A stretch of DNA of 58,519 nucleotides, from NCBI GenBank assembly GCA_038041915.1, contig JBBTFH010000110.1, positions 1 through 58,519 on the forward strand, given 5' to 3'. Source of the DNA: Myxococcota bacterium. GTDB taxonomy: Bacteria > Myxococcota_A > Polyangia > JBBTFH01. The notes under the pieces were generated by a model. That model was given only the letters and a program-made list of their open reading frames with translations, had not been told where the DNA came from and did no database searches. A program made the translations under genes and the position numbers. Every line of letters begins with the position of its first letter. Positions within the stretch are counted from its first letter, which is position 1. This document shows, in pieces, positions 1 through 58,519 of this stretch.

Positions 1-870
1 AAGATGGTCGAGCTGTCGATCTACGACGGCATCCCGCACCTTCTGCTGCCGGTCGTCACCGACGCGCAGAAGGCGAGCCTCGCGCTGCGCTGGGCGGTCG
101 ACGAGATGGAGCGGCGCTACCGACTCATCTACGAGACCAGGGTGCGCCACATCGAAGCCTACAACGAGAAGCAGGCGGACGCCGCGAACAAGCTGCCCTA
201 CCTGGTCGTCGTCATCGACGAGTTCGCCGACCTCATGACCATCGCGCCCAAGGACGTCGAGTGGTCGGTGCAGCGCCTGGCGCAAAAAGCGCGCGCCGCG
301 GGCATCCACGTCATTCTCGCGACGCAGCGCCCGTCGGTCGACGTGATCACGCCGGTCATCCGCGCCAACTTCCCCGTGCGCGTCGCCTTCTACGTGAAGG
401 ACGCGGTCAACTCGCGCGTCATCCTCGATCAGGCGGGCGCCGCGACGCTGCTCGGCGCGGGGGACATGCTGCACCAGGACAAGGATCTGGTGCAGCGCGT
501 CCACGGCGCGTACGTCTCCGAGGAGGAAATCCACGCCGTCGTCGAGTTCCTCAAAGCGCAGGGCTCGCCCGAGTACAACATGGACATCCTGCGGCCGCGC
601 GAGGAGGATGACGAGGCGGTCGGGGGCGGCGACGCGGGCCCGGTCGACGAGATGTACGCGCGCGCGATCGACTTCGTGCGCCAGACGCGAATCGCGTCGA
701 TTTCGCGGCTGCAGCGCGAGCTCGGCGTCGGCTACAACCGCGCCGCCAAGATGATCGAGCGCATGGAGAAGGACGGCATCGTCGGCCCCGGCGACGGCGC
801 CAAGCCGCGCGAAGTCATGGGCGGCGTCGCCAGCTTCGCGGCCGGCGCCCCCCCGCCGCTGCCGATGTAG
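1..870 (+). CDS. ftsK: DNA translocase FtsK/SpoIIIE, C-terminal part (5' end lies outside the window)
   Basis: The ORF is open from base 1. It carries the motor-domain motifs VVVIDEFADLM and ILATQRPSVDVIT, and a C-terminal winged-helix gamma domain (ISRLQRELGVGYNRAAKMIERMEKDGIVGP). Confidence 0.92.
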   Translation, partial: KMVELSIYDGIPHLLLPVVTDAQKASLALRWAVDEMERRYRLIYETRVRHIEAYNEKQADAANKLPYLVVVIDEFADLMTIAPKDVEWSVQRLAQKARAAGIHVILATQRPSVDVITPVIRANFPVRVAFYVKDAVNSRVILDQAGAATLLGAGDMLHQDKDLVQRVHGAYVSEEEIHAVVEFLKAQGSPEYNMDILRPREEDDEAVGGGDAGPVDEMYARAIDFVRQTRIASISRLQRELGVGYNRAAKMIERMEKDGIVGPGDGAKPREVMGGVASFAAGAPPPLPM

Positions 871-968
871 CTGCATCCGCGCAGCTCCGCGCACCCGATT
901 GCGCCGATCCGATGAGGCCGCGACGGCGAAAACGCCGCGCTGAGCCGCGGCCCTGCTCGCGGGGGGGC

Positions 969-1367
969 CTACACGATGGCGACGACGCCCGAGTCGCGAA
1001 TTTGCGCGTCGGCGGTCACGAGGCGGAGGCCGTGAGAGCGCGCGGTCGCGGCGATGAGGCGGTCGGCGGGGTCGCGCGGAAACCCGGAACCGAGGCGCAG
1101 GCTCTCCGCGGCGATGCGCGCCGTCAGCGGGAGTACCGCGAGCGATGGGTGGGACTCGATCTCTTCGAGCATCGCGTCGGCGGCCGTCGTGAGACGGAGC
1201 CGGCCCCGGTTGGCGAGCATCGCGATCTCCCACAGGCTGATGGCGGCAACGCCCATACGTTCGCCCCGTGACTCGGCCTCGGTGAGGAGCTTCGCCCAGG
1301 CTGCCGGCAGCGCCGCATCGTCCGAGTACCACCAGACGACCACGTGCGTGTCGAGCAGCAGCTTCAA
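969..1367 (-). CDS. vapC: PIN-domain toxin VapC (type II toxin-antitoxin)
   Basis: This is the C-terminal 132 aa of track ORF 969..1748 (LKLLLDTHVVVWW...ISLWEIAML...DPADRLIAATA...LVTAD), which shows the typical PIN acidic residues. A TTG start at 1367 overlaps the upstream antitoxin stop (TTGA). The upstream part of the track ORF is Arg-rich junk. Confidence 0.8.
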   Translation of the reverse strand: MKLLLDTHVVVWWYSDDAALPAAWAKLLTEAESRGERMGVAAISLWEIAMLANRGRLRLTTAADAMLEEIESHPSLAVLPLTARIAAESLRLGSGFPRDPADRLIAATARSHGLRLVTADAQIRDSGVVAIV

Positions 1368-1645
1368 TCGCCGAGGGCCTCGAATTCGCCCGACCAGTCG
1401 CAGTGGACGATATCGCCGCGAATCTCCACGAGGCCCTTGCCGGCGCCGCGCAAGCTGCGCCGGATCGCCCGCTCGGGCACGACGCGCGCAACCGGGCGAC
1501 CGCGCTTCGTGATGACGAACTCGCGGCCTTCGGCCTGCACTTGGTCCAGAATCGCGAGGCAGCGGGCCTTGAAATCGCTGGCCGCGAGCAGCGAAGCGGC
1601 CCGAGCGCTTTTCACCGCCGGACGCTTGGCGCCGCGAACGTTCAT
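1364..1645 (-). CDS. Phd/YefM-type antitoxin (VapB partner)
   Basis: A 93-aa product (MNVRGAKRP...SDFKARCLAILDQVQAEGREFVITKRGRPVARVVP). The ATG is at 1645 and the gene overlaps the vapC start by 4 nt. Confidence 0.75.
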   Translation of the reverse strand: MNVRGAKRPAVKSARAASLLAASDFKARCLAILDQVQAEGREFVITKRGRPVARVVPERAIRRSLRGAGKGLVEIRGDIVHCDWSGEFEALGD

Positions 1646-1753
1646 GCACACGATTGTGGCGCAGACCAAGTGACTGGTCAAGTGGTCCTCTGGGTCGCCT
1701 GCGACTCGCTCTCCGAATCTGAAGCACGTGGTATAGACACACGTCCAAGCGTC

Positions 1754-2380
1754 ATGCTGCTCGCGCTCGTCCTCACAGCCGCCGAGGTGCTCGCCCGAAT
1801 GCAGGCGGCCTACGACGCCACCGACGACCTCAAGGCCAGCTTCAAGCAGACCTGGGAGAACCCGGCCTACGGCCAGACGCGCGTCGCGTACGGCTACGTC
1901 TACCTGCGCAAGCCGGGGCGGATGCGCTGGAACTACCTCAAGCCCGACAAGAAGTCGTTGGTCTCCGACGGCAAGACGCTGTGGGTCTACGAGGAGGAGG
2001 ACGCGCAGATCTTCCGGCAGGACGTGCGCGACGCGGGGATGCCGGCGGCGGTCGCGTTCCTCGGCGGAGGGCGCAAGCTCGCCGACGACTTCGACGCGAC
2101 GATCGACGCGGCGTCGACGCTCGGCGGGCCGGGCCGAATCGTCGTCAAGCTGGCGCCCAAGGTGCCGACGGCGCAGTTCCGAAATCTCGTGTTCGTCGTC
2201 GACGACGTGGAGTTCCTGGTGCGCGAGTCGGTCGTGGTCGACCACCAGGGCGCGGAGAACCACCTCGCGTTCACCGGAATCGAGCGCAACACGCGCATCC
2301 CCGACGCGAAGTTCCGGTTCGTGCCGCCGGCGGGCGTGCCGGTGCTCGACCCCAAGAGCGTGCTGCCGCAGGCTCCGTAG
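1754..2380 (+). CDS. lolA: Outer-membrane lipoprotein carrier LolA
   Basis: LolA-family sequence: DLKASFKQTWENPAYGQTRVAYGYVYLRKPGRMRWNY...DGKTLWVYEEEDAQ. It sits in the classic position downstream of ftsK. The start is an ATG at 1754, and the signal peptide looks short, so the true start is uncertain. Confidence 0.8.
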   Translation: MLLALVLTAAEVLARMQAAYDATDDLKASFKQTWENPAYGQTRVAYGYVYLRKPGRMRWNYLKPDKKSLVSDGKTLWVYEEEDAQIFRQDVRDAGMPAAVAFLGGGRKLADDFDATIDAASTLGGPGRIVVKLAPKVPTAQFRNLVFVVDDVEFLVRESVVVDHQGAENHLAFTGIERNTRIPDAKFRFVPPAGVPVLDPKSVLPQAP

Positions 2381-2387
2381 CGGGGGG

Positions 2388-2702
2388 TCAGCGCGACGGC
2401 GGCGTGGGAGGGCGCGACTCGGTGTCGATGACTTTCGTCTCCACGGCGCGACCGTGCGCGGCCATCGTCAGGACGCGGAAGAGATCGTCGGCGGTGCCGT
2501 CGGGGAGCTTGGCGGCGGCCGCGACGAAATCGACGTCGCGGAAGGTCACGAGGTCGAGCGCCTCGTGCATCGTGATGGCCTCGACGACTTCGAGCGTCGG
2601 CAGGCTGATGCGCACCTGCGCGATCGCCCGCGCGCGGGCCACGGGATCGGAATGGACGACCAGTGCGACGCGCGGCTGCGGCCGAAAGAGTTCAGTCCAC
2701 AC
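2388..2702 (-). CDS. Hypothetical 104-aa protein, possibly a degenerate receiver-like domain
   Basis: The sequence reads ALVVHSDP...DFVAAAAKLPDG, which resembles a CheY-like layout. The acidic pocket is not conserved (HS where DD is expected). This is weak similarity judged by eye only. Confidence 0.35.
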   Translation of the reverse strand: MWTELFRPQPRVALVVHSDPVARARAIAQVRISLPTLEVVEAITMHEALDLVTFRDVDFVAAAAKLPDGTADDLFRVLTMAAHGRAVETKVIDTESRPPTPPSR

Positions 2703-2749
2703 GATGGTTACCCCCTCGCCGCTAACGATCGACGGGACGCGCGAAAACT

Positions 2750-3721
2750 TTAGAGGCGCGCCGCGACTTCCGGCGCCTTTCCGAGAAGCCCAAAGATCCC
2801 ACCTGTGTGCAGGAACACGACGCGCGGGCCGAAGGCGTGGCGATCGGCCTCGAGCGTGGTCGCGAGCGCGTGGAAAGCCTTGCCGGTGTAGACGGGGTCG
2901 AGTATCACGCCCTCGGTGCGGGCCGCGTCGACGATGCGGTCGAGCTCCTCGGGCCGCGAGAGCGCGTAGCCGCGGCCGACGAAGCCCTCGATGAGTTCAA
3001 TCGACTCGGGGGCCGCGGCGTGGCCGAGCTCGGCGAGGATGGCGCCGATGACGTTTCGGAAGTACGCGGCGTCGTCGCAGACGCACACGCCGACCAGCCG
3101 CACGTCGTCCGCAAGCAGCAGCGCGCGCCCCAGCAGCAGCCCCGCGCCGGTGCCTCCCGATCCGCACGCGTAGATGACGGTGAACGGGCGCGGGACCTGC
3201 GCGCACAGCTCCTCGAGCGCGGCGACGTAGCCCCACGCGCCGGTCGCGTTCGAGCCGCCTTCGGGGATGACGTACGGGCGGCGACCCTGCGCGCGCAGCT
3301 CGCCGGCGACGCGCGCCATCGCGTCGGTGCGGCGGCGGTATTCGTCGGGCGTGAGCCAGCGGATGTCGGCGCCGGCCATGCGGTCGAGCAGGATGTTCCC
3401 GTCGGGGCTTGGCGGGCGCGAGGGATCGGCGGTGCGGAGCAGCAGGACCGATCGCATGCCCAAGCGCGCGGCGGCGAGCGCCGTGGCGCGCGCGTGGTTC
3501 GACTGCTCGCCCCCGCAGGTGATCAGCGTGTCGGCTTTCCGCGTGAGCGCGTCGGCGAGCAGGAACTCGAGCTTGCGCACCTTGTTGCCCGACAGCTCGG
3601 CGCCGGTCAGGTCGTCGCGCTTGATGAGGAGCTCGACGCCGAGGCGCGCGCCGATCCGCGCGAGCGGCTGCACCGGCGTGGGAAGGCGCGCGAGCTCGAT
3701 GCGGGGCGGGTAGGCGAGCAC
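2750..3721 (-). CDS. PLP-dependent D-cysteine desulfhydrase / ACC deaminase family protein
   Basis: The signatures LPTPVQPL...[24 protein letters not shown]...[14 protein letters not shown] are characteristic of the DcyD/ACC-deaminase fold-type II family. Confidence 0.85.
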
Positions 3722-3730
3722 GCGTGGAGC

Positions 3731-4747
3731 CTACGCCAGGCCGCCGCGGCGGCGCAGCAAGAACAGGAAGAACGGCCCGCCCATGAGCGCGGTGAGCACG
3801 CCGACGGGCAGATCGGCGGGGCTGAGCATGACGCGGGCGAGGACGTCGCAGGCGATCAGGAAGGCGCCGCCGGTAAAGACGCAGACGGGGATGAGCACGC
3901 GGTGATCGGCGCCGACGACGGCGCGCGCGAGGTGCGGGACGATGAGCCCGACGAAGCCGATGGGCCCGGCGAGTGCGACCAGCGCGCCGACCAGGAGCGA
4001 CGCGGCGAGATACGCGGCGCGGGTCGCACGGTCGACATCGACGCCGACGCTGGCGGCGGTCTCGGCGCCGGCGGCCAGCGCGTTCAGCGAGCGCGCGAGC
4101 AGCAGCGAGACGCCCAGGCCCGCGCCCCAGACCGGCAGCGCGCCGGCGAGCAGCTCGAGGCGCAGGCCGTCGAGGCTGCCGAGCGTCCAGCGCGTGATGC
4201 GCAGGCCGCTCGCGAGGTCGGCGGTGTGCTGCAGCAGCACGATCGTCGCGCCGGCGACGAACGAGAGCGTGACGCCGGCCAGGAGCAGCGTGGCGGGAAC
4301 CACCACGGCGCCACGCCGCGCGAGGCTCCACACGACGGCGACGGCGAGCAACGCGCCGAGAAACGCCGCGGCCGAGAGCGCGAGGCCGCCGGGAAGCGCG
4401 GCATCCAGGCCGAGGCGGATCGCGATGGCCGCGCCGAGCGCCGCGCCGCCCGAGACGCCGAGCGTGAACGGATCGGCCAGCGGGTTGCGCAAGATCGCCT
4501 GGAGCACGGCGCCGCTCGCGGCCAGACCGGAACCGACCAGCGCGGCGGCGGCGGCCCGCGGCAGACGCGCGCCGAAGAGGATCTGCGCGTCCGGGTTGTC
4601 GGCGAGCGGGACTTTGCCATCAAGCGCGCGGCGAACGTCGATGGTCGTCGCGCCGACCAGCGGCGCGGCCGCGAGCGCGAGCGCGCAGAGGAGCGCGGAG
4701 AGCGCAATCGCGACGGCGTGACGGCGCCTCTCCCGGCCGCCGGTCAC
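3731..4747 (-). CDS. FecCD-family ABC permease (B12/siderophore/heme type, BtuC-like)
   Basis: A polytopic membrane protein with FecCD motifs (LRNPLADPFTLGVSGGAALGA...GPIGFVGLIVPHLAR...GVLTALMGGPFFLFLL). A GTG start at 4747 overlaps the ATPase stop (GTGA). The N-terminal part of track ORF 3731..5536 is a frame artefact. Confidence 0.88.
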   Translation of the reverse strand: MTGGRERRRHAVAIALSALLCALALAAAPLVGATTIDVRRALDGKVPLADNPDAQILFGARLPRAAAAALVGSGLAASGAVLQAILRNPLADPFTLGVSGGAALGAAIAIRLGLDAALPGGLALSAAAFLGALLAVAVVWSLARRGAVVVPATLLLAGVTLSFVAGATIVLLQHTADLASGLRITRWTLGSLDGLRLELLAGALPVWGAGLGVSLLLARSLNALAAGAETAASVGVDVDRATRAAYLAASLLVGALVALAGPIGFVGLIVPHLARAVVGADHRVLIPVCVFTGGAFLIACDVLARVMLSPADLPVGVLTALMGGPFFLFLLRRRGGLA

Positions 4748-5514
4748 CGCGGCACGCAGAACGGCGAGAGCGTTTCGGGCACGCGTCCGACGTGCAGCGC
4801 GACGCCGAACGCGCGCTGCGCCGCCTCCGACGCCAGCACCTCGAGCGTCGGCCCGCGCGCGGCCACGGCGCCGCCATGAAGCAGCACCGTCGAATCGATC
4901 CAGCGCGCCGCCGCGCCGAGGTCGTGCGTCGCGACGACGACGGCCAGCCCGCGGCGTGCGCGCTCGGCGGCGAGCGCCGCATGAAACGCCGCCGCGTGCG
5001 CGACGTCGAGCGACGCCGTCGGCTCGTCGAGCAGCACGATCGCCGGCTCCTGGCAGAGCGCCTGCGCGAGCAGCGCACGCCGGCGCTCGCCGCCCGAGAG
5101 CTCGCTCATCGGCCGGTCGCGCAGCGCCAGAAGGTCGGTCCGCTCGAGCGCCTCCCGCGCCGCGCGCAGATCGTCGGTGGTCTCGAGCGCGCCCAGGCGC
5201 CGGTGCGGGTAGCGGCCCATCAACACGACGTCGATCACGCGGAAGGGAAACAGCAGCGTCATCTCCTGCGGCACGTACGCGAGCCGCCGCGCGATCGCGG
5301 GGCGGCGATGGGCGCGGATCGGCCGTCCGTCCAGCGTCACCTCGCCCGCCAGCACCGGCATGATGCCGGCGAGCGCGCGCAGGAGCGTCGTCTTGCCGGC
5401 GCCGTTGGCGCCGAGGATCGCGAGCGCATCGCCGGGCCGAATCTCGAGCGAGACGTCCGACACGATGGGCCGCTCGTCGTAGCCGACGGCGACGGAAGCC
5501 GCGCCAAGGAGCAC
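4744..5514 (-). CDS. ABC transporter ATP-binding protein (FecE/BtuD-like)
   Basis: It carries Walker A ([11 protein letters not shown]), the signature motif (LSGGERRR) and Walker B (IVLLDEPTASLD). Confidence 0.9.
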   Translation of the reverse strand: MLLGAASVAVGYDERPIVSDVSLEIRPGDALAILGANGAGKTTLLRALAGIMPVLAGEVTLDGRPIRAHRRPAIARRLAYVPQEMTLLFPFRVIDVVLMGRYPHRRLGALETTDDLRAAREALERTDLLALRDRPMSELSGGERRRALLAQALCQEPAIVLLDEPTASLDVAHAAAFHAALAAERARRGLAVVVATHDLGAAARWIDSTVLLHGGAVAARGPTLEVLASEAAQRAFGVALHVGRVPETLSPFCVPR

Positions 5515-5562
5515 GTGCGCAGACTAGCGGAAGCAAACGCTTCCGCGGTACGTTATCTCGTC

Positions 5563-7275
5563 ATGGTGGCTCGGCTCTGTTTGCTCGCCGCGGCCCTCGC
5601 GGGATGCGCCGAGAACAGCTTTGGCGTTGAGACAGCGCCGCCGCTCGACGCCGGAGGCGGAGATCCCTGCGAACCGGGCTCGGCGCGCTGCGGCGAGGCG
5701 GGTGCCGTCGAGCGCTGCGGCGATGGCGGCCTTTGGGAGAGCGCCGGCGCCTGCGCGGGTGGCCGGATCTGCCAGGACGGCGCGTGCGTCTTCCCGCCCG
5801 TCTGCCGCGCCGGCGAGCGCGTGTGCCAGGACAGGGACGTCGCGGAGTGCCTGCCCGACGGCAGCGGCTTCACCGACCTCGAGACCTGCCCGCCTGACGC
5901 GGTCTGCGAGGGCGGCACGTGCCTGCATCTCTGCACGCGCGCCGAGGCGACCAAGTCGTTCATCGCCTGCGAGTTCTACAGCTACGCGCTCGATAACCCC
6001 GAGGTCACGACGGGCTACTCGATCATCGCGGCCAACCCCAACGTCGATCTCCCCGCCCCCGCCCTGGTCACCGTCGACACGCGCTCGGGAGACGGCTGGA
6101 GCGCCGTCGGCACCATGAGCGTGGCGCCGGGCGCAATCGAGAACATGAATCTGACGCCGCGCAGCATCGCGAACAGCGGCGTCGAACCGGCCGCCTACCG
6201 CATCACCTCGTCGCTGCCGATCCTGCTCTACCAGCTCAACGGCTACAGCTACCTCGGCGGCGGCGGCTCCTCGAGCGGCGCGACGCTGCTCTTTCCCAAG
6301 CCCGCGCTTGGCCTCGATCACTACGGGCTGACGCTGCCGCAGGGGAGTCAGGCCGGCTGCAGCGACTTCTACGGAGGCAGTGACGGGACGTGTCGCGGCG
6401 ATCTGGTGGTGGTGGCGACCGAGGACGACACGACGCTGACGGTGCGCGCGAGCGGCAGCATCACCGCCGGCGGCGACGTGCCGGCGCTCGCCCGCGGCGA
6501 CTCGTGGGAGACGACGCTCGACGCGGGCGACGTGCTGCAACTCGCGACCGATGCGCCCGAGTCCGATCTGACAGGCACGTTCGTCCGCAGCGACAAGCCG
6601 ATCGCCTTCTTCGGCGCGCACGAGGCCTCGTCGCCGGGCGGGACGTACGCCTGGGACCACTTCGAGGAGCAACTGCCGCCGGTCGAGGCGTGGGGAAAAC
6701 AGTACGTCGCGGCCAAGATCGTGCCGACGGAGAACCCGGGCGCGGCGCCGATCTGGCGCATCGTCGCGAGCGAGGACGGCACGACCTTGACGTTCGATCC
6801 GGGGTCGGGAGCGAGCGGCCTTCCGACCGCGCCGATCGTGCTCGACGCCGGCGACTGGTACGAGACGCGCACCAACGGCCACTTCTTCGTCGAGGCGAGC
6901 GCCGGCGTCCTGGTCGCGCAGTTCGTCACCGCCGACACCGACATGGTCGTCATGCCGCCCGTCGAGCAGTACCTGCCCGAGTACTACTTCACGAACTTCG
7001 CCGGCGGCGAGGTGACCGGCACGCTGACCGTGGTGCGTCCGTCGGGCGCGACGATCACGCTCGACGACGGCCCGTGGTCGGCGACCTGGTCCGACGCTGG
7101 CGGCGGCTTCGAGGTGGCGCAGGCGGTCAGTCTCGTCGGCAACCACCGTCTCTCCGGCTCGTCGTCGCCCGACAAGCCCGCGCCGCCCGCGATCCTCCTC
7201 CGCGGCAACGGCGGCGGCTGCACGTTCTCCTACGTCGGCGGCCTGAACCTCGAGATCATCAACGCGCCTGATTAG
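5563..7275 (+). CDS. Secreted lipoprotein with a Cys-rich N-terminal region and a large beta-rich domain (possibly IgGFc-binding-N-like)
   Basis: An ATG at 5563 is followed by the lipobox LAGC. About 14 Cys residues occur in the first ~130 aa, followed by a repeat-free beta-rich body. The domain assignment is from memory only. The upstream part of track ORF 4792..7275 is antisense to the ABC ATPase gene. Confidence 0.7.
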   Translation: MVARLCLLAAALAGCAENSFGVETAPPLDAGGGDPCEPGSARCGEAGAVERCGDGGLWESAGACAGGRICQDGACVFPPVCRAGERVCQDRDVAECLPDGSGFTDLETCPPDAVCEGGTCLHLCTRAEATKSFIACEFYSYALDNPEVTTGYSIIAANPNVDLPAPALVTVDTRSGDGWSAVGTMSVAPGAIENMNLTPRSIANSGVEPAAYRITSSLPILLYQLNGYSYLGGGGSSSGATLLFPKPALGLDHYGLTLPQGSQAGCSDFYGGSDGTCRGDLVVVATEDDTTLTVRASGSITAGGDVPALARGDSWETTLDAGDVLQLATDAPESDLTGTFVRSDKPIAFFGAHEASSPGGTYAWDHFEEQLPPVEAWGKQYVAAKIVPTENPGAAPIWRIVASEDGTTLTFDPGSGASGLPTAPIVLDAGDWYETRTNGHFFVEASAGVLVAQFVTADTDMVVMPPVEQYLPEYYFTNFAGGEVTGTLTVVRPSGATITLDDGPWSATWSDAGGGFEVAQAVSLVGNHRLSGSSSPDKPAPPAILLRGNGGGCTFSYVGGLNLEIINAPD

Positions 7276-7282
7276 CTCCGAC

Positions 7283-8218
7283 GTGCGTCGCCCTCCGATC
7301 CTCGTGCTTCTCGCCGGCTGCGCCACCGCGCCTCCGCCGGCGCCGCGGCCCGCTCACGCCGCTGAGTCGGCTGGCGACCATGCCCCAGCGTCGCTCGCTC
7401 CGCTGCCGGACGCCTTGCCTTGCCCGCCGCCGCCGCTCGGGCCGGCGAGCGACGATGCCGCGAACGCCGCGCCGGCTCTGCCCGACCGCCAGCAGTGGCT
7501 CGACCCGTTTCCCGATCCGCGCCTGCGCTCGCACCTCGGCAGCGATCTGGTCGACGGAACGCCCAAGGCCTGGTTCGGCCCGGTGAGACCTCCATTCGTT
7601 CCCGCCAGCGACGCGCAGGGCCTGGCTCTCGTGCTGCTCGACGCCGGGCCTGACGGCTGGTTCGCGCTCTACCGCGAGCTCTACCGGACCGACGCGCCGC
7701 TCGACTGGAGGAACCAGCGTTATCGGGCGCGCTTCCACGACCCGGACGGAAAAATCGCGTGGGACGTCGATCTCGGTGGGCACTTCTCACGCCCCGATCA
7801 CCTCGAGGTGCAGGATGCGCGCTTCGCCGGCGGCGTCCTCTATTTCAACGAGGCCTGCCAGACGTACTCGGCGGAAGCCGGCGGGCTGTGCTCGTCGCTG
7901 GTCGCGCTCGATCCGGCGGGCGGCCGGGTCCTCTGGCGTACGCCGCCGCTGGTGTCCAACGGCCGCGTCGCGCCGATAGAACCGGGCGGCGCCCGCTACC
8001 TCGTCACCGGCTACGGCTTCACCGACGAGCCCGACTTCGTGTCCCTGGTCCGCCGCGACGACGGCCGAGTCGTCGCGCGCGCGCGGCTCGCCGGCGCGCC
8101 CGAAAATTACGCGGTCGACGGCGATACGCTCCGCGTCCACACCGCTCGCGGCGAGGAAACGTTCCGCTTGGACGCGCTCGACACCTCCGAGCCCAAGCTC
8201 GTGCCGTTGTCGCGGTAA
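7283..8218 (+). CDS. Hypothetical lipoprotein
   Basis: A GTG start is followed by the signal peptide and lipobox MRRPPILVLLAGC. The gene lies 8 nt downstream of the previous lipoprotein gene, so the two are probably co-transcribed. Confidence 0.6.
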   Translation: MRRPPILVLLAGCATAPPPAPRPAHAAESAGDHAPASLAPLPDALPCPPPPLGPASDDAANAAPALPDRQQWLDPFPDPRLRSHLGSDLVDGTPKAWFGPVRPPFVPASDAQGLALVLLDAGPDGWFALYRELYRTDAPLDWRNQRYRARFHDPDGKIAWDVDLGGHFSRPDHLEVQDARFAGGVLYFNEACQTYSAEAGGLCSSLVALDPAGGRVLWRTPPLVSNGRVAPIEPGGARYLVTGYGFTDEPDFVSLVRRDDGRVVARARLAGAPENYAVDGDTLRVHTARGEETFRLDALDTSEPKLVPLSR

Positions 8219-8297
8219 CGGCGTTCGCGAATGGAACGGGAGGAGCATCCGGCGGCGGGCTGAGTCGCTTCCGAACGCTCCCCCCGAATTCAGATCG

Positions 8298-11060
8298 CTA
8301 CGAGCAGCCGCTGGTCGAGCCGCAGTTGGCGCACTTGTGGCACGTGCCGGAGCGCTCCATGATCGCGCCGCACTCGTGGCAAGCCGGCGCGTCGGCGTCA
8401 AAGACGTAGGGCTTGGCGCTGCCGTGGCCGTTGCCGCTGGTCTTGCCATTTGACGGCCGCGCCTCGATCAGCACTGGCGGCGCCACCTCAACCGGCACGA
8501 CGCCCTCCTGGAACATTTCGTCGATCGAGCCGTCCTTGACGAATCGCAGGCCGAGCCAGCGGAAGAGGTAGTCCATGATCGACTTGGCGTGGCCGATCTG
8601 GGGGTTTTCGGAAAAACCCGACGGCTCGAAGCGCATGTGGGAGAACTTGTCGACGAGCAGCTTGAGCGGCACGCCGTGCTGCAGCGACAGCGAGATCGCC
8701 GTCGCGAAGGCGTCCATCAGCCCCGAGATCGTGCTGCCCTCCTTGGCCATCTTGATGAAGATCTCGCCCGGCGTGCCGTCGTCGTAGAGTCCGACGTGGA
8801 CGTAGCCCTCGTGCCCGCCGACGGCGAACTTGTGCGTAATCGACGGCCGCTCGTCGGGGAGCTTGCGGCGAACAGGCCGCGGCTCGGCGGTCGCCAGTGC
8901 TTCTGCCGCCCCCTTCTTCTTGCCGGTGGTCAGCGGCTGCGAGCGCTTGCAGCCGTCGCGGTAGATCGAGATGCACTTGAGGCCCATCTTCCACGACTCG
9001 ACATAGCAGCGCTCGATGTCCTCAATCGTCGCATCGCTCGGCAGGTTCACCGTCTTGGAGATAGAGCCCGAGATGAACGGCTGCGCCGCCGCCATCATCT
9101 TCACGTGCCCCAGCCAGTCGATCGAGCGCGTGCCGCTCTGCGCGCGGAACGCACAGTCGAACACGGCGACGTGCTCGTCCTTGAGTCCCGGCGCGCCCTC
9201 GATCGTCTCGTGCGCATCGACATACTCGATGATCCCCGCGATCGCCGGCTCCAAGTAGCCGAGCCGCGCGAGCGCCTCGGGCACCGTCTGGTTGACGATC
9301 TTGAACGTCCCCCCGCCGACCAGCTTCTTGTACTTGACCAACGCGATGTCGGGCTCGATCCCCGTCGTATCGCAGTCCATCATGAACGCGATGGTGCCGG
9401 TCGGCGCGATCACCGTGACCTGTCCGTTGCGGTAGCCGTGCGTCGCGCCGGTCTGATAGCACTCCTGCCACGCGTCGCGCGTCGCCTGCATGAGATCGAA
9501 GGGCACGTACGCCGCGTCGATGCTGTCAACCGCCGACCAGTGCTTGCGCATGACGCCGAGCATCGGCTCGCGGTTGGGCGCGTAGCCCGCGAAGGGCCCC
9601 TTGTGCTCGGCGATGCGCGCCGACTGCAGGTTGGCCTCGCCGTGCATGAGCGCCGTGACCGCGCCGGTGTAGGCGCGCGCCGCGTCGCTGTCGTAGGGCA
9701 GGCCGCGGCTCATGAGCAGCGCGCCGAGGTTGGCGTAGCCGAGGCCGAGCGGCCGGAACTTGTGGCTGTTCTCGCCGATCTTGGGAGTCGGGTAGCTCGC
9801 GCGGTCGACGATTATTTCCATCGCCGTGATCGTCGTGTCCACCGCGTGTCGCAGCCCGTCGACGTCGAGCTCGCCGTCCTGCTTCTGGAAGCGCCGCAGG
9901 TTGAGCGACGCGAGGTTGCAGGCCGAGTCGTCGAGGTACATGTACTCGCTGCACGGGTTGGACGCGTTGATGCGGCCCGACGCCGGCGACGTGTGCCAAG
10001 CGTTGATCGTCGTGTCGAACTGCAGCCCCGGGTCCGCGCACTGCCACGCCGCGTCGGCGATCTGGCGCATGACGTCGCGCGCGCGCAGTCGGTCGCAGAT
10101 TCCACCGTCGCGCACAAAGCGCGTCGCCCACTCGCCGTCGTCGGTGACGGCGCGCATGAACTCGTCGGTCACGCGCACCGAGTGGTTGGCGTTCTGGAAG
10201 AAGACCGACGCGTAGGCCTCGCCGCGGAAGTCGCCGTCGTAGCCCGCCTCGATCAGCGCCCACGCCTTGCGCTCCTCGCGCTGCTTGCACCAGATGAAGT
10301 CGAGGACGTCGGGGTGGTCGGCGTTCAGGATCACCATCTTGGCCGCGCGCCGCGTCTTGCCGCCCGACTTGATCGCGCCGGCGAACGCATCGAAGCCCTT
10401 CATGAACGAAATAGGCCCCGACGCGGTGCCGCCGCCGGCGAGGCGCTCTTTGGACGAGCGCAGCGTCGAGAGGTTCGAGCCGGTGCCGCTGCCGAACTTG
10501 AAGAGCATTCCCTCGGTCTTGGCCAGGCCGAGGATCGATTCCATCGAATCTTGCACCGAGTTGATGAAGCAGGCGGAGGCCTGGGGCTTCGGCTCGATGC
10601 CGACGTTGAACCAGACCGGCGAGTTGAAGGCCATGTGCTGGTTCACGAGCAGGTACGTGAGCTCCATCTCGAAGATCTCGGCGTCGCGCGCGCTCGCGAA
10701 ATAGCCGTCGGCGCGGCCCCAATCGGCGATGGTCTTGGCGACGCGCGTGACGACCTGCCGGACCGAGGTCTCGCGCTCGGGCGCACCCACGGCGCCGCGG
10801 AAGTACTTCGAGACCACGACATTGGTGGCGAGCATCGACCAGAACTTCGGCACCTCGACGTCGCGCTGCTCGAAGTAGACCTTGCCGTCCTCGCCGGTGA
10901 TGACCGCGGTGCGGCGTTCCCAGGCGACCTCGTCGCAGGGGTGGACGCCATCGCGGGTGAAGCGGCGGGTGAAGCGCAGGCCGGTTCCAGTGCGGCGCGT
11001 CTGCGAGGACTTCTTCTTGCCGGAGATTCGCGGGTCTTTTTCGAGCAGCTTCGATTCCAT
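8298..11060 (-). CDS. nrdJ: Class II (adenosylcobalamin-dependent) ribonucleotide reductase
   Basis: The product matches NrdJ along its full length (FTRRFTRDGVHPCDEV..., SACFINSV, NPCSEY, C-terminal Cys-rich tail CHECG...CANCG). I prefer the ATG at 11060 because the SD GGAGGGGG lies 4-5 nt upstream. The track start at 11084 is the alternative. Confidence 0.95.
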   Translation of the reverse strand: MESKLLEKDPRISGKKKSSQTRRTGTGLRFTRRFTRDGVHPCDEVAWERRTAVITGEDGKVYFEQRDVEVPKFWSMLATNVVVSKYFRGAVGAPERETSVRQVVTRVAKTIADWGRADGYFASARDAEIFEMELTYLLVNQHMAFNSPVWFNVGIEPKPQASACFINSVQDSMESILGLAKTEGMLFKFGSGTGSNLSTLRSSKERLAGGGTASGPISFMKGFDAFAGAIKSGGKTRRAAKMVILNADHPDVLDFIWCKQREERKAWALIEAGYDGDFRGEAYASVFFQNANHSVRVTDEFMRAVTDDGEWATRFVRDGGICDRLRARDVMRQIADAAWQCADPGLQFDTTINAWHTSPASGRINASNPCSEYMYLDDSACNLASLNLRRFQKQDGELDVDGLRHAVDTTITAMEIIVDRASYPTPKIGENSHKFRPLGLGYANLGALLMSRGLPYDSDAARAYTGAVTALMHGEANLQSARIAEHKGPFAGYAPNREPMLGVMRKHWSAVDSIDAAYVPFDLMQATRDAWQECYQTGATHGYRNGQVTVIAPTGTIAFMMDCDTTGIEPDIALVKYKKLVGGGTFKIVNQTVPEALARLGYLEPAIAGIIEYVDAHETIEGAPGLKDEHVAVFDCAFRAQSGTRSIDWLGHVKMMAAAQPFISGSISKTVNLPSDATIEDIERCYVESWKMGLKCISIYRDGCKRSQPLTTGKKKGAAEALATAEPRPVRRKLPDERPSITHKFAVGGHEGYVHVGLYDDGTPGEIFIKMAKEGSTISGLMDAFATAISLSLQHGVPLKLLVDKFSHMRFEPSGFSENPQIGHAKSIMDYLFRWLGLRFVKDGSIDEMFQEGVVPVEVAPPVLIEARPSNGKTSGNGHGSAKPYVFDADAPACHECGAIMERSGTCHKCANCGSTSGCS

Positions 11061-11099
11061 CTTCCCCCTCCAGTCGATGGGCACACCGACCCCGTCTTC

Positions 11100-11345
11100 C
11101 CGAACATAACCTATCCATATGTTCAGGGCGAGAAACCCGATAGTGCCTTGGTGACAGCGCGGCTTTTAGCCGAGTCGTCGAAAGCTGTCAAGATTTTTCG
11201 TGACAATGGCCACAACGTATTGTGCCTTCCAGTAAGACATACCCCATCCTGTTGTGGATACACTGTGGAGCATATCTTGATATATTCCATATTAAAACAA
11301 TAAATACATTGTGTTATATACTTTTTAGTGAGCATTGTTCACAAG
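11100..11345. promoter_or_regulatory. AT-rich divergent control region between nrdJ and the btuF-like gene, with candidate NrdR-box-like palindromes
   Basis: The base composition drops sharply, for example 11271-11330 catatcttgatatattccatattaaaacaataaatacattgtgttatatacttttt. CACAACGTATTGTG at 11211-11224 is a CACAA/TTGTG dyad. AATAAATACATTGTGT at 11299-11314 matches the ACACAAT half of the NrdR-box consensus on the minus strand. Confidence 0.45.
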
Positions 11346-11447
11346 TGAGGTAGATTCAGCATGACATGTAGCGTCACGTATCGGCATCTTGCCCGGCCAA
11401 GCGGCCATGGTCAAGTCGAGCGCAGGCGTGGTATCGGTCTCCCTCCA

Positions 11448-12335
11448 ATGCTTCGATCCGTGCTCGCCGTCGCTGCCCTTCTGGCGCCGGCGGCTTGCCA
11501 GCCGGCCCCATCGACCGCCCGTCCGCGGACGCCCGTGCGCATCGTCTCGACCGCCCCGTCGGTGACGGAGATCGTGTTCGCGCTCGGCCTGGGCGACGCG
11601 GTGGTTGGCGTATCCGATCACTGCACGTTCCCGAAGGAAGCGTCCGGCCGCGCGACGGTCGGTCCGTACCTGCAGCCGAGCGTCGAGCGCATTCTCGCGC
11701 TGCGCCCCGATCTCGCGCTTCTCGACGACGTTCAGGCGGACGCCGCACGCGCGCTCGAGGCGGCGGCCCTGCCCACGCTGCGCCTCGGCCTGCGCAGCCT
11801 GGCCGACGTGCGCTCGGCCATCCTGCGCGTCGGAGGCGTGACCGCCCGCGGCGCGGAAGCAGCCGCGCTGGTCGCGCGTCTCGATCGCGAGATCGCCGCC
11901 GCGCCGCGCCTGGCCTCGCGGGAGCGCGTCCTGCTGGTCATCGGCCGCGATCCGGGCACGCTGCGCAACCTCTACGCCGCCGCGCCGGGAAGCTTCGCAG
12001 GCGAGCTGCTCAGAATCGCCGGGGGAAAGAACGCGCTCGCCGACGCGGCTACGCCCTACCCCAAGGTAGCGGTCGAGACGATCATCGCCCGCGCGCCGGA
12101 CGTGATCGTCGAGATCCCGACCGCCGGCGTCGACGCCGCGGCGGCGCGGCGCGATTGGGCGGCGCTCGCCTCCGTACCGGCGGTGCGTACCGGCCGCGTG
12201 CACCTGACGACCGATCAGCTACTGACAACGCCGGGGCCGCGCGCCGCGCAGGCGCTGGCGCGACTGGTCGAGACGATTGAGCGGCCGGGACAAAGCCCCG
12301 TCGTGCCCGCGGGGGAATTGCCCGCGGGGAATTGA
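11448..12335 (+). CDS. Periplasmic substrate-binding protein of a B12/siderophore ABC importer (BtuF-like, cluster A/TroA fold)
   Basis: The signal peptide and lipobox-like AAC are followed by RIVSTAPSVTEIVFALGLGDAVVGVSDHC...RPDLALL...APDVIV, typical of BtuF/FhuD-type binding proteins. The start is taken at the ATG at 11448, which precedes the signal peptide. Confidence 0.8.
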   Translation: MLRSVLAVAALLAPAACQPAPSTARPRTPVRIVSTAPSVTEIVFALGLGDAVVGVSDHCTFPKEASGRATVGPYLQPSVERILALRPDLALLDDVQADAARALEAAALPTLRLGLRSLADVRSAILRVGGVTARGAEAAALVARLDREIAAAPRLASRERVLLVIGRDPGTLRNLYAAAPGSFAGELLRIAGGKNALADAATPYPKVAVETIIARAPDVIVEIPTAGVDAAAARRDWAALASVPAVRTGRVHLTTDQLLTTPGPRAAQALARLVETIERPGQSPVVPAGELPAGN

Positions 12336-12370
12336 TTGACACGCCGCCGGCCCGCGCGTAAGAGGCTTTC

Positions 12371-12526
12371 GCGCGCGGGCGCCAGGGAAGCCGGTAATAA
12401 GCCGGCGCGGCCCCCGCCACTGTGACCGGGGACGGAAGCGGCAGAGTTTTAGCCACTGACGGCAAATAGCCGTTGGGAAGGCGCCGCCGACGGATGATCC
12501 GGGAGCCAGGAGACCTGCCCGCGCGC
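12371..12526 (+). promoter_or_regulatory. Cobalamin (B12) riboswitch
   Basis: P1 arms gcgcgcgggc (12371-80) and gcccgcgcgc (12517-26) are exact complements. The conserved core is present: GGGAAGCCGGTAATAAGCCGGCGCGGCCCCCGCCACTGTGACCGGGG, followed by a second GCCACTG...GGGAAGG element. The B12 box GAGCCAGGAGACCTGCC lies at 12503-12519. The element sits just upstream of the TonB-dependent receptor gene. Confidence 0.92.
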
Positions 12527-12588
12527 AACAGAGCCGAGCCTCGTCCCGTTGGACGGGGTGACGCACCCTCGGAGGGAGGGGCCGCGAG

Positions 12589-14562
12589 TTGCGCGCATCG
12601 ACGTCACTACCACTGCTGTCTTTCGCCTGGGCGAATGCGCCCGCGCCCGAGGTGTACGAGGTGCGCGCCGCGCCCGACGAAGCGGTCCCCGGCGCCGCGC
12701 TGACCGTCGTCGAGCTCGACGCGCGCGCCGACGAGCAGGCCACGGTCGCCGAGATCCTGGCGGAGATTCCTGGATTGCAGGTGCGCTCGCTCGGAGGGAT
12801 GGGCGCCATGAGCGCCGTCTCGCTGCGCGGCTCGAGCCCGTCGCAGGTGGCGGTCTACCTCGACGGTGCGCCGATGTCGCGCGGCGCGTTCGCGATGGTC
12901 GACCTGTCGGACTTCGCGATCGAGGGACTCGAGCGCATCGAAGTCTGGCGCGGGCTCCCACCTCCGGATCGGATGGGCGCAGGTCTCGGCGGCGTCATCG
13001 ATCTCGTGCCGCGACGCGCCACCGGGGCGGAGCTGCGCGCGACCGGCGGATCGTTCGGCACGCGCGGGGCCGCCGCACGCGGCGGACTGCGGCGCGATTC
13101 CTGGTTTCTCGGCGCGAGCGCGGCCACCCTCGGCAGCGAAGGCGACTTTGCGTATCTCGACGACAACGGCACGCGCCTTGACGCCTCCGACGACGGGCTC
13201 GTCATGCGCGCCAACAACGGCTTCGCTCAGGCCGACGGCTGGCTGCACCTCGCGCGCGACGGCGACCTGAGAATCCGCGCCGCGCAGAACCTGTTCTACA
13301 AGGCGCAGGGCGTGCCGGGCACGCTCGCCGCGCCGCCCACCGAGGACGCGTCGCTGGCCACGCTTCGCTCGCTCACGCGGGCGTCGGTCGGGCGTCCGGG
13401 CCTGCTCGAAGGCGCGGCCTACGCCATCGTCCAGCGCGATCACTTCCGCGATCCCGAGAACGAGATCGGCACGGGCGCGCAGGAGCAAACCGGGCGCAGC
13501 GACGCGTTCGGTGGGGAGCTTCGCGTGACCATCAAAGCCGGCCCCAGCGTGCTCGTGCTCGTCCCGCAGACGCACGCGGAGCGCTACCGGCAGCGCGAGG
13601 CGCTCGGCGCGCCGGGCGCGGGCGATCTCGACGCCGACCGCCTCGTCCTCGGCGGCGCGATCTTCGACGTCCTGAGCTTGGGCGACCGCCTCCTCGTCGA
13701 GCCGGCCGTGCGCATCGACCGCTACGCCGACTCCGTCGACGGCGGTGAGTCACCCCGTGCGACGCGACGCCAGGCCGCGCGCCTGCTGGTCAGCCGGCGT
13801 GCGGGCGCGCGGCTGCGCGCCACGCCCAGCCTCGATCTACGCGCGAGCGGCGGCGAGTATCACCGCGTGCCGACGTTCTTCGAGATGTTCGGCGACCGTG
13901 GCTTCGTCGTCGGCAACCCCGAGCTCGCGGCGGAGACGGGCCTCGCCGCCGACGCGGGCGCGACCTGGCGCGCCGCCACGTGGGACGCGCGCATCGAGGC
14001 GGGCGTGCACGTCGCGTGGGTCGACCAGGTCGTGGTGCTCGTGCAGAACTCGCAGAACACGCTCAAACCGGAGAACTTGGGCGAGGCGCGCATCGCCGGC
14101 GTCGAGCTGGCCGCGTCGGCCGCGCCGCTCCGCCGCCTGCGCATGAGTGGCAGCTACGCCTACCTCGATCCGCGCAACCGGAGCGGCCCCGAAGCCGGCA
14201 AGCAGCTCCCGGGGCGCGCGCGCCACGAAGCCTACGGCCGCGTCGAGGCTGGCGCGTGGGCGCTCGGCCCGCTGCGCGCGTCGATCTTTTCCGACGCCGA
14301 CTTTCTCGCCGGCATGTTCCTGGACAGCGCCAACCTGCTGCCCCTCCCGCCGCGCGTCTTTTTCGGCGCGGGCATCAAGGCGCAGCTCAGCCGCCTGCGC
14401 GCGCTCACCATCACCGTCGAGGGCAAGAACCTCGCGGATAGCCGGATCGAGACCGTTCACATCGGGCCGAGCGACACGGAAGCGACGCTCGCGATACAGG
14501 ACTACGCCCGCTTTCCGCTTCCCGGCCGCGCGATCTACGCGACGGCGCGATGGACCTTCTAA
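12589..14562 (+). CDS. btuB: TonB-dependent outer-membrane receptor, riboswitch-controlled (BtuB-like)
   Basis: A plug domain is present (LQVRSLGGMGAMSAVSLRGSSPSQVAVYLDGAPM...IERIEVWRG), followed by a beta-barrel ending in the terminal aromatic residue (ARWTF). A TTG start lies ~10 nt after the SD GGAGGGAGGGG. A B12 riboswitch sits directly upstream. Confidence 0.88.
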   Translation: MRASTSLPLLSFAWANAPAPEVYEVRAAPDEAVPGAALTVVELDARADEQATVAEILAEIPGLQVRSLGGMGAMSAVSLRGSSPSQVAVYLDGAPMSRGAFAMVDLSDFAIEGLERIEVWRGLPPPDRMGAGLGGVIDLVPRRATGAELRATGGSFGTRGAAARGGLRRDSWFLGASAATLGSEGDFAYLDDNGTRLDASDDGLVMRANNGFAQADGWLHLARDGDLRIRAAQNLFYKAQGVPGTLAAPPTEDASLATLRSLTRASVGRPGLLEGAAYAIVQRDHFRDPENEIGTGAQEQTGRSDAFGGELRVTIKAGPSVLVLVPQTHAERYRQREALGAPGAGDLDADRLVLGGAIFDVLSLGDRLLVEPAVRIDRYADSVDGGESPRATRRQAARLLVSRRAGARLRATPSLDLRASGGEYHRVPTFFEMFGDRGFVVGNPELAAETGLAADAGATWRAATWDARIEAGVHVAWVDQVVVLVQNSQNTLKPENLGEARIAGVELAASAAPLRRLRMSGSYAYLDPRNRSGPEAGKQLPGRARHEAYGRVEAGAWALGPLRASIFSDADFLAGMFLDSANLLPLPPRVFFGAGIKAQLSRLRALTITVEGKNLADSRIETVHIGPSDTEATLAIQDYARFPLPGRAIYATARWTF

Positions 14563-14576
14563 CCAAGGAGTAGCCG

Positions 14577-15773
14577 ATGACGAAACGAATCTTGTTGGGT
14601 GCGTGGCTCGCGATGACGGGGTGCGGCGAGGGGGAAGGCGAGGACGACAGCGGCGCCGAGTCGGAGGCCGAGTCCGAGGGCGAAGGGGGCGACGAGGGCG
14701 AGGCCGAGGCCGAGTCCGAATCCGAGTCCGAGTCCGAGGCTTCGTTCACGACGGCGGTGATCCTGCTGGCGTCGAGCGACGCGGCCTCGGGCGCGATCTC
14801 GACGATCGACGTCGAGACGCTCGCGGCGGAAAAGCTCGTCGGACCCGCCGGCGGCGACGCCGTCGGCCGGGCGTGGTTCGGCTCCTACTACGTCGTCAAC
14901 CGGATGGGGTTCGACAGCGTGCAGGTGCACGATCCGAAAAAAGGCTTCGCGCTCACCAAGGAGTTTTCGGTCGGCTCGACCACCGACAACGCGCAGGACA
15001 TCTGCTGCGCGGCCGCCGACCGCTGCTTCGTGCCGCGCCTGCACTCGGCTGACATCCTGGTCGTCGATCCGACCGCGGAGGACGAGGAGATAGGCACGAT
15101 CGATCTCTCGAAGGTCGCCGACGACGGCGTGCCCAACGCGCACACCTGCGTGATCGCGGGCACGACGTTGCTGGTCGAGTTGCAGAACCTCGACGACGCC
15201 GATCCGTACCTCACCGCCCTCGAGCCGGGCTGGATCGCCGCACTCGACGCGTCCGGAGAGGACGCGACGCCGTCGCTCTACGAAACCGCCGTCCACAACC
15301 CGTTCTCGCGCTTCGCGCTCGAGCCCGACGGTGCGAGCGCGATCATCGCCGAGATCGGTGGGTGGGGCGCGCTCGACGGCGGCTACGAGCGGATCGGGCT
15401 CCCCGGCGGCAGCCCGCAGGGCATCGTGATCGGCGAGAAGGCGCTCGGCGGCGACGCGGGGACGCTCGCGGCTTGCTCGACCGGCGAGGCTTTCGCGATC
15501 GCGACCCTCTGCGACGCGGAGTTCAACTGCTCGACGCCGCTCCTGCCGGTCGATCTCGACTCGGGCGAGGTGGGCGCGGCGATCTACGATCCGGGCAGCT
15601 TTGCGCTGACCTGGGCGGCCGGCGATGATCGCGGCCGCCTGTGGGTCGCCGAGCGCAACTACGACGGGCCGAGCGGCATCCGCGTCTACGGCTGCGACGG
15701 GAGCGAGATTACCGAAGGACCCATAGACGTCGGGATGCCGCCGGCGTTCGAGGGCGTGATCGAGTTCCTGTAG
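14577..15773 (+). CDS. Lipoprotein with an acidic linker and a beta-rich body, co-transcribed with the btuB-like gene
   Basis: The gene starts 15 nt after the btuB-like stop. The lipobox is LAMTGC, followed by ~40 aa of the G/E/S/A-rich tract [18 protein letters not shown]...ESESESESE. The rest resembles YncE/beta-propeller-like surface proteins; that fold is an inference. Confidence 0.75.
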
Positions 15774-15836
15774 GCTTCCCTCCCCCCCCGCAAGGATTTT
15801 TGCCGCCTCCGAGGGTGCGTGTTACCCGGAGGCGGG

Positions 15837-16516
<680 letters not shown>

Positions 16517-16520
<4 letters not shown>

Positions 16521-17386
16521 TCCGCCGCGCGTTGGAAGGGTTTTGGCGCGACGCCGCGTCGCACGCGGCGCTCGTGCTGCTCGCGGCGTGCGCGCTCGCG
16601 CTCGCGGGAGGCGCGCTGCTCGGAGCGAAGAACGCGGCGCGGCTGCTGGCGAGCTGGGGCGAAGCCGGACAGCTCGTCGTGTACCTGCGGGGTGACGCCG
16701 CCGAGTCCGACACCCGCGGCGTCGAGGCGCTGCTGGCGGGCGTGCCGGCGGTCGAGCGTGTCGAGCGCGTGACGGCGTCGCGGGCGCGTGAGCGCCTGGT
16801 CGAGGCTCTCGGCACGCAAAGCCCGCTGCTCGAAGGGATCGAGGCGTCGTTCTTCCCCGCGTCGATCGAGGTGAGCCTACGCGCGGGCGCCGGCGAGATC
16901 GGCCCCGTGAGCGCGCTCGCGCGCCGCCTCGAGAAGGCGCCCGGCGTCGAACGCGTGGACTTCGGGGCCGAGTGGATCGACCGCCTGCGGGGCGCGCGCC
17001 GCTTCGTGTCGGCCGGCGCCTCGGCGATCGCCATCGCCGCCGCCGGACTCGCGCTCGCCGTCGTCTTCTTCGCCATGCGCCTCGCCCTGCTCGCGCGGCG
17101 CCGCGAGATCGACGTCTTGCGCCTGTGCGGCGCGACCGACGGCTTCGTGCGCGCGCCGCTGCTGCTCGAAGGCGCGCTGGCCGGCCTGCTCGCCGGCGGG
17201 CTGGCGCTCGGCGCCGTCGCGCTGGCGTTTTCGCGCGTCGCGCCGGCTGTAGCCGACGCGCTCGGCTTCGCGCTCGCCGGCGCGCCCGCGTTCTTCGCCG
17301 GCGGCGAGATTCTGGCGGGCCTTTGCGCGGCGGCCGTGCTCGGCGCCGTCGCCACCGCCGTCGCCGTCGAGCCGCATCTCGGATGA
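16517..17386 (+). CDS. ftsX: Cell-division permease-like protein FtsX
   Basis: A GTG start overlaps the ftsE stop (GTGA). The product has the FtsX layout: one TM segment, a periplasmic domain ([12 protein letters not shown]...[13 protein letters not shown]) and three C-terminal TM segments. Confidence 0.85.
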
Positions 17387-18081
17387 CCTTCGCGCTCGCC
17401 GCCGCGTTGCTGCTCTCGCCGCGCGCCGCGCTCGAGGAGACGCAGCGCGACGCCGCCACGCTCGCCGAGCGCGTGGCCGAGCGTGAGGACCTGCTGCGGC
17501 GGCGCGTCGCCACGCTCTACCGGCTCGGCAGGGGCGGCCTCGCGCGCTCGCTCGCCGGGGCGCGAAACGCCGCGGACCTTTCACAAAAGGTCGAGGCCGC
17601 GCGGCGGATCGTGCGGCGCGACGTCGAGGAGCTAGGCGAGCTTCGGCGCGAACGCGACGATCTGGTGCGAATGCGCGCCGAGCTGCTCGCGCGTCTCGAG
17701 CGCCTCGAGATCGGCCGCGCCACCGCGTCGCCGCTCGGGCCCAGGCGCGGGCGCCTGCGGCCGCCCGTCGCCGGCCCGCCGCCGCGTCCGCTGCTCTCGG
17801 GGCTGCTCTTTCGCACCAAGCGCCGTTCGCCCGTGCGGGCCATCGGCCCGGGACGCGTCGTCCACAGCGGTCCGATCCCTGGCTTCGGCGTGGTGGTGCT
17901 GGTCGATCACGGCGGTGGGATCGCGTCGCTCTACGCACAGCTCGGGGCCGCGGCTGTCGCCGAGGAACAGACCGTCGGCGATGGCGGCGTCGTCGGCCGC
18001 GTCGCCGACCGTGCGCTCTACTTCGAGCTGCGCCGCGACTCCGAGGTCATCGCCGCGTCGAGCTGGTTCCGCCGGCGGTAG
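17383..18081 (+). CDS. M23/LytM-domain protein with an N-terminal coiled coil (EnvC-like FtsEX partner)
   Basis: The ATG overlaps the ftsX stop (ATGA). The N-terminal half is coiled-coil. The C-terminal part is a LytM-like segment (GFGVVVLVDHGGGIASLYAQLG...GRVADRALYFELR). Confidence 0.7.
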   Translation: MTFALAAALLLSPRAALEETQRDAATLAERVAEREDLLRRRVATLYRLGRGGLARSLAGARNAADLSQKVEAARRIVRRDVEELGELRRERDDLVRMRAELLARLERLEIGRATASPLGPRRGRLRPPVAGPPPRPLLSGLLFRTKRRSPVRAIGPGRVVHSGPIPGFGVVVLVDHGGGIASLYAQLGAAAVAEEQTVGDGGVVGRVADRALYFELRRDSEVIAASSWFRRR

Positions 18082-18131
18082 GCCTTCTCCAGAAACGACG
18101 ACACCTGCCCGGTTGGATTCTGACGGAGAAG

Positions 18132-18947
18132 CTACGCGCCGCACTGCACGATCAGCACGGTCACGTTGTCCATGCCGCCGTTGCGGTTCGCTTCCTCGAC
18201 GAGGCGCTCGACCGCCTGATCGAGCTCGGGCGACTCGCCCACGATCCGTAGGATCTCCGGGTCGGTGACCATGCCCGACAGCCCGTCGGAGCACATCAGG
18301 AACATGTCGCCGTCCTTGACGGCTTCCTGCTTGACGTCGACCTGCACCGCTTCGCGCATGCCGAGCGCGCGCGTGATGACGTTCTTGTGCGGGAAGTTAC
18401 GCTCTTCCTCTTCGGTCATGTCGGGACGCGCTTCCTTGTAGTCCTCGAGCAGCGAGTGGTCGCGCGTGACCTGCTGGATGGCGCCGCCGCGCACTCGGTA
18501 GCAACGACTGTCGCCGACGTGCCCGACGTACATCGTGCCGATGGCGCCGTTGGTCGCGTCCGCGCCGTCGTCGTTGACCAGCAGCGTCACGAGCGTGGTG
18601 CCCATGCCCTTGAAGCGCACGTCGCGCGCCGACGAGTCGAAAATGCGGTTGTTGGCGAGCTTGATGCCGCATGCGAGGCGGTTCTCGATGTACCCGAGCG
18701 TCGGATCCATCTTGTACGGCCAGGTCGCCTCTTCGTCCTTCGTGCGCTGGTAGTACTCGCCGAGCGTCTCGGCCGCCATGCGGCTGGCGACCTCGCCCGA
18801 GCTGTGCCCGCCCATGCCGTCGGCGACGATGAAGAGCTGCTCGTCCTCGATGAGCGAGAAGAAGTCCTCGTTGTGCGTCCGCTTCATACCCACGTCTGTC
18901 TTGGCGGCGTAGCGAATGCGCATGGGAAAAGAGAGTCCGTCGCTCAT
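18132..18947 (-). CDS. PP2C-family Ser/Thr protein phosphatase
   Basis: It carries the motifs [14 protein letters not shown]...[17 protein letters not shown]...GDSRCYR...CSDGLS...DNVTVLIV. Confidence 0.92.
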
Positions 18948-19016
18948 ATCAGCCGACGGAGCGCGGTGTCAAACCCACCATGTCGATCGGTCGCGCGCGA
19001 CGCGCGATGGGAGTTC

Positions 19017-19051
19017 TTGACAGGCCCGAGGGCACTACTCTAATGTTCAGT
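19017..19051 (+). promoter_or_regulatory. Candidate sigma70-type promoter overlapping a LexA-box-like motif, upstream of cinA-thpR-recA
   Basis: TTGACA (19017-22) is followed by an 18-nt spacer and then TAATGT (19041-46). CTACTCTAATGTTCAGT (19035-51) contains the CT...GTTCAG core of the consensus I recall for Myxococcus LexA boxes (CTRHAMRYBYGTTCAGS), matching 11 of 17 positions. Confidence 0.35.
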
Positions 19052-19072
19052 GCCTCCGCGGGCGTGGAACCA

Positions 19073-20386
19073 ATGGCAAGCAGCGAAATCCTCACCGTCG
19101 GTGACGAGCTTCTGCGGGGCGACATCGTCGACACCAACGCGGCCTTCCTGGCGGAGCGGCTGTTCGATCTCGGACTGTCCGCGTCCGCCATCCTCTCGGT
19201 CGGTGACGCGCAGGGCGGGCTGGTCGAGGCCCTGCGCGCGGCGGGCGCCCGCACCGACCTGTTGGTGGTGTCGGGCGGCCTCGGCCCGACAGAGGATGAC
19301 CGCACGGCCGAGGCGGCGGCGCGGGCTGCCGGCGTTTCGCGCGCGCTCGACGCGCCGTCGCTCGAGGCAATGCGCGCGCGCTTCGCGCACGCCAACGACC
19401 GAGGCCCGAAAAGCGCGAGCGCGAGCGAGCGCGGGGCCGAGGAAGTGCCGAAGCGTAGCGAGGCCTTCGCGATGACGCCCAACAACGAGAGCCAAGCGTG
19501 GCTGCCCGACGGCGCCGAGGCGCTGCCGAATCCGGTCGGCACCGCCCCGGGCTTCGCGATGACGCTTGGCCGCGCGCGCGCCTTCTTCCTGCCCGGCGTG
19601 CCGCGCGAGCTTCAGCGCATGTTCGCGGACGAGGTCGCGCCGCGCCTGACGGCGCTCGGCCTGGGGCGCCGCCGCCGCATGCGTACGCTGCGCGTCTTCG
19701 GCATGGGCGAGTCGCAGATCGACCACCGGCTGCGCGACCTCCCGCTCGAAGGCGTAGCTCTGCACTACCAGACGCGCTTTCCCGAAAACCTGGTCAAGCT
19801 CGTGTGCGAGGACGAAGCCGCGCTCGCGCGCGTCGAGGCTTTGATCCGAGAGCGGCTGGGCGACGCGATCTACGGTGTCGACGACGAGACGATGCCCGCT
19901 CGCGTCGGCGCGGCGCTGCGGGCGCGCGGTGCGACGCTCGCCGTCGCCGAGTCGTGCACCGGCGGGCTGCTCGGGCACCTCATCACCGAAGTGCCCGGCA
20001 GCTCGGAGTACTTTCGCTTCGGCGCGGTCTGCTACGCGAACGAGCACAAGGCGCGCGTGCTGGGCGTTTCGGGCGAGACGCTCGCGCACGAGGGCGCGGT
20101 GAGCCGCGCGTGCGTGCTCGAGATGGCCGAGGGCGTGCGGCGTCTGGGCCAGGCGAGCTTCGGCGTGGCCGTGAGCGGCGTCGCCGGTCCGAGCGGCGGC
20201 ACGCCCGAGACGCCGGTCGGGACGGTGCACCTCGCCGTCGCCGATGAGGGCGGGCGGCGCATGGCGAAGAAACTCTTTCATCCGGCGACCGGCCCGCTCG
20301 CGCGCGAGCAGATCAAGCGCCTCGCCGCCTTCGGCGCGCTTGCCCTGCTCCTGGGCGCGTGCGAAAGAGGCTTTCGCGATGAGTGA
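19073..20386 (+). CDS. cinA: CinA (MoCF-binding domain plus PncC nicotinamide-nucleotide amidase domain)
   Basis: The N-terminal domain reads ILTVGDELLRGDIVDTNAAFLA...VVSGGLGPTEDD. The C-terminal domain reads LAVAESCTGGLLG...AVSGVAGPSGG. An alternative in-frame ATG lies at 19043. Confidence 0.9.
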   Translation: MASSEILTVGDELLRGDIVDTNAAFLAERLFDLGLSASAILSVGDAQGGLVEALRAAGARTDLLVVSGGLGPTEDDRTAEAAARAAGVSRALDAPSLEAMRARFAHANDRGPKSASASERGAEEVPKRSEAFAMTPNNESQAWLPDGAEALPNPVGTAPGFAMTLGRARAFFLPGVPRELQRMFADEVAPRLTALGLGRRRRMRTLRVFGMGESQIDHRLRDLPLEGVALHYQTRFPENLVKLVCEDEAALARVEALIRERLGDAIYGVDDETMPARVGAALRARGATLAVAESCTGGLLGHLITEVPGSSEYFRFGAVCYANEHKARVLGVSGETLAHEGAVSRACVLEMAEGVRRLGQASFGVAVSGVAGPSGGTPETPVGTVHLAVADEGGRRMAKKLFHPATGPLAREQIKRLAAFGALALLLGACERGFRDE

Positions 20387-20972
20387 CGCGGGGCAGATGC
20401 GGGCGTTTCTCGCGGTCGATCTCGCCGTGCCGACGGTGCGGCGCGTCGCCGAAGCGCAGGGAGCGCTGCGCGCGGCGGCCGCGAGCGCCGGCTGGCGGGT
20501 GGGCTGGGTCTCGCCCGCGCAGATGCACGTGACGCTCAAGTTCCTCGGCGGCGTCCGCCGCGAGTTGGCGACGGCCATAGAGGACCGCCTCGCGCGCGCG
20601 CTCGCGGCCTTCTCGCCCTTCGAGGTCGAGGCGGCGTCGGCGGGCGCGTTCCCGAGCGAAGGCCGCCCGCACGTCCTGTGGATCGGCCTGCGGGGCGACG
20701 ACGGGCGCTTGGTTCGCCTCGCCGGCGAAGTCGACGCGGCGATGGAGGGCCTGGGCCTCGTGCGCGAGGCGCGCGCCTTCCACCCGCACGTCACCGTCGG
20801 ACGCGTCAAGGAAGCGCAAGGCGGCGCCGACAGCGTGATTGCGGGGCTGGGCGAATCGTCGTTCGGGACCAGCATCGTGCGCGAGGTCGTCCTCTACGAA
20901 AGTCACACCTTGCCGTCGGGAGCGAAGTACACACCGCTCGCGCGCGTGCCACTCGGCGCGCGCCGAGCCTGA
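20379..20972 (+). CDS. thpR: RNA 2',3'-cyclic phosphodiesterase ThpR/LigT (2H family)
   Basis: Two HxT motifs are present (HVTLKF and HVTVGR). The gene overlaps the 3' end of cinA by 8 nt. Confidence 0.85.
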
Positions 20973-21030
20973 GGCCGACGGTAAGGGAAGCATCCTTCCG
21001 CCGGCACTGAGAAAGAGAAGGGACCATCTC

Positions 21031-22116
<1,086 letters not shown>

Positions 22117-22122
22117 TTCCGC

Positions 22123-22587
22123 TCAGCCCACGCGCAGCTCGAGCGTCTTCGGATCGAGTGTCCACACGAGCCGGCCGGGCGGAGCTCCCGCGATCTCGAT
22201 ACACACGACCTGCGCCTTGGCGAGCGGCGGGTGCGTCCGTCCCAGCAGCATGCCGGCGAGCGCGCCGAGGAGCGGCTCGTGGGCGACCAACGCCACGTCG
22301 TCCGTCTCGCCAAGGACGATCGGCTTGGCGAGCACCGCGGGCGTCGCCGGCATCAGGCGCGCGTGCGTCTCGATGGCGAAGTCGAAGGCGAGGGCGGCGG
22401 CGATGAGCTCGGCCGTCTGCACCGCGCGCGGAAGCGGGCTCGCCAGCATGCGCGCGGGCCGCGCGCCGGTGCGCGCGAGCGCTTCGCCGACGCGCCTCAC
22501 GCCGCGCCGCCCTTCGAGCGTCAGCGTGCGCGCGCCGTCGTCGGGCGCCATGCGCGCCTCGCCATGGCGGATCAAGTAGACTCTCAC
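22123..22587 (-). CDS. sixA: Phosphohistidine phosphatase SixA (histidine phosphatase superfamily)
   Basis: It shows [11 protein letters not shown]...[11 protein letters not shown]...VAHEPLLG. It is convergent with recA with only 6 bp between the stop codons. Confidence 0.8.
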
Positions 22588-22590
22588 GCG

Positions 22591-23214
22591 ATGAGCCTAA
22601 CCTCTCTGGTGCGACGCGCGAGAATTCTCACGCTGGCCGCTGCGACGTGGTCGGCCTGCGGTGGCGGCGGCGGGGAAGCCGAGTCCGAAGCGGAAGCGGA
22701 AGCGGAAGCGGAATCGGAGGCGGAGGCCGAGGGCGAGGGCGAACTGGTCGTGGGGGCGGGCGATCCCGACGCTCCGGTGTTCGATCCACTGCCCGACGAC
22801 GGCACGATCCCGCTCTTCCCGGGACCGCAGGGCGGCTACCATGTGTACTTGCAGTTCCGCGCGCGCGGGCTGGATGCGACGTCGGTCTGGATCGACCGCC
22901 GCTTGATCGACGCGGACTCGGGGCTGGTCCTGGTCGAGCTGCGCGAGGCCCGCGCGCTGGTCGACGCGGGCGACGGCTGGCGAGGCATCGAGAGCGGGGT
23001 GCAGACGAACCTGTGCCCGTCGGACATTCCGGGATGGGCGCTCCACGATCGCGCTTTCGATCTCGGCGTCGTGCTGACCGACATGGACGACGAAGCGCGG
23101 ACAATCGAGACCAAGCGGGAGATCCGCCCGTCCTGCCCCGACGGTGACGACGCGTGCACCGACGACTACTGCATCGGCTGCGCGGCGCCCCCGCCGGACG
23201 GCTGCGGACCCTAG
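22591..23214 (+). CDS. Hypothetical lipoprotein with an acidic AESE linker and a Cys-rich C-terminus
   Basis: An ATG at 22591 is followed by the signal peptide and lipobox WSAC, then GGGGGEAESEAEAEAEAESEAEAEGEGE. The upstream part of track ORF 22231..23214 is antisense to sixA. Confidence 0.65.
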   Translation: MSLTSLVRRARILTLAAATWSACGGGGGEAESEAEAEAEAESEAEAEGEGELVVGAGDPDAPVFDPLPDDGTIPLFPGPQGGYHVYLQFRARGLDATSVWIDRRLIDADSGLVLVELREARALVDAGDGWRGIESGVQTNLCPSDIPGWALHDRAFDLGVVLTDMDDEARTIETKREIRPSCPDGDDACTDDYCIGCAAPPPDGCGP

Positions 23215-23234
23215 ACCCCGGCCCCGCATTCCTA

Positions 23235-23280
23235 CGGAGCCATCGGCCGGATTTGAACCGGCGACCTGCGGTTTAGGAAA
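23235..23280. repeat. Distal att repeat (tRNA-Thr 3' fragment, copy 1)
   Basis: cggagccatcggccggatttgaaccggcgacctgcggttta is identical to 30614-30654. One mismatch follows at 23276 (the middle anticodon base), then gaaa matches. There is no tRNA 5' half. Confidence 0.9.
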
Positions 23281-23513
23281 TCTTCCTGGCCTCAACCGTC
23301 TCGCATCCTTGCGAGTCGTTCCGCAGCCTTGGCGCATCCCGCCGCCACGTGCCGTCACCCGTCGTCACCGCCGACTTGTGAATCTACTTGTGAACGGGTT
23401 CACGGCCGCACGGAGCGCGACGAGGGCCGCCGCCGGCGATGGAGAAACCGCCCACCGCCATCTCCTCGCGCTCCGCGAGCGGCTCGGGAAACTCCGCCTG
23501 GTGCGCTGAACCG

Positions 23514-23717
23514 TCAGCGCCGCGCGCGGCGGCGGCGGGGCTTCTCGGCGCGCGCTTCTTCCATGAACCGCCGGTGCTCGGGCTCGCGACGCTTCAGATA
23601 CGCGACGAGCCCCTCGACCGTGCCGCCGGCCGCTTCGACCATCTTCGCTCGCCAGCGCCGCACGTCGGCGACGGGCGGTGGGTCGCGGTCAATCACGCTC
23701 TGAGTTCTCGGGGCCAA
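23514..23717 (-). CDS. Hypothetical 67-aa basic protein, possibly the partner of the PIN protein
   Basis: A small ORF overlapping the 3' end of the PIN gene by 29 nt. I recognise no family. Coding status is uncertain at this GC content. Confidence 0.3.
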   Translation of the reverse strand: MAPRTQSVIDRDPPPVADVRRWRAKMVEAAGGTVEGLVAYLKRREPEHRRFMEEARAEKPRRRRARR

Positions 23718-24168
23718 GCAGTTCCTCCGGCGTCACCAACTCCGGGCAGGCATGCCCGCGCAGACGATTGTACTCGCGCACGCGCGCTCGTCGAGAGCCC
23801 GAAGCCATGTGGCGGATGTTCCACGTCACCAGGTAGTCGGCGCCGTGCATCGTCGCGAGCGCGATGTGAAGGGCGTCGGCCACGCTGCCTCCGGGCAGGA
23901 TGCCGGCTTCGATGTATCCCAGCGCCAGACTTGTCACGTCCACTGTCGGCCGGACGACAGCGAACCCGTCGACCAGCCGAAGCAGTTGTCGGCGCCGCAC
24001 CGCCGGCGCACCGGCGACCTCGTCCATGAGGACCGTCGAGACGATGGTCCGGTAGCTCGGCCGTACGCGCGCCCACCACTCGCGCGTGACGCGCTGCCGC
24101 TCGCGCCAGCGACGGTCGAAGTAGGCGTTCGGCACCGACGTGTCGAGGTAGACCAGCTTCGGCTCCAC
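23689..24168 (-). CDS. PIN-domain protein (VapC-like toxin)
   Basis: It shows LVYLDTSVPNAYF...VLMDEV...VADALHIALATMHGADYLVTWNIRH, a PIN acidic-residue pattern with a C-terminal WNxxH motif. Confidence 0.7.
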   Translation of the reverse strand: MEPKLVYLDTSVPNAYFDRRWRERQRVTREWWARVRPSYRTIVSTVLMDEVAGAPAVRRRQLLRLVDGFAVVRPTVDVTSLALGYIEAGILPGGSVADALHIALATMHGADYLVTWNIRHMASGSRRARVREYNRLRGHACPELVTPEELLGPENSERD

Positions 24169-24177
24169 GGCGGCAGA

Positions 24178-24840
24178 CTACCTCCGACCGCGGCGCACCG
24201 CCTGCCTCCGCCTTGCCGAGCGCATCGGCCCGCCCGGCGCCCCACTTCTTCGCGAGGTGCGCGTCGTTCTCGCACGCCCACTACTCGCATGTGGACGCAG
24301 CCGAGCAGCAGGCCGCGGTGGGGCGCGTCGGCCAACTTCTCGGCGGCCAACTTGGGAATCCACTTGTGAATCCCAAGTCGCCGTTTCCGGCCAACAACAA
24401 AAAACAAGCGTGATTCCCGGAGCCATCGGCCGGATTTGAACCGGCGACCTGCGGTTTACGAAGGCGAATCCGCCTTCGTGATCGCGGGCAGTTGGGCAGT
24501 CGTGACGGGCACTTATCGTTGCCGAACGTCGCCAGCCGTCTCGGCCCGTCACGGCGAAGTGGGGGAAGAGGTGGGGGATCGGGGATCGAAGCGACGTGCC
24601 GGTGCGGAGGTCGTAGACGCAACCAACGACCGGGGCCTCCGCCTTCGCGCGCAGCGCCGCCTTCGCGGCGAACATCCGCTCGACCATGCCGGGGTGCAAC
24701 AGCGCCTCGTGGCAGTCGCCGCACACGTCCGCGCGTACGCGCACGAGCGCCACGTCGTCGCCCTCGCGCACGACCCGCTCGACCTCGCGATCCGCTTCCA
24801 ACGTTCCACCGCACAGCGGGCACTTCGACGGCGTGCTCAT
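24178..24840 (-). CDS. YgiT-type zinc-finger protein (MqsA-N-like); only the first ~75 aa are recognisable, and the ORF then runs through att copy 2
   Basis: It begins MSTPSKCPLCGGTLEADREVERVV..GDDVALVRVRADVCGDCHEALL, a CxxC...CxxC YgiT zinc ribbon. The reading frame has no stop until 24178 and crosses 24462-24418, so the C-terminus is probably not native. Confidence 0.5.
   Translation of the reverse strand: MSTPSKCPLCGGTLEADREVERVVREGDDVALVRVRADVCGDCHEALLHPGMVERMFAAKAALRAKAEAPVVGCVYDLRTGTSLRSPIPHLFPHFAVTGRDGWRRSATISARHDCPTARDHEGGFAFVNRRSPVQIRPMAPGITLVFCCWPETATWDSQVDSQVGRREVGRRAPPRPAARLRPHASSGRARTTRTSRRSGAPGGPMRSARRRQAVRRGRR
24273..24413 (+). pseudogene. Tyrosine-integrase C-terminal remnant (copy 2)
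   Basis: The translation HAHYSHVDAAEQQAAVGRV... matches the catalytic-Tyr region (..HYSHV..) of the remnant at 30352-30609. It ends 5 nt before att copy 2. No upstream integrase body is present. Confidence 0.6.
24418..24462. repeat. Internal att repeat (tRNA-Thr 3' fragment, copy 2)
   Basis: These 45 bp are identical to 30614-30658, which runs from the anticodon loop to the discriminator base plus 3 nt. Similarity ends abruptly at 24463. Confidence 0.92.
24552..24581. repeat. 30-bp copy of the integrase-tail segment
   Basis: cggcgaagtgggggaagaggtgggggatcg versus 30540-30569 cggcgaagtgggggatcaggtgggggatcg, with 2 mismatches. The tRNA-proximal copy encodes ..GEVGDQVGDR.. of the integrase remnant. 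Confidence 0.7.
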
Positions 24841-24989
24841 CGTTTCACCCTTCGCCGGAAGTCCGGCGACCATTTCGCCGGGTCCGGCCGGTAGCTCGTG
24901 ACAAGGATAGCACTTCCCGACGGCGCGTCGTACGCCCAGACCGCGTGGATCGGCCGGCCCGGTGTCGCCCGCGAATCAAGCAGCGAGCC

Positions 24990-25262
24990 TTATCGTCGGC
25001 GTCCTGATTCCGGGTTCCACGCGACGGCGGCGATCACGATCCGTCTTTCACTCTCGATCCAGTAGGTGACCCAGAAGTCCCCGAACGAGCAACCGAGCGT
25101 CCCAGGGAGATAGGGGAATGGAAGGAACGACTTCATGCCACCGTCCGCGTGCGGGTTCGCGCAGAGGAGCGAGATCGAACGATAGAATGCGTCCCTGTCG
25201 GGCTTGTTCAGCGCGACGACGAACGACTCGGCCAGCGGGGACAAGTCAACATCAAAGATCAC
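24990..25262 (-). CDS. RelE/ParE-superfamily-like toxin (90 aa)
   Basis: The size and the C-terminal pattern FWVTYWIESERRIVIAAVAW resemble ParE/RelE toxins. The upstream small ORF overlaps by 11 nt. Confidence 0.45.
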   Translation of the reverse strand: MIFDVDLSPLAESFVVALNKPDRDAFYRSISLLCANPHADGGMKSFLPFPYLPGTLGCSFGDFWVTYWIESERRIVIAAVAWNPESGRRR

Positions 25263-25422
25263 CGAGCCGTCTCTTTACGTCTTCAAGTCTTCGGCGGCCA
25301 CCTTCGGCCAACTCCAACTGCCCGCGGATCGTTGACGCGACGAGTTCGGCGTCCCCTGCCATTCTCTGGCCCAAGGTGGCGCCGGTGAGGGGCAGTTCCA
25401 CGAGCATTGGCCAACCCATCAT
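25252..25422 (-). CDS. Putative small antitoxin (56 aa)
   Basis: This is the C-terminal part of track ORF 25252..25623 (MMGWPMLVELPL...LEDVKRRLGDL). It overlaps the start of the RelE/ParE-like gene. The call rests on position only. Confidence 0.3.
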   Translation of the reverse strand: MMGWPMLVELPLTGATLGQRMAGDAELVASTIRGQLELAEGGRRRLEDVKRRLGDL

Positions 25423-25567
25423 CTCGGCGGTCGGGGTTCCCGCCGTGGCCGGCGCAACTGCGAACGCAGCCCCGGCAACCTGCGTCAACTGGTACGCCGA
25501 CGCCAAGCCGTCGGTAGTTCCGGTCCACGACGGCGCCCTCGCTTCCGTGCCAACGGCTCTCATGGAA

Positions 25568-26611
25568 CTAATCATAGCTCCCGTCCCGGGCGGGAAGCCA
25601 GCCCTCAAACAGGACCCTCTCAATTACTTGATCCATCGCAGCCGCAACACCAGCCTGGGGCATCGGTACGCGCAAGATCTCTCTTTGGGTCACGAACACG
25701 TGTTGCGTCAGCACGTTGCCGTCGAGCGACTCAATCGCGGCCCTCTCGTATCGTTTCTCCGCTCTTGGGGCTGACCCGAGATCCAGCGCGGGGCTTGGCG
25801 GTCGAGTGAGCTGGAACCAGTCACGATACTCGACATAAAGATCCCACAGAATCTGCTCTTGGTTCGCCGTGGGTTTCCGCAGCGGCAGCTTGAGGTCCGT
25901 CTTTGCCTCCTCGCGCCCGATCAAGTAGCCGTGGGATGGAACGCCACGCGTCAGACTGTGGACCACCTTTCGGACGTGAGATGCGTCGCGGTCGTGAACT
26001 CGCATGACCTTCGAAGCGAGAGCAGCGTTCTGCTTTCGCGCCCGGAAAACGGCGCCGAGCGCGAGGGGGTGAACGTGGGACGCTAGCAGCTTCAGCACCT
26101 CGATCATGTGCGCTTCGGACTTGATGCCCGCCTCCTCGCGGGCGAGATCGAGAAAACCGATCATATCCTCTACGCTGACCGGAAGTCGGGCAGCTCCGCC
26201 CGAGGGGGAGCCTGGCGCAGCCGGGCTGTACGGCGACGACACGGATGGGTCGACGGGGCTGAGCTGGGCATGTCGGCCAAGTAGGAGTTCGTTGGCGCCC
26301 AGCGCGATCAGGGTCCCGCAGCTCAGAGCTCGGAATGGAACCGCAACGACGAGCCGGCCGCAGTACCGCGTTGCCAGGTCCACAAGGCTCCGCCCGGCAA
26401 CGGGATCGCCACCCACCGTGTAGAGAAAGATCGCGAGCCTCTCTTGGTGACCGATGCGTGCTAGGTGTTCCGAAACGAGCGGGATGGCGTCGCCCGCGAT
26501 CATCGTCTCCAACGAAGAGCGATCCCCAGTCACGAAGCAGAGGACTCGCGCCTCTATTGCTTGCTCAAGATCCCGGACCAACTTCTTCCGCTTCTCGACG
26601 CTCATCGTCAT
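25568..26611 (-). CDS. SDH-family Clp-fold serine proteinase (S49/ClpP-crotonase-like, PF01972-type)
   Basis: The sequence VLCFVTGDRSS...LAIFLYTVGGDPVAGRSLVDL...VVAVPFRALSCGTLIALGANELLLGRHAQLSPVDP matches the 'serine dehydrogenase proteinase' pattern, including the nucleophile Ser in ALSCGT. The gene lies 59 bp downstream of the RM gene on the same strand. Confidence 0.7.
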   Translation of the reverse strand: MTMSVEKRKKLVRDLEQAIEARVLCFVTGDRSSLETMIAGDAIPLVSEHLARIGHQERLAIFLYTVGGDPVAGRSLVDLATRYCGRLVVAVPFRALSCGTLIALGANELLLGRHAQLSPVDPSVSSPYSPAAPGSPSGGAARLPVSVEDMIGFLDLAREEAGIKSEAHMIEVLKLLASHVHPLALGAVFRARKQNAALASKVMRVHDRDASHVRKVVHSLTRGVPSHGYLIGREEAKTDLKLPLRKPTANQEQILWDLYVEYRDWFQLTRPPSPALDLGSAPRAEKRYERAAIESLDGNVLTQHVFVTQREILRVPMPQAGVAAAMDQVIERVLFEGWLPARDGSYD

Positions 26612-26670
26612 CTACTCTACAGGAATCTCAGCTCGTCGGCGCTTGGAATGCAGGTGCCCGAGACGCTCCA

Positions 26671-29600
26671 TTACTCCCCCGTTTCTTGGTCGGGCCTCTC
26701 CACGTCAGCGCCCACACCGCTGCGGGATTCGGCGATCGAATCGTCGATGGCGCGGCGCTCGTCGGGGGTGACTTCGTAGAGGCGGTAGACGCGGTCGTCG
26801 AGTTCGGACTCGACGGCTTCGATCTGGCGGGCGAGGAGGGCTTTGTCGCGGTCGGAGCGGGCGGTGGCGAGGCGGGCGTAGAGGTCGGCGGCGCGCAGCG
26901 CGAGGGCGCCGAGGCCGTCGAGATCGGGGCGGCTCGCCGGGAGGCGGATCGGGAGCAGGTTGATGAAGCGCGCCTCGCACGAGTACCAGCCGCCGCGGAA
27001 CGGCGCCGAGAAGCCCGGGGGCCGGAGCAGCCATTCGAGGAGCTTGCTGTTCAGCAGCGCGAGGAGCGGCGCGGCGTACTCGGGCCTCGCGGGGAGTAGC
27101 CCGTAGCCGCCGGCGGCGCCGCCGAGGACGTAGAAGCTGCCGTCGCGGTCGATCGAGAACGCATTGCGGTCGGCCATGTCCGCGGTCAGGAGCTTCGGCC
27201 GGGAGACGACGTCGAGCGCCTGGCTCCGCCCGAACTGGTACCAGGCGGCGCCGCGGAAACGTCCGCTCTCGCGCGCGTCGAGCGCCTTCTTGTTGTCGAG
27301 CAAGTAGCGCCACGTCTTCGGGTGGTGCCGCTCGAACTCGCCCGGCGGAATTAGCCCCGCCTCTCCGTCGACGACGGAGTAGGGGAACAGGACCGCCTTG
27401 CGTGGTGCGAGCGGCGCAAAGCGCTTCATCTCGCGGCCCTTCACGATCGGCTTGAGCGGCTCCCGTTCGAGGACGACCTCGCGGTCGAGAGCCTTGGAGC
27501 GCACGCGGACGTGCTTGCCCTCGTCGGCGATGACGTCGAGCACGTAGACGGGGTCGAGGCTGGTCTTGAGTCCCTGGAAGACGCGGGGGCAGATCGCGGG
27601 GTCGCCGAGGAACGGCCCCGAGGCGCGCAGGCGATCTAAGAGCGACCGCAGCGACGCGGGGACGCCCAGATACCAGGGTCCACCATCGAGCGCGTCCCAC
27701 CCGATCTTGTGGCAGTACTTGGGAGGCACGTCCGATCCGCGCCTCATCCGCATGACGTCGGGAGACATCCGGAAGTATTCCACGTGCGGCGTCGCCGCCT
27801 TTCTGAAGAACGAGATGCACGTGTAGGTCGTTGGATCCCCGAAGACCTGTTCGTCGGCGAAATCGAAGACCGCCGCGTATTGGCGGGCCTCGGCGACCAG
27901 CCTGCGCAGCGGTGCACCGTAGGTCGCCTTCCACCAGCCGGTCGGCACGATGAAGCCGAGCCGGCCGCCCTCGCGCAGGATCTCCAGGCTGCGCTCGATG
28001 AAAACGACGTAGATGTCGTAGTTACCCTCGGCGGCGGCGCGGTAGCGCTTCTTGTAGAGCTCGACCTCGACGGGCGCCCACTCGTTGAGCGCTTGCACGC
28101 GGATGTACGGCGGGTTGCCGATGACGGCGTCGAAGCCGCTGCGGCCTCCGTCGGCCTCGGGGCGCATGATCGCGCCGAAGCCGGTTTCGTCGGCGTGCCA
28201 GTCAAAGGCGTTGATACGTCGCTCGTCGCTCTCGGTCCACGCGAGCAGCGGATCGAGATCCTGCGTTTCGAGGAGCGAGTTGCCGCAGCGGAGATTGCGC
28301 GACAGGTCGGGGAGGTACTTCGCCGCCTTGAACAGCTCCAACGATCGCTGAAGCGCGAGCGTCTCTTCGGCCTCGTCTTCGAGGAGCTTGAGATACAGGC
28401 TCATCTGCGCGACCTCGACGGCCTGCGCGTCGATGTCGACGCCGTAGAGGCAGCTCGTCAGGATCTCGCGCTTGCGCTGGAGCGTCAGGCGAAGGTTGCC
28501 GTCCTCGTCGACGTAGCAGGCGCCGCGATGCTTCTTCGCCGGGTCCGCTGCCTGCGCATAGAAGCGGAGGTGCCAGTCGATCAAGAACTGGAAGGCGCCG
28601 AGGAGGAACGAGCCGGAGCCGCACGCCGGGTCGACGATGCGCAGTGCCAGCACCTTCTCGGGCGTGGAGCCCTCGACGAGCGGGCCGATCGTGCGCTCGA
28701 CGATCGCGTCGACGATGTAGCGCGGCGTGTAGAAGACGCCGCCGGCGTGGCGGACCTCCGGCTTCTGCTCGATCTTCGCGCGGTGGCCGCCCTCGGTGAC
28801 GCGCACAACGCTGCCGAGGAACTGCTCGTAGACGGCGCCGAGCATCTCGACGGGCATGGCGTCGAAGCGGTACGCGGACTCGGGGAAGTAGAGGCTCTTG
28901 ATGAGCGCCAGCAGGCCGTCGTCGTCGTCGAACTCGGCCTCGTCGGAGAGCGCGTGCGGCGAATAGAGGCCGCCGTTGAACTGCGGCGCGAGGCGCTCGA
29001 ACAGCTCGATGACGTAGCGATAGAGCCGGCGCTTGCCGCCGTCGCGCTCCCAGCGCTCGACCGTGCGCGCGAGCGTGTGGGTGCGCTCGATGCCGCGATC
29101 TTCGGCGACGCGGGCGAACACGAGGCGATCGATGAAGCGCTGGACGGCCTCGGTCAGCTCGGCGCCATCGCGGAAGGTGTTGCGGCGCGCAAGCTCCTTG
29201 GCGACGTCCTCGCGCCAGCGCGTGAGCGATTCGAGAAAGTCGGCGTCAACGGCCTTGGCGCCGCGCGCTTTGAAGAGATCCCGTTCGAGCTGGCCGCGCT
29301 GCCGTACGTTGGCGGCGAGCGCCTCGGCCAGCAGCTTCTCGATCGAGCCCTCGGCGACGGCGTCGCGCGAGAGCACGTCGAAGAGGAGGTCGGACTGGTC
29401 GGCGTAGGCCTCGCAGGTCAGGCAGAGCCGGTCGACGCGGCCGAGCTTCGGTTTGTCGCGGTGCGGCTTGAAGGCGCCGTGGAATGTGAGCAGCTCCTCG
29501 AAGTCCGTCAGCAGGCCGAGCGGCGCGCGCTGGCTCCAGACGTAGCTCTTGAGCTGGTAGGCCGCGTCGACGTCGTTGGCGATGTCGCGCGCCGGCTGCT

Positions 29601-29904
29601 TCGCCTCGACGTAGAACTTCAGCTCGCCGCCGATGTAGAAGCCGTAGTCGGGGCGCTGGCGGTTGCCGCGCCCGGCGCGATCCTCGACGATGACCTCGCG
29701 GCCCTTGCCGACGCGGCGCTGTCCTTCCTTCACGAGCCAGCCGAGCGCCTCGAAGAACGGGTCGATGAACCCCGCGCGCACCTTGGCCTCGTCGTAGCGG
29801 CGGGGGTCCTTGAACACGGACTTGCCCTTCTCGAACTCGGAGACGAGCTTCGCGATCGTGTCCTTCGCCCCCTCGCGGCTCGACGGTGTCGACGGGTTGT
29901 GCAT
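26671..29904 (-). CDS. Type IIG restriction-modification enzyme (fused PD-(D/E)xK nuclease, gamma-class N6-adenine methyltransferase and specificity domain; Eco57I/MmeI-like)
   Basis: The N-terminal nuclease motif is RPDYGFY...LKFYVEAKQP. The SAM-binding motif is IVDPACGSGSFLLGAF. The catalytic motif is VIGNPPYIRVQ. A long C-terminal region serves target recognition. The 1077-aa frame is uninterrupted. Confidence 0.88.
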   Translation of the reverse strand: MHNPSTPSSREGAKDTIAKLVSEFEKGKSVFKDPRRYDEAKVRAGFIDPFFEALGWLVKEGQRRVGKGREVIVEDRAGRGNRQRPDYGFYIGGELKFYVEAKQPARDIANDVDAAYQLKSYVWSQRAPLGLLTDFEELLTFHGAFKPHRDKPKLGRVDRLCLTCEAYADQSDLLFDVLSRDAVAEGSIEKLLAEALAANVRQRGQLERDLFKARGAKAVDADFLESLTRWREDVAKELARRNTFRDGAELTEAVQRFIDRLVFARVAEDRGIERTHTLARTVERWERDGGKRRLYRYVIELFERLAPQFNGGLYSPHALSDEAEFDDDDGLLALIKSLYFPESAYRFDAMPVEMLGAVYEQFLGSVVRVTEGGHRAKIEQKPEVRHAGGVFYTPRYIVDAIVERTIGPLVEGSTPEKVLALRIVDPACGSGSFLLGAFQFLIDWHLRFYAQAADPAKKHRGACYVDEDGNLRLTLQRKREILTSCLYGVDIDAQAVEVAQMSLYLKLLEDEAEETLALQRSLELFKAAKYLPDLSRNLRCGNSLLETQDLDPLLAWTESDERRINAFDWHADETGFGAIMRPEADGGRSGFDAVIGNPPYIRVQALNEWAPVEVELYKKRYRAAAEGNYDIYVVFIERSLEILREGGRLGFIVPTGWWKATYGAPLRRLVAEARQYAAVFDFADEQVFGDPTTYTCISFFRKAATPHVEYFRMSPDVMRMRRGSDVPPKYCHKIGWDALDGGPWYLGVPASLRSLLDRLRASGPFLGDPAICPRVFQGLKTSLDPVYVLDVIADEGKHVRVRSKALDREVVLEREPLKPIVKGREMKRFAPLAPRKAVLFPYSVVDGEAGLIPPGEFERHHPKTWRYLLDNKKALDARESGRFRGAAWYQFGRSQALDVVSRPKLLTADMADRNAFSIDRDGSFYVLGGAAGGYGLLPARPEYAAPLLALLNSKLLEWLLRPPGFSAPFRGGWYSCEARFINLLPIRLPASRPDLDGLGALALRAADLYARLATARSDRDKALLARQIEAVESELDDRVYRLYEVTPDERRAIDDSIAESRSGVGADVERPDQETGE

Positions 29905-29906
29905 CG

Positions 29907-30239
29907 CTACTCGTCGATCGGAGCGAGGTGGTAGATCGGCCGGAGCGGCAAGAGGCGCCGTGCGGCCTCATCGAGCTTGCCGTAGTTCTCGGTCCAGAGT
30001 TCGACCAGGCGCTCCAGATCGACGAGTGTGATCTGCCGCTGCTCGCGGTGGCGCGCGAACGTCTCGGCGTCCTTCGTGAAGCCGGACGGGTACGTCGCAC
30101 GCTCGTACTGCGTCGGCGCCACGACCTCCGCGAGGGCGACAAGCGTGTCCTTTGCTTGCATGCCGTCGGGATGCGCCATGAGGATCTCGAACAGCTTCCG
30201 CAGGAACTCGCCCGTCCGACGACGCGTGATCTCAGCCAT
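29907..30239 (-). CDS. Mrr-like protein lacking the catalytic core (Mrr_N winged helix joined to the extreme C-terminal tail)
   Basis: The N-terminus reads MAEITRRRTGEFLRKLFEILMAHPDGMQAKDTL..., resembling an Mrr N-terminal wHTH. The end reads ITLVDLERLVELWTENYGKLDEAARRLLPLRPIYHLAP, resembling the tail that follows Mrr_cat domains. At 110 aa there is no room for a nuclease domain. The stop lies 2 nt before the RM start. Confidence 0.5.
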   Translation of the reverse strand: MAEITRRRTGEFLRKLFEILMAHPDGMQAKDTLVALAEVVAPTQYERATYPSGFTKDAETFARHREQRQITLVDLERLVELWTENYGKLDEAARRLLPLRPIYHLAPIDE

Positions 30240-30310
30240 GCCGGTCCTCCACGACGGCGCCGCCGCGCCGGCCGCCGGACGATAGCCAACAGCGCGCCGC
30301 GAGGGAAGGA

Positions 30311-30350
30311 CGAGGGTCCGAGGGTCCGAGGGTCCGAGGGTTCGAGCGAG
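30311..30350. repeat. 8-bp tandem repeat (cgagggtc x3 perfect plus 2 degenerate units)
   Basis: The units are cgagggtc cgagggtc cgagggtc cgagggtt cgagcgag. The array lies between the Mrr-like gene start and the integrase remnant. Confidence 0.9.
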
Positions 30351-30351
30351 G

Positions 30352-30609
30352 AGTCGTGCTTGGAGTCGGCTACTCGCGGCGGAGCTGACGTTCAACAACC
30401 TCGCGCAGCAGGTCACGTCGGGCGAGGTCGTCCGCGCGATCACGGGGCACGTCACGGCCGCGATGACCGAGCACTACTCGCACGTGGACGCGGGCGAAAA
30501 ACACGCGGCCGTGGTGCGCGTTCTGCGCCTCGTTCACGCCGGCGAAGTGGGGGATCAGGTGGGGGATCGCGTCGAGGAGCCGAGAGCCGCGGGAGCGAAA
30601 GCCGAATGA
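30352..30609 (+). pseudogene. Tyrosine-integrase C-terminal remnant (copy 1, frameshifted and truncated)
   Basis: The frame ending at TGA 30607-09 reads ..LTFNNLAQQVTSGEVVRAITGHVTAAMTEHYSHVDAGEKHAAVVRVL.., the box II / catalytic Tyr region. The expected RR(S/T)F motif just upstream is in another frame (tcg cgg cgg agc TGA). There is no N-terminal or core-binding part. Confidence 0.7.
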
Positions 30610-30616
30610 TCCTCGG

Positions 30617-30688
30617 AGCCATCGGCCGGATTTGAACCGGCGACCTGCGGTTTACGAAACCGCTGCTCTACCCCTGAGCTACGATGGC
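30617..30688 (-). tRNA. tRNA-Thr (anticodon CGT)
   Basis: The reverse complement folds as a perfect cloverleaf: GCCATCG TA GCTC AGGGGTA GAGC A GCGGT TTCGTAA ACCGC AGGTC GCCGG TTCAAAT CCGGC CGATGGC T. It is 72 nt long and the CCA tail is not fully encoded (CCG). Confidence 0.93.
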
Positions 30689-30740
30689 GAACGCGCCGTA
30701 TCTACACGATCCGCGCGGCGGACGCCACGGAAGGACGCCG

Positions 30741-31388
30741 TCAGCGCACTCGGGTCCAGCGACGCTGCGCGGGGTCGAGCGCGGGGCCGGCGTCGGCGCC
30801 GGCGTCGAGGATCGCCCACACGGCGCCGCGCACGAACGACGGCAGCACGGGGCCGAAGTCGCGGCTGTCGAAGGCCTCGCTGCGGTTGTCGGCGAGCACG
30901 AAGTAGCCTTCGGCGAGGCGCTGCTTCGCCGCGCCGGCCGCGCGGGCTTTCGGCGACCGCAGCGTCCGCACGGCGCGCTCGCCGAGGTGCTCGATCTCGA
31001 GCGTGTAGACCGCGTCGCCGAGCGGCCGGCCGTCTTTGCCGATGTGCCGCAGCACCATCTCGCCGGCGCGCTCGCGCCGCGCGGGCTCGCCGTCCAGGAT
31101 GACCGCGCCTTCCTTCACCGCGATCGTCTCCCCGGGTAGGGCCACGACGCGGCGGATCAGGAAGCGCTCGGGCTGGCGTGGGTGCCGCAGCATCACGACG
31201 TCGCCACGTTCGACCTGCGAGAACAGCCGGCTTACGAGCACGAGATCGCCGGCGACGACGGCGGGCGCCATCTCGTTGCCCTGCACGCGCACGAAATCGA
31301 ACACGTAGAGTTTGGCGACGATCGACCCGACGCCGAGCAGCATCGCGAGCACGAAGACACGCGTCAGCACGAGGTGACGGCCTCCCAC
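30741..31388 (-). CDS. Signal peptidase I (S26) homologue with both catalytic residues substituted
   Basis: One N-terminal TM segment is present. Box B reads QGNEMAP where G-x-S-M-x-P is expected. Box D reads IRRVVALPGE where K-R-x-x-G-x-P-G-D is expected. Box E is conserved (LADNRSEAFDSRDFGPV). The gene overlaps the thiE 3' end by 25 nt, or starts at the internal Met at 31343. Confidence 0.75.
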   Translation of the reverse strand: MGGRHLVLTRVFVLAMLLGVGSIVAKLYVFDFVRVQGNEMAPAVVAGDLVLVSRLFSQVERGDVVMLRHPRQPERFLIRRVVALPGETIAVKEGAVILDGEPARRERAGEMVLRHIGKDGRPLGDAVYTLEIEHLGERAVRTLRSPKARAAGAAKQRLAEGYFVLADNRSEAFDSRDFGPVLPSFVRGAVWAILDAGADAGPALDPAQRRWTRVR

Positions 31389-31960
31389 ATCGCGTGCGCC
31401 GCCGCAGCGGGATCGGGCGCGCCGAGCACGCCGTTGATGCAGGCGACGCCGTGCGCGCCGGCGGCGCGGCAGTCGCGCGCGCGCGTCGCGCTAACGCCGC
31501 CGAGCGCGAAGACCGGCAGGTCGCCGGCGGTCGCGCACGCGGCGGCGAGCGCCTGGAGCCCGACCGGCGCACTCTTGCCCGGCGTCGCGAAGACCGGCCC
31601 GAAAACCGCGAAGTCGGCGCCGGCTGCGACCCCTCCTCCCGTCGCGTGCGTCGAGCGCGCGACCAGCCGCAGGCCGAGAGCGCGCGCGTCGTGCGCGCCG
31701 ATCGAATTTTCGCGCAGGTGCACGCCGTCGGCGCCGGCGGCGATCGCGATGTCGGCGCGATCGTTCACCAGCAGCGGCGCGCCCCACCGCGCCGTCGCTT
31801 CGCGCAGCCGCAGCGCCGTTTCGTGGAGCGCGCGTCCGCTCGCGGCGCGGTCGCGTAGTTGCACCGCCGCCGCCCCCGTGGGAATCGCCGCCAGCGCACG
31901 CTCGACGGCGCCGACGATGTCGCCGATCGCCGGGTCCGTGATCAGGTACAGGCGAAACAC
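31364..31960 (-). CDS. thiE: Thiamine-phosphate synthase ThiE
   Basis: It shows LYLITD...AVQLRDR...LLVNDRADIA...GADGVHL...FGPVFATP.K.....GL..L.......LPVFALGG. Confidence 0.88.
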   Translation of the reverse strand: MFRLYLITDPAIGDIVGAVERALAAIPTGAAAVQLRDRAASGRALHETALRLREATARWGAPLLVNDRADIAIAAGADGVHLRENSIGAHDARALGLRLVARSTHATGGGVAAGADFAVFGPVFATPGKSAPVGLQALAAACATAGDLPVFALGGVSATRARDCRAAGAHGVACINGVLGAPDPAAAAHAMWEAVTSC

Positions 31961-32940
31961 TACTCGAGCATGCCTTCGGTCGGGCTCGATGCGGTCCCGT
32001 AGAGCTTGCGCGGGATGCGGCCCGCCAGGAACGCCTTGCGCCCGGCCGAGACCGCCTCGCGCATCGCCTCGGCCATGCGCACCGGATCGCGCGCGCCCGC
32101 GATGCCGGTGTTCATCAGCACACCGGCGCAGCCGAGCTCCATCGCGACGGCGGCGTCCGAAGCGGTGCCGACGCCCGCGTCAACGATCACCGGCACCTTC
32201 ACCGACTCGACGATGATGCGGATGCTGGTCGGGTTGCGGATGCCAAGCCCCGATCCGATTGGCGCGGCGAGCGGCATGACCGCCGCGCAGCCCGCGTCCT
32301 CCAGCCGCTTGCACGCGACCACGTCGTCGCCGACGTAGGGCAGCACGGTGAAGCCCTCCTTCACCAGGACGCGCGCGGCGTCGATGGTCGCGGTCGAGTC
32401 GGGGAAGAGCGTCCTTTGATCACCGATCACCTCGAGCTTGAGAAGATCCCCCAGGCCGGCCTCGCGCGCGAGGCGGGCGACGCGCACGGCCTCGTCGGCG
32501 GTGGTGCAGCCCGCCGTGTTCGGCAGCAGCGTCATGCCCGGCGGCAGCGCGTCGAGCAGCGACGGCCCCGGCGCGGCGAGATCGAGGCGCCGCACCGCGA
32601 CGGTCACGACGTCCGCGCCGCTCGCCACCAGAGCCTCGCGCATGAGCGCGAGCGTCGGGTATTTCCCGGTGCCGACGATCAGGCGCGATCGGAAGGTGCG
32701 CCCGGCGACGACCAGCGCGTCGCCATCGCCCGAATCGCCCGAGCCGCCGCCGACGAACGCGACGACCTCGACCGCGTCGTCGTCGGCGAGCACGGTCTGG
32801 GCGTGCCGCGCGCGCGGCACGACGTCGCGGTTGCGTTCGACCGCGACGCGGCGCGGATCGACGCTCATGCGAGCGAGCAGCGCGGCGACGGTCGTGCCCG
32901 GCTCGATCTCCTCGGGGCGACCGTTCACATGGACGCGCAT
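31960..32940 (-). CDS. thiG: ThiS-ThiG fusion (sulfur-carrier domain plus thiazole synthase)
   Basis: The N-terminal ~66 aa look like ThiS and end in VGGG. After a short G/S/D linker comes canonical ThiG: RLIVGTGKY...LPNTAGC...KLEVIGD...[13 protein letters not shown]...[13 protein letters not shown]. Confidence 0.9.
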
Positions 32941-33132
32941 GGTGGCGGACGTTTAGCGCCCCGGCGGAAGGAACACAACTGCGCGGGGCGCAGAGGGCGG
33001 TCGCCGCGACACCCGTGTCAGCCAGACCATGCCATCCGTGGCGTTACCGCGAGCAATTCCAGTGATCTCCGAGTGGCATGTGCGTTGCTTTGAACGAGAG
33101 TGGTCCCCAGCCGCCAAAAAGGAGAAAGACCC

Positions 33133-33864
33133 ATGGCGTACGCAATCCCGCTCTCCCGCCCAGCCCCGGCGCCCGACCGCCTGTCCGTGCTTCGGACCCT
33201 CTCGTTCTTCCGCGGCCTCGACGAGGGTGCGCTCGCCGATCTCGCCCGGCGCCTGTCCGTGCGCGAGCGTCCGGAGGGCGCCGTGCTGGTCGACGAGGAT
33301 TTGCCGACCGATGCGCTCTTCGTCATCGAAACAGGCCGCGCGCGCATCGTCCGCGAAGGTGAAGACGGACGCGCGGTGACGCTCGGCACGCTGCGCGCCG
33401 GCGACGTCTTCGGCGAGGTCGCGCCGCTCGACGGGCTTCCGCGCGCCGCCAGCGTCGTCGCGGCGACACAGGTGCGGCTGCTCGCCATCGGACGGGCCGC
33501 GCTGCTCGAGCACCTGCGTGCGCACCCGATCACGGCGCTGCGCCTCCTCTCGGAGCTCAGCCGCCGCTTGCGCCGCGCCGACGAGACGATCACCGATCTC
33601 GCGCTCTGCTCCGTCGACGAGAGGCTGGCGCGCACGCTCGTGGCGCTCGCCCGCGAGGACGGAGTCGACGGCCCTGAGGGCCTGATCCTGCGCGCGCGCC
33701 CGACGCAGGCGGAGCTCGCGTCGATGGTCGGCACCTGCCGCGAGACCGTCTCGCGCGCCATCGCCGCCTGGCAGCGCCGCGGCTGGGTGACGGCCAAGGG
33801 CCGCATGCTGAGCCTCTCGCGCGATCTCCTCGCCATGGCCGAGCCGCGCCGCCACGCCGCTTAG
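33133..33864 (+). CDS. Crp/Fnr-family transcriptional regulator
   Basis: A cNMP-binding domain is present (FFRGLDEGALADLA...GDVFGEVAPLDG.PRAASVVA), followed by a C-terminal HTH (TQAELASMVGTCRETVSRAI). The SD AAGGAGAAAG precedes the ATG at 33133. Confidence 0.88.
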   Translation: MAYAIPLSRPAPAPDRLSVLRTLSFFRGLDEGALADLARRLSVRERPEGAVLVDEDLPTDALFVIETGRARIVREGEDGRAVTLGTLRAGDVFGEVAPLDGLPRAASVVAATQVRLLAIGRAALLEHLRAHPITALRLLSELSRRLRRADETITDLALCSVDERLARTLVALAREDGVDGPEGLILRARPTQAELASMVGTCRETVSRAIAAWQRRGWVTAKGRMLSLSRDLLAMAEPRRHAA

Positions 33865-34083
33865 AGCCCCGTCCCAATACCCTCGGCCGCGGCGCATGCA
33901 TGGTTGGATGCGAACTGCCAGGTTCGCTGCCCGAGCGTGACGACGGGCGCGCCGGTCCAGCCGAAGGGTCGCATTGTCACGCGCGCATCATTTACGCGGC
34001 CTCTCCTGTCAGAGTGGCACCGCCGGTCGAACGCGCCGCCTGGTTACGGCGACTTGCGGTGCGGCCCCGAGTTTGCAACTTCG

Positions 34084-34626
34084 ATGGTCATGGAGAACAA
34101 AACGGATTTCACGCTGGCGACCCGCGCCGCGGATCGCGATCCCAAAGCCTGGCGCGCGATCTGGCGGCACCTGCGTGCGCCGCTGGTGCGCACGCTCGCG
34201 CGCTTCGCCCCGTCGCGGGCCGACGATCTTTTCGGCGACCTCTGCGTCGCACTCCTCGAGGACGGCGGGCGGCGCCTCCGCGCCTACGATCCGGCGCGCG
34301 GCAGCCTGCGCACGTACCTCGGCGCCATCGCGCGCAACCTCGCGCTCAACCAGCTGCGCCGCCCGTCGCACGCGCCGATCGAGGGCGACACGCCCTTCGT
34401 GGGCGACGATCCGCTCGCCGAGCTCATCGCGCGCGAGCAGGCCGTCCTCGCACGCGCGCTGGTCGCGACACTCGGCGCCCGCGATGCGGAGCTCTTGCGC
34501 CTGCACCTCGTCGATGGCCTGCGCCCGCGCGCCGTCGCCGCGGCGATGGGCATCTCCGAGACCACCGTCTACACGAAGAAGCACAAGCTGGTCCGCCGCC
34601 TCGCCCGAATCGCCATGGCGGCGTGA
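34084..34626 (+). CDS. ECF-type RNA polymerase sigma factor
   Basis: Region 2-like (DLFGDLCVALLE...LRTYLGAIARNLALN) and region 4 HTH (LRLHLVDGLRPRAVAAAMGISETTVYTKKHKLVRRL) segments are present. The last 53 nt lie inside the left 69-bp direct repeat. Confidence 0.8.
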   Translation: MVMENKTDFTLATRAADRDPKAWRAIWRHLRAPLVRTLARFAPSRADDLFGDLCVALLEDGGRRLRAYDPARGSLRTYLGAIARNLALNQLRRPSHAPIEGDTPFVGDDPLAELIAREQAVLARALVATLGARDAELLRLHLVDGLRPRAVAAAMGISETTVYTKKHKLVRRLARIAMAA

Positions 34627-34642
34627 CCCAGCGCCGCCGGGT
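34574..34642. repeat. Left copy of a perfect 69-bp direct repeat (covers the 3' end and stop of the ECF sigma gene)
   Basis: cgaagaagcacaagctggtccgccgcctcgcccgaatcgccatggcggcgtgacccagcgccgccgggt is identical base for base to 35504-35572. Confidence 0.97.
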
Positions 34643-34650
34643 CGCCACCA

Positions 34651-34692
34651 CGGCCCGAGCACGGCAACGGCCCGAGCACGGCAACGGCCCGA
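34651..34692. repeat. 17-bp tandem repeat (cggcccgagcacggcaa x2 plus an 8-nt partial unit)
   Basis: Units at 34651-67 and 34668-84 are identical, and a partial unit lies at 34685-92. The array begins 9 nt right of the left 69-bp repeat. Confidence 0.9.
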
Positions 34693-34730
34693 TCGTCGCG
34701 CCGGCCGGGCTTTCGCGATAAACTACGGTC

Positions 34731-35075
34731 GTGCGAGCGACGGCAGTTTCCCCCTTCTGCGCCGTGCTGGACGAGTACCGGCGGCGTCTCGATCGGCGGT
34801 TCGGGGGGCGTCTCACCAAAGCTCGCCTCTTCGGTTCCCGCGCCCGTGGCGACGCCGACCCCGATTCCGACATCGACGTGGCCGTCGTCGTGCGCGACCT
34901 GACGGAGCCCGAGCGAACCGAGGTGATCGATCTCGCCCTGGAAGCGTGGCGAGCCACCGGGCGCAGCGGCCCGCTCGTCTCACCGCTCGTGTGGAGCGAC
35001 CGCGAGTTCGCTGAACTCCTCGCTCTGGAGCGCCGGGTGGCCCTGGACGTCGAGCGCGAGGGCGCACCGATTTGA
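34731..35075 (+). CDS. Minimal nucleotidyltransferase (MNT) antitoxin of a HEPN/MNT pair
   Basis: It carries the GSRARGDADPDSDIDVAVV motif (GSx10-SDxD Pol-beta NTase signature). It has a GTG start and overlaps the HEPN gene by 4 nt. Confidence 0.85.
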   Translation: MRATAVSPFCAVLDEYRRRLDRRFGGRLTKARLFGSRARGDADPDSDIDVAVVVRDLTEPERTEVIDLALEAWRATGRSGPLVSPLVWSDREFAELLALERRVALDVEREGAPI

Positions 35076-35479
35076 CGACGGAGAATCGCCGCGAGAACGC
35101 GCGGGCGGAGGCGGCTCTCGGCGGCGATGCGCTTCGGGCGGCCGAAACCCTGCGCGATCTCGGGCTGACCAACGACGCCGTGAGCCGCGCCTACTACGCG
35201 GCGTTCCACCATGCGCGCGCGCTCCTGCTTACCGAGGGCCTCGAACCCAAGACCCACCAGGGCGTCCTCGCGCTGCTCGGCCAGCGGTTTGAAGGCCCGG
35301 GACTGCTCGGCTCGGACTCCGTCTCCGCGTTCGCGCGGCTCCAGACGTTCAGGGGCCTCGCCGACTATTCCGCACGCGCTCGCCTTCCGTCCGCGCGAGC
35401 GGTCGAGGAGGTCGCCGCGGCGCGTCGCTTCGTGGAGGAGGCGCAGGCGCTCCTCCGGGCGGGCGGCTGGATCGACTGA
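35072..35479 (+). CDS. HEPN-domain protein (toxin of the HEPN/MNT pair)
   Basis: It has a helical HEPN layout (VSRAYYAAFHHARALLL...HQGV...) and a C-terminal R-x-x-x-D-Y type motif (FRGLADYS). Confidence 0.8.
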   Translation: MTTENRRENARAEAALGGDALRAAETLRDLGLTNDAVSRAYYAAFHHARALLLTEGLEPKTHQGVLALLGQRFEGPGLLGSDSVSAFARLQTFRGLADYSARARLPSARAVEEVAAARRFVEEAQALLRAGGWID

Positions 35480-35503
35480 GGATCCGCTCGGACACTTCCA
35501 TAC

Positions 35504-35572
35504 CGAAGAAGCACAAGCTGGTCCGCCGCCTCGCCCGAATCGCCATGGCGGCGTGACCCAGCGCCGCCGGGT
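35504..35572. repeat. Right copy of the perfect 69-bp direct repeat
   Basis: Identical to 34574-34642. It carries an orphan copy of the last 17 codons and the stop of the sigma gene. Confidence 0.97.
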
Positions 35573-35639
35573 AGACACAGCGCCGCCGGGTTGCTTGACC
35601 CTCCCAAACCCGTGTGTTAACCGCACGTCCGCCTTCGCG

Positions 35640-36110
35640 ATGTTCACGCTCATTCTCGCCGCCACGTCGGAAGAGATCCCGCTGATCGACGTTGACCTGA
35701 CGCTCGTTATCCAGCTCGCGCTCTTCCTGGTCTTGATCGTCGTCTTGAACCAACTGCTCTTCCGCCCGTACCTGCGCCTGCACGAGCGGCGCGACCAGGC
35801 GATTCTGGGGCGTGTTCGCGAGGCCGAGCGTCTCGAAGCGGAGGCGCGCCTGCGACTCGCCGAGCTCGAGGCGCGGCTGGCGGAGGCCAAGGCGCAGGCC
35901 GCCGAGGAGCGCGCCGGGCTGCGCGCCGAGGGCATCGCGCGTGAGAAGGAGATCGTTGAGGTCGCGCGGGCCGAAGCGGCGCGTCGCCTCGCCGCCGCCA
36001 AGGAAGAGTTTGCGCGCATGGGCGCCGACCTGCGGGCGAAGCTCGCGCCCGAGGTCGACGCGCTCGCGCGCAAGATCGCCTCGCGCGCGCTCGGCAGGGA
36101 GATCCAATGA
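35640..36110 (+). CDS. atpF: F-type ATP synthase subunit b' (Fo stator)
   Basis: One N-terminal TM segment is followed by a long charged helix (AEARLRLAELEARLAEAKAQAAEE...). This is the first of two b-type genes directly upstream of atpH. Confidence 0.75.
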   Translation: MFTLILAATSEEIPLIDVDLTLVIQLALFLVLIVVLNQLLFRPYLRLHERRDQAILGRVREAERLEAEARLRLAELEARLAEAKAQAAEERAGLRAEGIAREKEIVEVARAEAARRLAAAKEEFARMGADLRAKLAPEVDALARKIASRALGREIQ

Positions 36111-36664
36111 CGCCCTGGCTGCTGCTCTCGGCCACCGCGGAGCACGGGGCCGACCCCGCCAGCCTGGGCTTCTGGTTCGGCTGGAGTCCGCCGGGCATCG
36201 GATGGGCTCTGGTGAACTTCATTGCGCTCGTCTTCCTGCTGAGGAAGCTCGCGTGGCCGAAGCTCAAGGACAGCGTGCGCGCGCGACACGAGCGCATCGT
36301 GCGCGAGATCGAGGAAGCCGAGCGCGCCCGTGCCGAGGCCGCGGGGCGGCTGGTCGGCACCCAGGCGCGTTTGCAGGCGATCGATCGCGAGATCGACGCG
36401 ATCGTCGGCGGCGTCCGCGCCGAGGCCGAATCCGAAAAACAGCGGCTGATTCTGGCGGCGCTCGAGCAGGTCGGGCGCCTCGAGCGCGACGCCGACTTCA
36501 CCATCACGCAGGAGCGGAAGCAGTTGCGCCTCGACCTCGAGCGCGAGCTCGCGGCGCGCGCGGCCGGCGCCGCCGAGCAGTTGCTGCGGGAGCGTATCGA
36601 CGCGAACGTCGATCGGCAGCTCGCCGAGGAATTGGTGAAAATCGTGAGCGAGGCCCGTCCATGA
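36107..36664 (+). CDS. atpF: F-type ATP synthase subunit b
   Basis: A TM helix (WALVNFIALVFLL) is followed by a coiled-coil stator helix. The gene overlaps both neighbours by 4 nt. Confidence 0.8.
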   Translation: MTPWLLLSATAEHGADPASLGFWFGWSPPGIGWALVNFIALVFLLRKLAWPKLKDSVRARHERIVREIEEAERARAEAAGRLVGTQARLQAIDREIDAIVGGVRAEAESEKQRLILAALEQVGRLERDADFTITQERKQLRLDLERELAARAAGAAEQLLRERIDANVDRQLAEELVKIVSEARP

Positions 36665-37203
36665 TCGGCGCGGGCGTCGCGCGGCGCTATGCGAGCGCGC
36701 TCCTGCAGATCGGCCTCGAGGGCCAGCGGTGCGATGCGTTCGGCGAGGAGCTCGGGCGGGTGATGGCGCTGGTGCGCGGCAGCCACGAGCTGCGCGGGGC
36801 GCTGGGCAATCCGGTCTTCCCACTCTCGCAGCGAAAGGCGGCGCTGCTGGCCGTGCTCGATCGCGTCGGCGTCTCGACGACGGCGCGATCGTTTCTCGCG
36901 CTGTTGCTCGAGCGCGGCCGCTTCGCCGAGCTCGACAGCATCGAGCGCGAGTACCGCACGATGGCCGACCGGGCGGCCGGGCGCGTCCGGGCGGAGGTCA
37001 CGAGCGCGCGCCCGCTCGAAGGCGATGTCGCGGCGCGGCTGGCGCAGGCGCTCGAAAAGGCGACGGGCAAGACCGTGCTGCTCGAGAAGAAGGTCGAGCC
37101 GGAGCTGCTGGGCGGCCTCACGCTCAAGGTCGGCTCGCTGCTCTACGACGGAAGCGTCCGCGCGCGGCTCAGCGAGCTGCGCGAACGACTGGTGGAGGGA
37201 TAG
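36661..37203 (+). CDS. atpH: F-type ATP synthase subunit delta (OSCP)
   Basis: It shows [13 protein letters not shown]..., ...[30 protein letters not shown], typical of the delta subunit. Confidence 0.88.
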
Positions 37204-37210
37204 ACGACCC

Positions 37211-38740
<1,530 letters not shown>

Positions 38741-38757
38741 GCGCCTAGACAGGATCG

Positions 38758-39621
38758 ATGCCCTCTCTCAAGATCATAAGGCGGCGCATTACGTCGACGA
38801 AGTCGACGCAGAAAATCACGCGCGCGATGAAGCTCGTCGCGGCGGCGCGGCTGAGGCGCGCTCAGGACGGAATCATCGCGGCGCGTCCGTACGCGCGGCG
38901 GCTGCACGAGGTGATCACGGAGCTGGCGGCGCGCGCGGACGCGACGGACCATCCGCTGCTCGAGCGGCGCGAGCCCAGGCGCGTCGCACTGGTCGTGATC
39001 ACGTCCGATCGCGGCCTGTGTGGCGGCTTCAACACCAACATCCTGCGTCGCGCCGACGCGTTCCTGCGCGACGGGCGGGCTTCGTACGAGGCGATCGACC
39101 TGTCGGTCGTTGGACGCAAGGGGCGTGAGTACTACCGCCACCGCCACGTTGCGCTCCGGCGCGAGTTCCCCGGCTCGACCTCCGACGTCGCGCAGGAGCG
39201 TGCGCGCGAAATCGCCCGCGCGATCATCGACGAGTTCCTCGCGCAGAATCTCGACGCGGCCTACCTCGTCTACAACGAGTTCAAGTCCGCCGTGACGCAG
39301 AAGGTCACCGTCGAGCGGCTGCTGCCCATAGAGCCATTGCCGCTGGTCGGCCTCGCCTCGGTGGACTTCCTCTACGAGCCGGGCAAGCGCGAGCTGCTCG
39401 ACCACCTGCTGCCGCTGCACGTCGAGGTACAGCTCTATCGCGCGGTGCTCGAGTCGATAGCGTCGGAGCTGGGATCGCGCATGACGGCGATGGAGAGCGC
39501 GACCAACAACGCGAGCGACATGATTCAGCGGCTGACGCTGCAGTTCAACCGCGCGCGGCAGGCGACGATCACCAAGGAGCTGATGGAGATCATCGGCGGA
39601 GCCGAAGCGCTCAAGGGGTAA
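38758..39621 (+). CDS. atpG: F-type ATP synthase subunit gamma
   Basis: It begins MPSLKIIRRRITSTKSTQKITRAMKLVAAARL and ends with ...ITKELMEIIGGAEAL. Confidence 0.96.
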   Translation: MPSLKIIRRRITSTKSTQKITRAMKLVAAARLRRAQDGIIAARPYARRLHEVITELAARADATDHPLLERREPRRVALVVITSDRGLCGGFNTNILRRADAFLRDGRASYEAIDLSVVGRKGREYYRHRHVALRREFPGSTSDVAQERAREIARAIIDEFLAQNLDAAYLVYNEFKSAVTQKVTVERLLPIEPLPLVGLASVDFLYEPGKRELLDHLLPLHVEVQLYRAVLESIASELGSRMTAMESATNNASDMIQRLTLQFNRARQATITKELMEIIGGAEALKG

Positions 39622-41127
<1,506 letters not shown>

Positions 41128-41128
41128 G

Positions 41129-41542
41129 GTGGCGCTTCACGTCGAAGTCGTCACGCCGAGGGGCGCCGCTTTGTCCGCCGACGCCGACGAGGTCGTCGCG
41201 CCGGGCGTGCTGGGCGAGTTCGGCGTGCTGCCGGGGCACCTGCCGCTGCTGTCGGGCCTGCGCCCCGGCGTGCTGCGCCTGCGCCACGGCGGCAAGCAGG
41301 AGCTCGTCGCCGTCGGCGCCGGCTTCGTGCAAGTCGGCGCGCGCGACCACGTGATCGTATTGACCGAGACGTGCGAAAAATCCGCCCAGGTCGATGTCGA
41401 GGTCGCGCGCCGCGATCTCGCCGCCGCCGACGAGAAGCTGCGCGCGTGGAGCCGCGAGACCGGCGCCGAGTTTCAGCGCGCCGTGCTCGACCGCGCCTGG
41501 GCCGAAGCGCGCATCAAGGTCTCGGAGAGCCGCCGAGCGTAG
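41129..41542 (+). CDS. atpC: F-type ATP synthase subunit epsilon
   Basis: A GTG start at 41129 is followed by LHVEVVTPRGA...GVLPGHLPLLSGLRPGVLRL. The upstream part of track ORF 41012..41542 is an out-of-frame overlap with atpD. Confidence 0.88.
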   Translation: MALHVEVVTPRGAALSADADEVVAPGVLGEFGVLPGHLPLLSGLRPGVLRLRHGGKQELVAVGAGFVQVGARDHVIVLTETCEKSAQVDVEVARRDLAAADEKLRAWSRETGAEFQRAVLDRAWAEARIKVSESRRA

Positions 41543-41601
41543 CGGAGGCTTTCGTTGTGCGCGGCCGGGTCGAGGGACTAGGATGCGCCCAGGAGGCCGC
41601 C

Positions 41602-44313
41602 ATGCTTGTCCGTGTTGCCTGCGTTCCCCTGTTGCTCGCCGCCTGCGGGCCGGCGTTTTCTTCTCACGGCGGCGATCAGGGCGGCGAGAGCGAGTCGGAG
41701 GGCGAGCTCGGCGGCGGCGATTTCGGTGATGCCGACGGCGACACGATCTCCGACGTGGCCGAGGGGCGGCGAGCGGCGCGCGACACCGACGGCGATGGCG
41801 CCGCGGACTACCTCGACGACGATTCGGACGGTGACGGCATCGCCGACGCGGTCGAGGCCGGCGACGACGACGTCTCGACGGCGCCGCGCGATAGCGACGA
41901 GGATGGCCGTCCCGACTTTCTCGACGAGGACTCCGACGCCGACGGGATCGACGACCAAATCGAGGCCGGGGATCTCGAGCTCGCGACGCCCGCCGACGAC
42001 TCCGACGGCGACGGCACGCCCGATTACCTCGACGACGATTCGGACGCGAACGGCGTATCGGACGCGACCGAGGGCGACTTCGATGCCGACGGCGACGGCC
42101 GCGGCGCTTGGATCGACGAGGACAACGACGGCGACAGCATCGACGACATCGTCGAGGTCGGCGGGGAGCCTGACGACCCGAACGACACCGACGGCGATGG
42201 GGTGCTGGACCTCGACGATCTTGATTCCGACGGCGACGCCATCCCCGATCTGATCGAAGGCCTGGCGGATCCCGACGGCGACGGCATCGGCGCCTTCATC
42301 GACGTCGACGCCGACGGGGACTTCATCGCCGACGCCGAGGAGGCGGGCGACGACGATCTCGCCACCCCGCCCCTCGACTCGAACGGCGACGCCTTCCCCG
42401 ATTTCTTCGACGACGACTCGGAGGGCGACGGCATCCCCGACGCGGTGGAGGCGGGCGACGCGGATCTGGCCACGCCGGCGGTGGACAGCGACGGCGACGG
42501 CATTCCCGACTACCTCGACTCGGATTCGGACGCGAACGGCATCGCGGATGCGATCGAAGGCGCGGACGACGCGGACCTCGACGGCATCGGTAGCTTCGCC
42601 GACGACGACGACGACGGCGACGGCATCGGCGACGTGATCGAGATCGGCGGCGATCCGGCCGCGCCGCGCGACACCGACGGCGACGGGACGCCCGACTACG
42701 GCGATGCCGACTCGGACGGCGACAGCATCGGCGATCTCTTCGAGGGGCTGATCGATCTCGACGGCGACGGCGTGCTCGCCTACCTCGACGGAGACTCCGA
42801 CGACGACGGAATCTCGGACGCGGACGAAGCGGGGGACGCCGATCCCGCCACGCCGCCGGTCGACACCGACGGCGACGGCCTGTTCGACTTCCTGGACGTC
42901 GACTCGGATGCCGACGGCCTCGCCGACGCCGACGAGGCCGCCTTCGGCACCGACCCGCAGGATCCCGACTCCGACGGCGACGGCGCCACGGATCTGATCG
43001 AGACGGTCGCCGGGACCGATCCCACCGACGCCGGCGACAGCCCGCTGGCGGACGGCGCCTTCATCTTCGAGGTTCCCTTCGAAGAGCCGCCGACGCCGGC
43101 GAGCGACATCCTCGAGTTCTCGACGACGATCGTGCGCGCCGACGTGCTCCTGCTCGTGGACACGACCGGCAGCATGGGCGGCGAGATCTCGAACCTGTCG
43201 TCGAGCCTCGCCTCGACCGTCGTGCCCGGTCTCGCCGCCAGCGTGCCGGACATCGCGTTCGGCGTGGCGCAGTACCGCGACTTCCCCACCGGCGACTTCG
43301 GCTCGGGCGGAGACCAGCCGTACGATCTCGAGCATCGCGTGATGACCGTGTCGACGGGCGCGGGCCTCGCCTCGGTCTCCGCGCCGCTGTCGGCGCTCTA
43401 CGCGAGTGGTGGCGCCGACGGCCCGGAGAGCGGCTGGGAGGCGCTCTATCAGGCGGCCACCGGCGAAGGCATCTGGGTCGGCGGGGCTTCCGTGCCGGCG
43501 TTCGCTCCCGCCACGGCGTATCCGGCGGCGCCTCCCGCCGGCGAGGAGATCGGCGCGCTCGGCGGCGCCGGCTTCCGTGAGGGCGCGCTGCCGATCATCG
43601 TGCAGGCGACCGACGCCATCAGCCACAACGACTACTCGTCCGCCTGCGGCTGGTGGGGCGGCTGCTTCAGCGGCTGGCACTCGCAGGCTTCCGCGCTGGC
43701 CGCGCTCGACAGCATCGGCGCGAAGGTCGTCGGCATCGCGAGCCAGGGAGGCTGGGGCGACGTGCGCGGCGAGCTCGTCGGTACGGCGACCTCGACCGGC
43801 GCGCTCGTCGCCCCCTCCGACTTCGGAGGCGCGTGCGCGGCCGGTATGTGCTGCACCGGGCTGTCCGGCGCCGGCGAGTGGCCCAATGGCGCGGGCGAGT
43901 GCCCGCTGGTCTACACGGTGTCGTCGAGCGGCACAGGTTTGGGCTCGACGATCGTCTCGGGCATCACGCTGCTGACCTCGTTCGTGGAGCTGGACATCAG
44001 CGCCGAGGCCGTCGATGCCGGCGGCGACGCCGTCGACGCGGTGGCGGCGTTCATCGACGAGATCGTGCCCGTGACGGCTGCGCTGCCGGGCTGCACGCCG
44101 GGGCTCACCGTCGTCGGGGGCGCGTTCATCGACGTCGAGCCCGGCACGCCGGTGTGCTTCGAGATCGTGCCCAAGATGAACACGACGGTGCCGCCGGCAG
44201 CCGAGCTCCAACTCTTCCGTGCCACGATCGAGGTGTGGGGCGACGGCGTCACGCTGCTCGATGCGCGCGACGTGTTCTTCCTCGTGCCGGGCGAGCCGGG
44301 CACGCAGGGCTGA
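41602..44313 (+). CDS. Lipoprotein with ~25 thrombospondin-type-3-like Ca-binding repeats and a C-terminal vWA domain
   Basis: The SD AGGAGG lies 5 nt before the ATG at 41602, and the lipobox is LLAAC. From 41728 to ~43030 the motif DxDGDGxxDxxDxDxDxDG is repeated many times. A vWA MIDAS motif follows: LLLVDTTGSMGGE ... GGADGPES ... ATDAISHN. Confidence 0.85.
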   Translation: MLVRVACVPLLLAACGPAFSSHGGDQGGESESEGELGGGDFGDADGDTISDVAEGRRAARDTDGDGAADYLDDDSDGDGIADAVEAGDDDVSTAPRDSDEDGRPDFLDEDSDADGIDDQIEAGDLELATPADDSDGDGTPDYLDDDSDANGVSDATEGDFDADGDGRGAWIDEDNDGDSIDDIVEVGGEPDDPNDTDGDGVLDLDDLDSDGDAIPDLIEGLADPDGDGIGAFIDVDADGDFIADAEEAGDDDLATPPLDSNGDAFPDFFDDDSEGDGIPDAVEAGDADLATPAVDSDGDGIPDYLDSDSDANGIADAIEGADDADLDGIGSFADDDDDGDGIGDVIEIGGDPAAPRDTDGDGTPDYGDADSDGDSIGDLFEGLIDLDGDGVLAYLDGDSDDDGISDADEAGDADPATPPVDTDGDGLFDFLDVDSDADGLADADEAAFGTDPQDPDSDGDGATDLIETVAGTDPTDAGDSPLADGAFIFEVPFEEPPTPASDILEFSTTIVRADVLLLVDTTGSMGGEISNLSSSLASTVVPGLAASVPDIAFGVAQYRDFPTGDFGSGGDQPYDLEHRVMTVSTGAGLASVSAPLSALYASGGADGPESGWEALYQAATGEGIWVGGASVPAFAPATAYPAAPPAGEEIGALGGAGFREGALPIIVQATDAISHNDYSSACGWWGGCFSGWHSQASALAALDSIGAKVVGIASQGGWGDVRGELVGTATSTGALVAPSDFGGACAAGMCCTGLSGAGEWPNGAGECPLVYTVSSSGTGLGSTIVSGITLLTSFVELDISAEAVDAGGDAVDAVAAFIDEIVPVTAALPGCTPGLTVVGGAFIDVEPGTPVCFEIVPKMNTTVPPAAELQLFRATIEVWGDGVTLLDARDVFFLVPGEPGTQG

Positions 44314-44329
44314 GAACCCCCCCCCTCGC

Positions 44330-45169
44330 TCACCTCCGCGGAATCGGCGCGGCCGGCAGCAAGCGCTTGGCCTCGTCCGCGAACTTCGCGTCGAGCGGGC
44401 AGCGTGCTTCGACGGTGCGGCGTACGAGCGGCAGAATCGCCCGCGCGAAGGCGTCGATGTCCGGATCGTCGTACCAACGGTCGTCCTCGGCGGGTCGCGC
44501 CCCGGCGCGCTCGGCGGCGAGCACGTTGCCGACAACCGTGGCGAGCGCCTCGTCGAGCAGCGCGAGCGCGCGCGGCGCGTCGGCGAACCAGGCGTCGATC
44601 TGCCGGCGCCGCGCATCGCTCCGCGCGCGCCAAAGGCTGTGGCAAAGCTCGTGCGCGATCACGCCGTAGCGCTCGGCGAGATCGTCCTCACGCTCCGTCA
44701 TCTCGACGAGCACGATCGCGCCGGCGGAACTGGCCCGCGTCGTCTCCGGCTTGCCCGGGATCGGTACGAGGACCACGGTGATCGGCGCGTCGGGCGGCCA
44801 AATCACGCCGAAGAAGCGTGCGGCGTCGTCGAGCGTGTCGGCAAGGCGCGCGCGTGCGGCCATCGCCTCGAGCGCGGCGGCCTGCCGCCGTAGGCGCGGC
44901 CAAGACGGAGTCCAGATCCGCTCGCGCCATCTCGCGACGCAGGTCTGGCCGCGCGCGCCGGCGCAGGTCTCGCGGGAAAGCTCCGGCTGGCGCGTCAGGA
45001 AGTACTCTCGCGCCACCGTCTCGTTGGCCTCGAAGCGGACGATCGGCGCGGCGGTGGCCGGCGCGGCGGTGGCGCCGGTGGCGACGAGCAGCGCGACGAC
45101 GACGCGGATCAGAGGCTGTGAATCAATCCCCGGACCGAGCCAGGCGAAGCGCGGCGGGCCCGGATGCAA
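44330..45169 (-). CDS. Hypothetical secreted protein with an HExxH motif (possible zinc metallopeptidase-like)
   Basis: The N-terminus is hydrophobic. The motif VIAHELCHSLW lies in the middle. I recognise no family. The start codon is uncertain. Confidence 0.5.
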   Translation of the reverse strand: MHPGPPRFAWLGPGIDSQPLIRVVVALLVATGATAAPATAAPIVRFEANETVAREYFLTRQPELSRETCAGARGQTCVARWRERIWTPSWPRLRRQAAALEAMAARARLADTLDDAARFFGVIWPPDAPITVVLVPIPGKPETTRASSAGAIVLVEMTEREDDLAERYGVIAHELCHSLWRARSDARRRQIDAWFADAPRALALLDEALATVVGNVLAAERAGARPAEDDRWYDDPDIDAFARAILPLVRRTVEARCPLDAKFADEAKRLLPAAPIPRR

Positions 45170-45272
45170 GGAGCGAGGAGGGCGAATACCTTGTGGTATT
45201 CAACCGACGAGCGACGCCGCAGACGGGCCCGCCCCGCGAGCCTGGCGACGGGAGGGGATTGGTTCACAGCCT

Positions 45273-46142
45273 CTAACCCTTCTTCGGCTTCATCGCCGCC
45301 ATCATCTGCTTCACCGCGGCGCGATCGTAGCCGGTCAGAAAGTTGAACTGCCCCGCGCCCATGAGCCACTCGCCACCGTCGATGGTCACGCAGTCGCCCG
45401 TGATGTAGCCGGACTCGTCGGCCATGAGGTAGGCGGACAGGTTGGCGAGCTCGGCGTGCTCGCCGTAGCGGCCGAGCGGCACCTTCTTCTTGAGCATGTC
45501 GCCCGGCACGCCCGACGGATCGCCGCCGCCCGGCATCAGGCGCGACCAGGCGCCCTCCGTCGGGAAGGGCCCGGGCGCGATGGCGTTGAGCCGGATCCGG
45601 TGGTGCGCCCACTCGACGGCGAGAGAGCGCGTCATCGCGAGCACGGCCGACTTGCCGCACACGCTCGGCAGCACGAAGGCCGAGCCGGTCCAGGCGTAGG
45701 TCGTCACGATCGAGAGGACGTTGCCGCCGCCGCCCTGCGCGATCATCTGCTTGCCGAAGACGTGCGTGCAGTGAAACGAGCCGAACAGCACGATCTCGAC
45801 GACGGCGCGGAAGCCGCCCGGCGTCAGATCTTCGCTCGGCGCGAGGAAGTTTCCCGCGGCGTTGTTGACCAGCCCGTCGACGCGCCCGAAGGCCTCGAGC
45901 ACGCGGTCGCGCGCCTTCTCGACCTGCGCGTAGTCGCGCACGTCGCAGGGCACGGCGAGCGTCTTGGCGCCGGTCTTCGCGGCGATCTCGGCGGCGGTCG
46001 CGTCGATGACGTCCTTGCGCCGCGCCGCGATGGCCACGCACGCGCCGAGCTCGCCGAAGCGCGTCGCCATCGCCTTGCCCAGGCCCGTCCCGCCGCCGGT
46101 CACGACCAGAACCTTGTCCTTCAGCAGATCGGATCGGAACAT
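45273..46142 (-). CDS. SDR-family oxidoreductase, 2,4-dienoyl-CoA reductase-like
   Basis: It shows VLVVTGGGTGLGKAMA (TGxxxGxG), NNAAGNF, a catalytic-region S...Y/K-type pattern, and a C-terminal GDCVTIDGGEWL. The ATG is at 46142. The upstream part of track ORF 45273..46745 is an artefact. Confidence 0.85.
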   Translation of the reverse strand: MFRSDLLKDKVLVVTGGGTGLGKAMATRFGELGACVAIAARRKDVIDATAAEIAAKTGAKTLAVPCDVRDYAQVEKARDRVLEAFGRVDGLVNNAAGNFLAPSEDLTPGGFRAVVEIVLFGSFHCTHVFGKQMIAQGGGGNVLSIVTTYAWTGSAFVLPSVCGKSAVLAMTRSLAVEWAHHRIRLNAIAPGPFPTEGAWSRLMPGGGDPSGVPGDMLKKKVPLGRYGEHAELANLSAYLMADESGYITGDCVTIDGGEWLMGAGQFNFLTGYDRAAVKQMMAAMKPKKG

Positions 46143-46190
46143 GGGCGCGTGCATAACACGCGGCTTCGCGGCTGTGATAGCTTCCACGCC

Positions 46191-46589
46191 GTGTCGCGGT
46201 TCGCCCTCGCTTTCCTGCTCGTCACCGCCTGCAAGTCCGCTCCGCCCGTTCCCGCGCCCGGGCCGCTTCCGCCCGGCGCTTCGTTCACCGGGAAGTGGGA
46301 GTCGAGCTTCGGCCCGCTCCACCTCGATCAGCGCGATGCCTGGACCTTCGGCACCTACGGCGCGCACGGCGCGCTGTTCGGCGAGGCCGAGGGCAACCGG
46401 TTGCGCTTCAACTGGAAGGATCACACGCTCGACCGTTGGGGCCGCGGCTACTTCGTCATCTCCGCCGACGGTACGCGCCTCGAGGGTCGCTACGGTCCCG
46501 AGAAGGATGAGGTCGAGTCCGGCCCCTGCTGGGCCCACCGCCCCGGCGCCGCGCCGCCCGCCCCGCCGACCCTCGGCAGCAAGCCGTAG
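46191..46589 (+). CDS. Small hypothetical lipoprotein (132 aa)
   Basis: A GTG start is followed by the signal peptide and lipobox FLLVTAC. This is the tail of track ORF 44751..46589. Confidence 0.5.
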   Translation: MSRFALAFLLVTACKSAPPVPAPGPLPPGASFTGKWESSFGPLHLDQRDAWTFGTYGAHGALFGEAEGNRLRFNWKDHTLDRWGRGYFVISADGTRLEGRYGPEKDEVESGPCWAHRPGAAPPAPPTLGSKP

Positions 46590-46610
46590 CGGAAGGCCGC
46601 CTGCTCGCAG

Positions 46611-46675
46611 GCCTGATAGTCGCTCGCGACGTTGGGCACCGGCGAGTCGGCGATGCCGCACTGTACGAGAGCCGG
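46611..46675 (-). pseudogene. Orphan fragment paralogous to an internal segment of the adjacent hydrolase gene
   Basis: 46611-46675 aligns with 47074-47138, with about 52 of the first 55 nt identical by hand alignment. The minus-strand translation ..ALVQCGIADSPVPNVASDYQA matches ..VLMQCGIADSQVPNVATDYQA of the 667-aa protein. Confidence 0.65.
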
Positions 46676-46725
46676 CGGAAGCGATCTCGTGCAGTGCGCG
46701 ACATCGAGGAATTTCGCGGGGTTGA

Positions 46726-46752
46726 CCCCTGTGTGATCCGATCACACAGGGG
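46726..46752. repeat. Perfect 27-bp palindrome (13-bp arms)
   Basis: The sequence is cccctgtgtgatc c gatcacacagggg. It lies 20 bp downstream of the hydrolase stop codon. A second short dyad, gccctc ca gagggc (46760-73), abuts that stop. No U-tract follows on either strand. Confidence 0.9.
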
Positions 46753-46772
46753 GTAGATCGCCCTCCAGAGGG

Positions 46773-48776
46773 CTACTCGCAGGCCGCGGCGTAATCGGCG
46801 ACGCTCTCGCACCAGCAGCCGCCGTCCGCGCCCGTGCAGGTCTGCTCGACCTGGCCGCCCGGCGTCAGGAACATCGCGAGCTGACGCTGCGCCGCCGGCG
46901 AGCGCCGTACGGCCTCGTGCACCTCGTTGTCATCGCCCATGACGTTGTTGGTCTTGATCGGGTCCAGGCCGTAGTCCCAGTACGTGAGCGCCGAATCGAG
47001 CGGGCCCTCCCGCGGCGTGATCCCGTAGATGTCGCGCACCGCCGGCGCCAGGTACGGGATGCCCATCGTGCGCGCCTGGTAATCGGTCGCGACGTTGGGC
47101 ACCTGCGAGTCGGCGATGCCGCACTGCATGAGCACGGGCCTCAGCGGCGTATCCGGGAACGGATCCGACATGAGGTGCGACGACGCGGTGACGGCGTCGG
47201 TCGGATCCCACATCATCTGCATGAGCGTGATCAGGATCAGGTCCGTCATCCGCTCCGGGTAGGCGCCGTACTGCACGATGCCGTAGCCCGGCCAGTCGAC
47301 GCTGCGCTGAAGCATCGTGCTGTAGTTGGCCGCGCCGACGCCGAGCACGCACTTCTGAAGCTCGGGCGAGTACGCGCACAGCGTCGTGCCCCAGATGCCG
47401 CCCTGCGAGTTGCCGTAGTAGTAGACCTGCGACGTGTCGATCACCGGCTCGCCATCGACGCTCGCGGCCTCGTCCTGGCTGAGCTGCCAGCGCGCGACGC
47501 GCGTGAGCGCGATCGCGTTGACGGTTCCCTGCTTGGTGCGGTCGAACAGGATCTCCGAGTCGTTGGCGTTGCCGAGCGCGCGCACGACCGCCGGCACGTC
47601 CGGCTCCGCGACGCCCATCCAGTCGTGGGCGACGACGACGTAGCCGTAGGTGTTCGCGAGCTCGCGCAGCCAACCGGCCTTGCTCTCCTCCGAGCTGCCC
47701 ATGAGCCCGTGGCCGTACTGCAGGAGCGGCATCGGGCGCCGCGCCGCGTCCTCGGCGATTTTCGGGATCACCATCGTGAAGTTCGCTTGCATCGTCCGCT
47801 GCGCGACCGGCAGGCCGTCGTCGCCGCGAACCAGCGCGCCGTAGCTGTCGTAGTTTTCCTCGCCGCCCGACAGGAAGACCGGCACGCCGTAGGTTCCGGT
47901 GATGACGCGCAGCGTGCTGTCGTGGTCGTCCTCGACGATCGCGTCGATGGTGTAGCCGAGGTTCTCTCCCTGCTCGCCGATCGCCTCGAGCACCTGCGCG
48001 CGCATCGCCAGGATGTCCTGCGTGAGGAACTCCTCGGAGGCGGTGACGAAGTCGAAGGCGAGCGCGAGGTCGCCCTTCGCGACGCCCGCGCCTTCGAGCG
48101 CCGCGAAGATGTCGGGGTAGCGCCCGCGGATGCGGTCAAGGCGCGGGTCGCCGGCGCTCCCATCGAGGATCGACTGGAAGCCGGGAGTCGGCGCGACCGG
48201 ATCGCCGTCCAGCGTCTGGAGCTCGCGCGTGACGCCGACGGCGTACGCGTGCGCGGTCGCGAGACGCTGCAGCGGGCGCAGGATCAACGCCTGGCGATCG
48301 TCCGCGGTGGCGGTGAGATCGAGCTCGGCGAAGTGCGGCACGCGCGCGCCGGTCTCGAGGTCGACGATCACCGTCGGGCTGCCCGCCGCGAGGCTCTGGC
48401 CGGGATCGTCGATCGGCGGAAGGCTCGCTCCGTCGAGGCGCGGCTCGAAGTGGACGAGGATCGGCGCGGCCGGCGAGAAGCCGTCGGCGCGGTTCCAGGG
48501 CGCCGGGTCGGTGGTGATCTCCTGGAACGTGACGACGGGTAGATCGTCTTCGATCAGCGCGAGGCGCCAGCCGGTCGGCGTCGAGTCGTCCGCCTCGAGG
48601 TAGTACGAGGATGGGAACGGCAGCGCCGTGTTGTCGATGCCGAGCGGATTTCCCGAAACCCCCTCGGACTCCGCCTCGGATTCAGATTCGGACTCCGCGC
48701 CGCCGTCATCGTCGTCGCAGCCCGTCACGAGGAAGATGGAAGCGGTCGTCAGCGCGTAGGTCATGCTTTTGCACAT
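46773..48776 (-). CDS. Secreted alpha/beta-hydrolase-like lipoprotein (667 aa)
   Basis: The lipobox is LVTGC, followed by the acidic linker [19 protein letters not shown] nucleophile-elbow motif is present (YYYGNSQGG). The gene lies 30 bp downstream of the FHIPEP gene on the same strand. Confidence 0.7.
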   Translation of the reverse strand: MCKSMTYALTTASIFLVTGCDDDDGGAESESESEAESEGVSGNPLGIDNTALPFPSSYYLEADDSTPTGWRLALIEDDLPVVTFQEITTDPAPWNRADGFSPAAPILVHFEPRLDGASLPPIDDPGQSLAAGSPTVIVDLETGARVPHFAELDLTATADDRQALILRPLQRLATAHAYAVGVTRELQTLDGDPVAPTPGFQSILDGSAGDPRLDRIRGRYPDIFAALEGAGVAKGDLALAFDFVTASEEFLTQDILAMRAQVLEAIGEQGENLGYTIDAIVEDDHDSTLRVITGTYGVPVFLSGGEENYDSYGALVRGDDGLPVAQRTMQANFTMVIPKIAEDAARRPMPLLQYGHGLMGSSEESKAGWLRELANTYGYVVVAHDWMGVAEPDVPAVVRALGNANDSEILFDRTKQGTVNAIALTRVARWQLSQDEAASVDGEPVIDTSQVYYYGNSQGGIWGTTLCAYSPELQKCVLGVGAANYSTMLQRSVDWPGYGIVQYGAYPERMTDLILITLMQMMWDPTDAVTASSHLMSDPFPDTPLRPVLMQCGIADSQVPNVATDYQARTMGIPYLAPAVRDIYGITPREGPLDSALTYWDYGLDPIKTNNVMGDDNEVHEAVRRSPAAQRQLAMFLTPGGQVEQTCTGADGGCWCESVADYAAACE

Positions 48777-48806
48777 GGACGCTCCTTTATCACAGGTGGG
48801 AGGGCT

Positions 48807-50663
48807 CTACGTTTCGTCGGTCGCGACCGAGATGCGCCCGAGGGGGCGCACGGTCAGGTTGGGCAAGAGCTCCTGGTAGGCGACGACGGCGATATCGGGC
48901 ATCTCGTGCTCGACCAGCCGGCGCACGTGGAGTCGCAGATCGCCCGACGTGACGATGACCGGCGGGCGCTCGCCGTCGCCACCGCGCGCGTCGATCTGCT
49001 TGCGCACGGCGCGGCGGATGTCGTCGGCGATCTCGGGCTCGAGCGATGGGCCGCGCAGAGCGTCCTCGACCATCGGGTCGAGCAGGTACGCGTCGAGGCC
49101 ATCGCCGTCGGGCGCGAAGTGGTGCGTGATACGCCGCCTCAGCGCGCGCCTCACGTGCTCGGCCAGCACCGAGGCGTCGCGCCTGCCGTTGTCGCCACCG
49201 GCGGCCGCGCCGAGCGCTTCGACGATCTCGTGCAGCGGCCGCAGGCCGACGCCCTCGGCGACGAGCCGCCGCAGCACCTCGGCGACGACGCCGAGCGGGA
49301 CGAGCTTGGGCACGACCTCGCGCACGAGCGCCGGGTGGGTGGCGTCGAGCTCGTCGAGCAACGCGCGTGTCTCCTGCACGCCGAGGAGCTCGTGCGCGTG
49401 GCGCGCGAGGGAGACGGCGAGGCCGCGCGAGAGACTCTCGGCCTCGTCGCCGAGCAGCAGCCGGTCGGCGGCCACGACGCCGCGCGAAACCGGCGCCCCG
49501 CCGATGCGCAGCGTCCAGCCGCCATGCGGCAGCGACGCGTCGCGGGAGGCGGCGATCACCGGCAGCGCCACGCCGAGCTCGCCCTGCACGCGTGCGCGGA
49601 TCGCGTCGACGTCGGGCGCACGCAGGCCCTCGCCGAGGCGCAGCACGAGCGGCGATTGCCCTTCTCGCGCGCCGGCCCGCGCGCGTCGTCGCCGGCGCGT
49701 CAGCCCGAGCGCCGCTACGCCGCCCGCGGCGGCGAGCACGAGCAGCGGCACCGCCGGAAGGCCCGGCACGATCGCCAGCGCGGCCAGCAGCGCCGCGACG
49801 AAGCCGACCAGCCCCGGATCGGCCAGCACCTGCGCTCCGACGTCGGCGCCGAGCGGCGCGGCGTCGCCTCCGGTGACGCGCGTGACCACGAGCCCGGCGG
49901 CGACCGAAGTCAGCAGCGCGGGGATCTGCGCGACCAGCCCGTCGCCGATGGTCAGGATCGAATAGATGGAGACGGCTTCCTCGGGCGCGAGGCCGCGCTG
50001 AAAGATGCCGATGGCGAGGCCGCCCGCGATGTTGACGACGACGATCAGGATGGTCGCCACGGCGTCGCCCTTGACGAACTTCATTGCGCCGTCCATCGCG
50101 CCGAAGAGCTGCGAGTCGCGCTCGACGGTCGCGCGCCGCCGCCGCGCCTCCTCGGGGTGGATCGCGCCCGAGCGCAGGTCGGCGTCTATGGCCAACTGCT
50201 TGCCGGGTAGCGCGTCGAGCGTGAAGCGCGCCGCCACCTCGGCGACCCGCTCCGAGCCGCGCGCGATCACCACGTACTGCGCGATGGTCAGGACGAGGAA
50301 CACGACGGCGCCGACGACGAAGTTTCCGGCGACGACGAACTGGCCGAACGCGCGGATGACCTGCCCGGCGTCGGCCTGCAGCAGGATCAGGCGCGTCGAC
50401 GAGACGTTGAGCGCCAGCCGCAGCAGCGCGGCGAGCAGCAGGATCGTGGGGAAGGAGACGAGCCGGCGCGGATCGGGCGCGCGCAGCACGAGCAGCAGCA
50501 CCAGCGCCGAGCCGGCCAGGTTCGCGGTCAGCAGCAGGTCGAGCAGCCAGGTCGGAACCGGGACGACCATCATCCCGACGACGCCGACGACCAGCGCCGC
50601 CCACGCGAGATCGCCGCGCCTGCCCACGACGATGCTTTCGCCTGTCACCACCGAGACTGTCAA
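48807..50663 (-). CDS. FHIPEP-family export-gate protein (FlhA/SctV-like), isolated copy
   Basis: The canonical N-terminal membrane domain is present: FPTILLLAALLRLALNVSSTRLIL...GNFVVGAVVFLVLTIAQYVVI..GSERVAEVAARFTLDALPGKQLAIDADL..G.I...A..RR.....SQLFGAMDGAMKFVKGDAVA. At 618 aa it is shorter than typical FlhA/SctV proteins. Confidence 0.85.
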   Translation of the reverse strand: MTVSVVTGESIVVGRRGDLAWAALVVGVVGMMVVPVPTWLLDLLLTANLAGSALVLLLVLRAPDPRRLVSFPTILLLAALLRLALNVSSTRLILLQADAGQVIRAFGQFVVAGNFVVGAVVFLVLTIAQYVVIARGSERVAEVAARFTLDALPGKQLAIDADLRSGAIHPEEARRRRATVERDSQLFGAMDGAMKFVKGDAVATILIVVVNIAGGLAIGIFQRGLAPEEAVSIYSILTIGDGLVAQIPALLTSVAAGLVVTRVTGGDAAPLGADVGAQVLADPGLVGFVAALLAALAIVPGLPAVPLLVLAAAGGVAALGLTRRRRRARAGAREGQSPLVLRLGEGLRAPDVDAIRARVQGELGVALPVIAASRDASLPHGGWTLRIGGAPVSRGVVAADRLLLGDEAESLSRGLAVSLARHAHELLGVQETRALLDELDATHPALVREVVPKLVPLGVVAEVLRRLVAEGVGLRPLHEIVEALGAAAGGDNGRRDASVLAEHVRRALRRRITHHFAPDGDGLDAYLLDPMVEDALRGPSLEPEIADDIRRAVRKQIDARGGDGERPPVIVTSGDLRLHVRRLVEHEMPDIAVVAYQELLPNLTVRPLGRISVATDET

Positions 50664-50690
50664 GCGCGCGGCCGGACGCGACCGGTGGAC

Positions 50691-50720
50691 CCAACCGAGC
50701 CTAACCGACCCAAACCGACC
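50691..50720. promoter_or_regulatory. Three tandem 10-bp repeats (cNaaccgaSc) upstream of the three-gene operon; candidate operator
   Basis: The units are ccaaccgagc ctaaccgacc caaaccgacc. The core AACCGA recurs with exact 10-bp (one helical turn) phasing, 43 bp upstream of the first ORF. Confidence 0.4.
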
Positions 50721-50762
50721 TGACTTGCGCTGACGCTGCCCTCATGGTTTCTTGCCGCCAAA

Positions 50763-51293
50763 TTGGATGGGCCAACCAAGGCAGCCTGGCTTCGGTCGAA
50801 GTACCCCGCGCGGGAGCCGGATGCTGCGCGCATCACACACGAGGATCAGCTCCGCCGGTTGCTTCGGACGGAGGGTGTGTGCTCGCTCGAACCGGCTCCC
50901 GCCCGGGGTGTCGCGCCCGGCTGGCCCAAGGGGGTCGGGGAGCAGGCGACCGGAACCCACCTGTGGATTCTCGACCAATCTGGAATACCCTACATTTTGG
51001 AAATGGCGGCCGTGGCCTCCACGCTGAATGACCGGGTCGTCAAGCACACCAACCTCACGGGCGGTCTGCCGGCCTGGGCAGGCGGAGAACTCTGGTTCGC
51101 GGAGAGCACCACCTGCAGCGTCTGGATCAGCGGCGCGTCGGGGCGCTACGGGCCGGGAACGCCAGAGGAGCTCGCCGACCTCGTCGACGTCTTTCGCGCG
51201 TTCGGCTACGAAGCGACTAGCCTCGGATGGGACGAGCAAGAGAACCGGCCCGCAAGGATGTATCGCGCAGAAGGGGACGACGATGACCGATAG
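50763..51293 (+). CDS. Unknown 176-aa protein, first gene of the accessory operon (candidate effector/toxin)
   Basis: The ORF has a TTG start, which is uncertain. The conserved-looking block is HLWILDQSGIPYILE...VVKHTNLTGGLPAWAGGELWF...VWISGASGRYGP..PEEL, followed by an acidic tail. I recognise no family. The 3' end overlaps the next gene by 11 nt. Confidence 0.55.
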   Translation: MDGPTKAAWLRSKYPAREPDAARITHEDQLRRLLRTEGVCSLEPAPARGVAPGWPKGVGEQATGTHLWILDQSGIPYILEMAAVASTLNDRVVKHTNLTGGLPAWAGGELWFAESTTCSVWISGASGRYGPGTPEELADLVDVFRAFGYEATSLGWDEQENRPARMYRAEGDDDDR

Positions 51294-52683
51294 GGAACTG
51301 ATCGCTCTGTTCGGTTCGGAATCGACCGGGCGGACGCCGGAAGAACGCGCGCGTTCGTCCAGGCGCCGGTTCGTCCGCGGGCAGGACGCGCTTGCCGAAT
51401 GGAGCGACGGAGCCCGCGGGAGAGTGCTCACCGCCTGGGAGGCATTGATGGACCATGGTCTCGACGTGCTCCGAGAGGCGAACGACAGCGGTTCGGCGAT
51501 CATCTGCGACTCACACGACACTGCGAGCCTCAACCTGAAGGATCGTCGACTGGCGCTCGGCCTCGACCTCGACTACGTCGCCAACAGGGCGCGGATGAAC
51601 TCAGCGGATGTGCGCGACGCCGAGGAGTCCAAGCGGAGCGTGCCGATCCACCGTCTGGAGCGCATCGCGCGCGTACTCGGTCTGGACGAACACCGCATCT
51701 CGCGGCGCGACGCGGGTGCCTCGACGGCCGAGCTCGCCGTGCGACTGCGGACGATCGGCGGAAAGTCGTCGGTGCTGACCCCACGCGCGGTGCTGACCTT
51801 GGCCGAGGCCCACTGGGTAGGCCGGACGCAGAAGCGACTGGAACACTGGCTGGGCATGGAACCCACACCGCCCACCTTTCTGCCCAGGCCGGTCTACTTG
51901 GATCCCGACTTTCCGCGCTACGAGCAGGGCTACGCCTTGGCAGACGAAACCCGCCGGGCGCTCGGCTTGGGCGGCCGGTCGCTGACGAGTTCGCTGCGAG
52001 CGATCTGCGAGGATCTGCTTGGCATTCCAGTCGTGCAAGCCGACCTGCCGAAGCGAATCGCCGGCGCTACGATTTCGTCAGCCGGCGTACGCATACTCGT
52101 CGTCAACACACAGGGGTCCAACGACAACGCGTGGGTCAGGCGGTCCACCTATGCGCACGAGATCGGCCACATCCTTTGGGATCTCCCGACCGACCTCCGC
52201 GACCTGCGGGTCGACCAATATGACGACCTCGATAGTCGTCCTGACGATCTCCACGATCCCGTCGAGCAGCGTGCCAACGCGTTTGCGGTGCAGTTCATCG
52301 CTCCGCAGCAGGAGGCGGTCCGAGTTTTCAATGAGGCGGTTGGTTCGCAATCGGCGAAGCTACGCGCCGTCATGGAGCACTTCGGCGTGAGCTTCACCGC
52401 TTGCCGCTACCAGGTTTGGAACGGCCTCAACCGCTGGGCGCCGCTGGAATCGCTGACGGTGGAGAGCCTGCGGCCTCCGGCGGACGCGCAGGCGCAGGAA
52501 TCGTTCACAGCGGACTATTTCCCGATCGACACGCCGATCACTCGCAGGGGACGCTTCTGCCGTGTCGTGGTGGCGGCACTGGATAGCGAGCTGATTTCCA
52601 TGGACACGGCTGCCGAGTACCTCTGCACAACGTCCGCCGACCTGCGGGACGCCCTGCCGGACGTCAGGAGCCTGTTCCAGTAG
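51283..52683 (+). CDS. Xre-type HTH fused to an ImmA/IrrE (COG2856, M78) zinc metallopeptidase domain (466 aa)
   Basis: The HTH reads LKDRRLALGLDLDYVANRARMNSADVRDAEESKRSVPIHRLERIARVLGLD. The peptidase motifs are YAHEIGHILWD (HExxH) and EQRANAFAVQFIAP. The ATG at 51283 lies inside the end of the previous ORF. Confidence 0.85.
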   Translation: MTDRELIALFGSESTGRTPEERARSSRRRFVRGQDALAEWSDGARGRVLTAWEALMDHGLDVLREANDSGSAIICDSHDTASLNLKDRRLALGLDLDYVANRARMNSADVRDAEESKRSVPIHRLERIARVLGLDEHRISRRDAGASTAELAVRLRTIGGKSSVLTPRAVLTLAEAHWVGRTQKRLEHWLGMEPTPPTFLPRPVYLDPDFPRYEQGYALADETRRALGLGGRSLTSSLRAICEDLLGIPVVQADLPKRIAGATISSAGVRILVVNTQGSNDNAWVRRSTYAHEIGHILWDLPTDLRDLRVDQYDDLDSRPDDLHDPVEQRANAFAVQFIAPQQEAVRVFNEAVGSQSAKLRAVMEHFGVSFTACRYQVWNGLNRWAPLESLTVESLRPPADAQAQESFTADYFPIDTPITRRGRFCRVVVAALDSELISMDTAAEYLCTTSADLRDALPDVRSLFQ

Positions 52684-52720
52684 GAGATTCACACCGGGTG
52701 GGAGGACGCCGAGCGAGCCG

Positions 52721-53860
<1,140 letters not shown>

Positions 53861-54001
53861 CGCCGCTCCTTGAGGTTGCGGCCGATGTCGGCCGGCGCGC
53901 CAGCGGGCGGCGACGCATGCGTGTCACCCCGCGAACCACCATCAACTCCGGGGAACGTGCACCGCTGTTGCCCGCGGTCGCCAGTCGGTTAGTCTGCGAC
54001 C

Positions 54002-56902
<2,901 letters not shown>

Positions 56903-56951
56903 GAGGCGCCGCAAGAGCGACGCTCTCGACCGAATGAAGACGGCTGGCGAG

Positions 56952-58220
<1,269 letters not shown>

Positions 58221-58269
58221 GCGATCGCAGCCGCCTCGCCCTGGCCCTCATTTCCCGTGGGAACGCGTG

Positions 58270-58283
58270 TAAGGAGGTGATCC
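58270..58283. other. 14-nt exact complement of the conserved 16S rRNA 3' terminus (TAAGGAGGTGATCC on the + strand; GGATCACCTCCTTA on the - strand)
   Basis: This is an exact match to the reverse complement of the widely conserved bacterial 16S tail GGAUCACCUCCUUA. It lies 50-63 nt upstream of the helicase GTG (minus strand) and 120 nt upstream of the lipoprotein ATG (plus strand). No start codon lies at SD spacing. Confidence 0.6.
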
Positions 58284-58402
58284 GAACCGTTCGGGGGCGC
58301 GTGAACTGCGAGCGGGCTTGTAGCAGCCTCGCTCGCAAAACGCAAATGCGGCATTATCCCGTGGCCACGCACAGCGAGTACCATAGGTGCGAGGAGGGAA
58401 TC

Positions 58403-58519
58403 ATGAAACGACCAACGCGCGTGCTCTTTTGGGCTCTGCTGATGCTCGTCGCCGCATCGGGTTGCGGCGGGGAGGAGACGGAGGGCGAGGCCGAGTCGGA
58501 AGCCGAGTCCGAAGCCGAG
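58403..58519 (+). CDS. Lipoprotein, N-terminal fragment (runs off the window)
   Basis: The SD GAGGAGGG lies 5 nt before the ATG. The signal peptide and lipobox are LMLVAASGC, followed by the acidic linker [18 protein letters not shown]. Confidence 0.7.
   Translation, partial: MKRPTRVLFWALLMLVAASGCGGEETEGEAESEAESEAE

Follow-up and report, generated by a model that had tools for sequence, protein, structure and literature searches.

Analysis of the window, i.e. the whole 58,519-nt stretch of Polyangia DNA under study, points to two related, distinct elements of one Polyangia-wide family that inserted successively into tRNA-Thr(CGT) and are now att-complete and integrase-less, a reading to which we assign a probability of about 0.85. 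In this model, the target site would be the anticodon-loop-to-3′-end part of the tRNA gene, and every insertion would rebuild the tRNA and displace the earlier 3′ fragment outward. The resulting order would be attA, island D (1.1 kb), attB, island P (6.15 kb) and attC/tRNA, with island D most likely the older island. Later internal deletions would have taken out about 80-88% of each integrase gene together with the core of the Mrr nuclease, and probably further genes; the survivors are PIN and RelE/YgiT genes of toxin-antitoxin type, an SDH Clp-fold protease and a type IIG restriction-modification (RM) enzyme, which is intact. The two islands each possess a separate tRNA fragment, a distinct arm motif and an integrase remnant that has diverged from the other, and neither integrase is intact. 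The model builds on the repeats, the homology of the integrase stubs, the tRNA-adjacent habit of the family and the conserved geometry of its att sites, all of which were observed directly. The tRNA gene and its att cores are located as follows:

30615-30688, minus strand: tRNA-Thr(CGT), found with ARAGORN, the sole tRNA detected in the window
30614-30658, minus strand: att copy C, the core inside the intact, regenerated tRNA gene, extending 1 nt beyond it
24418-24462, minus strand: att copy B, 45/45 identical, at the island D/island P junction
23235-23279, minus strand: att copy A, 44/45 identical, a displaced tRNA-Thr 3′ fragment at the outer boundary of island D

A repeat search and blastn confirmed the three direct copies of the 3′ 45 nt of tRNA-Thr(CGT) on which a preliminary description of this DNA had relied. 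An intact tRNA gene, the single CGT isoacceptor gene detected in the assembly, is therefore accompanied by two displaced 3′ fragments of the same tRNA in direct orientation, as in Islander islands. The mismatch of copy A lies at position 23276 (C to G on the plus strand), which is indeed the middle base of the anticodon as first described and converts CGT into CCT in the tRNA sense; base 23280 matches the tRNA again. The identity block begins at the first base of the 7-nt anticodon loop (TTCGTAA) and extends through the discriminator plus CCG. This extent agrees with the anticodon-loop sublocation proposed initially and suggests an anticodon-centred crossover (Islander class A). No fourth core copy was found by blastn in the source assembly, a fragmented short-read metagenome-assembled genome (MAG) of an uncultured Polyangia bacterium (3.39 Mb, 318 contigs, 83% complete), where the next best matches span 12-18 nt.

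Directly upstream of copies C and B lie the two C-terminal tyrosine-integrase stubs that had already been recognized:

30370-30609, plus strand: integrase stub P, C-terminal ~75 aa of a tyrosine integrase of ~390 aa, containing ..MTEHYSHVD..
24237-24413, plus strand: integrase stub D, C-terminal ~45-50 aa of a tyrosine integrase (..HAHYSHVDAAEQQAAVGRV..), containing ..HAHYSHVD..

Alignment indicated that the homology of stub P begins just past the HxxR motif (HGLRR) and that this stub keeps the GH motif and the HYSH motif with the catalytic Tyr, while stub D aligns to full-length relatives from HYSHV onward. The stop codon of stub P lies 4 nt ahead of core C and that of stub D 4 nt ahead of core B. 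Both stubs are real C-terminal remnants of ~390-aa tyrosine integrases, about 80-90% of the integrase gene being lost in each island. The two share ~80% nucleotide identity (over 50 nt) and 46% protein identity. Taken alone they fall under Pfam significance, with 12.8 bits for stub P against PF00589 (cut-off 27.1) and no match for stub D, and a PF00589 scan of the whole genome gave no match on contig C110; the link of the stubs to PF00589 was established through full-length relatives alone. Neither island contains the PF00589-detectable integrase expected of an Islander island. No intact integrase of the family was found in the 83%-complete assembly, in which full-length queries matched only C-terminal fragments (contigs C110 and C117); one could lie in the missing 17% of the genome.

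The comparison of the stubs with intact integrases suggested in the preliminary description was made with genomes for which the nearest shared rank is the class only. Among the 300 other same-class genomes searched with stub P, 54 contain open frames of 380-480 aa whose C-termini are 55-72% identical to it, which provides full-length relatives within Polyangia. Two full-length homologues match PF00589 plus Phage_int_SAM_3 and Phage_int_M, and no Pfam family was matched by the N-terminal ~60 residues of the full-length relatives. At 22 of 29 homologue loci a convergent tRNA gene adjoins the integrase 3′ end, an arrangement also seen at further named Polyangia/Myxococcales loci (9/11 with a convergent tRNA abutting the integrase 3′ end). 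No stub-family member targeting tRNA-Thr(CGT) was found among the relatives; the intact 5.3-kb island that occupies this gene in genome G028 (locus L038), bounded by a 46-nt repeat of tRNA positions 29-74, belongs to another integrase subfamily. The order thiSG-thiE-lepB-tRNA-Thr is kept on the 5′ side of the tRNA in class-level relatives, and the 3′ side is variable. Exact-protein look-ups and att-sequence scans of metagenome and genome collections returned no match.

Both ends of each island carry a pair of short direct repeats, which we read as putative arm-type integrase-binding sites on the basis of position and covariation:

23374-23394, plus strand: island D distal-arm pair, ACTTGTGAA-N3-ACTTGTGAA, 12-bp spacing, at 95 and 107 bp past core A
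24350-24370, plus strand: island D proximal-arm pair, ACTTGGGAA-N3-ACTTGTGAA, located within stub D, 68 and 56 bp ahead of core B
24559-24579, plus strand: island P distal-arm pair, GTGGGGGA-N4-GTGGGGGAT, 97 and 109 bp after core B
30547-30567, plus strand: island P proximal-arm pair, GTGGGGGAT-N3-GTGGGGGAT, located within stub P, 67 and 55 bp ahead of core C

The four occurrences of GTGGGGGA in the window form two 12-bp-spaced pairs, one per end of island P, and ACTTGKGAA forms two 12-bp-spaced pairs, one per end of island D. Shuffling predicts 0 matches for either paired pattern, the island D pattern having 2 matches in the window, and GTGGGGGA occurs in the rest of the genome as single copies, never paired. 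In both islands the pairs lie about 55/67 bp and about 96/108 bp from the core, and the proximal pair of island P encodes ..VGDQVGD.. within stub P. An 11-12-bp-spaced pair is present in the integrase tail of all relatives examined (10/10). The same arm geometry, with motifs of their own, was observed in intact islands with a full integrase at tRNA-Cys (10.3 kb in G039, 7.5 kb in G213), and also at tRNA-Gly in G028, next to a 23-nt partial att repeat; GTGGGGGAT-type arms recur in tRNA-Leu elements of other Polyangia. This organization suggests a lambda-type att site, with core-distinct arm-type repeats on both attP arms, and the pairs would serve as binding sites for a lambda-like (heterobivalent) integrase. 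If the repeat pairs are arm-type sites, both islands are att-complete (attL/attR) but integrase-less: cores and both arm pairs are present, the integrase survives as stubs only, and the islands thereby resemble cis-mobilisable elements (CIMEs), which keep attL and attR after the integrase/excisionase gene is gone. Since the stubs have diverged (46% protein, ~80% nucleotide identity) and the arm motifs differ between islands, we conclude that two elements, not a duplication of one, are present.

The arm motifs also bear on the order of events. We consider it improbable that the array was built elsewhere and arrived as a composite, or that island D arrived after island P by entering the distal att of the latter, so that the inner-newer, outer-older order fails. 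Such scenarios draw on the ability, in principle, of tandem elements to excise and move as a unit, and on cores B and C being identical with core A one base off, a near-identity that makes dating weak. However, the outer att sites A and C have arms of different specificity (ACTTGKGAA versus GTGGGGGA), which makes a single integrase an unlikely mover of a composite, and the tRNA 5′ half-site present in a normal attB is missing from the distal att copies. A slightly smaller chance still is left to at least three successive integrations, the pair at 24559-24579 being the tail of a third, nearly all-deleted integrase gene with a lost att. The preliminary description had taken 24552-24581 for a third integrase tail; its 30-bp similarity to 30540-30569 is real, but we read it as the distal-arm pair of island P. 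A third integrase remnant at this position is unlikely, since island D and intact relatives have a corresponding pair equally far from the core (97 bp after core B here, 95 bp in island D, 89-98 bp in the single islands of G039, G213 and G028). Moreover, no att core follows the pair and integrase similarity does not continue upstream of it. In favour of such a remnant, the frame does give HGEVGEEVGDR..RAGAE, similar to the tail of stub P (HAGEVGDQVGDR..RAAGAKAE; 62% over 16 aa, E 4.1), and an extra, more distal arm copy in G039 suggests multi-element arrays there; the peptide likeness, however, is an automatic outcome of the shared DNA repeats. Segmental duplications or an assembly artefact unrelated to site-specific integration, conceivable in a fragmented short-read MAG, are very unlikely given that the repeats coincide exactly with the tRNA 3′ part from the anticodon loop on, that an integrase C-terminus of a tRNA-targeting family precedes each repeat, that the cores are identical while the flanking stubs have diverged (about 80% at the nucleotide level), that the arm pairs are element-specific, and that repeats of 45-52 bp are below the typical assembly k-mer length.

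The cargo of the two islands comprises the following features:

23514-23717, minus strand: 67-aa ORF overlapping the 3′ end of the PIN gene, matching no family
23689-24168, minus strand: PIN-domain protein, 159 aa (PF01850, 33.9 bits, cut-off 23.6)
24583-24840, minus strand: YgiT-type zinc-finger protein (TIGR03831, 31.8 bits, cut-off 20.2)
24990-25262, minus strand: predicted RelE/ParE-fold protein, 90 aa (AF2 model pLDDT 94.3; Foldseek top matches RelE structures, TM 0.72-0.82)
25252-25623, minus strand: 123-aa ORF that lies upstream of the RelE-fold gene and overlaps it
25568-26611, minus strand: SDH-family Clp-fold serine protease, 347 aa
26671-29904, minus strand: type IIG RM enzyme, 1077 aa, full length
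29907-30239, minus strand: Mrr remnant, in which ~50 aa of Mrr_N-like N-terminus are joined to the final ~50 aa of an Mrr/PDC-S02-type nuclease
30311-30346, strandless: 8-bp tandem repeat (CGAGGGTC x4.5), located in the 128 bp that separate stub P from the Mrr remnant

These assignments bear out the conflict-type character attributed to the cargo at the outset (PIN, RelE-fold, YgiT, SDH Clp-fold protease, type IIG RM, Mrr remnant). The 67-aa ORF is a possible, unproven partner or antitoxin. The YgiT-type protein is equivalent to the N-terminal half of MqsA and matches the MqsA model at positions 1-75 of 127 only, hence the HTH half is absent; its open frame extends to 24178 across att B, with GC3 going from 0.90 to 0.63 past the homology. 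Profile searches gave no sequence-profile match for the 90-aa protein, whose RelE/ParE fold is a structure prediction, and the 123-aa ORF may encode an antitoxin. The type IIG enzyme matches PADLOC PDLC03604 (E 1.6e-198, residues 13-1049 on profile positions 6-1000 of 1011) and the Pfam families Eco57I, N6_Mtase and HSDR_N, which indicates the type IIG combination of N-terminal nuclease, gamma-class N6-adenine methyltransferase and target-recognition region in one polypeptide. The nuclease core of the Mrr remnant is deleted internally, and the 8-bp tandem repeat presumably marks a deletion junction. The GC content of island P is 0.67 (genes down to 0.60) versus 0.706 for the genome.

As two att-complete, integrase-less elements, the islands would be unable to excise alone and would move only with a cognate integrase in trans. 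Their description as locked in place stands insofar as the 83%-complete assembly has no intact cognate integrase, but both keep a complete attL/attR architecture, and a related integrase could therefore still mobilize them in trans. A stronger proposal, which we find doubtful, is that the islets are functional cis-mobilisable cassettes and not dead scars, the arm-type sites of the family sitting in its own C-terminal-tail codons and co-varying per element. If true, a related incoming element with matching arm specificity could excise the islets and carry their defence cargo, and arm sites inside int tail codons would be an unusual coupling for a Polyangia integrase family. Decayed tandem tRNA islands are an ordinary, well-known kind of genome scar, and no general concept is changed; what we regard as new is the reading of 24552-24581 as an arm-type pair and of the islands as att-complete and integrase-less. 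The locus is a clean, fully dissected case of tandem accretion followed by decay of tRNA-borne defence islands in a little-studied lineage, in which att architecture (core plus arm repeats) can outlast the integrase and which integrase-based island finders miss. The comparative att geometry also provides a testable attP definition for a widespread myxobacterial integrase family, which could help build integration vectors for myxobacteria.

Islander islands end in a regenerated tDNA and a displaced 3′ fragment (Hudson, Lau & Williams 2015, PMC4383910); among them, an anticodon-centred attP (class ‘A’) accounts for 2083 of 3919 islands, the sublocation classes being those of Williams 2002 as cited there, and 125 tandem arrays at one tDNA hold two or more islands, 4 of them three or more. 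Islander also demands a PF00589-positive integrase gene per island, the gene lying beside the tDNA (PMC4383910). The window islands share the regenerated tDNA, displaced fragments, class A site, probable tandem array and integrase remnant at the tDNA. However, they hold only C-terminal integrase remnants of 45-75 aa and are unusually small (1.1 and 6.15 kb), so that Islander-type pipelines would miss them. The island at L038 of G028 has the same target tRNA and sublocation, with the integrase 3′ end abutting the tRNA 3′ end, but its full-length integrase (~390 aa) is of another subfamily, sharing 27-29% identity with that of the stubs, its arms carry a different repeat (ATTGGTCAACG, inverted in one far-arm copy), and its cargo consists of a trypsin-like protease and a repeat lipoprotein. 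In the attP sites of lambda and mycobacteriophage L5, the core lies between arms that carry arm-type sites for a heterobivalent tyrosine integrase. The window sites are similar, with arms of about 70-120 bp, short, core-distinct, element-specific direct repeats and an attP of about 230 bp; they differ in having an arm pair inside the int 3′ coding end (a G-D-x-V-G-D-type tail) at a strict 11-12-bp spacing, with binding putative. CIMEs derive from ICEs, e.g. ICESt1/ICESt3 of Streptococcus thermophilus; they are flanked by attL/attR, have lost their own recombination genes and lie in tandem at one site through accretion followed by deletion. Whereas the window islands show no sign of ICE origin or trans-mobilisation, target a tRNA gene and belong to an uncharacterised Polyangia integrase family, they resemble CIMEs in their functional-looking attL/attR, their lost recombination genes and their tandem arrangement with a related element.

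A single tRNA gene, tRNA-Thr(CGT), was detected in the window by ARAGORN (30615-30688, minus strand), and its 3′ part is present three times in direct orientation according to both a repeat finder and blastn. The block of identity extends exactly from the first base of the 7-nt anticodon loop to 3 nt past the discriminator. These searches confirmed the coordinates and counts of the preliminary description, including the sole mismatch of copy A, which lies at position 23276 and turns the anticodon from CGT into CCT at its middle base (tRNA sense). The three att copies delimit two islands, D (between A and B) and P (between B and C, on the tRNA side), organized as follows.

23235-23279: att copy A, 44/45 identical (repeat finder, blastn)
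23280-24417: island D, 1138 bp
23689-24168: PIN protein of island D (PF01850, 33.9 bits)
24237-24413, plus strand: stub D, integrase C-terminal remnant, ..HAHYSHVDAAEQQAAVGRV..
24418-24462: att copy B, 45/45 identical (repeat finder, blastn)
24463-30613: island P, 6151 bp
24583-24840: YgiT-type zinc finger of island P (TIGR03831, 31.8 bits, cut-off 20.2)
within island P: SDH-family Clp-fold protease (PF01972, 36.3 bits; phrog_11747, E 7e-33)
within island P: full-length type IIG RM enzyme (PADLOC PDLC03604, E 1.6e-198)
30370-30609, plus strand: stub P, integrase C-terminal remnant, ..TFNNLAQQVTSGEVVRAITGHVTAAMTEHYSHVDAGEKHAAVV..
30614-30658: att copy C, within the tRNA gene (repeat finder, blastn)

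No further att copy was found in the assembly, a fragmented MAG (3.39 Mb, 318 contigs, 83% complete) to which the window belongs as contig C110, residual blastn matches being 12-18 nt long. The exact 36-nt att pattern returned 0 matches in metagenome contigs and 0 in genome contigs. At att B, a perfect 9-bp stem (ACGAAGGCG / CGCCTTCGT, 24458-24479) begins inside the anticodon-loop end of the copy, with no T-run downstream.

Stubs P and D lie directly to the left of att C and att B, respectively, and are too short for Pfam alone: stub P aligns with positions 139-170 of PF00589 at 12.8 bits and stub D has no Pfam match. Stub P also matches phrog_1 (integrase, E 0.002). A six-frame search of 301 same-class genomes recovered relatives of stub P in 55 of them (54 besides the window's own), with 55-72% identity and mostly at the ends of open frames of 380-480 aa. 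Two full-length relatives carry Phage_integrase (E 1e-20 and 3e-26), Phage_int_SAM_3 and Phage_int_M domains. In the alignment, stub P begins immediately past HGLRR (HxxR) and keeps GH and the catalytic-tyrosine motif HYSH, and stub D keeps only the portion from HYSHV onward, so that approximately 80% and 88% of the respective integrase genes have been lost. Homology to full-length PF00589-positive relatives thus establishes both stubs as genuine integrase C-termini, as first proposed. No intact integrase of this family was found in the 83%-complete assembly, in which full-length queries match C-terminal fragments only; its remaining PF00589 genes are Xer-like or distant. A split integrase of the SSV type, with attP inside int, was rejected given that a stop codon lies 4 nt before the core and that full-length integrase queries revealed no N-terminal fragment on the contig.

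The preliminary description also reported a third integrase-tail copy at 24552-24581. Counting both strands, the 58.5-kb window contains only four copies of the 8-mer GTGGGGGA (24559, 24571, 30547 and 30559), forming two pairs with a 12-bp spacing each (2 matches of the paired pattern vs 0 expected in the window); elsewhere in the same genome the 8-mer occurs as single copies only. Island D carries pairs of another sequence, ACTTG[T/G]GAA, at 23374/23386 and 24350/24362, and the geometry is alike in both islands. We compared regions of up to 20 kb around full-length relatives and found counterpart pairs.

Repeat pairs of the islands and of relatives (distances in bp; proximal, before the tRNA-side core; distal, after the far core)
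Island P: proximal 67, 55; distal 97, 109
Island D: proximal 68, 56; distal 95, 107
G039 genome, tRNA-Cys: 10.3 kb, 44-nt att repeat, 387-aa PF00589 integrase; proximal 69/57; distal 95/107; AACGGGTCA
G213 genome, tRNA-Cys: 7.5 kb, 46-nt repeat; proximal 93/81; distal 89/101; AAGGGGTGG
G028 genome, tRNA-Gly: 23-nt partial att repeat; second proximal copy 76 bp before the tRNA 3′ end; distal 98/110; GTGGAAG

An 11-12-bp-spaced pair lies within the integrase tail in 10/10 relatives inspected, the second copy being 54-90 bp from the tRNA end, and three tRNA-Leu elements carry the GTGGGGGAT motif of island P. Genomes with tRNA-Leu elements bearing GTGGGGGAT-type arms are G094, G234 and G171. Because their position is conserved while their sequence is element-specific, we interpret the pairs as putative arm-type sites of a lambda-like attP, which the integrase would bind. 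The segment at 24552-24581 would then be the far arm of island P rather than a third integrase, and the reading of a third island is rejected given the counterpart pairs in island D and in relatives. With arm-type sites so placed, attL and attR would be complete in each island. Islands D and P are independent elements and not a duplication, since their stubs have diverged (46% protein and approximately 80% nucleotide identity) and their arm motifs differ. At the tRNA-Cys locus of G039 (L055, G039:C4, ~3250-3400), a second, more distal far-arm copy (AAACGGGTAAGTCAACGGGATCG) with an identical upstream context suggests tandem accretion there too.

Targeting of tRNA genes is common in this integrase family: of 29 homologue loci, 22 have a convergent tRNA gene (Gly, Cys, Leu, Ala or Pro) at most a few dozen bases from the integrase 3′ end, and a convergent tRNA adjoins 9/11 further Polyangia and Myxococcales loci. 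The window's own genome contains a third stub of the family on contig C117, 64% identical to stub P and abutting tRNA-Gly(CCC). This locus (L007, C117:12999-13750, outside the window) has its own 12-bp-spaced pair, AGTAGGGGATC x2. Next to the stub lies a possibly viperin-like radical-SAM gene (CxxxCxxC, ..SACDAECTFCF..), and single CCCCTACTT motifs with 11 nt of the tRNA at C117 ~19270-19340 may represent a degenerate far end. An intact 7.5-kb island (L065, G213:C49) encodes at 5464-8622 a 1052-aa LanM-like class II lanthipeptide synthetase (DUF4135 and LANC_like), indicating that the cargo of this integrase family is not limited to defense genes.

In the window, profile searches and an AF2 model bear out the conflict-type cargo described earlier: PIN, RelE-fold, YgiT finger, SDH Clp-fold, type IIG RM and Mrr remnant. 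No antitoxin-sized ORF precedes the PIN gene, that space being filled by stub D, and a downstream overlapping 67-aa ORF, which has no family match, is its only candidate partner. As read from the sequence, Asn may occupy the position of the usual fourth acidic residue of PIN domains in the PIN protein motif ..LVTWNIRH... In island P, the zinc-finger protein matches positions 1-75 of 127 of the MqsA model only, hence the HTH half is absent. Its open frame runs across att B to 24178, an extension that is probably non-coding because GC3 is 0.90 in the homologous part and falls to 0.63 past it. A 90-aa protein, an orphan by word search, has approximately 20 homologues of 90-97 aa by full HMMER; its AF2 model (pLDDT 94.3) predicts a RelE/ParE fold, with RelE of T. 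thermophilus and M. tuberculosis as best structural matches (TM 0.72-0.82). A 123-aa ORF gave no family match other than a weak one to phrog_35875 (E 0.015). The 110-aa Mrr remnant resembles Mrr_N-bearing proteins in its N half; in its C half, similarity is confined to the final ~50 residues of Mrr/PDC-S02 proteins ~330 aa long, which indicates that the nuclease core was deleted internally. The 128 bp that separate the start of this remnant from stub P contain an 8-bp tandem repeat (CGAGGGTC x4.5, 30311-30346), perhaps the scar of a deletion or the result of slippage. The GC contents of island P (0.67), the RelE-like gene (0.60) and the SDH gene (0.625) are all below that of the genome (0.706). 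The region showed no noteworthy sigma-70-like promoter or intrinsic terminator.

The 40 relatives are all related at class level only, and the arrangement thiSG-thiE-(lepB)-tRNA-Thr(CGT) on the tRNA 5′ side is conserved in 4/16. On the 3′ side of the tRNA, none of the same-class relatives has recA, sixA or the lipoprotein gene at a distance of 10 kb or less, and no empty site was seen. G028 harbors an intact 5.3-kb island at tRNA-Thr(CGT), in which tRNA positions 29-74 recur as a 46-nt repeat and the complete integrase belongs to a different subfamily from the stubs; this insertion site is therefore used within the class. The flanking lipoprotein and LepB-like proteins have no identical sequence on record in other assemblies, and a metagenome scan for the latter gave 227 pattern matches and 0 relatives. 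Adjoining the tRNA, a signal-peptidase-I-like gene (30741-31388; TIGR02227, 94.7 bits) has ..QGNEMAP.. at the expected catalytic Ser box.

A tDNA island restores the gene that it splits, and its far end is recognizable by the displaced fragment (Islander, PMC4383910). Since this standard model makes the outermost fragment the original end, att A would be the original tRNA 3′ end; island D would have integrated first, and island P second, into the regenerated tRNA gene. The single substitution of att A is weakly suggestive of relaxed selection. Later deletions would have taken the integrase N-termini and neighboring genes. Deletions cannot extend into the essential tRNA, which may help explain the survival of stub P, an argument not applicable to stub D. 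Lacking an integrase, the islands are presumably unable to self-excise, and to this extent they are locked in place as initially proposed; but their att sites are intact, and trans-mobilization would be possible in principle. Intact att sites without an integrase would liken them to cis-mobilizable elements (CIMEs).

Tandem arrays and anticodon-centered attP sites are common among the islands of Islander, which lists 125 arrays with at least two islands, 4 with at least three, and class-A (anticodon-centered) sites for 2083 of 3919 islands (PMC4383910). The additions made here are modest, namely the att architecture of an uncharacterized Polyangia integrase family and a corrected reading of the third repeat, and the C110 locus is a decayed example of a kind of island already known.

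Follow-up and report, generated by a model that had tools for sequence, protein, structure and literature searches.

The mode of antitoxin degradation, and the event that in fact releases type II toxins, have been debated for a long time, and the debate mostly revolves around the host proteases Lon and ClpXP. Some toxin–antitoxin (TA) systems have a third member that serves the antitoxin: in TAC systems (HigBA-SecB(TA)), which occur with several toxin families, a SecB-like chaperone is dedicated to the antitoxin via an extra C-terminal segment. Fillol-Salom et al. 2022 are said to have described FS_HP_SDH_sah, a two-gene anti-phage system. TAC systems such as HigBA-SecB(TA) are mentioned in PMC13069673, and a three-component TA organization with a protease, COG2856 (ImmA/IrrE Zn-protease)-Xre-RelE/PIN, was predicted by Makarova, Wolf and Koonin (2009, PMC2701414). 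COG2856 proteins are HEXXH metalloproteases, often fused to an HTH protein, and cleavage of the antitoxin or repressor is the role suggested for them (PMC2701414); ClpP or serine proteases have 0 occurrences in that paper. Among the papers covered by our literature search, none was found to describe a TA cassette with its own ClpP-like or serine protease.

The window (the whole stretch of DNA analysed here, 58,519 nt) holds a candidate for such a cassette. Three genes, for a protease, a small antitoxin-like protein and a putative toxin, occupy ~1.7 kb (24990-26611) with tight or overlapping junctions, and they share a ~6.1-kb decayed integrative island at a tRNA-Thr gene with the gene for a type IIG restriction–modification (RM) enzyme (table 1). 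A repeat family, D1, marks the site with three copies (23228-23279, 24411-24462 and 30607-30658). The integrase of the island has been lost, and no capsid, portal or terminase gene was found in it.

Table 1. Positions of the cassette, the RM gene and the flanking features of the tRNA-Thr island in the window.
Feature	Position	Strand	Basis or remark
MqsA/YgiT-like zinc-ribbon ORF	24178..24840	-	PF15731 MqsA_antitoxin E=0.0027, below cut-off
att copy 2, duplicate of the 3' part of tRNA-Thr	24411..24462	.	left island end
50 open codons in frame right after the toxin TAA stop	24840..24989	-	downstream cassette edge
Putative toxin, 90 aa, RelE/ParE-superfamily fold (cassette gene 3)	24990..25262	-	AF2, Foldseek
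Antitoxin-like protein, 103 aa (cassette gene 2)	25252..25563	-	homologous to post-protease ORF in ~75 loci
Long-form SDH/ClpP-fold serine protease, 347 aa (cassette gene 1)	25568..26611	-	PF01972, AF2/Foldseek
Spacer, 59 nt, RM stop to protease start	26612..26670	-	GC 59.3%; upstream edge of lower-GC cassette
Single-chain type IIG RM enzyme, 1077 aa, intact	26671..29904	-	PADLOC, Pfam, motifs
Mrr-like remnant	29907..30455	-	directly upstream of RM gene
tRNA-Thr(CGT)	30615..30688	-	ARAGORN; integration site, right island end; overlaps D1 copy 3

Remnants of other genes flank the two modules. The Mrr-like remnant gives only a weak C-terminal match to PF04471 Mrr_cat (E=0.024) and shares 29% identity with the C-terminal end of an Mrr_cat protein from another protease locus, L062. 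At the opposite end, the MqsA/YgiT-like ORF reads across att copy 2 and is probably an orphaned antitoxin from an older pair. The 50 open codons that follow the toxin stop end in a codon that overlaps the start of the next gene in ATGA style; this stretch probably represents what is left of the 3' end of an older gene that was truncated when the cassette arrived or through a deletion. It had no Pfam match, and a DUF4258-like identity was not confirmed by the same scan.

The RM enzyme proved to be a regular member of its class. It matched the PADLOC type IIG model PDLC03604 (REase_MTase_IIG) at E=1.6e-198, with residues 13-1049 aligned to positions 6-1000 of the 1011 in the model, as well as the Pfam families Eco57I (5.3e-40), N6_Mtase (3.7e-15) and HSDR_N (26.0 bits against a cut-off of 25.1). 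The motifs listed in the preliminary description of this DNA, PD..(E)AK, DPACGSGSF and NPPY, were all recovered: the nuclease motif at 85-102 (PDYGF at 85, VEAK at 99; P85-D86 ... E100-A-K102), methyltransferase motif I (DPACGSGSF) at 425 and motif IV (NPPY) at 597. The C-terminal specificity region falls inside the PDLC03604 match, and TaqI_C alone scored weakly (13.6 bits). These matches predict an N-terminal nuclease of the PD-(D/E)xK kind, followed by a gamma-class N6-adenine methyltransferase and, at the C-terminus, a target-recognition region. Its methyltransferase core is similar to those of the solved M.TaqI, BseCI, CamA and RM.BsaXI (PDB), and nothing unusual for a type IIG enzyme was seen in it. 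We read it as an ordinary, intact type IIG enzyme and an independent module.

The preliminary description had suggested a fixed pairing of this enzyme with the protease, in which the protease would either back up the RM enzyme as a second line of defence or regulate it. Its observations on the two genes hold: the 1077-aa and 347-aa ORFs are intact, co-oriented on the minus strand and 59 nt apart. The shared strand, the short gap and the lack of a predicted terminator between them agree with a single functional system, as do the non-orthologous IIG or type III RM genes that lie no more than ~6 kb from the cassette in four (L062, L075, L016 and L143) of the 45 other loci with sufficient flank. 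Gene neighbourhoods argue against it from both sides. None of the ~110 protease loci has an orthologue of the window RM enzyme adjoining, and in the 14 loci with RM homologues from 400 same-phylum genomes, neither the protease nor the small protein was found within flanks of 1.5 kb on each side. When the RM enzyme was compared by tblastn with 114 protease loci, only two distant IIG-like genes appeared, one in L075 (25% identical, ~4 kb away) and one in L016 (21% identical); L062 holds a non-orthologous Eco57I-like gene in divergent orientation. All three IIG-like genes match other PADLOC IIG models than the window enzyme does.

Composition also separates the two modules. Codon usage differs between RM gene and protease: GC3 is 0.92 in the RM gene, and 0.73, 0.71 and 0.77 in the protease, small ORF and toxin genes. 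The protease gene has 62.5% GC, less than the RM gene (68.6%) and the island (67.1%), in agreement with the earlier observation that it is the lowest-GC part of the island (29/60 G+C in 25801-25860; lowest 500-nt stretch beginning at 25543). A simple sigma-70-like scan predicted no promoter in the island, and none for the cassette; a terminator scan found a single terminator-like site, inside the RM gene. The 59-nt spacer contains neither by the same simple scan. Since neither gene retains the other as a neighbour in the loci surveyed, and the protease has constant partners of its own downstream, the idea of an RM–protease system is largely refuted and we regard it as very unlikely. RM enzyme and protease appear to be unrelated neighbours, two independent modules side by side, as the preliminary description had allowed for as a fallback.

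For the protease itself, the database gene call starts at Met3, giving 345 aa. The protein exceeded the gathering score of Pfam PF01972 (36.3 against 31.3 bits), aligned over residues 59-126 only, and reached 53 bits with the NCBIfam equivalog NF047768, far under the cut-off of 250. All of its Pfam and NCBIfam matches are to ClpP-type serine-protease families; PADLOC gave no match for it. An AF2 model (pLDDT 80.7, poor around residues 122-148, beside the candidate Asp121) has the ClpP fold when compared with PDB ClpP structures by Foldseek (probability 1.00, TMt 0.54-0.65), with a sheet of three strands added at the C-terminus (residues 283-342). In the alignment with ClpP, Ser97 (RALS97CGT) falls on the AASMG serine. 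All 80 of the 80 relatives have Ser97 and H227, and 79 have D121 and H206, which bears out the earlier statement that the nucleophile is retained. The protease keeps its predicted catalytic Ser97 together with candidate Asp and His residues.

Across 400 genomes of its own phylum, the best homologue of the protease is just 31% identical. The closest relatives overall are 50-58% identical, and the genome-derived ones come mostly from Chloroflexota MAGs. The long-form family comprises 577 clusters (50% identity) at E<=1e-30. The loci examined belong to Chloroflexota, Thermodesulfobacteriota, Nitrospirota and Pseudomonadota and lie mostly in mobile or defence islands; more distant relatives are archaeal.

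A second fallback of the preliminary description was that the protease is left over from a prophage, as a head-maturation (prohead) protease. The ClpP fold, the decayed integrative element in which the gene sits and faint matches to NF045542 and phrog_1684 are compatible with such an origin. The scores are 15.7 bits for NF045542, against a cut-off of 120, and 18.5 bits for the head protease model phrog_1684, against 115 bits for phrog_11747, a family of unknown function. A tblastn search of 50,697 phage genomes and a pattern scan of IMG/VR both came back without a match, and the island offers none of the structural genes named above. Among viral structures (BFVD), the best matches are giant-virus proteins labelled 'serine dehydrogenase proteinase'. 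Relatives of the protease occur in toxin-gene operons and none was seen in a head module. We consider a prohead origin so improbable as to be negligible.

Two small ORFs downstream of the protease, overlooked in the preliminary description, prove to be its actual partners.

In Pfam-annotated contigs the protease is followed by the small ORF and then by the third gene, and the same arrangement emerged when ORFs were analysed in 26 loci from genomes and 80 from metagenomes. In the subfamily of the window protease, nearly every locus with enough sequence has a toxin gene in third position. The link between protease and small protein is, as far as genomes can indicate, one of co-conservation. PADLOC analysis of 199 flanking ORFs from 45 loci identified IIG and type III RM genes, PD-T4-6-like, MADS, AriA, SspH and NsnB. 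Because such defence genes flank it, the cassette appears to reside in defence and mobile islands. The window cassette is predicted to have been acquired horizontally.

The small protein starts with an ATG 4 nt past the protease stop codon. Searches of Pfam, NCBIfam and PHROG found no match for it, and the absence of a Pfam or NCBIfam family argues that it has no HTH domain. Its relatives are ~105-125 aa long and share the N-terminal motif T-x-G-L-A-S-A-Y-Q. Within the protein, an N-terminal block (TTDGLASAYQLTQV...) is conserved and a C-terminal block (...RGQLELAEGGRRRLEDVKRRLGDL) is toxin-class specific: identity between the MazF and RelE-fold classes is 40% for the N-block and 13% for the C-block. 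Two further loci (L147 and L148) combine the same toxin and C-block as in the window with different N-domains and lack the protease. Since the C-half follows the toxin class and the N-half stays constant, we read the small protein as a putative chimeric antitoxin with an N-domain that faces the protease.

The third gene begins at a GTG located inside gene 2, so that the two genes share 11 nt, as they do in L001 and L062. Its family has no sequence match in Pfam, NCBIfam or PHROG, and PDB sequence-profile matches were chance-level, so that a fold search was required. The AF2 model (pLDDT 92.1) has the order beta-alpha-alpha-beta-beta-beta-beta, and its top Foldseek matches in the PDB are RelE (2khe, 9g12, 3g5o, 4fxe), YoeB, YafQ and ParE, with TM values of 0.65-0.75 and E-values down to 5e-5. 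On the strength of this model, the 93-aa family that includes the 90-aa window gene is assigned as a putative toxin of RelE/ParE fold. The window copy ends in ...WNPESGRRR*, against a family consensus of ...WNPKSPRYPLDI, and has Arg at the consensus Tyr/His position, as does L136. Because of this altered C-terminus and the Arg residue, the window copy of the toxin may be weakened.

Third genes of the cassette fall into several classes: MazF/PemK in 55 loci (47 + 8), the 93-aa family in 16 (the window included) and a 103-aa family, with no Pfam, NCBIfam or PHROG match, in 4. Mapped on the protease tree, toxin class needs 5 changes, where the minimum is 3 and the shuffled mean 20.

The protease may also be viewed as the effector or sensor of a two-gene unit like FS_HP_SDH_sah, with the small protein as its inhibitor or bait; a released protease would then cut phage or host targets, and the toxin would be an exchangeable add-on. 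A full-length E. coli prophage relative, 33% identical and present in 47/5426 genomes, fits this arrangement: it has an overlapping 59-aa ORF and no toxin, and it forms a moron, with the gene for the Q antiterminator on one side and the holin gene on the other. With only the 59-aa partner beside it, this relative suggests that the protease can work in a two-gene form. Six distant relatives (30-35% identical, ~398 aa) point the same way, since a 71-85-aa ORF comes next in 4 of the 6 (L026, L028-L030), [LV]-x-G-[RL]-W-N is common to three of those ORFs, and no third gene of a toxin family was detected there. DefenseFinder moreover names a system of a hypothetical protein and an SDH_sah protease (FS_HP_SDH_sah, a name that appears in PMC13532340), so that the earlier remark on the protease family, as one without a described role in defence, is dated. 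Against the two-gene reading, the subfamily of the window protease keeps the toxin gene described above in nearly every sufficiently long locus, and the C-half of the small protein tracks the toxin class, which is the signature of an antitoxin. As an account of the window cassette it is unlikely, with a minority chance that deserves some weight.

We favour a different explanation, to which we assign a probability of about 0.6: the window carries an independent IIG RM enzyme and, beside it, a horizontally acquired protease–antitoxin–toxin cassette in which the protease controls the antitoxin. The C-half of the small protein would bind and neutralize the toxin, as in type II TA pairs, and the conserved N-half (T-x-G-L-A-S-A-Y-Q...) would be a handle or a cleavage site for the cassette's own protease. 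If so, the protease would set the lifetime of the antitoxin. It might do this constantly, which would make the module addictive in any host, independently of Lon and ClpXP; alternatively, it might act only after a trigger such as phage infection, with abortive infection as the outcome. Read-through from the RM gene over the 59-nt spacer is possible and would not be needed.

This explanation is compatible with a window copy that is a decaying relic without current function. The loss of the island integrase, the replacement of the toxin C-terminus at the junction with the older gene remnant, the long terminal branch of the window protease on the protease tree (0.8) and a GC3 that has not risen to the host level all lean in that direction. 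Other features of the copy speak against decay. All three frames are open, and the invariant residues of the protease and the toxin family are all kept. The window protease differs at only 8 of 98 highly conserved columns, mostly by conservative changes, and the 11-nt antitoxin–toxin overlap is kept, as in L001 and L062. Such a relic state is improbable in our judgement.

As a proposed protease-controlled TA cassette, the locus can be set beside four kinds of described or predicted system. With type II TA systems (RelBE/ParDE/YefM-YoeB; MazEF for the sister cassettes) it has in common a toxin of RelE/ParE fold, or a PemK/MazF Pfam match in the sister loci, preceded by a small protein with a toxin-class-specific C-terminal part, as well as the gene overlap and the setting in mobile or defence islands. 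It differs in that the antitoxin lacks a recognizable RHH, AbrB, Phd or HTH domain and has instead an N-domain common to several toxin classes, in that neither Pfam nor NCBIfam offers a model for the toxin family, and in the addition of a constant third member, the ClpP-fold protease gene. TAC systems resemble it in having a third protein for the antitoxin, an extra antitoxin segment and several toxin families. In the cassette, however, the third protein is a ClpP-fold serine protease and not a SecB-like chaperone, and the extra segment is N-terminal rather than C-terminal, with destabilization or cleavage as the expected effect in place of stabilization.

The COG2856-Xre-toxin systems likewise link a protease gene to an antitoxin-like protein and exchangeable toxins, but the cassette protease is a serine protease of ClpP fold and its partner has no HTH domain. 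FS_HP_SDH_sah, compared here by description only, combines an SDH_sah (PF01972) protease and a small hypothetical protein, encoded together on a mobile element; it has two genes and no toxin, whereas the window cassette has three genes.

More broadly, the cassette may represent a distinct, self-sufficient tripartite class of TA or abortive-infection systems, in which a ClpP-fold protease would recognize a portable antitoxin N-domain and control toxin release without Lon or ClpXP, and in which one kind of protease and handle would serve MazF, RelE-fold toxins and toxins of other families in bacteria and archaea alike. We advance this generalization tentatively, at slightly less than even odds. 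What looks like an operon of RM enzyme and protease is a pair of separate island passengers, so there is no protease-linked RM system to claim, which is a useful negative in itself. If the proposed reading of the cassette is true, its own protease and antitoxin recognition domain would make it a compact, host-independent system in which antitoxin degradation could be tested directly, and it would stand as a third type of tripartite TA logic, next to the systems linked to chaperones and those predicted to be linked to metalloproteases.

The preliminary description had raised the possibility that the type IIG restriction-modification (RM) enzyme and the SDH-family Clp-fold serine protease of the window form a fixed pair. 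The genes themselves proved to be as described. The RM protein is intact, with a full-length match to PADLOC model PDLC03604 (E=1.6e-198, residues 13-1049), Pfam domains Eco57I, N6_Mtase and HSDR_N, and all the motifs claimed for it (PDYGF at 85, VEAK at 99, DPACGSGSF at 425 and NPPY at 597). By PDB comparison, its methyltransferase core is similar to those of CamA, TaqI, BseCI and BsaXI. Reading of the sequence likewise placed the protease gene on the same strand, downstream of a 59-nt spacer. The same genome holds a second type IIG-like enzyme, encoded by a 1066-aa open frame (contig C162:2932-4125); in the methyltransferase core the two share 48% identity.

Conservation of the pairing, on the other hand, was found from neither side, in 114 protease loci and 14 RM-homologue loci. 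Protease relatives, 33-58% identical over nearly their full length, came from three sources: metagenome contigs whose Pfam annotation was precomputed (seven look-ups), 26 loci of species-representative genomes and 80 metagenome loci. When all 114 loci were searched by tblastn with the RM enzyme, just two distant IIG-like genes came up, one 25% identical and about 4 kb upstream (L075), the other 21% identical and on the other strand (L016). A third locus, L062, carries a divergently oriented Eco57I-like gene, which has the methyltransferase motif region alone in common with the window enzyme, and an Mrr_cat gene. The RM-like genes of these three loci match PADLOC IIG models 03596, 03606 and 03630, as against 03604 for the window. 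In the 14 loci with RM homologues (32-48% identity, from 400 same-phylum genomes), neither the protease nor its partner was found within the fetched flanks. The C-terminal part of the Mrr-like remnant beside the window RM gene is 29% identical to the Mrr_cat protein of L062 (2647-3663), which likewise adjoins a IIG-like gene and a protease cassette.

What the protease relatives do have in common is a different neighbourhood. On all annotated contigs, the gene behind the protease encodes some 111-123 aa and has no Pfam family, and after it there is usually a gene for a PemK/MazF toxin or a 93-aa protein. The window repeats this order of protease, small protein and third gene. Its small open reading frame (ORF) is homologous to the small proteins of the relatives, with the common motif T-[TD]-[AD]-G-L-[AT]-S-[AG]-Y-Q-x-T, and the 11-nt overlap between small ORF and third gene is identical in L001 and L062. 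Among loci with enough sequence, the third gene was MazF/PemK in 47, a more distant MazF/PemK in 8, the 93-aa family in 16 (window included) and a 103-aa family in 4. For the 93-aa family, no sequence match was obtained in Pfam, NCBIfam, PHROG or PDB. AlphaFold gave a confident model of it (pLDDT 92.1), for which the best PDB matches are the RelE, YoeB, YafQ and ParE toxins (TM 0.65-0.75). The 103-aa family (VPRYEIQLPLKFNDG...), which fills the toxin slot at L016:1953-2264, L017:7745-8056, L129 and L131, matches nothing in Pfam or NCBIfam and may be a new family of toxins.

Features of the window around the protease cassette
Feature	Position	Strand	Remark
tRNA-Thr 3'-part repeats, three copies	23228-23279, 24411-24462, 30607-30658		
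MqsA/YgiT-like zinc-ribbon ORF	24178-24840	-	ATGA overlap with end of 50-codon frame
50 open codons	24840-24989	-	in frame right after toxin TAA stop
RelE-like toxin ORF	24990-25262	-	GTG start, 90 aa, overlaps end of small ORF by 11 nt
Small antitoxin-like ORF	25252-25563	-	ATG 4 nt past protease stop, 103 aa
SDH/ClpP-fold protease	25568-26611	-	ORF, 347 aa
Type IIG RM enzyme	26671-29904	-	ORF, 1077 aa
Mrr-like remnant	29907-30455	-	upstream of RM gene
tRNA-Thr(CGT)	30615-30688		

The protease passed the gathering score of PF01972 (SDH_protease; 36.3 versus 31.3 bits) in an alignment limited to residues 59-126. It scored far below the NCBIfam equivalog cut-off (53 versus 250 bits), and no PADLOC model matched it. 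In its model (pLDDT 80.7), the ClpP fold is accompanied by a helical region and, at the C-terminus, by a sheet of three strands. As claimed, the nucleophile is kept: Ser97 (ALS97CGT) aligns with the ClpP catalytic serine. Ser97 and His227 are invariant in 80/80 distinct sequences, Asp121 and His206 occur in 79/80, and of 98 highly conserved columns only 8 differ in the window protein. Searching 1.84 billion representatives with a profile returned 577 clusters at E<=1e-30. The suggestion that the gene is a remnant of a prophage head protease did not hold: tblastn against 50,697 phage genomes gave no match, and a relative was not found in IMG/VR either. Head-maturation models scored 15.7-18.5 bits, versus 115 bits for phrog_11747, a family without assigned function. 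Judged by its sequence, the cassette protease is not a phage head protease.

Aligning the small proteins by toxin class revealed two parts: an N-terminal block (N-block) common to all classes and a C-terminal block (C-block) that varies with the toxin. Comparing the MazF class with the RelE-fold class gives a mean identity of 40% for the N-block and 13% for the C-block; within classes, the values are 49-53% and 42-43%. In the MazF class, the small proteins have an acidic C-terminal tail with Trp residues (...AEExLPxALExWPxWEE), reminiscent of that of MazE, and one of them faintly matches Staphylococcus-type MazE (E=0.05). The C-terminus in the RelE-fold class reads ...RGLADLEQGRYxxLEEVKRRxGDL. 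Two protease-less loci (L147:4500-5285 and L148:3936-5303) encode this same RelE-fold toxin and its antitoxin C-block, here fused to N-terminal domains of unrelated kinds; a 222-aa gene of no assigned family precedes the pair in L148. Together, this is the pattern expected of a C-block that neutralises the toxin and an N-block that goes with the protease. On the protease tree, toxin class is clustered, yet at least five changes are needed against a minimum of three, so toxins have been exchanged a few times. The window protease forms a long branch that no well-supported subclade holds; its nearest rows by path include one MazF-class and several RelE-fold-class proteases.

The cassette has its own composition within the window, which is about 70% G+C overall. 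The low G+C reported for line 25801-25860 was confirmed (29/60), the protease gene having 62.5% against 68.6% for the RM gene, with GC3 of 0.73 and 0.92. Positions 24990-26611 plus the upstream 59-nt spacer have 62.8%, versus about 68.5% on both sides, and the best protease homologue among 400 same-phylum genomes is only 31% identical. On these grounds, the cassette appears to have been inserted separately and to be of foreign origin. The three tRNA-Thr 3'-part copies bound two tandem decayed islands in this metagenome-assembled genome (83% complete, 318 contigs); the ~6.1-kb island reads, on the minus strand, Mrr-like remnant, RM gene, cassette, 50 open codons and zinc-ribbon ORF. The window toxin ends in ...SGRRR* where the family has ...SPRYPLDI, which places the downstream junction inside the end of the toxin gene. 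The 50 codons look like the remaining tail of an older toxin gene, its front having been replaced on cassette arrival or by deletion; the last five codons of the cassette toxin are altered at this same junction. Further direct repeats lie beside the att copies (24279-24328 and 30472-30521, 80%; 24552-24581 and 30540-30569, 93%). This suggests that both islands formerly had related end sequences, possibly integrase gene ends.

PADLOC scanning of 199 flanking ORFs from 45 protease loci (~362 kb of flank) detected RM genes of types IIG and III, a PD-T4-6-like kinase, MADS components, AriA, SspH, NsnB and several candidate systems, and other protease contigs carry integrases, transposases and further toxin-antitoxin pairs. 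Mobile and defence islands are thus the usual setting of the cassette, which accounts for an RM gene sometimes being adjacent without being a partner.

The closest parallels of the cassette are type II toxin-antitoxin pairs (RelBE/ParDE, MazEF), chaperone-linked tripartite toxin-antitoxin systems, the predicted three-component COG2856-Xre-RelE/PIN systems (PMC2701414), whose description never mentions ClpP or serine proteases, and, by its name, FS_HP_SDH_sah of DefenseFinder (PMC13532340). In our literature search, no paper placed a ClpP-fold protease among the constant genes of a toxin-antitoxin operon.

Some relatives appear in shorter arrangements. A 33% identical relative, named 'SDH family Clp fold serine proteinase' by PGAP, is carried by 47 of 5426 complete E. 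coli genomes, as a prophage moron flanked by the genes of the Q antiterminator and the holin. In one such locus, in a lambdoid element (NZ_CP081704.1, L145:2229-3396), the relative is full-length, its end is overlapped by a 59-aa ORF that has no annotation, and the toxin gene is absent. No member of a recognised toxin family was detected as third gene in a distant subfamily (L025-L030; 30-35% identical, ~398 aa), which may be a two-gene form. ORFs of 71-85 aa follow the protease of this subfamily in L026, L028, L029 and L030, and the motif [LV]-x-G-[RL]-W-N is found in all of these except that of L029. Such two-gene relatives point to the main alternative, that the protease itself is the effector or sensor. 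In the mechanism we propose for the three-gene cassette, the protease would instead target the antitoxin by way of its conserved N-block, thereby controlling toxin release. Release could be constitutive, making the cassette a host-independent addiction module, or triggered, in which case it would act in abortive infection.
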